From Macrostomum lignano (Eukaryota), in the NCBI GenBank assembly GCA_002269645.1, contig NIVC01000415.1, positions 372,001 through 436,000 on the forward strand: a DNA stretch of 64,000 nt, given 5' to 3'. Position numbers and translations under genes: made by a program. Below are positions 1-64,000 of the stretch, in pieces. Under the pieces are notes generated by a model that worked only from the letters and a program-made list of their open reading frames with translations, had not been told where the DNA came from and ran no database searches. The first letter of the stretch is position 1. Every line of letters starts with the position of its first letter.

Positions 1-1355
1 CAGTCTCCCAATCAATCTCACTTGTCTCTTTTCCAAACTCTAATCTTACCTGTCTCTCACTCAGTCTCCCAATCAATCTCACTTGTCTCTTTTCCAATCT
101 CTAATCTTACCTGTCTCGCACTCAGTCTCCCAATCAATCTCACTTGTCTCTTTTCCAATCTCTAATCTTACCTGTCTCTCACTCAGTCTCCCAATCAATC
201 TCACTTGTCTCTTTTCCAATCTCTAATCTTACCTGTCTCGCACTCAGTCTCCCAATCAATCTCACTTGTCTCTTTTCCAAACTCTAATCTTACCTGTCTC
301 TCACTCAGTCTCCCAATCAATCTCACTTGTCTCTTTTCCAATCTCTAATCTTACCTGTCTCTCACTCAGTCTCCCAATCAATCTCACTTGTCTCTTTTCC
401 AATCTCTAATCTTACCTGTCTCTCACTCAGTCTCCCAATCAATCTCACTTGTCTCTTTTCCAATCTCTAATCTTACCTGTCTCGCACTCAGTCTCCCAAT
501 CAATCTCACTTGTCTCTTTTCCAATCTCTAATCTTACCTGTCTCTCACTCAGTCTCCCAATCAATCTCACTTGTCTCTTTTCCAAACTCTAATCTTACCT
601 GTCTCTCATTTAGCCTCCCAATCAATCTCACTTGTCTCTTTTCCAAACTCTAATCTTACCTGTCTCTCACTCAGTCTCCCAATCAATCTCACTTGTCTCT
701 TTTCCAATCTCTAATCTTACCTGTCTCTCACTCAGTCTCCCAATCAATCTCACTTGTCTCTTTTCCAATCTCTAATCTTACCTGTCTCTCACTCAGTCTC
801 CCAATCAATCTCACTTGTCTCTTTTCCAATCTCTAATCTTACCTGTCTCTCACTCAGTCTCCCAATCAATCTCACTTGTCTCTTTTCCAATCTCTAATCT
901 TACCTGTCTCTCACTCAGTCTCCCAATCAATCTCACTTGTCTCTTTTCCAATCTCTAATCTTACCTGTCTCGCACTCAGTCTCCCAATCAATCTCACTTG
1001 TCTCTTTTCCAATCTCTAATCTTACCTGTCTCTCACTCAGTCTCCCAATCAATCTCACTTGTCTCTTTTCCAATCTCTAATCTTACCTGTCTCTCACTCA
1101 GTCTCCCAATCAATCTCACTTGTCTATTTTCCAATCTCTAATCTTACCTGTCTCTCACTCAGTCTCCCAATCAATCTCACTTGTCTCTTTTCCAATCTCT
1201 AATCTTACCTGTCTCGCACTCAGTCTCCCAATCAATCTCACTTGTCTCTTTTCCAATCTCTAATCTTACCTGTCTCTCACTCAGTCTCCCAATCAATCTC
1301 ACTTGTCTCTTTTCCAAACTCTAATCTTACCTGTCTCTCATTTAGCCTCCCAATA
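1..1355. repeat. 61-bp minisatellite, ~22 copies, lying in intron 2 of the SCYL2-like gene
   Basis: Unit CAGTCTCCCAATCAATCTCACTTGTCTCTTTTCCAATCTCTAATCTTACCTGTCTCTCACT recurs at 1, 62, 123 and so on; runs off the window start. Confidence 0.97.
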
Positions 1356-1949
1356 AATCTCACCCAATCTCCCAAACAATCTCACCTGTCTGATTCCCAG
1401 ATCTCCTAATAAATGTCGCCTGTCTCTCTCCCAAATCTATCAATCAATCTCACCTGTCGTTCTTCTCATCTCCTTAATCAATCTCATGTGCTTGAGTCTC
1501 TCATTCACCGTCTCGCCCCACTAGCGTCCTTGGCGCAGAACTATCTATAGATTACAGCAGGTGTTTATCACAGAACTGGGCCAACCCAACAATCAATACT
1601 ATTGGCATGATACTCTACTTAAAAATGGATAATAGTATTCTATTATGTATAGCTACGGGGCTTAGATGCAGGTTTCTCAAGTGGAGATGCACCTGAGAGA
1701 GCACCTGATGAATCGCCCACTTAAGCCGAGGGTGAAGGAGAAGGGCCACGATCACTTCTCCCACATTCTGCCTCTCTACTCCCTCTCTGCTGGCTAGCAT
1801 ATTTTTGAGAAAGATATCTGATACAGTTTAGAATACATGTAGGAGCTTTTTATCTAGAGTGAGCTAGATTGATGTAGATTGATCTAGAGAGAGATTAAGA
1901 TACGCAAGAGTTAATTAAATTAGGCTTTAGTGAACTAGAGTGAGATAGA

Positions 1950-3705
1950 ATAAGCTAGAGTGAACTAGAGTTAACTACATTAGGCTAAAGTGAGCTAGAT
2001 TAGACTAGAGTGAACTAGAGTGAACTAAATTAGGTTAGAGTGAGCTAGATTAAGCTAGAGTGAGCTAGATTAAGCTAAAGTGAGCTAGATTAAGCTAGAT
2101 TAAGCTAGAGTGAGCTAGAGTGAGCTAGATTAAGCTAAAGTGAGCTAGATTAAGCTAGATTAAGCTAGAGTGAGCTAGATTAAGCTAGATTAAGCTAGAG
2201 TGAGCTAGATTAAGCTAGATTAAGCTAGAGTGAGCTAGATTAAGCTAGATTAAGCTAGAGTGAGCTAGAGTGAGCTACATTAAGCTAGAGTGAGCTAGAT
2301 TAAGCTAGATTAAGCTAGAGTGAGCTAGATTAAGCTAGATTAAGCTAGAGTGAGCTAGAGTGAGCTAGATTAAGCTAGAGTGAGCTAGATTAAGCTAGAT
2401 TAAGCTAGAGTGAGCTAGATTAAGCTAAAGTGAGCTAGATTAAGCTAGATTAAGCTAAAGTGAGCTAGAGTGAGCTAGATTAAGCTAAAGTGAGCTAGAT
2501 TAAGCTAGATTAAGCTAGAGTGAGCTAGATTAAGCTAAAGTGAGCTAGATTAAGCTAGATTAAGCTAGAGTGAGCTAGATTAAGCTAGATTAAGCTAGAG
2601 TGAGCTAGATTAAGCTAGATTAAGCTAGAGTGAGCTAGATTAAGCTAGATTAAGCTAGAGTGAGCTAGATTAAGCTAAAGTGAGCTAGATTAAGCTAGAT
2701 TAAGCTAGAGTGAGCTAGATTAAGCTAGATTAAGCTAGAGTGAGCTAGATTAAGCTAGATTAAGCTAGAGTGAGCTAGATTAAGCTAGATTAAGCTAGAG
2801 TGAGCTAGAGTGAGCTACATTAAGCTAGAGTGAGCTAGATTAAGCTAGATTAAGCTAGAGTGAGCTAGATTAAGCTAGATTAAGCTAGAGTGAGCTAGAG
2901 TGAGCTAGATTAAGCTAGAGTGAGCTAGATTAAGCTAGATTAAGCTAGAGTGAGCTAGATTAAGCTAAATTAAGCTAGAGTGAGCTAGAGTGAGCTAGAT
3001 TAAGCTAGAGTGAGCTAGATTAAGCTAGATTAAGCTAGATTAAGCTAGATTAAGCTAGAGTGAGCTAGATTAAGCTAGATTAAGCTAGAGTGAGCTAGAG
3101 TGAGCTAGATTAAGCTAGAGTGAGCTAGATTAAGCTAGATTAAGCTAGAGTGAGCTAGATTAAGCTAAATTAAGCTAGAGTGAGCTAGAGTGAGCTAGAT
3201 TAAGCTAGAGTGAGCTAGATTAAGCTAGATTAAGCTAGAGTGAGCTAGAGTGAGCTAGAGTGAGCTAGATTAAGCTAGATTAAGCTAGAGTGAGCTAGAT
3301 TAAGCTAGAGTGAGCTAGATTAAGCTAGAGTGAGCTAGATTAAGCTAGAGTGAGCTAGATTAAGCTAGAGTGAGCTAGAATGAGCTAGAGTGAGCTAGAT
3401 TAAGCTAGATTAAGCTAGAGTGAGCTAGAGTGATCTAGATAAAGCTAGAGTGAGCTAGAGAGAGCTAGATTAAGCTAGAGTGAGCTAGATTAAGCTAAAG
3501 TGAGCTAGATTAAGCTAGAGTGAGCTAGATTAAGCTAGAGTGAGCTAGATTAAGCTAGAGTGAGCTAGATTAAGCTCGAGTGAGCTAGAATGAGCTAGAG
3601 TGAGCTACATTAAGCTAGATTAAGCTAAAGTGAGCTAGAGTGATCTAGATAAAGCTAGAGTGAGCTAGAGTGAGCTAGATTAAGCTAGAGTGAGCTAGAG
3701 AATGA
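1950..3705. repeat. 10-bp two-monomer minisatellite (AGCTAGATTA / AGCTAGAGTG)
   Basis: Strict 10-bp register over ~1.75 kb with two interspersed monomer types. Confidence 0.97.
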
Positions 3706-3765
3706 GTGAGTGATCAAAAGTGAGCTATCGTGAGACAGAGTCTTCAACCCTGCACTCCAGCTCAC

Positions 3766-3926
3766 CTGCACTCTTCAATGTGATTCCAGATCTGCAGCAG
3801 TTTCGGATGCCGGAATCTGTCCATGTAGCGCAGTTCTCTGCGAACAATTTCTGTCGCAGATTCGCGCCGTTTCGATTTGTGCAGCTTCTCCGCCGCTTTC
3901 TTGTCGAACACGAATAGTGAGCATTC
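3766..3926 (-). CDS. SCYL2: SCY1-like pseudokinase (SCYL2-like), coding exon 2
   Basis: Acceptor CCCCAACAG, donor AG|GTGAGC. 161 nt encoding ECSLFVFDKKAAEKLHKSKRRESATEIVRRELRYMDRFRHPKLLQIWNHIEEC, in phase with exon 1. Matches the SCYL2 pattern (xVFVFDKK...RxRHPxLL...EE). Downstream exons lie left of the window. Confidence 0.85.
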
Positions 3927-3949
3927 CTGTTGGGGGGGGGGGTTGAGTG

Positions 3950-4340
3950 ATTGGGCAATTTCATTCTTGCGCCGATTCTTGTGATAGTGGCTCTGATTCT
4001 AGTGATAATGGCGCCAATTCTTGTGATAGTAGCGCCGATTCTAGTAGTAATAGTGGCGCCGATTCTTTTAATAGTGGTGCCGATTCTTGTGATAATGGCG
4101 CCGATTCTAGTAGTGATAGTGGCGCCGATTCTTGTGATAGTGGCGCCGATTCTAGTGATAATGGCGCCGATTCTTGTGATAGTAGTGATAGTGGCGCCGA
4201 TTCTTGTGGTAGGGGCGCCGATTCTTGTGATAGTGGCTCTGATTCTAGTGAAAGTGGCGCCGATTCTTATGATCGTGGCGCCGATTCTAGTGATAGTGGC
4301 GACGATTCTAATGCTAGTGGCGCCGATTCTAATGAAAATA
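3950..4340. repeat. ~21-bp GGCGCC-containing minisatellite (GTGGCGCCGATTCTTGTGATA and variants)
   Basis: Direct tandem units; explains the S/D-rich and ILVIV ORFs. Confidence 0.9.
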
Positions 4341-4424
4341 GAATCGTTTCAATGCTTGTTCTAAGAATTTTGGCGCCGTAATGCTAGGTGCAGCATTAAA
4401 ACCAAATTTTGATGTTGCGCCAAA

Positions 4425-4870
4425 TTCAAAGCTGAATATGGCGCCAAAATTAAAGCTAGATATGGCGCCAAAATCAAAGCTAGATATACCGCCAAAATCA
4501 AAGCTAGATATACCGCCAAATGCAAAGCTAGATATGGCGCCAAAATCAAAGCTAGATATGACGCCAAATTTAAAGCTAAATATGGCGCCAAAATCAAAGC
4601 TGGAGGTGGCGCCAAAATCAACGCTAAATATGACGCCAAATTCGGAGCTAGATATGACGCCAAATTCGGAGCTAGATATGACGCCAAATTCGGAGCTAGA
4701 TATGACGCCAAATTCGGAACTAGATATGACGCCAAATTCGGAGCTAGATATGATGCCAAATTCGGAACTAGATATGACGCCAAATTCGGAGCTAGATATG
4801 ATGCCAAATTCGGAGCTAGATATGATGCCAAATTCGGAGCTGCATATAGCGCCAAATGCAGAGCTAGATA
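4425..4870. repeat. 24-bp minisatellite (GCTAGATATGACGCCAAATTCGGA)
   Basis: Direct tandem units. Confidence 0.9.
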
Positions 4871-5219
4871 TCCTTGGCTTTCAAAGATACTTTTATCTCA
4901 GCTTTCAATCAGTCAAAAAACATTTGGAAGCAAAAAGGTTTCCCTGTCATGGAAGTGTCTGGCTTAGGGAGAAGAGAGACAAAAGGGGATTCGGTCAACG
5001 GATTTGACCGGCTGAAAGCAGACTTAAGAGTCTTTATTTAGAGTTGAATGGCTGCGGCAAACCAGAATAACACAGAAACAAAAAACCTGGCTCAAAGAAA
5101 ATTTCTGAATGCGTCAGATCTGCGGAAGAAAGAATCGCAAACAAAAGAATAGGCAGAAACAGGCAGTGGCCGCGAAATGGTGGGAGAGAGAGGTGGGTTG
5201 AAAAAGGTAAGAGGGGGCT

Positions 5220-5745
5220 ATAGGAGGGAACAGAGAATGAGAGAGGGAGAGGATGAGAGAGAAAGAGAGGTAGAGAAAGAGGACAGAGAGGCAGAGGGAG
5301 AGAGGGAGGGAGAACGGAGAGAGGGAGAGGGTGAGTGAGAAGGAGAGGGAGAGAGGTAGAGGGATCGCTGGATAGATGGAGAGGGAGGGAGAGAGGGAGG
5401 GGGGAGGAGGGATGGAGAACGGAGAGAGGTTGGGAGACGGAGAGAGGGAGGCAAAGGGATAGAGTCAGGGACAGGGAGAGAGGGAAAGAGGGAGAGATGG
5501 ATGGGGAGGGAGAGGGAGAGACGGTAGATGGGAGGTAGCAGAGAGGGGGCGTAGAGGGAGAGAGAGAGATGGAGAGGGGAAGGGAGAGGGTGGGAGAGAG
5601 GGGACGGAGTGGATACTTGGATAGATGGAGAGGGGAAGGGAGAGGGTGGGAGAGAGGGGACGGAGTGGATACTTGGATAGATGGAGAGGGAAAGAGAGAG
5701 GGTGGGAGAGAGGGGACGGAGTGGATACTTGGATAGATGAAGAGG
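5220..5745. repeat. GA-rich low-complexity / degenerate tandem tract
   Basis: Purine-only plus strand with repeated GGAGAGGGGAAGGGAGAGGG blocks. Confidence 0.85.
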
Positions 5746-5958
5746 GAGAGAAATAAAGACGAGAGGAAGACAGTAAAAACAATATAATGGAAAAAATTTT
5801 AAATGCGACTTAGAATGGATGAATATTTGGTCAAAAGCCCGAGTCCCGTGAAATATTAAACTCAATAACTGACTTTTACCCCTCAAAAAGGAGGCCTCTC
5901 AATGTCGACTCAAAGAGGTTTTTCACGAATGCCTTTCTGGCAAAACCTTTTTTGGCTG

Positions 5959-5960
<2 letters not shown>

Positions 5961-5992
<32 letters not shown>
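5961..5992. repeat. (TC)n microsatellite
   Basis: Pure TC run. Confidence 0.95.
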
Positions 5993-5994
<2 letters not shown>

Positions 5995-6199
5995 GGAGCT
6001 AAATGAGCTGGAAAATAATTTATCCTTCAATTTTATTACTAAGTTCCAGGCAGAGTAGCATGTGCGTGCTTTTCTGAGTCAGTGATTTCTAATTAATGTT
6101 TGTTTGCTTTTTTAAACGAAATGGAGTTTGCGTGAACGAGATTGAAACCTCGGATAATTAACAGTTTGCTCGCTGCGGGAAAATCTCATCTTTTTCTCT

Positions 6200-6950
6200 G
6201 GTGTCCATCTCACTCGCATCTTACTCCAATCTCACACGGATCTCTCTCGCATCTCACTCCAATCTCACACGAATCTCCCTCGCATCTCACTCCAATCTCA
6301 CACGAATCTCGCTCCAATCTCATACGAATGCCACTCCAATCTCACTCCAATCTCAACCAAATCTCAATCCAATCTCACTCCAACCTCAATCCAATCTCAC
6401 ACCAATTTCACACCAATCTCACACCAATCTCACTCTAATCTCACACGAATCTCACTCCAATCTCACACGAATCGCACTCCAATCTCACCCGAATCTCACT
6501 CCAATCTCACACAAATCTCACACGAATCTCGCTCCAATCTCACACGAATGCCACTCCAATCTCACTCCAATCTCAACCAAATCTCAATCCAATATCACTC
6601 CAACCTCAATCCAATCTCACAAAAATCTCACACCAGTCTCACACGAATCTCACTCCAATCTCACCACCATCTCGCTCCAATCTCACCCGCATCTCACTCC
6701 AATCTCACTCCAATCTCACACCAATCTCACCCCAATCTCCTTCCAATCTCACACGAATATCATACGATCCTCACTCCAATCTCACACGAATCTCATACGA
6801 TCCTCACTCCAATCTCACACGAATCTTATGCGATCCTCACTCCAATCTCACACAAATCTCATACGATCCTCACTCCAATCTCACACGAATCTCACTCCAA
6901 TCTCATACGAATCTCACTCCAATCTCACCTAACGAATCTCACTGTAATCT
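6200..6950. repeat. 11-bp minisatellite (TCTCACTCCAA / TCTCACACGAA) abutting the SCYL2 exon-1 donor
   Basis: Tandem units; on the minus strand it reads GTGAGATTGGA, beginning with the same GTGAGA as the donor. Confidence 0.92.
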
Positions 6951-6953
6951 CAC

Positions 6954-7199
6954 CTTTCCATCGTCCAGTCGAACCGCATCGAAAATTTTCCACGCCATGG
7001 CCTGGCCAGCGCTGCCCGACTGTCGGCGAACTTGAAATTGCCTCGGAGACAAGGGGGCCGCTCCGCTGGCGCCTCCGGTGCTGCCGCCGCTGCTGCAGTC
7101 GGTTGCCATAGCAGCCGCGGCTGCAAACATCGAGGAATTGCCTCCGCCACCGCCGCTGCCGCCATCGCTGCTGTTCCCAATTGCAGCGCAACTGCGCAT
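6954..7199 (-). CDS. SCYL2: SCY1-like pseudokinase (SCYL2-like), coding exon 1
   Basis: ...PRQFQVRRQSGSAGQAMAWKIFDAVRLDDGK followed by AAG|GTGAGA, phase 0 into exon 2. Matches the SCYL2 N-lobe (F.V..HIASGG..LAWKIF). Start ATG is ambiguous (7199, 7130 or 7109); there is an in-frame TAG just upstream of 7199. Confidence 0.82.
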
Positions 7200-7699
7200 T
7201 TTCTATCTATAGACAGAGATCTTCTTCTAGTAGAGGACTGCGGAGCTTGAAGAAATTATAGCGAAGACACGGAGCAAATTGGTCTTAGACAGGCTGCTTT
7301 TAAGATCCTCGCGTGGCTCGCTGATTGGCTGGCTTCTGAGTTAGGGGGGGGGGGAGTATGCCTCATTTCTGTCTCCTCTCTCCCCCCTCTCTCTCTCAAC
7401 CCTAGCTTCAGGAAAGCCAACGACCGATGCAAGACGTAACTGTTTTCAAACGGCACAGATGCTCATTGATTGTTGCACCGTCATCGTTCCAACCGTCACA
7501 CAACTCCAAGGCCCGGTAGTAAAGTCCCAAGTCTTTCGGTAGGTTCGAATCTGTGGAAACTACAAGTCTATCCTAATGCTTTTAATTCTCGAAAATTGGA
7601 ACTCAAACTACTTGGCTACTTGAAGATATTTCTTAGAAACTACAAAACCTAGACCTAGACCACAAAGGGCTGCATCCCTGTGAGTCACGCTGCTGTCTC

Positions 7700-8584
<885 letters not shown>

Positions 8585-9009
8585 TGATAAGTTTTGTAGT
8601 ACTTCTTTTGAATAGTACAAACAAGTAACCCTCGGGGACAGCATCGCCTCTCTCTGGCCTAGGCAGTTGCCCATGAAACAAGCATAAAATAAGCCTAACC
8701 CTAATGGATTTCCGCTCGGGCAGCACTTGAAAAAATAGGCAACAACGCCTTTGCCAATTCAACCACGAAGGGAAAATGTACTAATTCTCATCCTTAAGAC
8801 AGCAAATTTTTCTCGCGTGCAATGGCCCATGTCGAATGCTGCTCGAGCAGGGCAAAATCAAAACTGACTATTTTATTATTAGAAAACTGTCAGGGGGAAA
8901 CTGATAATTACAGGTTCCCTGGGGGCATTTTTTGTAAACTAAAATAGGAATCAGGAAATGGAAAGAAGAGAAGGGGAGAAATAAAAGAAACGGTTGCACT
9001 TACACTCGC

Positions 9010-9430
9010 TCTACTTCTCTCTGACTCTCTCTACCAACTCTCTTTAACTCTCCCAACTCTCTTCTCTCTCTACCTCTCTACCTCTCTACCTCTCTCTCTA
9101 CTTCTCTCTCTACCTCTCTCTCTACTTCTCTCTCTCTATCTCTCTACCCCTCTCTCTTACTCTCTCTACCTCTCTCTACTTCTCTCTCTACCTCTCTCTA
9201 CTTCTCTCTCTACCTCTCTCTACTTCTCTCTTTATCTCTCTACTGCTCTCTCTACCTCTCTCTACTTCTCTCTCTATCTCTCTACTGCTCTCTCTACCTC
9301 TCTCTACTTCTCTCTCTACCTCTCTCTACTTCTCTCTCTACTTCTTTCTCTACTTCTCTCTACCTCTCTATCTCTCTCTACCACTCTACCTCTCGCTATC
9401 CCTTTTCTACCCATATTTCTCTTTACCTCC
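9010..9430. repeat. CT-rich degenerate tandem repeat (CTCTCTCTAC-type)
   Basis: Pyrimidine-rich repeated units. Confidence 0.88.
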
Positions 9431-10510
9431 CTCTACTCTACACGATAACATACAAGCAGACATAAGCAAATTCCCGATATGTGGCGCAGTCTTTATATTA
9501 GACTATAAAACTGCACTAAAATTTTAGTCGATGATTTGTTTCACGGAAAAGTACAACTGCGGCTCAAAAAGCTATCAAAACTGATTATTCACTTTGCAAA
9601 GGACTGACGGGAATGAAAAATACGCACAACAATCCCAGGGTCCTGAAGCAGATTTGTTGCAGAATTTTATCAAATAAGAAGGGGACGAGATCGAATAAAG
9701 GAAAGCACGAACAGGGACGCCTATGTAAAGAAATCTGGTTTGGCGGCTCCCTTAGCAAGTTTGAAAAATTCACGATATCTAAATTTTATTTTAGTGCGCT
9801 TGTGACAGTTTGAAAAGTGTGAAAAGGGAAAAAAGTAAAAAAATGGTTTGACATTAAAGTCTTTTTTAACCATTTTAATTAGTTCCTGTTCGGTACAAGT
9901 ATGCTCTGAGCTCGAGGTGCGTTGCATACTAAAAAATCTGTGAAATTTTATCAGTCCAAAACTACATTTGATTCAACCACTGGCTACGGAATCTATAGCC
10001 CTTGAAATTAAGAAAAAGTAAGCTTTGCACAACTGACTGAAAATGGTCAGAGACAGCATCTGTAGGATCGGATTATCGGCTCGTACAGTCAGGAACAGGT
10101 GCTGTCTCTTGTTTCTAACAACTTCTGCTTATTTTCAAGGACTGGCTTTTGCACCTGCACCCAGGAGAGCTGATTTAAAATACGCTGTAAATCTGATGCG
10201 TGCTGTACTGATCGTGTTCCAAGCCAAGAGGGGGTTGTAGCCCAGTGGTGGCGTCGGACTTCACGACTGAAAGGTCGGAGGTTCGATTCTCAATCCCACT
10301 CGTAACAATTTGTGTCCTTGAGCAAGACACTTAACCCTGAATTGCTTCAGTTCACCCAGCTGTAAAATGGGTGCCAGCATTAGCTGGGGTAATTAAGGGT
10401 GTGTGTGGCGACCCCCCAGTCCTTGGACTGAACAGCCGTACGCAGCCTTTAGATGCGCCGCGCAATAGCTGCGGCTGAGCTGTCGGTTGCACATCTGGCC
10501 ATTAGGGCAG

Positions 10511-11097
10511 GGGCCTATTTCATAAAGCACTTGTCGGACAAGTTACAAGTGACAAGTGACAAGCAAAATTTGACAAATTACAAGCGCTTCTTCGGGGTGA
10601 CGTCCATAGACATGCACTAAGCTGGATGCTTCTGTGTCTTGTGTTTTCGACAAGTCGCTGTGACACTTGTAGCTTTATTAAAGCTGTGTATTCAAGCCCG
10701 AGAAGAACGCAGAGGCCGTCTTTACGCTCGTAGAGCAAGTCTGTCTAAAACGCAGATCCTAAAATTGTGGTCTGTGGTCTAAAGCAGGGATAGCCTCTAT
10801 GGTCGCTGCGCTACCCAGGAAGGGACACTCACCCGCCCACCCCACTCCGCTATACTTGTATGCTGCCTAAACTAGTGTCCCTTTCTGGGGAGCGCAGCGA
10901 CCATAGAGGCTTCCCTGTCTAAAGGCTGGATCGATTTCATATGGTGTCTCAACCATAGGCATAAAATTGAGTTATTTTCAACACGAGTAAGGACCCATGT
11001 TTTTGAAACCAAAATCGTTGACGCTTGACACTTGTCACTCACTTGTCATTTGTCGACTTGTCACTTGTCACTTGTAGCTTTTTTATGAAATCGGCCC
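10511..11097. mobile_element. Non-autonomous PIF/Harbinger-type DNA transposon (587 bp)
   Basis: 16-bp TIRs GGGCCTATTTCATAAA / TTTATGAAATCGGCCC (1 mismatch), 3-bp CAG TSD, subterminal ACAAGTG/CACTTGT repeats. The empty site GGGCAGGTGTAAT is seen in SINE copy 3. Confidence 0.88.
10785..10917. mobile_element. 133-bp hAT-like MITE nested in the Harbinger element
   Basis: ~45-bp imperfect TIRs starting CAGGGA and ending TCCCTG; TCTAAAG duplicated on both sides, resembling the NTCTAGAN target of hAT-Charlie. Confidence 0.75.
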
Positions 11098-11149
11098 CAG
11101 GTGTAATTAGTTAAGATAATAATTATTACTTAAATCAAGCAAAGAATTT

Positions 11150-11830
11150 GCCATAGACAGTCTCGGCAGCATGGCTCTGGCTGAATCGAGAGTATTTTGG
11201 CCTTAGACATTCACTGTCAAAAGGCTGAAAACTGGTATGGTAGAGCGGTGGTTGAACTAAAGTCCACCAGGCTAGTGAGCACGAACATCCAGTCCAACAA
11301 ATCGTTTAGCACCTTTAATTTCTGACACCTTTAAATGTGACAATTCTGCGACCCAAATTAACCTGCGACTCGATGTGACAATGTGACAATGCAATTGGTT
11401 TATTTGCGATAGGCTGGGTGTCGCAGTTGAGTAGAGATTGTCTATGGTTAAGCCTGTTTTTGATTCGCTGATGGATAGAGAGTGAAGCCATAGACTAAAG
11501 TTCATTTTAATCTGGATAGGGACAATGCAGACTTTTTTACCATTCTGGTCTGCTTTCTACGTCCAGAGAATGTTGAATCCAGAGAAATCTGCCTGACTAG
11601 AGGGTCTCCATCATTTCGTATCAACAGAAAAGTTGAGATGGCTAATTATGAATCAGCAAGTCTTGCTCCAAGACATTTGGACGGAGTACAAGAGGATGCA
11701 CTCGATGAACCGAGACAAGCTTGAACGATAAAGAATTGTGAATCATGAGTGCAAGCTCTGAAGATGACCGCTTGTGTCGAAACGCGTTGGCTATAATAAT
11801 AATTTACTTATATGTTGGTGTTGGCCTTCA
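11150..11830 (+). mobile_element. Degenerate Penelope-like element remnant with a hammerhead-like motif
   Basis: Fragmentary GIY-YIG C-terminal-like peptides (ALAE..W..AENWYGRAVVE; ESEAI..NLDRD) followed by CTGAAGA-T-GAC..GTC-GAAACGCGTT at 11758-11788. Confidence 0.4.
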
Positions 11831-12409
11831 TTTCTGTAATGATAATTCTATAGTAATGTTATATTGTCACTCCAGATAACTATCTGTGATACTCCCTGGC
11901 GGGCAGAGACAGAACAACGCAGGGACAGATGGTCTTTGCGTGACAGATTGCTCCACCCTAGCATCCCCCTAGCAGCCAGGGATCGAGTGCGATTACTGAC
12001 TCTGATTGAGGCTATGGACTTGAGCTTGTATGGGCTATGCTCATAAATATCTGCTGTTGACAACAGCGCCACTCCAAATGCAGTTCAGTCTCCATTGCTG
12101 CATATTTCTGAAGCCAGCGGTTGTGCTTTAGAAATTCGATAGTGGTCCCAGGCTGCTCTTTTTGACTACTTTTTGTACGAGCAGATTGCTATTTTTGCCT
12201 TGCTTTTTTCAGCGATTTTTCTGTTCATTCTCTAAACCTGTCAATCTTTGCTCTGTTTCAAGCTCCTCCTATAACTTTCTTCCATAAATTTCCCTGTCAT
12301 CTCTTCTGTCCATCATCCTCAATGTTCTATTTCTGTGTTTCTGTCTTTTGTCTCTCCCGTTTTGAAAATCTCCCACAATTAGTCTCTGTCCTCTCGTTAT
12401 ATCTCTCAC

Positions 12410-12790
12410 TAGTCTTATCTCCCTCCCGTTCTATCTCCCTCCCGTTCTATCTATCTCCCGTTCTATCTCCCTCCCGTTCTATCTATCTCCCGTTCTATCT
12501 CCCTCCCGTTCTATCTCCCTCCCGTTCCATCTCCCTCCCGTTCTATCTCTCTCCCGTTCTATCTCCCTCCCGTTCTATCTCCCTCCCGTTCCATCTCCCT
12601 CCCGTTCTATCTCTCTCCCGTTCTCCCGTTCTATCTCTCTTCCCTTCTATCTCTCTCCCGTTCTATCTCCCTCCCACTCTATCTCCCTCCCGTTCTATCT
12701 CTCTCACGATCTGTTCTATCTCTATCCCGTTTTATCTCCCTCTTGTTATTTTTCTCTCCCGTTGTATCTCTCTCCCACTCTATCTATATT
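12410..12790. repeat. 16-bp minisatellite (TTCTATCTCCCTCCCG)
   Basis: Tandem units. Confidence 0.88.
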
Positions 12791-13779
12791 TTGTGCCTCT
12801 TAGCTTTATTCTATCCATCCAAGGAGATCAATCATTCCATATTTTCGGCCTAGTAGTTACAGCTTTTCCAGATCTCTGCGACAAAAAAGTTCTTTTTCTG
12901 TCAATACTGTAGAATGTGTTCTGGGAGCCATAGTCTCTTAGAGTCCTGGCTTTCTTGGAAACCGCCGTGGGGATCTACTAATGTAGAATGCAGCTTCCTA
13001 GTCAACCGTGGGTGAGGAGGGGATTCTCCTAATCAACGCAGCTGCCGCGTCGCCTTAGAGCGAAAAATCACGCCCCAGCTCAGTCACTGCAGATTGCTTT
13101 AGTGACGGCTGTGAAAGAGAAAACAGCTTCTCCTTGAGACGGATAGATCAGAGAGAGATCAGAGAGATCGCAGCACAGGCAAAGGAACAGGGATTTGCTG
13201 CAATGCGCCTGTCAGCTACTCTGCTAGAGCAGGTGTGGCGGAAAACATCCCCAATCCCTTATTCAGTTTGAGCTCTCAAAGTTTCCGCCCAGGAACAGAT
13301 GCAGATTAGATGCTGGGATGCTGAGAGAAAATTGCTTCGACACTCTTCAGGGGGCAAAAAGAAAGGAATTTGATACACCTGCAGCCAGCATCAATCACTC
13401 CAGCCACTCGATTCGCCTAATCCACTGCCTTCACCTGGCTACTCCGACTCGGCCCGGAGCTCTTCTCTTTCGCTTCCTGTCGTCAGCAAGCAAAGCGCAT
13501 CTTTCTGAAGAGTTCCCGCGGATCCTCTGCAACTCCACTACTCCCCGAATGGGTGGCAGATGCTTCTCAAAAATTAGCAACAGTTTTTTTGCTACTGAAA
13601 AATAGTTCTCTCGCGCATCTTGCAGCTAGAGGTATGCCAGAGATGTTTTTCAGAATCTGTCCATTTTGAATTCATACACACCTTGCTCTACTGATAGTAG
13701 GGTGCACTTTCAAATTTCTTTATTTACAAATCGGTTGTTAAACGGAGCGTCCCAAATTTGTCACAAACTTTGTCACATC

Positions 13780-14300
13780 GCACCGGTTCTTCCTTCCCCA
13801 GTTCTTCCTCTACCGGTTCTTCCTTCCCCGGTACTTCCTTCACTGGTTCTTCCTCTACCGGTTCTTCCTCTACCGGTTCTTCCTCTACCGGTTCTTCCTC
13901 TACCGGTTCTTCCTTCCCCGGTTCTTCCTCTACCAGTTCTTCCTCTACCGGTTCTTCCTCTACCGGTCCTTCTTCTACCCGTTTCTTCCTCTACCGGTTC
14001 TTCCTTTACAGGTTCTTGCTACCATCATTATCACCAATTCTATCACCTGTCCAACCACCGGTTCCTCTATTACTGGTTCTTCTATCACCGGCTCCTCTAT
14101 CACCGGCTCCTCTATCACCGGCTCCTCTATCACCGGCTCCTCTATCACCGGCTCCTCCATCACCGGCTCCTCTATCACCGGCTCCTCTATCACCGGCTCC
14201 TCTATCACCGGCTCCTCTATCACCGGCTCCTCTATCACCGGTTCCTCTATCACCGATTCCTATATCACCGGCTCCTCTATCACCGGTTCTTCCACTACCG
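13780..14300. repeat. 15-bp minisatellites (TCTACCGGTTCTTCC, then TCACCGGCTCCTCTA)
   Basis: Tandem units; same family as 19685-19990. Confidence 0.9.
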
Positions 14301-14775
14301 GTAATTCCTGCAGCAGCTCTTCCTGCATTGCTTCTTTCTATATGCACATGTACACCAGTTCTGTATCGATCGGGCAAGCTTATATTCCATATTTCGCTCC
14401 ATTTTATTTCCTTATTTAGAAATTTCTACCTGAAATGCTACTTAAGGACATGGCAGAATGCAGCTCTGCCTACCAATGCTGTTTGTGTCAGTTGGAGCGG
14501 CAAGCGATCAACGACTGACAATGTAAACTCAGCTACCAAACTCAGTCATAATTGTTCAGTCCCTGTAAACAATTCTTGTCCAGAAACAATTTTTGCTACT
14601 ATTTTTATCAATCAGCTTTTCAATTTCCTGAATCTGTCTGGCGCATGGAATCGGAAGCTTCTAACTTTTCCTGCTTAGACTAAATTTGCGAATGGCAGTG
14701 GAGTTTAGTTTGTAAACACTTTCTCCGCACATTACTAATAATAATAAGGATGCTGGAGGATGAGGGCCAGACTCT

Positions 14776-14806
14776 CATTGGCTGGGGGCAATCTTAGTCA
14801 CGTGAT
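14776..14806 (+). promoter_or_regulatory. Putative promoter elements (inverted CCAAT box and GTCACGTGAT E-box) of the ankyrin gene
   Basis: CATTGGCT and GTCACGTGAT lie ~90-120 bp upstream of ATG 14897. Confidence 0.35.
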
Positions 14807-14896
14807 ACCGCTCCGACTCTGTGTTATGTAGCGGATCAAAGCTGCCGGGATCGCTTCGAATGCAGCAGGAAAGATTCCAAAATCTACTATTGAATC

Positions 14897-15108
14897 ATGT
14901 CAGCAGCGTCAGCTTCTACAAGAGGTTCACAGCGGTGCAGCGCCTTGAATTTCAAGCAGCTGGGGACGAACGGCGACTGCAGTGAGCCGGGGCACCAGCA
15001 GCAGAGGGTCTCCGGCTCGTGCCAGGAGTTGACGCGGGAGCGGCTGCGGCTGCACCTGCAGATGCGAAGGCCTGCAGAGTTTGCCATCGATCAGGACACG
15101 CTGAACAC
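14897..15108 (+). CDS. Ankyrin-repeat protein (282 aa), exon 1
   Basis: ATG preceded by an in-frame stop; ends DQDTLN + AC|GTGAGT and joins exon 2 to give DTLNTPIHRLL (ankyrin TPxH). Confidence 0.8.
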
Positions 15109-15169
15109 GTGAGTGTTGGGTCAGAGTGAGCATAGCTTGGCACTGAATTGAAGCTTACAAGTCTAAACA

Positions 15170-15600
15170 GTGACATCTGAGTGACATACTGATAGAACAC
15201 CATCAGGTGACATCTGGATAGAGTGACATCTGGATAGAGTGACATCTGGATAGAGTGACATCTGGATAGAGTGACATCTGGATAGAGTGACAGCTGGATA
15301 TAGTGACATCTTGATAGAGTGACATCTGGATAGAGTGACATCTGGATAGAGTGACATCTGGATAGAGTGACATCTTGATAGAGTGACATCTGGATAGAGT
15401 GACATCTTGATAGAGTGACATCTGGATAGAGTGACATCTGGATGGAGTGACATCTGGATGGAGTGACATCTGGATGGAGTGACATCTGGATAGAGTGAGA
15501 TCTGGATGAAGTGACATCTGGATAGAGTGACGTCTGGATGGAGTGATATCTTAATGAAGTGACATCTAGATAGAGTGACATCTGGATGGAGTGACATTAC
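15170..15600. repeat. 16-bp intronic minisatellite (GAGTGACATCTGGATA)
   Basis: Tandem units filling intron 1. Confidence 0.93.
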
Positions 15601-15675
15601 CGATGATTAAAATGCCAATGAATTGGCAACAGTAGAATGAAAATGTCACGCTTCAATAAATTTATCAATAACCAG

Positions 15676-15817
15676 GCCAATTCACCGGCTGTTAGAGTCG
15701 CCCGAAAGTCGATCTAAGCCTTCGCAGACGGCTGACACTCTGTGCCGACTTCTGTCTGACCTGGCCTCGGTTGGTTACTTGGGCAGCTACATCAACCTGG
15801 CCAACCGCTGCGGCTGC
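15676..15817 (+). CDS. Ankyrin-repeat protein, exon 2
   Basis: CCAG| acceptor, TGC|GTGAGT donor, 142 nt, PIHRLLES...YINLANRCGC; phases fit both neighbours. Confidence 0.8.
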
Positions 15818-15904
15818 GTGAGTGACATGGCATCGTACTGACGCTGTGACGGAGTGACATTGTGAATTTATGTCAGTATGTCAGAGTGAGACTGGCACTG
15901 AGAT

Positions 15905-16417
15905 GGAGTAACATTGAGACGGAGTGACATTGAGACGGAGTGACATTAAGACGGAGTGACATTGAGACGGAGTGACATTGAGACGGAGTGACATTGAGAC
16001 GGAGTGACATTGAGACGGAGTGACATTGAGACGGAGTGACATTAAGACGGAGTGACATTGAGACGGAGTGACATTGAGACGGAGTGAAATTGAGACGGAG
16101 TGACATTGAGACGGAGTGACATTGAGACGGAGTGACATTGAGACGGAGTGACATTGAGACGGAGTGACATTGAGACGGAGTGACATTGAGACGGAGTGAA
16201 ATTGAGACGGAGTGACATTGAGACGGAGTGACATTGAGACGGAGTGACATTGAGACGGAGTGACATTGAGACGGAGTGACATTGAGACGGAGTGACATTG
16301 AGACGGAGTGACATTGAGACGGAGTGACATTGAGACGGAGTGACATTGAGACGGAGTGACATTGAGACGGAGTGACATTGAGACGGAGTGACATTGAGAC
16401 GGAGTGACATTGAGACG
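15905..16417. repeat. 16-bp intronic minisatellite (GGAGTGACATTGAGAC)
   Basis: Highly homogeneous tandem units filling intron 2. Confidence 0.95.
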
Positions 16418-16458
16418 AATGATAAAGCAACGAAATATCTCTCGTCCCAAACCCCCAG

Positions 16459-16953
16459 ACTCCGCTCTCCATCTGCCTACTCACCGAGCAGTACTCTAAC
16501 CTTATATCCGTGCTAATCTCTTACGGAGCCCAGCTGCACCACCTGTGCGGCAGTTTGGCAGACAGGTGCAACCACTTGCACTTCGCCATGTCCAAGGCCA
16601 GTCCCAAAACCATAGACAGCACCTTAGACGAGGTGTTTCGCACCTACCCGAGCGGAGCAGACGGAATGTACGCCCTGAATCGTCGGGGTGAGACCCCCAA
16701 AGCCGCGCTGATGAAGCGCACCGAGGAGGCTACGCTGTGCGCTTGGCGCGAGCCGCACCTGCCTGGTCAGCTGACTCGGATTCTGGAGCGAATTCCGGCT
16801 TATCCGCCCTACTCCAACCTGCAGCATCATCATCAGCAGCTGCAGCAGCTGCAGCAGCACCAGCACTACCAGTTTCATCACCAGCTGCAGCAACAGGCGC
16901 CGGAGATGCCGCGGTTGTACATGCCCCAGCTAGACGTCTGCAGCGGCCGGTGA
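16459..16953 (+). CDS. Ankyrin-repeat protein, terminal exon
   Basis: CCCCAG| then TPLSICLLTEQYSNLISVLISYGA...LNRRGETPKAAL and an H/Q-rich tail ending in TGA. Confidence 0.82.
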   Translation, partial: TPLSICLLTEQYSNLISVLISYGAQLHHLCGSLADRCNHLHFAMSKASPKTIDSTLDEVFRTYPSGADGMYALNRRGETPKAALMKRTEEATLCAWREPHLPGQLTRILERIPAYPPYSNLQHHHQQLQQLQQHQHYQFHHQLQQQAPEMPRLYMPQLDVCSGR

Positions 16954-17034
16954 TACTGGGATGGCGTGGACTCTTTTCGATGAAGATATGAAGAGCGTTT
17001 GAGTTAGACTGATTCTGCTGTAGAACAGTGGGGG

Positions 17035-17620
17035 ATCATGGTGGGGATCAGGATGGAAATCAGGATGTGGATCAAGATGAAGATCAGGATGGGGATCAGG
17101 ATGGGGATCAGGATGTGGATCAAGATGAATATCAGGATGGGGATCAGGATGGGGATCAGGATGGGAATCAGGATGGAAATCAGGATGTGGATCAAGATGA
17201 AGATCAGGATGGGGATCAGGATGGGGATCATGGTGGGGATCAGGATGGGGATCAGGATGGGGATCAAGATGAAGATCAGGATGGGGATCAGGATGGGGAT
17301 CAGGATGGGGATCAGGATGGGGATCAGGATGGGGATCAGGATGGGGATCAGGATGGGGATCAGGATGGGGATCAGGATGGGGATCAAGATTGGGATCTGA
17401 TTAGGGATTAGGATGGGGAACAGGATGGAGATCAAAATGGGGATCAGGATTGGGATCAGGATGGGGATCAGGGTGGGGATCAGGATGGGGATCAGGGTGG
17501 GGATCAGGATAGGGATCAGGATGGGGATCAGGATAGGGATCAGGATGGGGATCAGGATAGGGATCAGGGTGGGGATCAGGGTGGGGATCAGGATGGGGAT
17601 CAGGATGGAGAGCATCATGG
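17035..17620. repeat. 12-bp minisatellite (CAGGATGGGGAT)
   Basis: Tandem units. Confidence 0.94.
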
Positions 17621-18180
17621 GGATCAGAATGGAATCAGTATGGGATCTGGATGCGGATCAAGATTGGGATCAGGGGTTTCAATTCAAAATGAGATCAGAA
17701 TCGGGATCGGGCTGAAAATCATGGTGGGTTTCAGGAAGGGGACCTTGGAAATAAACGAAATAAAAACACTTTATACTCGTAGGTGTCTGGCCCGCAAGTT
17801 TGAAAATTTCTACTGCAGCAATTGTAGTTGACAGTGCGTATGCGCAACATAATCTTGTAATAAAAATATGCTGCCTTTGAGTTTCAGCTTGTTGGAAAAC
17901 TGAATTATGACAATATTAATCTTATTTTAATGCCCTTCACATTGTATTTCATATTTTCTGTCTGTTGTACCTACTTATTGATCATGCTATTGTTATACCC
18001 TCTTCATTAATAAAATAGGTTTGCTAGGGACAAATATAAAATCAAAATAAAATAAAATTGATTGAATAGAATTTAAAAGCTTGCTGTCTGATAGCAGTTG
18101 TTATAATTAAAGCTGTTTCAAGCTGATAAATCTTTTTTCAGTGCAATAATTCATTTAGCTAATTAAAACATCGTTTTCGG

Positions 18181-18660
18181 AAATTCCACTCATGTGTGCT
18201 AGAGTGAATAGAGAAATTCCCCTCATGTGTGCTAGAGTGAATAGAGAAATTCCCCTCATGTGTACTAGAGTGGATTGAGAAATTCCCCTCATGTGTACTA
18301 GAGTGAATAGAGAAATTCCCCTCATGTGTGCTAGAGTGAATAGAGAAATTCCCCTCATGTGTGCTAGAGTGAATAGATAAATTCCCCTCATGTGTGCTAG
18401 AGTGAATAGAGAAATTCCCCTCATGTGTGCTAGAGTGAATAGAGAAATTCCCCTCATGTGTGCTAGAGTGAATAGATAAATTCCCCTCATGTGTACTAGA
18501 GTGAATAGAGAAATTCCCCTCATGTATTCTAGAGTGACAAGATAACTCCCCTCGTGTGGGCTAGAGTGACAAGAAGAGAATTCCTCTCGCGTGTTCTAGA
18601 GTTACAAGAGAATTTCCCTCGCGTGTTCTAGAGTGACAAGAGAATTCCCCTCGATAGAAT
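18181..18660. repeat. 33-bp minisatellite (AAATTCCCCTCATGTGTGCTAGAGTGAATAGAG)
   Basis: Units start at 18181, 18214 and so on, degrading to the right. Confidence 0.93.
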
Positions 18661-19293
18661 TCCCCTCCAAATAACAATTTAAGTCGTCAATTACTGCCGA
18701 ATTTGTATGCTCAGACTCAGACAGACAGACTCTTAGAATTTTACCGCCAAAAAAGTGCATTTTGACTTTTTAGCAAAAACCCCCGAGCGACCCCATAACG
18801 ATGACTGGGATGGAATTCCGCATTGCAATGCAGCGACAGTTATGCAGGGATGAATTTGCACTCACACCCTGTCTGCCTCTCTGCTACTCCCCAGCTCAGC
18901 TGCTATCAGTTAAGTAAGGGATACCAGCCCGATTTTGCAATCAGTAACGACGACGTGCGGAGTAAGAGACTGACATTACGCTCGTAAATCGTAAAAATAG
19001 TTTAACGAGAACCATGGACTCCTCTTGCTACGAGCGTAGACGTGTTTTTGTTTTTCGCCCAATTATATTTTCCCCATCCAGGTACGTAGTGTAGAAGTCC
19101 ATGGACGGCTAAGTGCCAGTATCGGCGCCTCTGCCATTAAAAAATTACACGACAAAAGTACCCCCCCCCCGCTCACAGCCAATGCGCTGCCGTCTGAACT
19201 GGGGATCGAGAAAGGGAGACGCGTTTGCTTGGGGATTTAAATCCCTCTCCAATTTCTTTGCAGTGGGAATGATCCCTGTTCCATTCTACCGCC

Positions 19294-19637
19294 ATGGCCA
19301 CAGCGCAGCCGCCCTCTGAAGACGGCGCCTCTGACGTCTCGTTGGCCGCAATTTTCTCCGACTGTCTGCGCCGATCCACGGTCAGGGGAATTCCGAGAAT
19401 CTTCTCAAGCCGCAGCCCACTGCTCAAGACCCTGTGGACTGCCTCAGTGTTGGTCCTGTTCGTCCTGTTCCTGTGGAACCTCACAGGGACGGTCAGCATC
19501 TACATGCGCGGCGACACCATGTTCTCCAACATGAAGTGGGAGCCACTGCCGCCGTTTCCGTCCTTCACTATTTGCAATTTCAAGCCGATCTCCGCTGTCA
19601 TGCTGCATTACACCAACCTCACACCAGATGCGTACAG
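19294..19637 (+). CDS. DEG/ENaC-family channel subunit, exon 1 (pre-TM1, TM1, FPSFTICN)
   Basis: STVRGIPRI..LWTASVLVLFVLFLWN..PFPSFTICNFKP; donor AG|GTGAGC. Confidence 0.9.
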
Positions 19638-19684
19638 GTGAGCGTGTTGAGCTCGGCAGTTTCTCACCTTAGCAACTTCCTCTA

Positions 19685-19990
19685 TCAGGTTCTTCCTCTA
19701 CCGGTTCTTCCTCTACCGGTTCTTCCTCTACCGGATCTTCTTCTACCGGATCTTCCTCTACCGGATCTTCTTCTACCGGTTCTTCCTCTACCGGATTTTC
19801 TTCTACCGGTTCTTCCTCTACCGGATTTTCTTCTACCGGTTCTTCCTCTATCAGGTTCTTCCTCTACCGGATCTTCCTCTACCGGTTCTTCCTCTACCGG
19901 TTCTTCCTCTAACGGTTCTTCCTCTACCGGTTCTTCCTCTACCGGTTCTTCCTCTACTGGTTCTTCCTCTACCGGTTCTTCCTTCACCGG
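19685..19990. repeat. 15-bp intronic minisatellite (TCTACCGGTTCTTCC)
   Basis: Tandem units in ENaC intron 1. Confidence 0.92.
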
Positions 19991-20206
19991 TTGTCCCTCC
20001 ATCAGTTGTTCCTAATTAGTGGGAACACTTGACGGGTCCTTATTCTCCTGTAATGTCTCTACCGTATCCGTCATCGTTAGTTCTCCAAGATGTTCTATCG
20101 CAAGTCCATGGGGTTAATTTTCAATTGAAATTAATTTTTTTCAAGAAGCCAAAAATTTCTTGTTGACGAGTTATAAAACATGAAAATCCTTCCTACCCCC
20201 TCTCAG

Positions 20207-20639
20207 GCACAAAATAATCGACCTAGTTGAGAACTCTTCGCTGGAAGAGGAAGACAGATTAAATATTCTCTTCAAACTGCTCGAGCCCCAAGTCTATCAC
20301 GATCACTTAAACATGAGCGAAGTTCTCAAATTAACGGAAGCCGACAGCCTCATTATGCGGGAGAGCTGTCACGTGCACTACGTTAACAACAGCATCAACC
20401 AGGTGAAGCGCTGCTCTGACGATCCGAACTTTGCCTCGGTGGAATTTCGCTACATCCCCGGCTACTCGCACTGCCAAACTGTCCGACTCAAGCAAGGCAG
20501 CCAGGTAAAAAAGGTGGTGCTGCACGTGCTGCTGAGATCGCCGGCTGACAATGTGAACTGCTGGTACTGCATGCTGGAGAACCCGGCCACGCTGCGCAAA
20601 GGCATCATACTGTACCTGCACCACGATCACGACTATCCG
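20207..20639 (+). CDS. DEG/ENaC subunit, exon 2
   Basis: CTCTCAG| acceptor with open frame HKIIDLVEN...YSHCQTV...KGIILYLHHDHDYP; the GTACTT donor is weak but phase-consistent. Confidence 0.8.
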
Positions 20640-21504
20640 GTACTTGAAATCTGACGTTTTTTTGATCAGAGAACTTGATGTGGCGCCTATGATTTCTACT
20701 ACAAATATCCTCATCGGATTCTTCTGGCATCCATCATCTCAAATACGCGTATTTTTTTGGCTGCGAGCACATGCAATCCTGAGCACATGCAAGAGCGCCA
20801 ATGCTGCACGCAGTCACACGCACAGGCACACACTCACACAGGGTGTACAGCAGCCTCTGGCTTACAAATCGTTTGGCATGTACAGTCTCTGTGCCTTGGG
20901 GGTTGGCACTCATGTGGGTGTGAATGTCACGACAACCCAAAAGCGCCAAATTAATGTGGCAACGCACAGAGTCAAACCAAGGTTAGCAAGGCCGCTTAAG
21001 CTACTCTGTCCCATCCTCATCCCATATCCGGGTGCCGTAGCCCAGTTCTCTAGCGCGGCGCTCTGATGTGCCAGCGGCCCAGGCTCGATTCCAAGTGCTG
21101 TCACATTGATTTGGGACTAAATTGGAATCTCGGCTTGGCTCTGATCGTGCAATTAACGCCCAGCTTAAGGCACAGTGAAGTGTACATGCCTAACGATAAA
21201 TAAAGTTAGGGCCGCTGTACACTCCTGTGTGAGTGTGTGCCTGTGCGTGTGACTGCGTACTTATCTGCGCGCTTGTGTGCCTGCTCAGCTCCCGGCCTCT
21301 AACTAAAAAACTAATCCTCATCCCATCCGCCTTACATCATTATCACCTCTTCGCTACATCCGCATGGAATCTTTATCAAACTTTATTTAGCATCGTGGCG
21401 TACTACGAGTAAATACATTCTACGCGCGTAATCCATTCACAGGGCATAGCTAGCTTTAACTAGCTTTAACTCGTAGCTAGCTAACTATCCTTCCCACCCT
21501 GCAG

Positions 21505-22109
21505 GTTGAAATCGAGGACGGCCTGTTCTTGCTGCCCGGCACGCAGAACATAATTCACGTGAAGCAGAAACAGGTGCTGCACGTCAAAGACTGCGAGCCG
21601 AAGCCAGCTGAAGAATTCGTGGATTTTTACTTGGCCGGCCAGTACCACCGGAGCAAGTACTACCCGGACCTGTGCAAGTTCACCCAGATCACGGATCTGT
21701 ACAGACAGCTGTGCGGCTGCAGCACCCAGACCATGCCGCAGCGGGTGCCGCGGGGAGAGGATCTCCCTTAAGTCTGTGGAGGCTTAACTCCACAGACTAT
21801 TTGGAGAAGAATTTTCTAACTCTGGTGCTCAGCTTCTCCAAGCATCACGCCGTGAAGCAGAAGGAGCACTGGGTGATGGAGAGCTCGTCTCTGATTGGTC
21901 AGATCGGTGGAGCTCTGGCCCTGTTCAGCGGCATCACGTTGATCTGCGTGGCCGAACTGGTCGAGCTGGTCTTCAACCTGCTGGATTACCTTCGGAGCAG
22001 GTGGCAGCGAAGGCGCGCACCGTCTGGCGGAAGTCGGCGGGACGACAGAGACGCTGGTGGAGAGAATGGCGACTCAATGGTGGCCTTCAGGAAGCAGGGG
22101 GCCGACTGA
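21505..22109 (+). CDS. DEG/ENaC subunit, 3' coding region with a frame break near 21770 (TM2 included)
   Basis: GCAG| VEIEDGLFLLPGTQ...LCKFTQITDLYRQLCGC...GEDLP* and then, in another frame, LNSTDYLEKN...LIGQIGGALALFSGITLICVAELVEL; AATAAA at 22174-22179. Either a pseudogene or an assembly error. Confidence 0.75.
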
Positions 22110-22229
22110 TGACAGCTGACATGCAGCGTGATGGCGAGTCTGCTTGTAAAGCACTGTACTGTGATTCTTTATTAATAAAATACAATGCTTTTGTCATCCA
22201 GTGTGCTTTCCGGGAATTTGTTTTTGGGC

Positions 22230-22720
22230 CAGCACCAGGGGCTTTAGCACCAGGGGCTTTGGCACCAGGGGCTTTAGCACCAGGGGCTTTGGCACCAGGG
22301 GCTTTGGCACCAGGGGCTTTAGCACCAGGGGCGCCAGCACCAGGGGCTTTAGCACCAGGGGCTTTAGCACCACGGGCGCCAGCACCAGGGGCGCCAGCAC
22401 CACGGGCGCCAGCACCAGGGGCGCCAGCACCAGGGGCGCCAGCACCAGGGGCGCCAGCACCAGGGGCGCCAGCACCAGGGGCGCCAGCACCAGGGGCGCC
22501 AGCACCACGGGCGCCAGCACCAGGGGCGCCAGCACCAGGGGCGCCAGCACCAGGGGCGCCAGCACCAGGGGCGCCAGCACCAGGGGCGCCAGCACCAGGG
22601 GCGCCAGCACCAGGGGCGCCAGCACCAGGGGCGCCAGCACCAGGGGCGCCAGCACCAGGGGCGCCAGCACCAGGGGCGCCAGCACCAGGGGCGCCAGCAC
22701 CAGGGGCGCCAGCACCAGGG
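22230..22720. repeat. 15-bp minisatellite (GCACCAGGGGCGCCA)
   Basis: Tandem units; source of the APGAP ORF. Confidence 0.95.
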
Positions 22721-23339
22721 TTGCTAGCTATGCCACCTCTTCCTTTAACCTCATTATCAGCATTGCAGAGTCGCAGGGGCTCGTGCGATCATTCCAATTT
22801 CGTAGACCCCTGAGCAGGCGCTCGCACCCAGTGTACAGCAACCCTGACTTTCTCATAGTCAGCCATGTGCACTCTCTGCTCCCTGTGAGTACGCAAGCCC
22901 CAAACGAATCTAGCCATGCACTTTGATGTGTTCCCATTAAATCTATGTGAACCTGACATTGAAAAGAAATAATGACATTACGCTTGTATTCAGTTTTGTT
23001 TACAAACTTGAGCCAGATAATTTTAAATAAAATATTTTTTAGTATTATAAACAATTTTCTTTCAAAGGAAATCTGTTGCTTGTTCTTTAAAAATCTTTCT
23101 GTCTTCATTTTTCGCATCAAAGCACGCCAGTTTAAATCCTTTAGTCAGTTGAAATGACTCTTTGTGTTTATGAATGACTGCAGGGTCTATAAATGAATAA
23201 ATATGGCTCGATATTTGCACAATAATCAGTGACGTACGCTGACCAGTTTCTTTCCGAGAACCCAATAAATGCCATTTGCTTTCTCACTTGAGTCGAATAA
23301 TTTTGATTTTTTTCACTCTTTATTCGATAATGAGATGGA

Positions 23340-23625
23340 GGGACTTTGGGGGAGAAGGGCGAGAGGAGAGGGGAGAGGAGAGAGGGGGAGAGGAGAGAGG
23401 GGGAGAGAAGAGAGGGGGAGAGGAAAGAGGGGGAGAGGAGAGAGGAGGAGAGAAGAGAGGGGGAGAGAAGAGAAGGGGAGAGGAGAGAAGGGGAGAGGAG
23501 AGAAGGGGAGAGGAGAGAAGGGGAGAGGAGAGAGGGGGGGAGAGGAGAGAGGGGGAGAGAAGAGAGGGGGAGAGGAGAGAAGGGGAGAGGAGATAGGGGG
23601 AGAGGAGAGGGGAGAGAGAGAGAGA
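23340..23625. repeat. GA-rich 15-bp-type tandem tract
   Basis: GGGGAGAGGAGAGAA-like units. Confidence 0.85.
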
Positions 23626-24199
23626 GTTACGAACAGGAGTATCTCAAGTGGCAGATGAAGAACACAACCCACTTCAATTTAAGCAGCTCAGTAGACTTAT
23701 ACGCAAGAGCTTATCCCCCTGCAATCCCTGACTGCAAATGCTGATGAATGCGAGAGTAAGTGGCTAAGCCAGTGCAACAGATTACAGATCGGAAAGAATG
23801 TAAAATTTATTATTCGCTCAACTTTCCCCAACTGATGCTGTTCTTCTCGAGGTGGACAATGAATAACAGAAGTGGACAGGACTCAATGGGTCAGTTCCAG
23901 CTTGCCACTTCCGCCCGGAAGTGACCTCAAGGCCGTCCGAGCCTCATTTGTTTAAATCGATTAATCCAGACAATTTTATTGGTCAGCTGTTATACGAGCG
24001 TTTGGCTAAATTCTGCTAAAGTTTGTCAGGGCTTCGATTGTCGAAATTCGAGGGGTAATTACAAGGGGTAATTACGTAATTACGAGCTACAATTTTAAAT
24101 TTTAGCTCTTTAATATTTGACCTGACCCACCTAAACAATACTATTTTAGCTGCTTTTTCGACCCTGTTTTTGAAGCTGTTTCTGGTGCTCTATTGACGT

Positions 24200-24580
24200 T
24201 TTTGGTGCTGTTTTGGTGCTGTTTTGGTGCTGTTTTTGACGCTGTTTTGGTGCTGTTTTGGTGCTGTTTTTGATGCTGTTTTAGTGCTGTTTTGGTGCTG
24301 CTTTGGTGCTGTTTTTGACGCTGTTTTGGTGCTGTTTTGGTGCTGTTTTGGTGCTGTTTTGGTGCTGTTTTGGTGCTGTTTTGGTGCTGTTTTGGTGCTG
24401 TTTTGGTGCTGTTTTGGTGCTGTTTTGGTGCTGTTTTTGACACTGTTTTGGTGCTGTTTTGGTGCTGTTTTTGATGCTGTTTTTGATGCTGTTTTTGACG
24501 CTGTTTTTTATGCTGTTTTGGTGCTGTTTTTGATGCTGTTTTTGATGCTGTTTTTGATGCTGTTTTTGATGCTGTTTTTG
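24200..24580. repeat. 12-bp minisatellite (TTTTGGTGCTGT / TTTTTGATGCTG)
   Basis: Tandem units. Confidence 0.92.
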
Positions 24581-25284
24581 CGCACTGTATCTGGCCTTAT
24601 CTTATTGCTACATGGGCAATCCCTGAAAGAATGTTGAAGAGAGCTGAAAATTGGTTGATTTACTAAGCCAAAATAAGTTTTAAAAAAACCAAAAAAACGA
24701 AAAAAAAGAAATCAAACCTTTGCGGAAGTACGATGCAACGAGAGCAGTTGAAGAGAGCAAGAAAACTTCATACTAACAATAATATACGAGACCCGCATTT
24801 GCCATGCAACGCACAATTTTGGTAAGCCATAAACACAGCGGATCATTTCCGAAGGTTTGCCTGGTTTTTTTACAGACCAGTGGAGCGGCTCTTGTTTTAT
24901 CCCTCAAATATTTCCCCAGTAACTAATGTGCCAACTAAAGGGCAAACTTTGCGAATAGCGGCACTTCGACCGAAACTTCGAGCAAAGTTCAGCATTTCTA
25001 AGCCTTACAGTCTTTCCATCCATCTATCTTTCCCTTCATCCTTAATAACCTTTCTTCCCAATCTCTATCCATTCGCTTATCCCCCTCTTCCACTCCCCTT
25101 TTAATCGGAATCCAAGCAAATATGTTCCCATTCTGCATCAGATGATTCAGTCTTCTGCAGCCAGCAGTGTTCAATGCCATCTGTTTGTGGAACGATTCTG
25201 TCTTTTCAATAAAAATTATAGAATAGAATTTCCTAGTCACAGATTTGATAGGAAAATGAAAGATTAGATTAGAATGACTGAGAA

Positions 25285-25968
25285 AATAACAATAATAATT
25301 GATTACACCTGCCACTATTTAGGAAGATGTGCAACCGACAGCTCAACCGCCATTGCGCGGCGCATCTGAAGGCTGCGTACGGCTGTTCAGTCCAAGGACT
25401 GGGGGGGTCGCCACACATACACCCTCAATTACCCCAGCGGGTGGGTTTCACAAACGCAAAATTTCACAAGCGCTAAAAGCACTTGCTTTCATAAACGCGA
25501 AACTTCACAAACGCGAAACTTCACAACCGCGAAACTTCACAACCGCGAAACTTCATAACCGCGAAACTTCACAACCGCGAAACTTCATAACCATGAAACT
25601 TCACATCCGCTAAAATTTTTGCACTTACTTTCATATACAATAGTCTTTTTAGCAGTTGTGAAGTTTCGCGGTTATGAAGTCTACGCGGTTGTGAAAGTAG
25701 ATGACATTTAGCGGTTGTGAAGTTTCGCGTTTGTGAAGTTTCGCGGTTATGAAAGTAGGTGATTTAGCGGTTGTGAAATTTCGCGTTTGTGAAAGCAACC
25801 CCCCCCCCCCCAGCTAATGCTGGCACCCATTTTACAGCTGGGTGAACTGAAGCAATGCAGAGTTAATTGCCTTGCTCAATTATACCAATTGTTCCAGTAG
25901 GATCGGGTATCGAACCCCCCACCTTCAAGTCATGAGTCCGACTCTCTAACCACTAGGCTAAAACCTCC
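25285..25968 (-). mobile_element. tRNA-derived SINE copy 2, interrupted by a MITE
   Basis: The reverse complement shows A box TAGCCTAGTGG, B box GGTTCGATAC, the same body, and tail GGCAGGTGTAATCAATTATTATT. Confidence 0.87.
25439..25801. mobile_element. ~363-bp foldback-type MITE inserted in SINE copy 2
   Basis: ~38-bp imperfect TIRs (GGGTGGGTTTCACAAACGCAAAATTTCACAA / TTGTGAAATTTCGCGTTTGTGAAAGCAACCC), mirrored AACCGCGAAACTTCAC subrepeats, CCCCAGC duplicated at the flanks. Confidence 0.8.
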
Positions 25969-26059
25969 TATGGAGATTATACGCTCGTAGATTAGATAAG
26001 CAAGGAAGTAGATAGGGATAACTGAAGTAAGATTAGATAAAAGGCTGAGCTGAATTAAG

Positions 26060-27197
26060 ATTGGATTAGCATTACTAAGATTAGATGAGACTAGATTAAC
26101 ATGACTAAGATTAGATGATATGATATTGGATTAGCATGACTAAGATCAGATGAGATTAGATTAGCATGGCTAAGATCAGATGAGATTAGATTAACATGAC
26201 TAAGATTAGATGATATGATATTAGATTAGCATGGCTAAGATCAGATGAGATTAGATTAGCATGGCTTAGATCAGATGAGACTAGATTAGCATGGCTAAGA
26301 TCAGATGAGACTAGATTAACATGACTAAGATTAGATGAGATTAGATTAGCATGACTAAGATCAGATGAGATTAGATTAGCATGACTAAGATCAGATGAGA
26401 TTAGATTAGCATGGCTAAGATCAGATGAGACTAGATTAACATGACTAAGATTAGATGAGATTAGATTAGCATGACTAAGATCAGATAAGATTAGATTAGC
26501 ATGACTAAGGTTAGATGAGATTAGATTAGCATGACTAAGATTAGATGAGATTGGATTAGCATGACTAAGATCAGATGAGATTAGATTAGCATGACTAAGA
26601 TCAGATGAGATTAGATTAGCTTGACTAAGATTAGATGAGATTAGATAGCATACGATCAGATGAGATTAGATTAGCATGGCTAAGATCAGATGAGACTAGA
26701 TTAACATGACTAAGATCAGATGAGATTAGATTAACATGACTAAGATTAGATGATATGAGATTAGATTAGCATGGCTAAGATCAGATGAGACTAGATTAGC
26801 ATGACTAAGATCAGATGAGATTAGATTAGCATGACTAAGATTAGATGATATGATATTAGATTAGCTTGACTAAGATCAGATGAGATTAGATTAGCATGAC
26901 TAAGATTAGATGATATGATATTAGATTAGCTTGACTAAGATCAGATGAGATTAGATTAGCATGACTAAGATTAGATGATATGAGATTAGATTAGCATGAC
27001 TAAGATCAGATGAGATTAGATTAGCATGACTAAGATTAGATGATATGATATTAGATTAGCAGGACTAAGATTAGATGAGATTAGATTAGCATGATTAAGA
27101 TCAGATGAGATTAGATTAGCATGACTAAGAATAGATGATATGATATTAGATTAGCATGACTAAGATCAGATGAGATTAGATTAGCATGACTAAGACT
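26060..27197. repeat. ~30-bp minisatellite (GATTAGATTAGCATGACTAAGATCAGATGA)
   Basis: Tandem units with 5-bp subperiodicity. Confidence 0.93.
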
Positions 27198-27779
27198 TAC
27201 GGAATTACGGAATTGAGATGAGAGTAGATACAGACACATGGGACGGAAAATATCTAATCGAATGATCAGAGATAAATGAACAGATAAATGTTGCTAGCAG
27301 CGGCTGAAGTTTAGTCAGGAAAAAATTCAATAAAGGACCCAGTTGCCGCATTCTTGACTCAAGTTAGTAAACGAACGTCTACCATTCCTACCATTGTGTG
27401 ACTTTGCATGAAATATATTTTCAATAAACTGCAGAGCGCATGAGCTTAAAAGCTTAATTGAATGCGCCCCCTATGTCCAGAGTAGCTCTGTGAATTACTG
27501 CAGTCACTTCCAGAAGAAGAATGCACTTTCTGCAAGAGGAGAAAGAAGACTGCAGTGAATTATTTGAATAAGGAATACGAATGCTGTGGCGTGAATTGAT
27601 CCACATTTCCCTCCGGAATACAATAAGCTTTGCTTCACAGCTGGTGGGGACGCGACCTGACTGGAGAGACTGTGTGTAGCGTCACTTTAAGTCTGGCTAG
27701 CTGGTCACAGCTCTGCTAATCTACATGTAGCTTATGACAATTTGTTTTAGTGCTGCATAAGTAGAGCATGAGAGAAGGG

Positions 27780-28620
27780 TGAGGGGGTTGGGTTCAGATA
27801 GAAAGGGGAGGGTGAGATAGAGAGTGGAGAAGGAGAAGGAGGGTGAGATAGAGAGTGGGAAGGAGAGGGAGGGTGAGATAGAGAGTGGAGAAGGAGAGGG
27901 AGGGTGAGATAGAGAGTGGAGAAGGAGAGGGAGGGTAGGATAGAGTGGAGAAGGGAGGGTAGGATAGAGTGGAGAAGGAGAGGGAGGGTAGGATAGAGTG
28001 GAGAAGGAGAGGGAGGGTAGGATAGAGTGGAGAAGGAAGGGTAGGATAGAGTGGAGAAGGAGAAGGAGGGTGAGATAGAGAGTGGGAAGGAGAGGGAGGG
28101 TGAGATAGAGAGTGGGAAGGAGAGGGATGGTGAGATAGAGAGTGGGAAGGAGAAAGAGGGTGAGATAGAGAGTGGGAAGGAGAAGGAGGGTGAGATAGAA
28201 AGTGGGAAGGAGAAGGAGGGTGAGATAGAGAGTGGGAAGGAGAAGGAGGGTGAGATAGAGAGTGGGAAGGAGAAGGAGGGTGAGATAGAGAGTGGGAAGG
28301 AGAAGGAGGGTGAGATAGAAAGTGGGAAGGAGAAGGAGGGTGAGATAGAAAGTGGGAAGGAGAAGGAGGGTGAGATAGAGAGTGGGAAGGAGAGGGATGG
28401 TGAGATAGAGAGTGGGAAGGAGAGGGAGGGTGAGATAGAGAGTGGAGAAGGAGAGGGGTGGTGAGATAGAGAGTGGGAAGGAGAGGGAGGGTGAGATAGA
28501 GAGTGGGAAGAAGAGGGAGGGTGAGATAGAGAGTGGGAAGGAGAGGAGGGTGAGATAGAGAGTGGGAAGGAGAGGGATGGTGAGATAGAGAGTGGGAAGG
28601 AGAGGGATGGTGAGATAGAT
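27780..28620. repeat. ~30-bp purine-rich minisatellite (GGGTGAGATAGAGAGTGGGAAGGAGAAGGA)
   Basis: Tandem units. Confidence 0.92.
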
Positions 28621-29214
28621 AGAGGAAACTGGTAGTAAGGGAAGAACTAAGAAGAGAAGAGAGAAAGAGAGAAAAATGGGGGAGCGGTAAAGAACCGAAC
28701 AAAATAAAAGTCATGAGTGTGAGAGCGTGAGGGAACGATAAGTGGAACAGGTTTCTGGAGATTTTTCCGTTAAACTTTCTAATCTCTATTATACGAGATT
28801 TGAGATTTGATTATTTGATTCATAAAAGATTTGAGCCATCTAGAACTGTTTATTCAGGCCAAAGTTCCACTCCGGAACTGCTTGATCTGTGTGAGCTCAC
28901 TTTAGGAAGGAGAGGAAAGTAGAGAATAACTTTCAGTATAGAAATAGAAGGTTCCCGATGTGCTTGAATGGGTGGAGAAGTGGGACTGACAACTACTACA
29001 CATTCAAAGGCCGATCGCACGAGATCAACAGACCAAATCCCTTTGGACCAGGGAAATTCCTCACTTCCTTGAGCAGGATTAGGGCCAGTTGATTTGGTCT
29101 GGTAATAAGAAAAAGATTGTCTGGCACTAAAGTACACTCTAAAGTTTGATTCGAAGGATAGGGTGACGATTGGTCGTTGTGTTACATGGAGACATACCCT
29201 CATGTCTAACTAGC

Positions 29215-29750
<536 letters not shown>

Positions 29751-30289
29751 ACCAGCCCAAAGGTTTAGGCAGACAGAAGGGTAGACAGGTAGACACAGGA
29801 CAGACTCACAGTTTTCATAGGATTTTTGCTGCAGTTGCTGAAATATTTGTGATAAATCGATAAAATAGCCCTTATAAAATATGGCTCGGGGCGAGAATTG
29901 CGAGCAATGTCAGAAAGGCGTCTCCAGCTCAGAATATCACTCTGCTAACCTTAGGAGACGCATCGAAACTTCTTTACGCTTTGCAATCGGTTTCTGAAGA
30001 GCTGCTGCAAATGGATTTCGTGAAAACATGTTTTTCTGACTGTCAATTTCATTTTCCCCTTTGGCTGGACTGGAATGCATTCCAAGCCAAGAAGTGCAAG
30101 CATAACATTCGGTTTCGGACCTTCTAAGGGGTTATAAACTGCTCATCAGCAGGCACTCCAGCCCATATTGCAGCAGCGATCATGCGCTTTGAACAGGGGG
30201 GACGTGGTGAATGACTGGAGGTGAGACGAGAGTGGGGAAGACAATTAGAAATGATAGACTTTCTAATAGACTAAGGGGTAAACAAGGGT

Positions 30290-31640
30290 AGACAGAAAGT
30301 AGGACAAAAGTGTAGACTGAGAGGTAGACAGAAAGTAGACACAAAAGTATAGACTGAGAGGTAGACAGAAAGTAGACACAAAAGTATAGACTAAGAGGTA
30401 GACAGAAAGTAGGTGTAGACTGAGAGGTAGACAGAAAGTAGATAAAAGTGTAGACTGAGAGGTAGACAGAAAGTAGGTGTAGACTGAGAGGTAGACAGAA
30501 AGTAGATAAAAGTGTAGACTGAGAGGTAGACAGAAAGTAGACACAAAAGTGTAGACGGAGAGGTAGACAGAAAGTAGGTGTAGACTGAGAGGTAGACAGA
30601 AAGTAGACACAAAAGTGTAGACGGAGAGGTAGACAGAAAGTAGGTGTAGACTGAGAGGTAGACAGAAAGTAGATAAAAGTGTAGCCTGAGAGGTAGACAA
30701 AAAGTAGACACAAAAGTGTAGACGGAGAGGTAGACAGAAAGTAGACACAAAAGTGTAGACGGAGAGGTAGACAGAAAGTAGACACAAAAGTGTAGACTGA
30801 GAGGTAGACAGAAAGTAGACACAAAAGTGTAGACGGAGAGGTAGACAGAAAGTAGGTGTAGACTGAGAGGTAGACAGAAAGTAGATAAAAGTGTAGACTG
30901 AGAGATAAACAGAAAGTAGATAAAAGTGTAGACTGAGAGATAAACAGAAAGTAGATAAAAGTGTAGACTGAGAGATAAACAGAAAGTAGATAAAAGTGTA
31001 GACTGAGAGATAAACAGAAAGTAGATAAAAGTGTAGACTGAGAGGTACACAGAAAGTAGATAAAAGTGTAGACTGAGAGGTACACAGAAAGTAGATAAAA
31101 AGGTAGACTGAGAGGTACACAGAAAGTAGATAAAAGTGTAGACTGAGAGGTAGACAGAAAGTAGATAAAAGTGTAGACTGAGAGGTAGACAGAAAGTAGG
31201 TGTAGACTGAGAGGTAGACAGAAAGTAGACACAAAAGTGTAGACTGAGAGGTAGACAGAAAGTAGGTGTAGACTGAGAGGTAGACAGAAAGTAGATAAAA
31301 GTGTAGCCTGAGAGGTAGACAAAAAGTAGACACAAAAGTGTAGACGGAGAGGTAGACAGAAAGTAGATAAAAGTGTAGACTGAGAGATAAACAGAAAGTA
31401 GATAAAAGTGTAGACTGAGAGATAAACAGAAAGTAGATAAAAGTGTAGACTGAGAGATAAACAGAAAGTAGATAAAAGTGTAGACTGAGAGGTACACAGA
31501 AAGTAGATAAAAGTGTAGACTGAGAGGTACACAGAAAGTAGATAAAAAGGTAGACTGAGAGGTACACAGAAAGTAGATAAAAGTGTAGACTGAGAGGTAG
31601 ACAGAAAGTAAATAAAAGTGTAGACTGTGAGGTAGACAGA
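30290..31640. repeat. ~35-bp minisatellite (GTAGACAGAAAGTAGATAAAAGTGTAGACTGAGAG) with length variants
   Basis: Tandem units; source of the three 430-500 aa repeat ORFs. Confidence 0.94.
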
Positions 31641-31952
31641 GGGTAGACGGTGAGTCATTACAGAGGTAAACCAATGTAAGCGATTATTCTGTAGCGTCAA
31701 GTGAGTCTGGCAAATGTTTTATAGATAGAGTTTAATTGGATCTACAACAGCTGCTGCAAACTACTGGACAGGAAAAGCAAAAGTGGCGAAAATTACCAGG
31801 TGGCACAGTTACTAATTGTCTGCAGTAACGGTAGGCACACCACACGTTTCAAACAAGGAACTAGTATAAACAAATTTAACTTTATTATCGGAACTCTTTG
31901 TTCAACAAACTAGACTGCTATACGTTGGAGGTCTTTGTTCTCGTCTCGTCTC

Positions 31953-32008
<56 letters not shown>
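31953..32008. repeat. (TC)n microsatellite
   Basis: Pure TC run. Confidence 0.95.
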
Positions 32009-32014
<6 letters not shown>

Positions 32015-32759
32015 GTTTATCTTGCAACTAAAATTTACATCCTTGATGCAGTCAAGGACCGCAGATACGGTGGCAACATCAGATAATTATATATAAATGT
32101 ATTTTTAATATTCTTAAATAGGATTATATTGAACTGAATAAAAACGCGGAATCCAGGACTATTAGAAGCGCAATTAGTTAATTAGGCTATTAGGCTATTA
32201 GGCTATTAGGCCCAGCAAGGAGAATATTAGCGATGAAAACTGACTAACCCAAATCTAAGCTCTCATCTAAACCCCTAAACCTAACCTGAATCGTTGGAAT
32301 TCAAATCGCTGGCAGCCGCTATCAGATAGCGAAAACGATATTGTCACTTGTTAGAAAAAAATAAAATAAACAATTGTTTCATTGACTAAAGATTGGATGT
32401 AGTTTTTGACAGGTAATTATCATTAGGTGGCTCATTTAATTAGTTTACACCAAGGCCTTCACACCTGTGAAGTTAAGCGACCCTTTAAAGCAGGAAAACA
32501 GGCGATCTCGTAGTATAACAAAATATAAACACATTTTGATTAGCATTATTTTAGTGCCTGGACTTCGCTTACCGCTTTCGGTTTTACATTATTTTTCGGT
32601 TTAAATACGAGCTACGAGCGTATTTTATATCAAGTTTTACACTGCCTACTATCGCACAGTAGCGTAGAACGATTATCATATTTATATCCGTTTTAAAGGA
32701 AAAAGAAATATCCTAAAACAAACCTACGTAGTTAGGAAAGTTTAATACGAAAAATCAGC

Positions 32760-33992
32760 GCGACACAAAATCATTGTCAGTAGGGCTACAAAATCACCGT
32801 CTGTAGCGACACAAAATCATTGTCAGTAGGGCTACAAAATCACCGTCTGTAGCGACACAAAATCATTGTCAGTAGTGACACAAAATCATTGTCAGTAGCG
32901 ACACTAAATCATTGTCAGTAGCGACACTAAATCATTGTCAGTAGTGACACTAAATCATTGTCAGTAGTGACACAAAATCATTGTCAGTAGCGACACAAAA
33001 TCATTGTCAGTAGCGACACAAAATCACTGTCAGTAGTGGCACAAAATCATTGTCAGTAGCGACACAAAATCATTGTCAGTAGCGACACAAAATCATTGTC
33101 AGTAGCGACACAAAATCATTGTCAGTAGTGGCACAAAATTATTGTCAGTAGCGACACAAAATCATTGTCAGTAGCGACACAAATACAAAATCATTGTCAG
33201 TAGTGGCACAAAATCATTGTCAGTAGCGACACAAAATCATTGTCAGTAGCGACACAAAATCATTGCCTGTAGCGACACAAATACAAAATCATTGTCAGTA
33301 GTGGCACAAAATCATTGTCAGTAGCGACACAAAATCATTGTCTGTAGCGACACAAAATCATTGTCTGTAGCGACACAAAATCATTGTCAGTAGCGACACA
33401 AAATCATTGTCAGTAGCGACACAAAATCATTGTCAGTAGCGACACAAAATCATTGTCAGTAGCGACACAAAATCATTGTCAGTAGTGGCACAAAATCATT
33501 GTCAGTAGCGACACAAAATCATTGTCAGTAGCGACACAAAATCATTGTCAGTAGCGACACAAAATCATTGTCAGTAGCGACACAAAATCATTGTCAGTAG
33601 CGACACAAAATCATTGTCAGTAGCGACACAAAATCATTGTCAGTAGCGACACAAAATCATTGTCAGTAGCGACACAAAATCATTGTCAGTAGCGACACAA
33701 AATCATTGTCAGTAGCGACACAAAATCATTGTCAGTAGCGAAACAAAAACATTGTCAGTAGTGACACAAAAACATTGTCAGTATTGGCACAAAATCATTG
33801 TCAGTAGCGACACAAAATCATTGTCAGTAGCGACACAAAATCATTGTCAGTAGCGACACAAAAACATTGTCAGTAGTGACACAAAAACATTGTCAGTAGT
33901 GACACAAAATCATTGTCAGTAGCGACACAAAATCATTGTCAGTAGCGGCACAAAATCATTGTCAGTAGCGGCACAAAATCATTGTCAGTAGC
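32760..33992. repeat. 23-bp minisatellite (GCGACACAAAATCATTGTCAGTA)
   Basis: ~50 tandem units with no unique spacers. Confidence 0.96.
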
Positions 33993-34850
33993 GCTAAAAA
34001 ATAGCGGTTTACTATAAATAGTTTCTATACTGACTTTGCTGGGTCCGGGATGCAAATAAAAGTACATATAGACCCAGGATACGACCAAAGCGCGAAGGAA
34101 AGATTTGGAATGCGAAAAGTTTTTACCATCGGGTGCACGTGATGCTGCGCTTGTTTTGTGCTGGATGGAATATTTATCACATGATATAGCTGGCTGGTAA
34201 ATGCAACGGCTTCTGGCACCTGAGGGGGCCAGGAACAGCTATTATAAGTCAACAGCTCAGCTAATCTGTTTGAGCCAATGTCTCAACCGATATTATATAT
34301 TACAAACCGATAATAAAGCTCCGGACCAAAAACTGGAATCGAGTCACTTGTTGGTGTTGTCGTTGTAACAATCACTAGGAATAGCAGCTATAGTAGAAGA
34401 ATCTTATAATACCCTTCAAGCCTATGAATAAATAATAGACTACTTTTTAGAAAATAGAATATCGGTAGCTATCGAACTACCTCGACTCAGACATTGCATG
34501 GCAACCATGCAGCGTTCTTTGCAGTTAGACTTAGCAGGACGGCAAAAGTGCGCTAGGAAACGCAACCGGATGGAAGTCAGCTGATCCAGTTCGTTGTGTC
34601 AGCTGATGCTGGCCAACCCATCTCCCCGCCTCCCTTCTTACCCTTCCCCGGTTTTCCAATTGTAGTTCGCTTCTTCCCGCGTGACCTGCGCGAACACTCG
34701 ACGGGCAAGAACTGAGGGGGGAGAGAGAGTGGAGGAGAAATCAAGTAGAAATATCCCGAAACCGACGGCGCCAATGCAGGCCAGGACCGCGACAGAATTT
34801 CGTTGCACCGCGAGAAAAAAGATTAGCCAGCTCGCTACGAGTAGAAGAAG

Positions 34851-35995
34851 ATGGAAACGGCCGACTTCACGAAGCTGTTTGCCTACGCGGTGCGCAGCGA
34901 CAAGCCAGCGGCTGACCTTCAGCTGCTCCTGGCTAGCGGCCGCGTCTGCCTGAGCCAGATCCGCGTCAAAGGCATGTCGCTGGTGCACTACGCGGCTCAC
35001 TACAACAAGCTGCAGCTGCTGCAGCTGCTGATTAAGCACGGCTGCAATCTGAACTGCGCCGACGAGGAGGGACTGTCGCCGATTCACATCGCCGCTCGCC
35101 GGGGCAGCACGGGCGCCCTGGTGGCACTGGCCGAGGCCGGCGCTCGCCTGCACTGGCAGCGCCCGAACTGCTACGATCGTCGCGACGCGGACTTCGCCGA
35201 CATCCCGGCCGAGGACACGGTCGAGGACCCGCTGTCCTACGCTGTAGAGAACGGGCACCTGCTGTGCGTGGAGGCCCTGCTGCGGCTTGGCGCCAATCCG
35301 AACTGTCGCTACTTCATGGGCGACCTGGTCTCGGTAATGAGCCTGGAGAATCTGCTCTGCCTCGAGCTGCTGCTCAGAGCCGGAGCCAATCCGGACACGT
35401 TCAACCGTTGGGGCCTCAGCCCGCTGATGCGCGCCTGTAAGGAGAGCCGCCTGGAAGCCGCCATGGTGCTGCTGTGCCACAAGGCCAACGTCGACCTACG
35501 TTCGTCATTCGCTTTCGGCGGCAAGTCGGCCATGTTCTACGCAATGAAGAACCGGCGCACCGACCTTATGCAGCTGCTGCTGAACAGCGGCGCCGATCCC
35601 GACCAGTTTGTGCAGAACGACACGACAGCGCTGGAGCTGGCCATCAAGCTGAACAGTCCGCCTATGCTGTGCTGCCTGTTGCGCAATCGAGCCGACCCGA
35701 ATCGGCCAAACCAGTCGGGCAGATACGAAATCTACCCGCTGCAGTTTCTGTGCTCCGTAGTTCGACTCGAGAGTCGCAACGTGCTGCTCAAACTGCTATT
35801 AGACGCCGGGGCGCGGCCGAATCAGCATAGCAACGTCAAGGACAAGATCTGTCTGGATGCACCCTGCCTGCCGCCGCTGGTTGAATACCTCGGCTGCAAC
35901 GAGGAGCTCGACGCCTTTACTGTGTACCTGCTGGTACAATTTGGAGCCAAGATTAATCTCTGTCAGGGAGCTTGCGGGTACACTCTGTTGGACAG
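34851..35995 (+). CDS. Ankyrin repeat and SOCS box protein (ASB family), exon 1
   Basis: Multiple ankyrin repeats (GMSLVHYAA, GLSPIHIAA, GLSPLMRAC, GKSAMFYAM, TTALELAI); donor AG|GTGAGA. Confidence 0.93.
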
Positions 35996-36099
35996 GTGAG
36001 AGAATGTCAGTTGCTCACTTTTTATTGTACCTTGATGATTGACTTCAGTTCATGCTCTTAGGTAATGAAGGGCGTGGATACAGGGCCTGCAGCATGATA

Positions 36100-36320
36100 G
36101 GATGCATGAGGATGAGCATGAGTCTATGGTCTTAATAAGGATGCAGGTGAGTGTATGCAGGCTGAATGAGGATGCATGTGAGTCTATGGTCTGAATGAGG
36201 ATGCAGGCGAGTCTATGGTGGTCTTAATGAGGATGCAGGCGAGTCTATGGTGGTCTTAATGAGGATGCAGGTGAGTCTATGGTCTGAATGAGGATGCAGG
36301 TGAGTCTATGATGGTCTCTG
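36100..36320. repeat. ~28-bp degenerate intronic repeat (GAGTCTATGGTCTGAATGAGGATGCAGG[T/C])
   Basis: ~7 units inside the ASB intron. Confidence 0.8.
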
Positions 36321-36470
36321 TACATTTACAATACATCAGTTTATAATACATCATGAGGATGTACAGGTAGAAGTGCCAGGATGATGCAAAAGTGCAAAAT
36401 TACAACTTCTCTTTGCATTTGCTTTCAATAAGCTACATGTACATTTACGAATTAAATGCCCCCCTCTCAG

Positions 36471-36765
36471 ATACGGTGTCCAAGGCCACCTGTCCCGCGT
36501 GTTGAACAATCCGGAGAATGCTCAACTAGCCGAGCTGCTATTATCCGCCGCCGTCAAGGTTGACCGAGCTGCCATCGCTAAAATGTCCCGGATCGGGCCG
36601 GAGCAGAAGGCCCTGGTGTTCAGCCTGACCAGCACGTCCTTGATGCGCCTGTGCCGGGTGCTGATTCGCGACCGGCTTCCAGCTCCACTGCCCAAGTCGG
36701 TGGGCGAGCTGCCGCTGCCGACTGTGCTCAAGAACTACCTGCTGTTTGACACTCCGCTGTGCTAA
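36471..36765 (+). CDS. ASB protein, exon 2 (SOCS box); total 479 aa
   Basis: CCCCTCTCAG| in phase; SLMRLCRVLIR (BC box) ... LPLPTVLKNYL (Cul5 box), then TAA. Confidence 0.92.
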
Positions 36766-39279
36766 GCTCGAGGTAAAGTATAATTTGTGCCGATAAGTAT
36801 CGAAAATATCTTTGACAGTGATTATTGGCAAAGAGGCAACAATGCTTACCCGCAGAAATTGTTTGAATTTTGGTAGCATTTTAGTACTGCGAATTGAATA
36901 TTTTTGCAGACTGTAGTAAAATACGAGCGTACTCTATAGCTAGATTCCTGTAAGTAGTACAGTTGAAAACAAGAAAAATCAAAACTACATATAATTAAAA
37001 ACCTTTGATCTTTTATAGCCTATTGAGATTTAAATTTTACCTTCAATCAGGTGCAGTAGCGAGATTTAGCCAGTTTCCAGTCTTGAAAGTATTCAAAGAG
37101 AATAATTTCCGGTACTGTTATGAAAATTTCTGGAGAAAAAGCCTTTTTTGCTTTAGTGAACCGTAAAAGTCACCGTTTCTGAAAGGAACAGAACTCTAAA
37201 AATAAGCAAGGCCGGGCGTTTTATCTAAAATTATTTTTAAATCCTTTTTGCTTTGTTTTCAGACCTTTGCACGCCAAAGACGAATGGGATAAAAACTTCG
37301 TTTCTTAGAAAATTTGAATATTCATTCAAATTTCATTTCGCTCGAAAAATTCACTGCGGAGATTCATGAGCGTATAGCGATGTATAAATAGTTTGAATGA
37401 TTGTCTCCTCCTATTGCTACACTGTATTTTTAGTAAAAGTTTATTTGAATTCTTCAGATATATAAACTTTTATGTATATTTTATATTTTTATATTCTTTC
37501 AAATGTATATTTTTTACTTTACATTTTTTCTAAACTTCCATCAACCAATGTTACAACCACAATATATACGAATTAAATCTCTTTTTTGTGCAGAAAAGAT
37601 AAATGAAACTTCGATCGTCTCTCCACAGTATTTTTGAGCAAAGCTACATGCATTCGTGCAGTTAATTAAAATTTTCTAAGAAACTATAACAACCATCTCG
37701 CGTGCAAGTAAATAGTCATCTGAGTTACAGTAATTCTATCGATACGTCGAGGATCAATGTTTAGAAACTTAAATTCAAGTGCAAAAAAGTAAAAAGCGAA
37801 TGAAAGTTTTTGCGACCAAGTAATCGACCATTATTCTGGCATAAGAAGTGTACAAAAGTTACTGTTGCCCAATGTAAATAAATTAGCACAATATGAGTGC
37901 TTGTAAATTGACATTAATATTCATATTACATTCATTACGTTTGTTTAATCACACTGTCTTTCCATTTCTCTATAATTGGCTCCACGTTTCCGCGTTGCAT
38001 TATAGTTTTTACTTTTCATCCATATAGCATTCGATCATTGTGAGCATTTACCCGTCATTTTGTACTCACTTGAATTCTTATACTCCGCTGGAAAACGGGC
38101 TCACGGAGCACCACCAAATATTCAAGACACATGCAGTTTTGCAAATTGCTGTAAATCTTATCCAAGAAATATGGCTCGTGCGCTTGATGAACATGCAGTT
38201 TTTTTAAATCGCTTTTAAAACGCCGTTTCAATTTCTTTTGCGTTGTAATTTTTTGTTTTGTTTCTACAAAACATTTTGTTAATGTTCTCTCTTGCGTGTT
38301 TTACTGTTTTTTTAATCGAATATTGTTTCCTAAATGAATTAAATGGTTATCTGCTCACAGGAGAAGTGTAAATACGATTGTAGATTTTCCAATTATGATT
38401 TCTTTATTTTTTATAAAAGTTCAAGGAGTTCAATTCTGAGTTTTCTAGCTTCCTTTTTGTTTTACTCGCATGCTTTTCTCCTCCAAATTTTCATTATCAC
38501 CCCAGTCAATCGGTTCTTTTGCATATTCATCGCATATTCATATTCAGTGGTTCTCTCGGTGAATTGATATTTTATACGTGTGTAGTGCGGTTTGCCGTGT
38601 ATACTACTCAATATGACTACTTATGTTTATTACAGCGTCTTTGCTTCAGTAGAAAGGCTTTATACAACGCTAACAGATTACTGCGTAGTGCGTCAAAATG
38701 TACAGCTTAAATATTTTCTTTTATGCATCCTTCTACTTGTATACTACTTGTAAATGTATTTGTGAAAGTTGAGAGACAATCGATTAATTACTTTATATTT
38801 CAACAGAATTTTTTTAGCTTAACCTTACTCGATTTTAAAAAAGTAAACAAATAAAACAAATATATATTTTGATAAATCACTTTCACGCACAAAAACAAAA
38901 ACTTTTTATATTGAGAGAAAACTTGATGTGTTTTTAACTTGTTACAATGTTTTGATATTTATTAAAGTGGGTATTTAAGGAAGTGGAGGTTTTACGAGCT
39001 AAAATTGAAGGTTCACCGGGAAACTAAATTGCATGAGAACTCGAAAAATGTTTAAGCAGACTTTTCCAATTACAAAAGCACAAATCGTGTGGTTTTTTTT
39101 ACTTATTTCACTGTGGTTACAAAAAAATATTTATGTCAAAAAAGCGAATGAAACGAAGCAACAGTAGGTACATGTACACGTATTTTCTGCTCTAAGACTT
39201 GAAGCGTGTGGTGTTGTAAAAACAGAAAACAGACACTGCAGTGTCTGTGACAATATGTCTTTAAGAGACTGAGTCGACC

Positions 39280-39549
39280 TCAGCAGCTTAAAATAAGCAT
39301 CCACCAAGCTAGCGCTTTCCAAAGCGCGATTATGCTGCCCCAGCGATATCCATTCGGTCCATTCCACCAGAAACGCCAGCTGTTGTCTCCGGAACTGGCC
39401 GGCTGGTTTGAGTCCCGACTCTGCAGCAGAGGCTGGTAGGACAGCTGCGTCGAGTACCAGAGCATTCGGCTGTTCCAAGGAGCCGCCTGCACAGGCGCAA
39501 GCACGCCTACATGCAGCAGCAGAACTAGTAGGAAACCGTAGCGACTCAT
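39280..39549 (-). CDS. Trp-rich small secreted-peptide precursor, copy 1 (89 aa)
   Basis: Signal-peptide-like MSRYGFLLVLLLHVGVLAPVQA; frame conserved with copy 2 (synonymous changes and a 3-nt indel); conserved TATA box upstream and AATAAA at 38626-38631. Confidence 0.68.
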   Translation of the reverse strand: MSRYGFLLVLLLHVGVLAPVQAAPWNSRMLWYSTQLSYQPLLQSRDSNQPASSGDNSWRFWWNGPNGYRWGSIIALWKALAWWMLILSC

Positions 39550-39642
39550 GCTTAAAACTGCTCAACTTTATAAGCTTTCTCAGTTATCTCAAGGGTCAAA
39601 CTACTGCGAAGAGAAGCATGAAATTCTTGACTCGCCAAACTG

Positions 39643-39650
39643 TATTTATA
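39643..39650 (-). promoter_or_regulatory. TATA box of peptide gene copy 1
   Basis: TATAAATA within a CCGCCGGTATAAATACAGTTTGGCGAGTCAA block identical in both copies. Confidence 0.6.
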
Positions 39651-39964
39651 CCGGCGGATTGGTTTGAAATCGAAGTTAGGAATGGACCAATAGGGACAGA
39701 GGTCGGATGGGGCTGAGGTGCCGAGCACTGACTCAACTGACTCTCGCGTCAATCCTGCGATAGTTTTTATCGAAACATAATCTGGCCTATCGAATCGTGA
39801 AGTATAATCCAGTCGTATAATGAAGTAGCTTAAGTGACAATATAAACTATTTTTCCGAATTATAAACTTGCCCAGATCAATTAGAGCCCCGGGCAACCCC
39901 AAGCATGATATTATCGTCTAGAGAAACATGTACTCGTATTAGGGGCAGCAACGCAGGGCGAAAG

Positions 39965-40235
39965 GAAGCGCCAGAGCCATACTGTAAGGAAGCGCCAGAG
40001 CCATACTGCAAGGAAGCGCCAGAGCCATACTGCAAGGAAGCGCCATGCAGAGCCATACTGCAAGGAAGCGCCAGAGCCATACTGCAAGGAAGCGCCAGAG
40101 CCATACTGCAAGGAAGCGCCAGAGCCATACTGCAAGGAAGCGCCAGAGCCATACTGCAAGGAAGCGCCAGAGCCATACTGCAAGGAAGCGCCATGCAGAG
40201 CCATACTGCAAGGAAGCGCCAGAGCTGTACTGTAA
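39965..40235. repeat. 24-bp repeat (GCGCCAGAGCCATACTGCAAGGAA)
   Basis: ~11 units here, 2-3 more at 41376-41450, and a single unit at the paralogous site near 57640. Confidence 0.9.
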
Positions 40236-40239
40236 GGAT

Positions 40240-41376
40240 TTTTCTGCCGCGACCCCATCAACACCCACATGGACCCGGACAATGTGGATAGTCGCCTCCC
40301 AGCTCTCAACATCAGGAGGGGCTTCCAGACCGCCATCCCTGGACGAGACAGCATTCCACTGGATGTCGGCGTGAACCAGCGCAGCCAGGGCATTCACTGC
40401 TTCACCGACGGCTCGCTGTTCAACGGGCGCGCTGGTGCGGTCATCGCCATTTTCCACGAGGTTAAGATCCTCTTCCAGGAAAGTCTGCACCTCAGTGAGA
40501 ACACCTCGGTTTTCCAAGCCGAAATTTGCGCCATTGAGCAGTGCGCCCAGCACCTGCTCCAGGTGAACATTAATAATTTCAATATTCACTTTTACAACTG
40601 ATAGCCAAGCCACTATCAAGGCTTTAACCACCGAGAAAATCTCCGCTGCTACAGTATCTCAATGCCACCGCAGTGTGCAATCCCTCTCAGTCCTTAACAG
40701 GATTAGAATTATCTGGACACCCGGTCACAGCAACTCCTGGGCGACGAGCTCGCGGATTCACTCGCCAAGGAGGGCAGCAACCCAGACGGCAACCACCGTC
40801 TGATGAGGCTACCCACTCCCAGGTCGCAAGTCACCCGCTATATCAACAGGTGGCTCCATCAGCAGCACCAGCTCCACTGGAACAGCTGCACCGAGTACAG
40901 GCAGACCCGCTTCCGAGTACAGAAACCTGAACAGGAAAGTCTCTGACTATCTGATATCGCTTAACAGAACCGACCTCATGGAGATGTGCATGGCCCTAAC
41001 CGGCCATGGATTCTTCCAGAGACATATCTCGTTGCAAACCGGTTGCCCTCCCACCTGCCCTTCTGTGGCATCACGTCACCTTCTGCCCTTACTTCAACAA
41101 GGCGCGGCACAAATACCTCGGCCACCCCCAGCGGATGGACGAGCTGACTACCCCGGAAAAATTCCTGACCTCTGCGCATTCGTCCGGGATACCGGCCGGA
41201 TGAGGGTCGCCGATGCCTCCCACTGCGAACCTGCCGACTACTGGCGAGGGCTGGGCGCACCCCCAGGGTTAATCCAAGGACCCCTGGTCGCTTTTACCTT
41301 GGGGTTGCGATAGAGGCGTCGCGGCCTATTCACGGCGCCTGCGCCCCTCGTCAGTAGTACTAGTAAGTAAGTAAGC
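40240..41376 (+). mobile_element. 5'-truncated non-LTR retrotransposon 3' end (RNase H + C-terminal Cys/His region), frameshifted
   Basis: CFTDGS..SVFQAEI..TDSQA..WTPGH..ELADSLAKEG spread across frames, then LTGHG..CP.C..H..FCP; ends in a (TAAG)3 tail. Confidence 0.85.
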
Positions 41377-41574
41377 GCCAGAGACAAACTGCAAGGGAGC
41401 GCCAGAGCCATACTGTAAGGAAGCACCAGACCTGTACTGTAAGGAAGTGCCATACGAGTATACTCGTACTGTAAGCCGATAGCAGCCGATGTTTGGGGGT
41501 CGCCGCTTCCTTTCCTTTCCCCTGGCTTCAAACCCGTCTGTGGCACCAGGTGTTCCAGGTGTGTTATGTTCCTC

Positions 41575-41895
41575 AACACATCTGTACCATAGACACTTGC
41601 CAACACATCTGTACCATAGACACTTACCAACACAATCTGTACCATAGACACTTACCAACAAAATCTGTACCATAGACACTTACCAACACAATCTGTACCA
41701 TAGACACTTGCCAACACATCTGTACCATAGACACTTACCAACACAATCTGTACCATAGACACTTACCAACAAAATCTGTACCATAGACACTTGCCAACAA
41801 AATCTGTACCATAGACACTTGCCAACACATCTGTACCATAGACACTTGCAAACACAATCTGTACCATAGACACTTGCCAACACATCTGTACCATA
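41575..41895. repeat. 28-bp minisatellite family X, array 1 (TCTGTACCATAGACACTT[GC/AC]CAACACAA)
   Basis: Same family at 54575-55145 and 57665-58790. Confidence 0.95.
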
Positions 41896-42879
41896 GGTAA
41901 CTCACAGGGTAGTGCAACATTGCCAAAATTATCCGTTTATTGTACGAAAATAATTCTAAGGGTCCGGATTAACACAATTTACACTAAATACATGTATGAG
42001 CTCGTAAAGGCATTAATGATAACAAAAAAATAAGACTGATAACATTAGAACTTTAAAGGCACCGCCATAGTTCTATTGGGAATTAAGAAAGATAAGACAA
42101 AACATGAAACATTAAAAGTAAACCAAGCGAAAGGATTCGAGCTCCAGATTCAAATTAAACACAGTTGAAAGAGTAGATAGAAATTGGCAATGAGCAGGCA
42201 GTGCTTCCTTCGTGTAAAAGAATATTTCCAAGTTAAATATCAGCAGTTCAATTCAAAGCTGTTAAAAATTTCAATGGCGCAAAAGGCTTTACTTTCTATT
42301 GTTTTTATTGGTAAAATAAAGTTTATCTGCGACATGCTACTCATAGTATAGAAAAAAGACACGAAAAAATAATTATGAGATTTTCATGTAATACGAGAGT
42401 AACTTACAAAATTGATAGCTATTGTGTAATAACAGTTTACAATGATGCAAGAGAACACAGTAAAAAGCTTTAAAGTAGTCATGCCGTAGCTCTATCAATC
42501 CTATAAAAATTATTTTAATGTCAGATATTTCTTTTAGACATTTTTGGCATTGACTTAAAATAACTCCAGTCCAGATGCTACCTCTAGAAGTCTTTGGCAT
42601 CGCCTAAAGATAATTCCAGTACAGAGGCTGACCCCTATAAGTCCTTGGCCATTTTGTACATTCAGACCATATTTAGTCCAGATTTTATTTCTAAAAGTCT
42701 TTGGCATTACTTTGAAAATCATTTCATTCTAGACACCATCTTTAGTGGGTTTTGGCCCTATATCAACACTTAGAACAAATTAGAACAAGTTCGTATAGAC
42801 AACAATCACAGCCCAGATAATATCTGTAGGTCTGCCGTATAAGACCTTAGATCCCATTCCTTCCTTGGCTACGAAGAAT

Positions 42880-43002
42880 TCACTTGACCCCTTGACCCCT
42901 CGAAAAGGTGCACCTTCGTTTTGGCATTGTACGAGCGTAAGCTGCAGGCAGCTCCTGCTGTTGCTGCTGCTGTTGCTACTGCTGTTGCTGCTGTTGCTCC
43001 TG

Positions 43003-43071
<69 letters not shown>
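42880..43071 (-). pseudogene. Degenerate polyQ terminal exon of the ELPP-motif gene, copy 1
   Basis: Positional paralog of 60333-60884; a CAG/CAA run with an in-frame TAG at 42978-42976, then ELPAAYART..GVK*. Confidence 0.5.
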
Positions 43072-43079
<8 letters not shown>

Positions 43080-43741
43080 TCGAAATTGAATAAATTAAGA
43101 AAGGAAAATTATTGATGGCAAATCGATAGAGCAACAAAGATTAGGCAATACAATTATAGATTACAGTGATGGATTTCTAATCTAGCCAACAGTATTGATA
43201 CAGAGAATGTAATGGATTGCTAATCCAGCCAACAGTATTGATACAGAGAATGCAATGGATTGCTTATCTAGTCAACGTCATTGATAAAGAAATATAATTA
43301 TGGATCTTAATTATGAATAATTTAGCAAATAATTGATAAATAGTTATGAATCTAGTCAGTTGTATAGATACAGGGAATATAATGGATTACTAAACTATAC
43401 CTTACCTACAACGAATTCAAAGGTACCATAATGGGTTATTAGTCAGACGTGAAATGCATAGGTAGGTGTTGCAAGCAGCTGTCTTTTCTCAGCAGGAATT
43501 ATAAACAAACGTGCGGTCAAAGCTGATTTACCCAGGGTAGGCGACTGAAAATTGCTGAGGGAAAATTTTACAAACGTCTGATGCTGGGCGCAAAAGATGG
43601 CGTCTGATAGACAGAAGAAACAAGAATGGTCCCATCTGCTGCGAAAACAAGCACTTTGAAGCCAGGTGCAGATTGAGCTACGTGGCGCCTGGGTAATAAG
43701 CATAGGTATTTCCTATTTGCAGATCTGTGCTACAGACTTTT

Positions 43742-43777
43742 TCATGCTAGCACGCGGCTGAAGAAAGGTGCAACCTG
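43742..43777 (-). CDS. Putative short alternative terminal exon (QVAPFFSRVLA*), copy 1
   Basis: TCTCAG|CAG acceptor, phase 0 with the upstream VVK exon; conserved in copy 2 together with ~300 nt of downstream sequence. Confidence 0.45.
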   Translation of the reverse strand, partial: QVAPFFSRVLA

Positions 43778-43789
43778 CTGAGACTCGAA

Positions 43790-44335
43790 TTCCAAACTAC
43801 TCAAACTCGAACCCCTGCTCAAACTCGAACCCCTGCTCAAACTCGAACCCCTACTCAAACTCGAATCCCCCCTACTCAAACTCGAATCCCCCTACTCAAA
43901 CTCGAATCCCCCTACTCAAACTCGAATCCCCCCTACTCAAACTCGAATCCCCCTACTCAAACTCGAATCCCCCTACTCAAACTCGAATCCACCCAACTCA
44001 AACTCGAATCCCCCCTACTCAAACTCGATTCCCAACCTACTGAGACTCGAATTCCAAACTACTCAAACTCGAATCCCAACCTACTGATACTCGAATTCCA
44101 ACCCACTCAAACTCGAACCCCTACTCAAACTCGAATCCCCCCTACTCAAACTCGAATCCCCCTACTCAAACTCGAATCCACCCTACTCAAACTCGAATCC
44201 CCCCTACTCAAACTCGATTCCCAACCTACTGATACTCGAATTCCAAACTACTCAAACTCGAATCCCAACCTACTGAGACTCGAATTCCAAACTACTCAAA
44301 CTCGAATCCCACCCTACTTAAACTCGAGTAGACTA
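43790..44335. repeat. ~20-bp minisatellite (ACTCAAACTCGAATCCCCCCT)
   Basis: Tandem units; shorter paralog at 61390-61610. Confidence 0.9.
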
Positions 44336-44403
44336 CTCGACTAAACTCTCTTAAAACTTGAATTCCAAACTGTTCACAAGGCCAAATAAAAAAGTCTACT
44401 CAC

Positions 44404-44682
44404 TTTAACTACACCAAACGTTGCCGTCGATCTGGGAGTTTTCACTAGAGAGCCTCGCTTACCGCCGCCGCTGCCGCCGCCGCTACCGCCGCCGCCGCTT
44501 CTACAGTCAGCGGGACTATTGGACGTTGATGCACCAGGATTTTCAACCGGCTGTTTCTGATCAAAGAAATAAATTAAATCTTTGACTGTATCTCTTTTGT
44601 TCGGGCCTGCTTCTGTGGCGCCTGTGTCTTCATTGTCAGCTTGTTGGCCGTTCAGCGGATGAGAAGCATCGGATCCTGCAGC
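44404..44682 (-). CDS. ELPP-motif/polyQ gene copy 1, internal exon
   Basis: AATCAG| AAGSD...TVKDLIYFFDQKQ...GKRGSLVKTPRSTATFGVVK |GTGAGT, 279 nt, phase 0-0; paralog of 61651-61932. Confidence 0.65.
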
Positions 44683-44929
44683 CTGATTTAAATTGTATAA
44701 CAGTATAATACTTGCTGTAAGCCTGCAATACTTCAGTCTGAGATTAGTACTAAAAGGCTGAAGCATCGTTTTGCTAAATTAAAAAAAAATCAAAAAATTC
44801 TGTACTTTACAGTTTAGCTTCCTTCGAATTCAATTTTTTTGCGAACGCATAGATCAATATTATCCATTATTATCAATCTATCCATCCATGCAGTATACTA
44901 AAAATGGTTTATCTCTACCTAGGTGCGTG

Positions 44930-45895
44930 ATTTGTTTCCGAAAAAAACGGCTCAGTGATTTGTTTCCGAAAAAAACGGCTCAGTGATTTGTTTCCGAAAA
45001 ACGGCTCAATGATTCTTTTCCGAAAAAACGGCTCAGTGATTTGTTTCCGAAAAACGGCTCAGTGATTTGTTTCCGAAAAAACGGCTCAATGATTCTTTTC
45101 CGAAAAACGGCTCAGTGATTTGTTTCCGAAAAACGGCTCAGTGATTTGTTTCCGAAAAACGGCTCAATGATTCTTTTCCGAAAAAACGGCTCAGTGATTT
45201 GTTTCCGAAAAACGGCTCAGTGATTTGTTTCCGAAAAAAACGGCTCAGTGATTTGTTTCCGAAAAAAACGGCTCAGTGATTTGTTTCCGAAAAACGGCTC
45301 AATGATTTGTTTCCGAAAAAACGGCTCAGTGATTTGTTTCCGAAAAAACGGCTCAGTGATTTGTTTCCGAAAAAACGGCTCAGTGATTTGTTTCCGAAAA
45401 AACGGCTCAGTGATTTGTTTCCGAAAAAAACGGCTCAGTGATTTGTTTCCGAAAAAACGGCTCAGTGATTTGTTTCCGAAAAAAACGGCTCAGTGATTTG
45501 TTTCCGAAAAAAACGGCTCAGTGATTTGTTTCCGAAAAAACGGCTCAGTGATTTGTTTCCGAAAAAACGGCTCAGTGATTTGTTTCCGAAAAAAACGGCT
45601 CAGTGATTTGTTTCCGAAAAAAACGGCTCAGTGATTTGTTTCCGAAAAACGGCTCAATGATTCTTTTCCGAAAAAACGGCTCAGTGATTTGTTTCCGAAA
45701 AACGGCTCAATGATTCTTTTCCGAAAAAACGGCTCAGTGATTTGTTTCCGAAAAACGGCTCAGTGATTTGTTTCCGAAAAACGGCTCAATGATTCTTTTC
45801 CGAAAAAACGGCTCAGTGATTTGTTTCCGAAAAACGGCTCAGTGATTTGTTTCCGAAAAAACGGCTCAGTGATTTGTTTCCGAAAAAACGGCTCA
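44930..45895. repeat. 26-28-bp minisatellite (CGGCTCAGTGATTTGTTTCCGAAAAAA)
   Basis: ~35 units with a variable A-run. Confidence 0.95.
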
Positions 45896-45922
45896 ACCGA
45901 TTTTATGAAACTTGCCCCGTTA

Positions 45923-48354
45923 TGTAAAGTCGGAAGACTGCGGTTTAAGCTGAGCGAGAAAACAGAGGCCCAAACTGGCCTCCACGCCTGCAAGTTAGCG
46001 ATTTATATATTTTTTGAGTTTCTAAATATGAACAATACGACGTACATGAATCATTGACCGCGTGCAACCCAAGATGTACGAACTACATTGATATTATATT
46101 ATAACTCACTCACTCAGTTAGGGAAAATTTATAACAATATTGCAAGGCAATACATTTCTCCTGAAAAGCTAAACTGCTCAGAAACGCGAAATAAAATGAT
46201 AAGGAATAAGGAATAAAAGATGAAGGGTAAAAATGCACATTGGCTCAGTTCTTAGCACAAACTAGGCGTCAAACTCTGTAGCTGATAGGCTTGTCCTTGG
46301 CCGCGCGTCCGCTTCTGGTGGTGGGTCCTCAGCCGCTGTCAGAGTCCGGATGTGCGTCAGCTAGTGGCGAGTGCATGTCCGGTCGCCTTGCCGCGGGAGG
46401 TAGGAATTGCCTCGCTTGTCGGTGAAAGTCCAGGGTTCAACCTCGAAAGGCATCTAGATGCGTATCTCGGTTGCGCTGGTGAATCCCATGCTGAGTCTGG
46501 TCAGTCGCATATGACCCAGTGGGGTGCTGAAGGTGAAGATGTGACGGGATTCCGGTTTGACAAGAATCTGATGAAAAGCCTTCACGATGTCGAGCTCGCT
46601 GAATACCGTGGAACCCGCCATCTCATCCGCGATCTCCTCAAAGGTTCGGATGGGCTTCTTTTCTGGCACGGCAAATGAGTTGACGTCACGCAGGTCCTGG
46701 CAGATGTGGACAGCACTGCTTACTTTCGGGACGACAACCATGCGAGAGACCCACGGTGACAGGCCGTTGATGATGCCTTGGTCGAGGAGGGCCTGTAGTT
46801 CCGCGATGACCGCCGACCGCTGGTGGACGGGAACTCTGGAGGGTGTGTGGCAGACCGAGACAGCTTCTGGTCGAAGACAAACGTTAACCTCGACGCCCTT
46901 CACGCAGCCAAGACCTTCGAAGATGGACTGGAACTCACCAAGGATGCTGCTGATGCGGAGTTCGGTTGGAAGTTCTTGGTCAACACCTCTGTACTTGGTG
47001 AACAGTGCTTGAATACTTGATGCAGCTGAATTTTCCGTGGGCCGCACAGTTGACTTCAGCCGTTTGATGTTGGATGTGCAGAATTCCCATGTTGAAAGCG
47101 GTGTCTCGTATCGTTCCACAGCCTTTAGTGATGTGAAATGAAACTAGTTGTCTGCTAGCTGCGGTGCTCACGTTGAGGTCGGCGACACCCAAGACTTGGA
47201 GAGGCGTTGTGGATCCGTAGCTGAAAATTGGATGAATGGCGTTGCGCAGCCGAACATTTCTTAGCCACCGGAAGTTGTCTCCGCTCAAGGCGTTGCAGCT
47301 GGCTCCACTATCCACGAGTACAATGAAGTCCTTGCCCTCGATCTTCAGACGAGTGTTGGCGGAGTTGTGTCTGGGCGCAGGTTTTTGCGACTGGATAGTG
47401 AAGGCCTCCTCGTTAAGCGAATCGTGATCGATGAAGATCGCCTCAGCTTCTTTGTCCGCTACGGCGTTGATGCTGGAGCTTGTTTGAGGCCTGCCTTGTC
47501 TGCATGCTTTGGCGAGGTGGTTTGGCTTGCCGCATGCCTGGCAGGTGCTGCCTTTTGCCGCGTTGCATGAGCTGTGCCCGCGTTCGCCGCATTGATAGCA
47601 GGTGGTTGGCCCGCTGTTTGCTGGGCCACCGGGGACCCGCTGACTGTTCGGGAGCGTTTCGCTGTCTCTGAACTGCTTCAACTGCTTTCAACGCATCGCT
47701 CATGGACTCCTGCAGCCTGAATGTTGGACTCCTGCAGCAATATTCGTCAAAGTTTATCGGAGCAGCATGTCGCCACTAACTGATCTCTGATTAAGGAGTT
47801 CTTGAGTGCTAAGAACTCTCATGCCTCTCATGAGTTGAGTCGGGAGTACCAGGAGTCCACGGGCTCTCCTGTTTGCTGAACACATGGGCGATGTTGCTGA
47901 ACACATAGGCGAAACTGATAGCGGAAAAATACGATGCTGTTGCGCTCCTTGAAGTGCTCTTTAGTTGCTGCAAACAGAGTTTTAAGGCTGCCTTTCTTGT
48001 CATTTAGCAGGTCCTTTATGCCTTGCGCGATTTCTCTGCCGGCCGTGTGGGCCAGAAGCGTGCACTTCTGAGTTTCGTCTTTGATGCCTGATGCTTCGAT
48101 AAAGATGCTTGATCAGACCATTTGTTATAGCGTTTACCGGCATTCTGTTGATCAGCAATAGTGTGCTGAATTGCTCAGGGGGTGGCAGTGAGATTAATTG
48201 AGCTATGATCGAGTGGCTAGCCAAAATAAGCTTGCTTGCGAGGCCACTGTAATGTCGAAAGACTGCGGTTTGAGCTGAGATGTACATTGATATTATAATA
48301 TAACTCACTCACTCAGTTAGGGGAAATCGATAAAAATATTGCAAGACAATTACA
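45923..48354 (-). mobile_element. Internally deleted Ty3/Gypsy LTR retrotransposon (two-knuckle gag, Mag-like)
   Basis: LTRs TGTAA..TACA at 45923-46154 and 48248-48354, near-TSD CGTTA/CGTTC, TGG PBS-like start. Gag remnants with stops (LIRDQLV), two CCHC knuckles, protease VLVDSGAS, RT N-half (SPW..VVVPK..DLRDVN..FSELDIVKAFHQI). No YxDD, RNase H or integrase core recognisable. Confidence 0.9.
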
Positions 48355-49246
48355 CGTTCGATCGGAAATTTTCCCATGATGGTACATCAGTCTGGGCTAA
48401 AAAAATTCTCGATGCTAAAGGCATTAAATAAGAGCTACTCAATAAGCAGCTTTTTAAAAGCTTAAGCAGACTTTTCGACTTGAAACACGTCGTAAGAATG
48501 CTAGAGAAAGAACTGATTGACTATTGCGATTCTGAGAAAGATTGCATCACACCAGGGTTTTTTAGTAAGTTTACTGACTGAATTGTGACTCCGACTTGAA
48601 TTGCGTCACAGTGTTTAAAACAGTGTGGAAGCAAAGTACAAGACGTGATTTAGATTGCGTAACCAAATTGTTAACTTTAATGGAGAATATCAGACTTATT
48701 GAATCATCAATTACGTCATAACTGTTTTCTGAGTTTTACTCCAACTGACTCGACTTAATGTGAGTGTTGAATGCTAAGTGATACAATTCATGTCATCAGT
48801 TGGATGAGAGCTAGCCTAGACGTGAACGAACTGAACTGCTAATGCAGCGACAGGTTCGAATTTTGAGAGTCTGATTTTATTATTAAATGATTCTTAATAA
48901 TAAAGTGAAGAAAACTCATGGAAAGGAAAAAAAGACATAAAAGTAGCGTCATGTCAAATATAAAAGATTCATTGGGAAATTGCTAAGATGTCAAAGCTCA
49001 TAGAAAATTTCTTAGATCAAGGCTTACGGGGTAATTTCTGAGATGTCAAGGCAGACGGTGGATTGATGAAATGTCAAAGCTGAGATATCAGGAGCTTAAT
49101 TCATAAAACATTATTCCAGTCTTTCTTGCCTCCCCAACAGGGGGCGGTTGATTACTACTTCCAAGACCTAAACTTCACAAGACCTTAACTTCACAAGACC
49201 TAAACTTCCCAATACCTAAACTTCATTATGAAAGGCGGACGGGCCC

Positions 49247-49631
49247 TTAAAAGACTAAAGGGCCGAAGCGGGACATTGCAGGGTCACGACGTCTTACTGG
49301 GTTGTTGCCTGAATTGCGTCGTCTCCTGACTAGCTTGTACGCCAAGCCCACTGAGACGGCAATCAGCAAGATGGCTCCCAAACCAACGGAACAGAAAATC
49401 GCTATCTGAGCTCTCCGATAATGAACCGTACGATTTGTGCTTAGCTTCAGTTGAACCAGCTTCATGAGTTCGCCGCCGCTGCAGTGCGCTGAGCTCGGTA
49501 CGGAGCGGGCAGTCTCCGGGAAGCTCAGCAGCGACAGCATCCGGCTGCTGCAGTTAACGAACTCGACCACTGCTGAGTCTGTGTCAGTCACCCTTAGTGA
49601 CAGGCATGGATCTCTCTCTCGGCCAGTCAGT
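49247..49631 (-). CDS. C-type-lectin-like membrane protein, terminal exon (TM + short basic tail)
   Basis: TTTCCAG| in phase; CLSLRV..EFVNCSS..; TM IAIFCSVGLGAILLIAVSVGLAY followed by KLVRRRR. Confidence 0.72.
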
Positions 49632-49890
49632 CTGGAAACATTATAATTGTGCACTTAGATTTCTGTAGATTAGCTCACCAACAGCGTGAATGCATGGCTT
49701 AGCCAAACAGGCCCAGGGCAGATTGATAAGAAACTATCAAAGGCCATAGCTACGAGTAGAATGGTCACCAATTCAGAGGACAACAAACCCTCCAACTGGT
49801 TCTAAAATTTGCCATACACGCGAGATGGGGACAGACAGAGATGAAATTTAAACAATTAAAAACAAAATTCCAACAGACTCAAAGCCTTAC

Positions 49891-50053
49891 GAAAAGTTCA
49901 ACGAATTCGACACAAGCTGCAGAAGGCAGCCGCTGTCACTCCTGGCCGCGGACAACACGGCACCAGCTGATGCGTTGTGGAACATGCCCAGGCGGACCGG
50001 CTGTTTCAGACTCAGAGGCCGTTGGAAGGGTAGCTTATTCTGCCTAGCCGTGT
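49891..50053 (-). CDS. C-type-lectin-like membrane protein, internal exon
   Basis: CTGCAG| ... TC|GTAAGG, 163 nt, open in the phase required by both neighbours. Confidence 0.68.
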
Positions 50054-50145
50054 CTGCAGTTCAATGAGATGGGATTTGTGTGCTTGAGGCGGCTCGTACT
50101 TACTTAAAAACGAGTCAATTGCGAATACAACTCATAATGACTAAC

Positions 50146-50387
50146 TGGCAGCGATGAACTCGCTGATCTCAGCCATGCTGGAGAAGCTGGCCAGCTGAGC
50201 ATCGCCTCCAACGCTATCCGTAGCGTCTGCCATACTCTGCCGCACTGCACTGACAGCATAGCAGCTGCCATTGAACCACAGCATGTCTCGGCCGCACTGT
50301 CCCGGAATCGGCAGCAATATCCTCAGGTTGTCGGAGCTCGGTTTCTGCACTCGTGGATCCCAGTTGAGATCGACGGTGAAGCGCCGA
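50146..50387 (-). CDS. C-type-lectin-like membrane protein, exon with the start of the CTLD
   Basis: CGRDMLWFNGSCYAVS....A.....AQLASFSSMAEISEFI is a CTLD N-terminal signature; TTTTAG| and |GTTAGT junctions. Confidence 0.75.
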
Positions 50388-50465
50388 CTAAAATGAAGTC
50401 GCCAAGTTTTCCTTGATTCATTGAAAACTAACGAGACAAACAGTATCAGCTTGAGCTCTACTCAC

Positions 50466-50762
50466 TGCTCTGTTGCTGGTCGAACTTGAAACATCCCAGT
50501 CGTAACGATGATGAAATCGCGGTTCAAGAAGTCGACCGACATTTTGGCTTCCCCATCGATGTTGCGGGGCACCGCTGCAATCACGAGCTGCATTCCGGGC
50601 TTGGCTGTCTTCAATCTGATGTCCCACGTGCACTTCTTTGGCTGATTTTGAGACGTTCCACGAAGAACCCGGGGAATTATCGTCTCATTCCTGTTGCGTT
50701 CTTCATCCAATTCTACCATCGTTATCTCTCCGTTGATGCAGTAGTGGTGATTTGCAACCGAT
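50466..50762 (-). CDS. C-type-lectin-like membrane protein, exon with a CUB-like region; 5' exons not resolved
   Basis: TTTGCAG| HYCINGE...NQPKKCTWDIRL...; CA|GTGAGT donor and a 78-nt intron to the next exon. Confidence 0.65.
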
Positions 50763-53700
50763 CTGCAAAGTGGATGCGAAACTGTTTGAGTACCATGTCA
50801 GTGAGAGGACTGTCATTCTACTAATGCCACCAGTATTCTTCATAGTATATGAATATACATTTTATAAGAATTTTTTAAGAAGATAATTCTGAGCTACGAG
50901 CGTAATTCAGAGAAAAGTTGGCCAACTGGTTTTTTATGTTCAGTTTTTCATATTTCTTATTTTATTTGCTCGTTAACCCCAATTGATCTGCAGTTTAGCT
51001 TTAACTTTAATGCAAATACAAACGTATCTACGAGTAAGTCTGGATACTATGGACGTTTAGTACCTTGTTGGGTACAATATTACGTACGATGGGACAAGGG
51101 AGGCAAGTTCGAGCTACGCCGAAGACCAGAGCCAGAGCAAAGTACTCATTTTCGTTTAATTAGCTGTCCAGCTTATTTTGCTTGATCTTCAAGAATACAG
51201 GAATTCTTTAATTTCCACATGCAACAACTCCCGTGGCTTTTTACGCTATAGAAATACACTTAGCATCATGGACAACTAGAGTCTAGAGTTTAGTTGTCCA
51301 TGCTTAGCATCAGTGCTCGTCTAGGGATTCCTATATTTCAGAAAAAATATTTGAAAACGAAGTGTATTTGTCTATAGTGCAATGTTTTACGAATTTTCCC
51401 CTGCTGTATAGTCTCATCTAGATCGTTGTTCTTCACGTGCGAGAAAGTGTGTAGCTACTTTTCATCGGAGGCGGAGATCCTTACCAAAGGAAGCGCGCCT
51501 CTTTCCATCGATAGTGACTTCAGAGCACATAAAGTCTGACTTACAGTCAGTACCCCACTACCTTCACCCTCTCGGTCAGAGAGAAACTGGTGATGAAGAA
51601 CGTGACAGCTAAAGCAGAAATCTGCTTGTGAAAGCACTGTAAATGGTGGGGCAGATTGACTGACACAAGTGCCAGAAAACCAGTGATGTCATCCTTGTGT
51701 AGAAATTCCATTGCCACTTCCTTGGATCGCCGCATGGCATTCTCTCTGCAACTCTCTGAAGATTCCAGATTGGTCGAGCGCTCCGGTGTGCTTTTTCCTG
51801 CTCAAATAGAGGGAGCATTAGGAAGGATGCAGAGTACAGCATCAGCTGTCAGGCGCCGATTTTCAAGTGTTGCTGGTCGTCTGCAACAGGCCTTTTGCAT
51901 CGAGGACTTAAATTTTGCGACGAAATCACGAAGGATTGGTCCTGGAAGTGCAGGGAGCAGACCCGATGGTAGGAGCGAAGCGAACATAGAGGCTTCCTTG
52001 TCCCACGGCTCGAACAAATTACTTTATAAGAACAAATATAAGAGAAAGAGCAAAGAGCTTTAGCAGCTGAACAAAAGCTCAAACATCAACAGCATTTCCA
52101 GGGAAGGGCGGCAGACTGAAAAGTGCACTGCTGAAAATAATGGGCTTGGAGGCGTTCAACATTGGTAGCTGATACAATAGTTCCACTGGAGCACAGCTGA
52201 CAAGTCGCTGAGCGAGCTGAAGGGGATCATCCTGAAGGGGACAGTTTCAGTCCAAGAAACTCTAGACTGCAGCGCCAAGCCGATGACGATGTTCCGAAAC
52301 GCGCGTGGAAGCTTCGAGCGGCATCTGAGAATTGCGACTTCAGTTCAGAAACGCAGAAGCAAGATGGCAACCGACGGGTCCTTCGAAACTGGAAAGCCGA
52401 CTCGTTACCAATTCATATTTGGGATTACTAACCAAGAGGCACTTATTATCCGACCTTTCGCTTAGAAAAATTGCAACAGCTCACGAGGCAGTCAAGAGGT
52501 CAAACAAGAACTGGCAACCAGAACAAGGCTTAATTTGCACATTGGCTGCACGGGACAGCCAAGAAGATACCAGGGACCTCCGCGATATATTACCTGCACA
52601 GATACAATTATGGATGAGAACCTCGACCTTAGTTACTAAATGGTAATACATCACCGAGGTCACAGAAGGTACCACAGATACTAAGGGTATTTACAACAGG
52701 TATTTAGTATATGTGGAAAGTACTATTGATAAAATAGTGTACAACTAATAATAGGGCTTATATCCATCCCAAATGTCCGTTATTGTCAGTGGGACGGAAG
52801 CACAACTGAAGTTTACCAACTATCTACCATGAATCTTTATGTTAATCTCTGAACGAGTGATGAAGAGTTCATAAGTTTCTGCAAAAATGGACCAAATGGG
52901 AGAGTCACCGATCCGAACTCAGATCGCATTTGTTATCAAGAATTAACCGCGAGAATTCGAGCAAGTTAATGAAATTATTAAGGCTTATATTATCTATTCA
53001 ATATTATAGTATTAATACATTCTACAGATGATTAGGGATGCTATGAGTCAGTTAAAACAAAACTAATATATTCACTGCAGAGTGACACGGAAAAATAAAC
53101 TCATATTAGTTATTGGACTCGCTCGTGCATTGGCAGTTTAGTACAATACATTGATCGATTTTATCAGTTCAGCTTCTGCACTTACTTGGAGACCAGTGAA
53201 ATCAGCAGGCCTATGGTTAGAAACCAGCTCAGAAAATGGCACATTTTCCGTATATTGACTGTCGAATAGCAATTTATTAATCAGAGAGAACCGTTTCACT
53301 GCGAATGGGTCGAGCTTGTGTAATCGGTTCAAAAAAGTGCCTGTTTTTATGGTAACGCCGCCACGTCAGGCATTCTAGCTGGCTTAGAAATGGGCTTGGT
53401 TTGTTTCCTATCAATTATGTACTGAGCCAGCAGCATATTTTTTAGAAAAAGATGCACAAGTGTTATGAAAATGCTAAGTACTGTACACTGCTACAGATTA
53501 AGTACGTTATTGTGTAGCGTGCGATGTGCACACTGCATTTCGAACTTGCCGACAATAGTGTGTACACTCCATGGCAGCAAAGCTCAAGATAGCTCCAAAG
53601 CTTTCTGCTCAGAATTCAGTTACAACTTTTGTTATTTTTGAAGCAGCTTTTCTGAAAACAAACTAGCAAGACGAAATTTTATAGCGAAACATTAGGCAGC

Positions 53701-54124
53701 GAAGAAAAATCAAAAGAATGAAAAATTCTGAGTAAACAAGACACGCGCAGCCTCCCAAACACATCACGACATCACGCACCCACCCCAGCCAAGCCAGATA
53801 CCTCAGCCCGCGTAGTTTAAACGTGTTGGTGTCCTTAGCACAAATATACTCGTACGCTCGTACAAAGATAAACGAAAATACGCATTAGAACTAAAAGAAG
53901 CTGAATATAACCTTTTGTCAAAAACTTGAGTAATTAACATGACACAATTTACAAAACGGGCACAATGCAAAATAAAAGTGTGCATAGCTAATCAATGTGA
54001 CTTTAAAAAACTCACACAGCAGTATCAAAATCAATGACATAAGAAGTCTGCAATTCACGACTTTTACTTGGGGGACCATCTACTCGTAACTAAGGTTGAT
54101 TTCCATTAAAAAGTCAATTTTTAC

Positions 54125-54546
54125 TTAGCTACCTTCCCGTGATCTTCTGCGCCGGCCCAGGCGTTTCTTTCAGGGCCCTCCTCGTCGTAACCTGAACGGC
54201 GGACTACCGACAGATGAATGACGGCGGACTCACTCGTAAGACTGTCGCCGTCAGCACCAAGACAGCATGCAGCAATCACCAGTGCACCAGCACTAATGAT
54301 CGGATAGTTAAAGCTTGATTCTTCTGAAAAATGAGTCATTTCTTTCCCTTGCTGAATGCTTTGTCCTCTGAGCAGAAAGCTCTGGTCTGGACTCGGCATC
54401 AGCAAAGCGACTCTGCAGCTGATTCAGAAGATTCACCAGCTCAATGAAGCTGCAGAGCTCGGCACGGAGCGCGCAGTCTCCGGCCCACACGGTGCTAGAT
54501 ACGACCTTCAAATGACTCAACATTGAGATAAGACAGAAAACAGACC
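54125..54546 (-). pseudogene. Decayed paralog of the lectin-gene terminal exon
   Basis: CCGGAGACTGCGCGCTCCGTGCCGAGC (PETARSVPS) is near-identical to 49490-49520, but the following similarity and a TM-like segment fall in different frames. Confidence 0.5.
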
Positions 54547-54574
54547 TGTGAACATATTGAACTCATTTTCTGTA

Positions 54575-55145
54575 ACAAAGACACTTGCAAACACAATCTG
54601 TACCATAGACACTTGCAAACACAATCTGTACCATAGACACAACACATCTGTACCATAAACACTTGCAAACACAATCTGTACTATAGACACTTACAAACAC
54701 AATCTGTACTATTGACACTTACAAACAAAATCTGTACCATAGACACTTGCAAACACAATCTGTACCATAGACACTTGCCAACACATCTGTACCATAAACA
54801 CTTGCAAACACAATCTGTACTATAGACACTTGCAAACACAATCTGTACTATTTACACTTACAAACAAAATCTGTACCATAGACACTTGCAAACACAATCT
54901 GTACCATAGACACTTGCAAACACAATCTGTACCATAGACACTTGCAAACACAATCTGTACCATAGACACTTGCAAACACAATCTGTACCATAGACACTTG
55001 CAAACACAATCTGTACCATAAACACTTGCAAACACAATCTGTACCATAGACACTTGCAAACACAATCTGTACCATAGACACTTGCAAACACAATCTGTAC
55101 CATAGACACTTGCAAACACAATCTGTACCATAGACACTTGCGAAC
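54575..55145. repeat. 28-bp minisatellite family X, array 2
   Basis: Tandem TCTGTACCATAGACACTTGCAAACACAA. Confidence 0.95.
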
Positions 55146-55344
55146 ACAGCGTATAATACTCGTACTAAATACGAGTATAGTCATAAATAATAACTAAAAT
55201 AAAATAAAGTATGATAACATTAGCATCTTTAAGGCACCGCCATAATTCTGTTGATGAGTAAAAAGGTCGAGACAAAAATATGGAAAAAAAAGCTACCGAA
55301 AGGATATTCGAACTCCAGATTCAAGTTTACCACAGTTGAACGTA

Positions 55345-55590
55345 CGAGGGGTGTCCCAAAAGTTCCCGGAATGTCTAACGTAACTCTTCAACAGAGCCAT
55401 GAAATTTCACGCCCATGGTGTCAAATGAAAGGAAATTTTGTCACAAAGAATACAAAGTTAAAATCATGTTGATATCTTTTTTTATTCAAGAGCTACAGCA
55501 AGAAACTTGCGCAAAGGTCAGGGGTAGTGTTACACAACCTCAATAATCTATGGCAATAATTTTTTCATCTCCATTTTTGGGGGAAATATA
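55345..55590 (+). mobile_element. Mariner-like TIR fragment / truncated MITE
   Basis: TA|CGAGGGGTGTCCCAAAAGTT start; the segment is absent from the paralogous sequence near 59190; no matching right TIR found. Confidence 0.5.
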
Positions 55591-56515
55591 TATATGCAGG
55601 CAGTGATCTCTTCGTGCAAAAACATTCTGGTAACATCCTGTCTTGCGTGTTCTTTTTTCAATCGAATAAGAGCTATATATTGTTTCCTAAATTTATTAAA
55701 TCGTACATGTATCGATTCTCCTTTTTTCTTTCTTTTTTAAAAGTTCAAATAGTTAAATTCTAAGTTTGTTTTTTTGTTTTCTTTTCCCTTTAAAAAAACT
55801 TAATCATTAATCAGTCAATCGCTCCTTGCATTGTTCCTGGATTCAGTGGTTCGCTTAGTAAATTGATATTTTATAGTACAGTTTGCCGTGTATACTACTC
55901 ATGTTTATTGCAGCGTCTTTGCTTCAGTAAACAAGGCTTTATACAACGCGAACCGATTACTGCGTTGTGCGTGTGAAATGTACAGCTACAAGTAGTATAA
56001 TACGAGTACACGTATTTTGCTTGTGAAAGTTTGAGACGATAATAAATTCTTTTAAACAAAAATCAGCTATCTTTCTCAACTTTCAAAAGAGTAAATAAAT
56101 AAAACGAAATCATTTTTCATGAATCACTTTCACGCACATTTTTTATATTGAGGGAAAACTTGACGTATTTTTAATTCGTTACAATATGTTTTGACACTGC
56201 ATATAGATTTTTAAAGTGGGTGTTAAAGGAAGTGGGGGCATATGGTTATACTATACGCGCGATCTACGATAGAAGTTTACCAAAAAATTACAGAGAATTC
56301 GAAAAAAATGTAACTTCCGTGTATTGCAAAAGCAGAAATTTGGTAGGTTTTTTCTGACTTATTTGTTGACTGTGGTTACCACAAAAACGTTCGATGCATG
56401 TGAAAGCGCTTTGAAACGAAACAACAAGTAGGTGCAAGGACGAATTTGTTCCTAAAAAAATGAAGCGTGGTGCCACAAACAGAAAACAGACACTTGTCTC
56501 CGAGAAACCGAGCCC

Positions 56516-56788
56516 TCAGCAGCTCAAAATGAGCATCCGCCAGCTAGCTAGCGCTTTCCAAAGCGCGATTATGCTGCCCCAGCGATATCCATTCGGTCCA
56601 TTCCACCAAAAACGCCAGCTGTTGTCTCCGGAACTGGTCGGCTGGTTTGAGTCCCGACTCTGCAGCAGAGGCTGGTAGGACAGCTGCGTCGAGTACCAGA
56701 GCATTCGGCTGTTCCAAGGAGCCGCCTGCACAGGCGCAAGCACGCCTACATGCAGCAGCAGAACTAGTAGGAAACCGTAGCGACTCAT
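56516..56788 (-). CDS. Trp-rich small secreted-peptide precursor, copy 2 (90 aa)
   Basis: Same frame as copy 1; ATG at 56788 (the track start at 56800 is a TTG); TATAAATA at 56878-56871; AATAAA at 55909-55904. Confidence 0.68.
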   Translation of the reverse strand: MSRYGFLLVLLLHVGVLAPVQAAPWNSRMLWYSTQLSYQPLLQSRDSNQPTSSGDNSWRFWWNGPNGYRWGSIIALWKALASWRMLILSC

Positions 56789-57664
56789 GCTCAAGTACAA
56801 GCTTTCTCAGTTGTCTCAAGGGTCGCTCTACAGCGAAGCGAAGCATGAAAATTATTGACTCGCCAAACTGTATTTATACCGGCGGATTGGTTTGAACTCG
56901 AAGTTAGGAACGGGCCAATAGGGACAGAGGTCGGATGTCTTGGAATTTGTACGGATCCCGGGAAACACAGACAGAGAGGACAGAGTTCCGAGGTGCCGGG
57001 GACTGACGTAATTCGACTCTCGCGTCTATCCCGGTGTTACGGTTTAGAATCTCCGGGGCTCCAGCCAATTTTGGGTCGCCGATCCGGAGACTGCAAACGG
57101 GCTGGGATCTCGGACCGGAGACCTTAAAGGGTTTAAAATCTCCTTCATGAAATACAAGCCTCCCCGCGCTACGAGATCCCTAATCCTTGTGGGATCTCCA
57201 GGGCAAGGTCAGGTCTCTCTATCCGGAGATCCCGATCTCCGTCACGAGCGCAAAAACTATAAAGGTTTGATTTGGGATCTCCGGGTTTAAAAAAACTGGA
57301 GATTCGTTCAAATTCAGAGTATTTGATTCAAGTAGCTATTCGACGATTAGAAAGTAAGAAAATCGCAAATTGACAACTGATTATCATAAGCTAATTTACT
57401 GCTCATATACAATTTGCCATAATTTCACCTATAGCTGTCGCGTTCAATGGCCCATTCCAAATAAGATGACAAAACACCGAAAAGAACTCTTTAAATACCC
57501 CTCGTAACTGCTCCCACTGATAAAATCATTAATTCACCCAGATCAATTAGGGCAACTGGCAACAACGGAGCATGATATTTTAACCGCCTAAATATATGTA
57601 CGCTCGTATTTAGGGCAGCAGCACCAGGCGTAAAGAGGCGCCAGAGCCATACTGTAAGGAAGCG

Positions 57665-58790
57665 CCAACACATTTGTACCATAGACACTTACCAACAAAA
57701 TCTGTACCATAGACACTTGCCAACAAAATCTGTACCATAGACACTTGCCAACAAAATCTGTACCATAGACACTCACCAACACAATCTGTACCATAGACAC
57801 TTACCAACAAAATCTGTACCATAGACACTCACCAACACAATCTGTACCATAGACACTTGCAAACACAATCTGTACCATAGACACTTGCAAACACAATCTG
57901 TACCATAGACACTCACCAACACAATCTGTACCATAGACACTTGCAAACACAATCTGTACCATAGACACTTGCAAACACAATCTGTACCATAGACACTTGC
58001 AAACACAATCTGTACCATAGACACTCACCAACACAATCTGTACCATAGACACTTACCAACACAATCTGTACCATAGACACTTACCAACAAAATCTGTACC
58101 ATAGACACTCACCAACACAATCTGTACCATAGACACTTGCAAACACAATCTGTACCATAGACACTTACCAACAAAATCTGTACCATAGACACTTACCAAC
58201 ACAATCTGTACCATAGACACTTGCCAACAAAATCTGTACCATAGACACTTGCAAACACAATCTGTACCATAGACACTCACCAACACAATCTGTACCATAG
58301 ACACTTGCAAACACAATCTGTACCATAGACACTTACCAACAAAATCTGTACCATAGACACTTACCAACAAAATCTGTACCATAGACACTTACCAACAAAA
58401 TCTGTACCATAGACACTTACCAACACAATCTGTACCATAGACACTTGCAAACACAATCTGTAACATAGACACTTACCAACACAATCTGTACCATAGACAC
58501 TTGCAAACATAATCTGTACCATAGACACTTGCAAACACAATCTGTACCATAGACACTTACCAACACAATCTATACCATAGACACTTGCAAACACAATCTG
58601 TACCATAGACACTCACCAACTCAATCTGTACCATAGACACTTGCAAACACAATCTGTACCATAGACACTTACCAACACAATCTGTACCATAGACACTTGC
58701 AAACACAATCTGTACCATAGACACTCACCAACACAATCTGTACCATAGACACTTGCAAACACAATCTGTACCATAGACACTTGCAAACAC
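57665..58790. repeat. 28-bp minisatellite family X, array 3
   Basis: ~40 units with CTTAC/CTCAC/CTTGC variants. Confidence 0.96.
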
Positions 58791-59793
58791 ACAGTGTATA
58801 ATATGTAGATAAATAAAGGCAAACACTGAAAAAAATTATTAATACTTTTTTACGGAATAAAAGATAAAACCACAGAATAGAACTGTGGATAAAACGGTGC
58901 AAGTGCTGAAATTATCCGTTTATTGTAGGAACACAATAAACAGGATTAATCTTGTGCATGATCGCAGGAAGTTAAATGATAAAATACTAACTGGAATGAT
59001 GAGCGATAGTCCCAATTATCTTAATATACTAAATATAGTCATTATTAAATAACTAAAGCATGATAACATTAGCATCTTCAGGGCACCGCCATAATTCTAT
59101 TGGGAAGTAAAAATATCGAGACAAAAATATGGAAAAATAAAATAAGTGAAAGTATTCGAACTCTAGATTCAAATTCACCACAATAGAACGCATTTATAGA
59201 AGTTGGCAATGAGCAGGCAGTGGTCTCTTTGTGTACAAAATTTTTGCAAGAAAAATATGATCTGGAATATCAGCAAGTTAATTCAAAGCTGCTAAAAAAA
59301 GAGGCACAAAAGTTTTTTCCATTATTTTTATTGGTAAAATATTATTATTCTGAGTTATACTACTCATAGTAGAGAAAAGGACGCGTGAAAAGGACGCGAG
59401 GTTTACATGAAATACGAGATTAAATTATAGAAAAGTTTAGCAGACAGAACTGGAATGACAACACAAGGATATCTGGATATTTACACGTAGACAGTGCAGG
59501 GTCTTCTCGGAGAGTAACCTGGATTGGATAGCTATAATGACAGTTCAAAAATGATGCAAGAGAACGCAGTAAAATCTATAAAGTAGTTCAATCAACTCCA
59601 TAAAAATTTAGACAGGAAAATTATTTTATTGTCAGATATTTTCTTTAAGAACTTTTTGGCATTAACTTTAAATAACTCCAGTCCAGATGCTACCTCTAGA
59701 AGTCTTTGGCATCGCCTAAAGATAATTCCAGTCCAGAGGCTGATCTCTTTAAGTCTTTGGCCATTTTTTACATTTGAGCCAAATTTAGTCAAA

Positions 59794-60112
59794 GGGGGTT
59801 GTCGCCTAGTGATTACATGTAGAGCGTCAAACTCACGAATTGAAGGTCGGGGTTTCGATTCCTGATCCCACCTGGAACAATTTGTGTCCTTGAGCAAGAC
59901 GCTTCACTCTGCATTGCTTCAGTTCACACAGCTGTAAAATGGGTGCCAGCATTAGCTGGGGTAATTGAGGCTGTGTGTCAACCCGCCAGTCCTTGGACTG
60001 AACAGCCGTACGCAGCCTTCAGATGCGCCGCGCAATAGCTGCGGCTGAGCTGTCGGTTGCACATCTGGCCCAATTGGGGCAGGTGTAATCAATTATTGTT
60101 ATTATTATATTA
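59794..60112 (+). mobile_element. tRNA-derived SINE copy 3 (uninterrupted)
   Basis: Full head-body-tail, (TTA)-rich tail, TTAGTC(C)AAA flanking duplication; empty site at ~42672. Confidence 0.9.
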
Positions 60113-60332
60113 TTAGTCCAAATTCTACCTTTAAAAGTCTTTGAACTCCCTTCAAGGACAATTCCAGTCTAGACACTATCTTTAGAGATCTTTGGCCCTA
60201 TTTTACATGAAAAAGAAATTAGCCGAGTTATCAATGCACACAACTATCCCAGTCCAGATACTATCTATAGATTTAGAAGTCCATTACATGGCTACAAAAG
60301 ATCAAACCGATCCCTGATCCCACAATGAGCCG

Positions 60333-60648
60333 TCAGTTGCTAAACAGGGCTCGCAAATTCTTTGCCATTCCTTCCGGAGGCAGTTCGCCCCGACCCCTGG
60401 CCTCCAGCAGTCGCTGACCGTCGACCTCGCCGCTGTCAGCTGGGTCGTCCCGAACTTCGAATTTCGGTTGTCGAAACGAGCGCTGTCCGAACCGCAGCCG
60501 GGCTTCGGTGTCCGACGATGTTCGCGCTGAGTCGCGAGATTGATCGAATTTTTGGCGCCAAAGTCGCAGCATTGATTTGGTGTTGTTGGCTGGGGGCAGC
60601 TCGCTCTGATCCTCGGGTGAGTCATCAAGCTTCTCATCCTGTTGCTGC

Positions 60649-60680
<32 letters not shown>

Positions 60681-60726
60681 TTGCTGCTGCTGTTGCTGCT
60701 GCTGTTGCTGCTGCTGTTGCTGTTGC

Positions 60727-60769
<43 letters not shown>

Positions 60770-60884
60770 GTTGTTGCTGCTGCTGCTTCTGCTGCTGCTG
60801 CTGATGCTGCTGCTCTGGAGGCAGAGCGATCTCCGTTGGCTTGGGACGGCACACATTGGATGCAGATCGGCTGATGCTAATGGG
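60333..60884 (-). CDS. ELPP-motif/polyQ gene copy 2, long terminal exon
   Basis: CTGCAG| phase 0; ~55-residue polyQ; SELPPANNTKSMLRLWRQK and GELPPEGMAKNLRALFSN*. Confidence 0.72.
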
Positions 60885-61341
60885 CTGCAGTTGCAAAATT
60901 GTAGGAAATCATTATGGATATATCCAAGGATTGCTAATCTATCTAACTGTATTGATATAGGGAATATAATGGAATACTAAACATATACCTTACCTAAAAC
61001 GAATTCAAAGGGACCCAACCCAATAAGGGTTATTAATCAGACGTGGAACGCATAGGTAAGGTTCTGCGAGCAGCTGTCTTTTCCCAGCAGGAATTATAAA
61101 GGAACAGGGTTTCAAAGCTGATGGCTGACGGCTAGGCGAGAGAAAATTGCTTAGGAAAAAATGTTACAAACGTCTGATGCTGGGCAGGAAAAACGGCTTC
61201 TTATGAAAAGAAGAAGCGAGACAAGAATGGTCCCATCTGCTGGGAAGGCAAGCACTTTAAAGCCAGGTGCAGATTGGGCCCCGTGGCGCCTGGGTAATAA
61301 GCATAGGATTTCCTCTTTGCAGATCTGTGCTACAGACTTTT

Positions 61342-61377
61342 TCATGCTAGCACGCGGCCGGAGAAAGGTGCAACCTG
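61342..61377 (-). CDS. Putative short alternative terminal exon (QVAPFSGRVLA*), copy 2
   Basis: TCTCAG|CAG acceptor, conserved with 43742-43777. Confidence 0.45.
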   Translation of the reverse strand, partial: QVAPFSGRVLA

Positions 61378-61650
61378 CTGAGATTAGAATTCCAACCTAC
61401 TCAAACTCGAACTCCACCCTACACAAACTTGAATTCCCAACCTACTCAAACTCAAATCCCACCTTATTCAAACTCGAATTCGGACAACCTACTCAAACTC
61501 AAACTCCACCCTACTCAAACTGAAACTCAAATGTACTCAAACTCGAACTCCACCCTACTCAAACTCGAATCCGACCCTACTCAAACCCGAATTCCAACCT
61601 ACTGAAACTTGCTTACCGAACTCACGGGGCCAATTAGAAAGTCTACTTAC

Positions 61651-61932
61651 TTTAACTACATCAGTCGTTGCCGCCGATCCAAGGGATTTCACTAGAGAGC
61701 CTCTCCTTCCGCCGCCTCTCAAGTCAGCAGCGGGTTTATTGGACGCCAATCCTCCCAGAGTTCCAGCTGCCTCCTTCTGGCGCCACAAATTAAGCAAAGC
61801 CTTGGCTGTGCCTTGTTCCGGCAGGCAGTCTTTGTTGCTGGGATCGTCCGCTGCTGGCTGGTCGTCTTTTAAGGCTTCGAGCGGCTCCAAAACAACTGCG
61901 GTCACTGCCACAGGCGGCGCCGGAGAAGTTGG
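61651..61932 (-). CDS. ELPP-motif/polyQ gene copy 2, internal exon
   Basis: TTTTCACAG| PTSPAPP..DCLPEQGTAKALLNLWRQKE..VVK |GTAAGT, 282 nt, phase 0-0. Confidence 0.72.
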
Positions 61933-62049
61933 CTGTGAAAATGACAGATCAGATTAACTGATACTTCCCCAGTTTTTGTAGGAAAGGGTCACCTTAAACA
62001 AGTTGATTGATAGTGCTTCTGATTGACAGAGGGCAGAGGGTAGTACTGG

Positions 62050-62900
62050 GAGGTCAAGAAGGTAGAGAGGGGAGAGAGAGGGGGAGAGGGTAGAGAGAGG
62101 GAGAGAGGGTAGAGAGAAGGGGAGAGGATAGAGAGAGGGGGGAGAGGGTAGAGAGAAGGGGAGAGGATAGAGAGAGGGGGAGAGGGTAGAGAGAAGGGGA
62201 GAGGATAGAGAGAAGGGGAGAGGATAGAGAGAGGGGAGAGGGTAGAGAGAAGGGGAGAGGGTAGAGAGAAGGGGAGAGGATAGAGAGAAGGGGAGAAGAT
62301 AGAGAGAGGGGGAGAGGGTAGGGAGAAGGGGAGAGGGTAGAGAGAGGGGGAGAGGGTAGAGAGAAGGGGAGAGGGTAGAGAGAAGGGGAGAGGGTAGAGA
62401 GAAGGGGAGAGGATAGAGAGAAGGGGAGAGGATAGAGAGAGGGGGAGAGGGTAGGGAGAAGGGGAGAGGGTAGAGAGAGGGGGAGAGGGTAGAGAGAAGG
62501 GGAGAGGGTAGAGAGAGGGGGAGAGGGTAGAGAGAAGGGGAGAGGGTAGAGAGAAGGGGAGAGGATAGAGAGAGGGGAGAGGGTAGAGAGAAGGGGAGAG
62601 GGTAGAGAGAAGGGGAGAGGATAGAGAGGAGGGGAGAGGATAGAGAGAGGGGGAGAGGGTAGGGAGAAGGGGAGAGGGTAGAGAGAGGGGGAGAGGGTAG
62701 ACGGTAGAGAGAAGGGGAGAGGGTAGAGAGAGGGGGAGAGGGTAGAGAGAAGGGGAGAGGGTAGAGACGGGAGAGTAGAGGGTAGAGAGTGGAGAGAAGA
62801 GGGGAGAGGGGAGAGCAGAGGGTAGAGAGGGGGAGGAGAGGGTAGAGAGTGGAGGACATAGGGTGAGGAGGGGATAAAAGGAGAGAGAAGAGGGCAGAAA
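62050..62900. repeat. GA-rich intronic minisatellite (GGGGAGAGGGTAGAGAGAAG)
   Basis: Tandem ~20-bp purine units. Confidence 0.9.
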
Positions 62901-63000
62901 GAAGCAAGGAGAGTGCAAGAGAAATATTTAAGCTAATAAGATATGAACAGGAGAAAAGCTCCATTCTGGAATTGTGGCATATAAAAGCGCCACAGCTTAC

Positions 63001-63237
63001 GGAAACCAGCTTAGGCGTTGTGGACTCATCGGTACAAACTGACAGCCTGTTGTTGCCCACAGCGGATTGCTGCTGCTGCTGCTGCGGTACTGGAGGAAGT
63101 TTTTGCTGCTTCTGCACCGACGATTGCTGCTCCAAGCCGTGAAAGAAGTTCAAAATGTTCTTAGAAATGCCGGGCGGCGGCAGCTCATCTGCTTGGCTCG
63201 TTCGGCGCTTCAAGCGGCCTCGGATCGGGTCCGCCGT
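63001..63237 (-). CDS. ELPP-motif/polyQ gene copy 2, internal exon
   Basis: CCCCGCAG| TADPIRGRLKRR..DELPPPGISKNILNFFHGLE..PKLVS |GTAAGC, 237 nt, phase 0-0; upstream exons lie beyond the window. Confidence 0.72.
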
Positions 63238-63404
63238 CTGCGGGGTGGATGAGAGGGAGAGTGACAGTCTGCGAGTGACAGGCAGCGGATGAATGAAAGA
63301 ATTAAAAGCATGCAACTCCCTAAACAGAAATTTGACTGATGGACAAACATTGAAACTGTAATATTTAACACAAGAGTGACAGAAGTAGGACTTTGGAGTG
63401 ATAG

Positions 63405-63915
63405 AAATGAAACTAAGAGTGACAGAAATCAAGCTGAGAGTGACAGAAATCAAGCTGAGAGTGACAGAAATCAAGCTGAGAGGGACAGAAATCGAACTGA
63501 GAGTGACAGAAAAAATCTGAGAGTGACAGAAATGGAGCTGAGAGTGACAGAAATAAATCTGAGAGTGACAGAAATGAATCTGAGAGTGACAGAAATAAAT
63601 CTGAGAGTGACAGAAATGAATCTGAGAGTGACAGCAATGGAGCTGAGAGTGACAGAAATAAATCTGAGAGTGACAGAAATGAATCTGAGAGTGACAGCAA
63701 TGGAGCTGAGAGTGACAGAAATGAATCTGAGAGTGACAGAAATGAATCTGAGAGTGACAGAAATGGAGCTGAGAGTGACAGAAATAAATCTGAGAGTGAC
63801 AGAAATAAATCTGAGAGTGACAGAAATGAATCTGAGAGTGACAGAGATGAATCTGAGAGTGACAGATAAAAACTGAGAGTGACAGATAAAAACTGAGAGT
63901 GACAGATAAAACTTA
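63405..63915. repeat. 21-bp intronic minisatellite (CTGAGAGTGACAGAAATGAAT)
   Basis: Tandem units; the minus strand reads ATTCATTTCTGTCACTCTCAG. Confidence 0.94.
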
Positions 63916-64000
63916 CTTCGGGTGGTTCAGAATTATCCAGATTAGCAGATTTTTTATCTAAAGGCGCATCTGAAAGGTAATGAGAAATTTCAAAGCTCTT

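Follow-up and report, generated by a model that had tools for sequence, protein, structure and literature searches.

The locus considered here raises the question of whether two short, closely similar open reading frames (ORFs) in the flatworm Macrostomum lignano are genes that the annotation has missed, and what kind of product such genes might provide. The window, by which the whole stretch of 64,000 nucleotides that was analysed is meant, had been said in a preliminary description to contain two minus-strand ORFs of 89 and 90 aa. Both the coordinates and the translations were confirmed.

39280..39549, minus strand: ORF of copy 1 (c1), 89 codons plus TGA, translated as MSRYGF...MLILSC
56516..56788, minus strand: ORF of copy 2 (c2), 90 codons plus TGA; compared with c1, it carries A51T, one additional Ser and a Trp83-to-Arg replacement

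The c1 protein contains nine Trp residues, all within the mature part. The differences first reported between the two copies matched the alignment exactly. They consist of three synonymous changes (TTC/TTT, CTT/CTC, TTA/TTG), two replacements (A51T, GCC/ACC; W83R, TGG/CGG) and a single indel, a 3-nt AGC insertion in c2 that is in frame and adds the extra Ser. The first 150 nt of the coding sequence (CDS) are the same in both. The flanks had been described as rich in indels, and this is indeed the case, with 23-34% substitutions in addition. At the second Trp of the C-terminal tail, the TGG of c1 stands against CGG in c2 and in a third copy (c3), a CpG transition, and the Trp of c1 is probably the derived state. 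Direct observations of this work are the two ORFs with their conservation profile, the compositional signs of coding, the architecture of the duplication and the absence of homologs.

Locus and Gene Neighbourhood

The neighbourhood of c1 is anchored by an ORF of 382 codons at 34851-35999, which is 100% identical to BOX15_Mlig009209g2, an ankyrin-repeat/SOCS-box protein of M. lignano. This ankyrin gene is present on two contigs of the assembly GCA_002269645.1 (Mlig_3_7), namely NIVC01000415.1 (locus L002) and NIVC01002254.1 (locus L001). L002 is 100% identical to window positions 24851-46765, which identifies NIVC01000415.1 as the source of the window, and L001 is a collinear copy that is approximately 86-94% identical to L002. 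A flatworm source had been assumed when the ORFs were first described, and this proved correct. The genome of M. lignano is neopolyploid, and its three subgenomes (S, L1, and L2) show SNP differences of about 2% in addition to many insertions (PMC10733133); for this reason, L001 was treated as a homeolog.

The ankyrin gene is the only annotated gene in L001 and in L002, and the Trp-rich ORF is unannotated in both. The default minimum length in TransDecoder is 100 aa. The GenBank annotation pipeline retained only TransDecoder-positive transcripts that did not overlap with repeats (PMC5730564), filters that would drop an ORF of 89-90 aa in a repeat-dense region and thus account for the missing annotation. 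Another ORF of the window, at 49247-49654, was also searched, and homologs were not found.

The two copies lie within a tandem segmental duplication.

38268..44472, no strand assigned: segment A, which holds c1 and is collinear with 55619-61719
55619..61719, no strand assigned: segment B, which holds c2 and is collinear with 38268-44472

The duplicated segments are at least 6.2 kb long, are offset by 17.0-17.7 kb and share 70-82% identity outside the CDS; their collinearity is broken up by minisatellites and indels. Fragments of gag (zf-CCHC) and RT are located at 46454-47681, between c1 and c2 and on the same strand.

The homeologous contig carries the third copy.

NIVC01002254.1 (L001), approximately 14792-15057, minus strand: c3, with an intact ATG and 72 in-frame codons, followed by a frameshift

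The in-frame part of c3 shows one synonymous and one conservative change. After codon 72, I73K and a 1-nt deletion lead to the ending ...GYRWGSKMRFGKR-stop, giving a product of 79 aa without the hydrophobic tail. The deletion could be a true lesion or an assembly error. Mlig_3_7 is a Canu assembly of PacBio reads polished by Pilon with short reads (PMC5730564), and a residual assembly indel looks the same as a true lesion here because short polishing reads multimap in a near-identical multicopy CDS. If the deletion is real, c3 could be a redundant copy lost after polyploidy or a soluble variant. Frame-breaking changes in orthologs had been named at the outset as evidence against a gene; the deletion in c3, which may reflect an assembly error or the loss of a redundant copy, touches on this point, and it weakens the coding reading without overturning it.

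The frameshifted product ends in ...KMRFGKR-stop, that is, in an amidation-type RF-Gly-Lys-Arg end. The RFGKR frame of c1 and c2 spans six codons, with a stop before it in its own frame and no slippery site. An amidation frame was therefore rejected as a by-product of the near-palindrome GCGCTTTGGAAAGCGC, and the end of c3 is most likely a coincidence of the same near-palindrome.

Evidence for a Coding Sequence

One argument for coding comes from the extent of the conservation. In all three pairwise comparisons, sliding windows gave 98-100% identity over a stretch that coincides exactly with the span from ATG to stop codon. Past the stop codon, identity drops sharply after a few bases, even between c1 and its homeolog c3, and in every comparison, the conserved tract has one boundary no more than about 10 nt from the ATG and the other at the stop codon. 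The composition changes over the same region: the CDS is a GC island (0.56-0.57, against 0.33-0.42 in the surroundings). The order GC3 > GC1 > GC2 is found in this frame only, and the adjoining ankyrin exon has the same pattern. TGG triplets are distributed over phases 0/1/2 as 9/0/2, and given the base composition, the probability of at least nine Trp in 89 codons is 2e-4.

The N-terminus was examined with a simple filter for n-, h- and c-regions, which was applied to the 67 non-repetitive ATG-initiated ORFs of 60-150 aa in the window. Only the c1 and c2 ORFs passed as signal-peptide-like (2/67), with 0.17 passers expected per locally shuffled window.

The pattern of substitutions points weakly in the same direction. 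The ratio dN/dS between c1 and c2 is approximately 0.20, and 6 of the 10 variable CDS sites in the three copies are third positions; this favours coding, but the sample is too small for a significant test of selection. The excess of synonymous changes listed at the outset does not amount to proof of selection, since the sample is so small, and gene conversion is needed as well.

Other sources of conservation were also considered. A structured non-coding RNA was rejected: the fold of the CDS has a z-score of +0.20 against shuffled sequence, and the best Rfam matches reach 21-22 bits, against gathering scores of 88-100. A second open frame on the same strand overlaps the ORF at 39131-39565, and an antisense ORF lies at 39408-39716. 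Both were rejected because they have no Pfam match, show a worse pattern of substitutions and do not fit the phases of GC3 and TGG. On balance, the ORF is probably translated.

Promoter-like Block and 3' Signals

The following elements surround the ORFs.

39622..39709, minus strand: promoter-like block of c1, with an inverted CCAAT at 39687-39691, CCAAT at 39658-39662 and TATAAATA at 39643-39650
39550..39621, minus strand: putative 5' UTR of c1, approximately 70 nt, with a variable upstream ATG (39617-39619) and, in c2, an indel of 12 nt
56789..56937, minus strand: putative 5' UTR and promoter-like block of c2, with TATAAATA at 56871-56878
39102..39107, minus strand: candidate non-canonical poly(A) signal AATAAG with an A-run, about 175 nt past the stop codon, kept in three of three copies
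38560..38700, minus strand: conserved 3' block, a candidate 3'-UTR end, with the canonical AATAAA at 38626-38631, about 650 nt past the stop codon

The conserved region upstream of the ORF spans approximately 160 nt, and the promoter-like block within it is 82-94% identical among the copies. Further upstream, c1 and c2 cannot be aligned. The conservation of the TATA block had been claimed from the beginning, and TATAAATA does occur at the corresponding place in both copies. Its arrangement with the two CCAAT elements suggests a promoter role on the strength of consensus elements, and transcription of c1 would be expected to start near 39619-39622. The ORF can be considered complete at its 5' end because in-frame stops are located 15 nt (c1) and 21 nt (c2) before the ATG.

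At the 3' side, the counterparts of the AATAAG and its A-run are found at 56363 for c2 and at position 14651 of L001 for c3. A conserved downstream AATAAA had also been reported. The canonical hexamer is kept in all copies (55909 in c2), but it lies far from the stop codon, and the nearest conserved hexamer is AATAAG. The block at 38560-38700 diverges by 8-9% between c1 and c2 and by 0.7% between c1 and c3, against 23-46% in the adjoining sequence; covariation supporting a fold was not found in it. These results support the initial view that the unit is duplicated and apparently lacks introns; its ORF is complete and follows a promoter-like block of CCAAT and TATA elements.

Homogenisation of the Copies

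The similarity of the coding regions is greater than their surroundings would predict. Synonymous divergence between c1 and c2 is 0.05, against 0.23-0.34 at the aligned positions of the flanks, which is approximately 5-fold lower. Three synonymous differences were seen, and about 16 were expected (P = 7e-5). Because synonymous divergence is so far below that of the flanks, gene conversion has to be invoked beyond purifying selection. The CDS is also devoid of phylogenetic structure: c2 and c3 differ by no more than c1 and c3, although the latter two are positional homeologs. In the 3' flank (39000-39279), the divergence is about equal among all three copies. The deficit of synonymous differences, the identical first 150 nt and the unstructured CDS together indicate concerted evolution. 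The copies have probably been homogenised by gene conversion, with tracts limited to the region that selection keeps similar.

Architecture of the Predicted Protein

Three segments of the c1 product can be mapped onto the DNA.

39484..39549, minus strand: signal-peptide-like segment, residues 1-22, MSR / YGFLLVLLLHVGVLA / PVQA, predicted cleavage VQA|AP
39337..39378, minus strand: Trp-rich motif WRFWWNGPNGYRWG, residues 58-71, invariant in the three aligned copies
39283..39333, minus strand: C-terminal hydrophobic segment IIALWKALAWWMLILSC, residues 73-89

The signal-peptide-like start and the hydrophobic C-terminus noticed earlier are thus both present in the ORF. For the classical secretory pathway, a basic n-region, an uncharged h-region of 7-15 residues and small residues at -1/-3 were looked for, and under this heuristic filter, the N-terminus of c1 and c2 (MSR / YGFLLVLLLHVGVLA / PVQA|AP) has all of these. 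Its Kyte-Doolittle (KD) maximum over 11 residues is 2.89, and the cleavage site VQA|AP was predicted from the -3/-1 rule. Residues 23-57 form a polar stretch rich in Ser and Gln. The 15-mer of the Trp-rich motif has an interfacial free energy of -6.4 kcal/mol on the Wimley-White scale, which would make it strongly interface-seeking.

The C-terminal tail had been described as hydrophobic/amphipathic and the product as possibly cytolytic; the tail proved not to be amphipathic, and the cytolytic idea finds no backing in the sequence. An amphipathic membrane-lytic helix is recognised by a helical hydrophobic moment of about 0.4 or more (Eisenberg scale) and a cationic face. Mean hydrophobicity and moment of the tail are 0.65 and 0.16 in c1 and 0.43 and 0.17 in c2, and the moment of the c3-like tail is 0.07. 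A lytic amphipathic helix is not indicated because the moment is low and the hydrophobicity is uniform. In c1, IIALWKALAWWMLILSC has a KD mean of 1.83 over 17 residues and an octanol-scale sum of -10.6 kcal/mol. The AlphaFold2 model is all-helical and of low confidence (mean pLDDT 63, pTM 0.28), too low for a fold search; it places a C-terminal helix at residues 65-88, and residues 71-80 are its best block of ten (mean pLDDT 78).

Whether such a tail could serve as an anchor was judged by the features of known classes. A type-I protein has a hydrophobic segment of about 19 residues or more with a KD mean of at least 1.6, followed by a basic cytosolic flank. The 19-residue KD mean is 1.57 in c1 and 1.36 in c2, and the protein ends at the hydrophobic segment, so that there is no cytosolic flank. 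The tail of 17 residues contains Lys and, in c2 and c3, Arg too. Stable membrane spanning is uncertain because the tail is short, holds these charged residues and is not followed by a basic flank. For GPI attachment, an N-terminal signal, a C-terminal hydrophobic tail and small residues at omega and omega+2 about 8-12 residues before the tail were sought by eye. The signal and the tail are present, while the omega candidates near the tail have Pro, Tyr or Ile at omega+1 or omega+2, and the sole clean triplet found by this inspection, S-S-G (residues 52-54), lies 18 residues before the tail. The tail is a possible GPI signal, though a well-placed omega site is not apparent.

The release of short peptides can be assessed from the same sequences. 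The c1 and c2 proteins contain no dibasic site, no Gly-basic site and no N-glycosylation sequon. Their basic residues are isolated (R28, R45, R59, R69, K78), and the only Cys is the last residue. The dibasic or Gly-dibasic sites that characterise precursors of neuropeptides and peptide hormones (FLP, NPF) are consequently missing from both copies. The earlier proposal that monobasic Arg processing could release short Trp-rich peptides found no support in the sequence, and convertase-type release in general is without such support because dibasic and Gly-basic sites are absent. Trp-rich cationic AMPs are short, Trp/Arg-rich mature peptides freed from a precursor by defined processing. The mature part has 13% Trp and a net charge of +3; recognised processing sites and similarity to known AMPs are absent.

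Relatives and Closest Known Systems

The family had not been recognised when the ORFs were first described, and the searches of Pfam, protein collections and the PDB, all without relatives, bear this out. Pfam gave no match at E <= 10, and the PDB gave none either. A word-indexed search of a collection of 5.8 billion clusters (15 billion sequences) yielded no candidates, and a look-up of the exact protein sequence found no record. The exhaustive phmmer search of 1.84 billion representatives returned only three marginal compositional matches, to unrelated repeat-rich proteins. In a metagenome scan, 28 loci were found, all of one gut-bacterial secreted protein that shares the 8-mer WRFWWNGP (WRFWWNGPDGSR). 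As a relative, this protein was rejected: it is a single independent occurrence, and a per-position probability of 6e-13 over approximately 1e12 positions (an estimated size) is compatible with chance. The peptide was not found in a text search of the literature. It was likewise not found in the text and the searched supplements of Weber et al. 2018 (PMC5977470), nor was its DNA found in those supplements.

The closest parallels within the species are the gland-expressed seminal-fluid candidates Mlig-pro1-76 (Weber et al. 2018, PMC5977470), which are also small products. Signal peptides are common among them, many have no BLAST hit outside the genus and several have near-identical genomic copies; for the prostate-limited transcripts, 31/76 were without a BLAST hit and 38/65 had signal peptides (PMC5977470). 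The hydrophobic C-terminus of the Trp-rich ORF would be atypical of soluble seminal proteins of this kind.

Another comparison is with small single-pass membrane proteins of type I, such as the FXYD family, whose signal peptide is cleaved off. The Trp-rich ORF resembles this type in its size of about 60-90 aa, predicted signal peptide, short putative ectodomain and one predicted C-terminal hydrophobic helix with AxxxA (small-xxx-small) spacing. It differs in having no FXYD motif, Pfam match, cytosolic tail or basic stop-transfer flank, and its helix comprises only 17 residues with Lys (and Arg in c2 and c3). Indolicidin and tritrpticin are 13-residue peptides released from cathelin-type precursors, and puroindolines are Cys-knotted seed proteins with a Trp-rich loop. 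The cluster of Trp and Arg (WRFWW...YRW), the predicted affinity for interfaces and the net positive charge are reminiscent of these molecules, whereas their precursor architecture, processing sites and any sequence similarity are lacking, and the tail is not amphipathic. The class I fusion glycoproteins of viruses are large and contain fusion peptides, heptad repeats and a Trp-rich pre-transmembrane region. Here too, an aromatic, interface-seeking stretch lies directly N-terminal to a putative membrane anchor, but a stand-alone product of 67 aa has no such elements and no similarity to these proteins, so that the resemblance is physicochemical only. Flatworm precursors of FMRFamide-like peptides and NPF combine a signal peptide with a short propeptide and have the canonical amidation end [KR]-x-R-F-Gly-dibasic. 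The order of signal peptide and short propeptide is similar, and the frameshifted c3 ends in ...KMRFGKR; c1 and c2, however, have neither a Gly-dibasic site nor a PP-fold or repeated-peptide architecture.

Proposed Reading and Its Alternatives

The reading favoured here, to which we give an even chance, is that of an unannotated, lineage-restricted M. lignano gene for an ER-targeted microprotein that is membrane-associated via its tail. From the DNA itself, we infer that the gene is transcribed and that its product is targeted to the ER, cleaved at the predicted site and retained at membranes in the orientation described below. The gene family would comprise at least two tandem paralogs and a homeologous copy, each with a compact CCAAT/TATA promoter that would give rise to a short intronless mRNA. 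The product of 89-90 aa would enter the ER by means of a cleavable signal peptide of 22 residues, and the mature protein of 67-68 aa would be kept membrane-associated by its C-terminal hydrophobic helix. The invariant Trp/Arg-rich motif WRFWWNGPNGYRWG would then lie at the membrane-water interface, with the polar Ser/Gln-rich linker facing the lumen or the cell exterior. Such a product may be a type-I-like microprotein of the surface or of secretory granules, whose paralogs would owe their near-identity to two processes, purifying selection and a gene conversion limited to the CDS.

The same gene might instead encode a secreted or processed bioactive peptide that is not anchored in a membrane, with an antimicrobial or membrane-active role, a role in seminal fluid or gland secretion or a neuropeptide-like role; in that case, the hydrophobic C-terminus would either act once the peptide is released or be cut off as a signal for GPI attachment. 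The prostate glands of M. lignano commonly produce orphan secreted proteins (PMC5977470), and the signal-peptide-like start, the charge and Trp content of the mature part and the strongly interface-seeking Trp-rich motif suit a soluble peptide. The tail of c2 and c3, with Lys and Arg, scores below the usual transmembrane thresholds, and the truncated c3 product, ending in RFGKR, would be soluble. Nevertheless, we regard a soluble product as fairly unlikely. The low moment of the tail (0.16-0.17) argues against an amphipathic lytic helix, dibasic and Gly-basic processing sites are absent from c1 and c2, no small-residue omega triplet lies at the usual distance of 8-12 residues (S-S-G is 18 residues upstream), and there is no match to AMPs, neuropeptides or any other family. 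The flatworm AMP repertoire, moreover, offers no conserved families for comparison (PMC10414684). A more far-reaching reading takes the ORF as the founder of a family of membrane-active microproteins peculiar to Macrostomum, perhaps of de novo origin and evolving in concert across tandem and homeologous copies, in which the Trp-rich motif and a minimal anchor would remodel or permeabilise membranes and c3 would be a naturally truncated, soluble variant with an RF-amide-type end; we consider this improbable. The settings named for a membrane-active product are release from gland granules, interactions of gametes or of the epidermis, and defence. The antimicrobial, adhesive and reproductive roles put forward at the outset are conjectures.

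Two further explanations dispense with a host gene of this kind. The ORF may be untranslated, a pseudogenic or non-coding segment that recent gene conversion has kept similar, its signal-peptide look being fortuitous or a relic. With synonymous divergence about 5-fold below that of the flanks, conversion has certainly acted, and were it the only cause of the conservation, the ORF could be a matter of chance. The frameshift of c3, the statistically indecisive ratio of synonymous to nonsynonymous changes, the second open frame that overlaps the ORF and the absence of annotation, of homologs and of the ORF itself from the protein collections searched are all consistent with this. We still consider a non-coding segment unlikely, since in each comparison conservation gives out close to the ATG (about 10 nt at most) and at the stop codon, the indel of c2 is in frame, and GC3 and the phase of TGG match this frame only. 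A signal-peptide-like start located just 3' of a conserved CCAAT/TATA block would also be improbable by chance, and neither an RNA-structure signal (z = +0.20) nor an Rfam match over threshold was found. Alternatively, the unit could belong to a transposable element, for example, as an LTR with a TATA box, a poly(A) signal and an accessory ORF, so that c1 and c2 would be the two LTRs of one element or dispersed copies. The units are direct repeats approximately 1.3 kb long and 17.3 kb apart, they contain a TATA box and AATAAA, and the space between them holds the same-strand fragments of gag (zf-CCHC) and RT. However, on one side, and only there, the collinearity extends at least 4.7 kb past the unit (42.0-44.5 kb against 59.1-61.7 kb). 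For one copy, this extended homology would be part of the putative element, and for the other, it would lie beyond it, as expected of a segmental duplication and not of a pair of LTRs. The homeolog has the same single-copy context adjoining the ankyrin gene, further copies were not found in the 64 kb and 22 kb searched, and a divergence of about 26% between the supposed LTRs fits poorly with a well-preserved ORF. Both an LTR pair and a dispersed element were rejected on the basis of the collinear homology of at least 6.2 kb and of copies at syntenic or tandem positions only; the 86 kb examined gave no sign of the dispersed element that had been named among the possible refutations of the gene reading, and a transposable origin appears very improbable.

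Significance for M. lignano

Returning to the membrane-associated microprotein favoured above, an orphan small secretory or membrane protein would be ordinary for M. lignano, a species in which orphan secretory proteins are already known to be abundant. The Trp-rich microprotein bears on no long-standing open question, and its Trp-rich juxtamembrane design could be of interest to membrane biophysicists. If it is expressed, the annotation of this flatworm model, which omits products under about 100 aa, would have passed over a gene, and the locus would provide a clean case of a microprotein that is taxonomically restricted and has a compact promoter. This promoter could then act as a small cell-type-specific driver for transgenesis in M. 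lignano. Expression would also make the locus an example of concerted evolution limited to the coding region in a neopolyploid genome.

Sequence Comparison of the Three Copies

The Trp-rich ORF is present as two tandem paralogs in the window, c1 and c2, and as a third copy, c3, in the locus L001 on the homeologous contig NIVC01002254.1. The following stretches were compared:

window 39000-39279, 3' flank of c1
window 56285-56515, 3' flank of c2
L001 14542-14790, 3' flank of c3
L001 14792-15057, minus strand, c3 ORF

The 3' flanks diverge by 24-30%, about equally between c1, c2 and c3; outside this flank, c1 and c3 are only 1-8% apart. Three states of the coding sequence are common to c2 and c3 and are not found in c1. 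Together, the equal flank divergence and these shared states suggest mosaic exchange among paralogs and homeologs.

In c3, a 1-nt deletion cuts the product to 79 aa, with the C-terminal end KMRFGKR-stop. The letters of this end are found in c1 and c2 in an alternative frame, which is closed. The KMRFGKR end is an RF-amide-type processing motif.

Sequence 3' of the ORFs

window 38560-38700, 55860-55985 and L001 14060-14205, conserved block, ~650 nt past the stop
window 39229-39248, perfect 20-nt palindrome ACAGACACTGCAGTGTCTGT, shortly past the c1 stop codon

The block is conserved far above neighbouring sequence, and all three copies contain TATAAAG, AATAAA and TATAAAA. No covariation supporting a fold was found in it, and for this reason it could be read as the end of a 3'-UTR or as a separate element. 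The palindrome originated in a c1-specific insertion and is missing from c2 and c3.

Repeats and Retroelement Remnants

window 41574-41896, 54569-55148, 57665-58791 and L001 18106-18854, 28-nt minisatellite CAACACAATCTGTACCATAGACACTTGC
window 1-1486, 1854-3741, 26030-27195, 30287-31648, 32760-34002, 44927-45895 and 62021-62923, example minisatellite arrays
window 60639-60814, (CTG)n tract within the region 60302-60896
window 40239-41573, GC-rich 1.3-kb insertion adjoining c1
window 46454-47681, minus strand, LTR-type retroelement, fragments of gag (zf-CCHC) and reverse transcriptase, between c1 and c2

The minisatellite CAACACAATCTGTACCATAGACACTTGC, which the homeolog shares with three sites of the window, differs widely in copy number (12 to 40) from place to place. 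Arrays of minisatellites (periods about 19-150 nt) are extremely dense across the whole window and generate many long spurious ORFs in every frame. The (CTG)n tract, frame by frame, gives poly-Gln, poly-Ser and poly-Ala ORFs.

The insertion has no counterpart on the c2 side or in the homeolog. It contains a weak RNase H-like ORF (40269-40601, plus strand; PF00075, E = 0.018, below the cutoff) and probably represents a fragment of a decayed retroelement.

Bacterial Look-Alike of the Trp-Rich Motif

A metagenome scan with the flatworm motif returned loci L003-L030, in which VWRFWWNGPDGSRGEW lies in a large secreted protein (>1000 aa; e.g., L007 2878-6078, plus strand) without a Pfam domain. An exact 8-mer is common to this protein and the motif. 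The loci all represent one human-gut bacterium's protein, and the 8-mer was judged coincidental.

Other Genes and ORFs

window 34851-36765, plus strand, ankyrin-repeat/SOCS-box gene Mlig009209, 479 aa
window 49247-49654, minus strand, 135-aa ORF

Mlig009209 is the sole annotated gene of locus L002 (window 24851-46765). It and the c1 peptide gene are convergent, and the two homeologous contigs encode identical Mlig009209 proteins. The 135-aa ORF, for which a search of the protein collection returned no homolog, has exon-like composition (GC 0.54, GC3 0.59) and carries the TM-plus-polybasic segment IAIFCSVGLGAILLIAVSVGLAYKLVRRRR; it may be a further unannotated lineage-specific exon.
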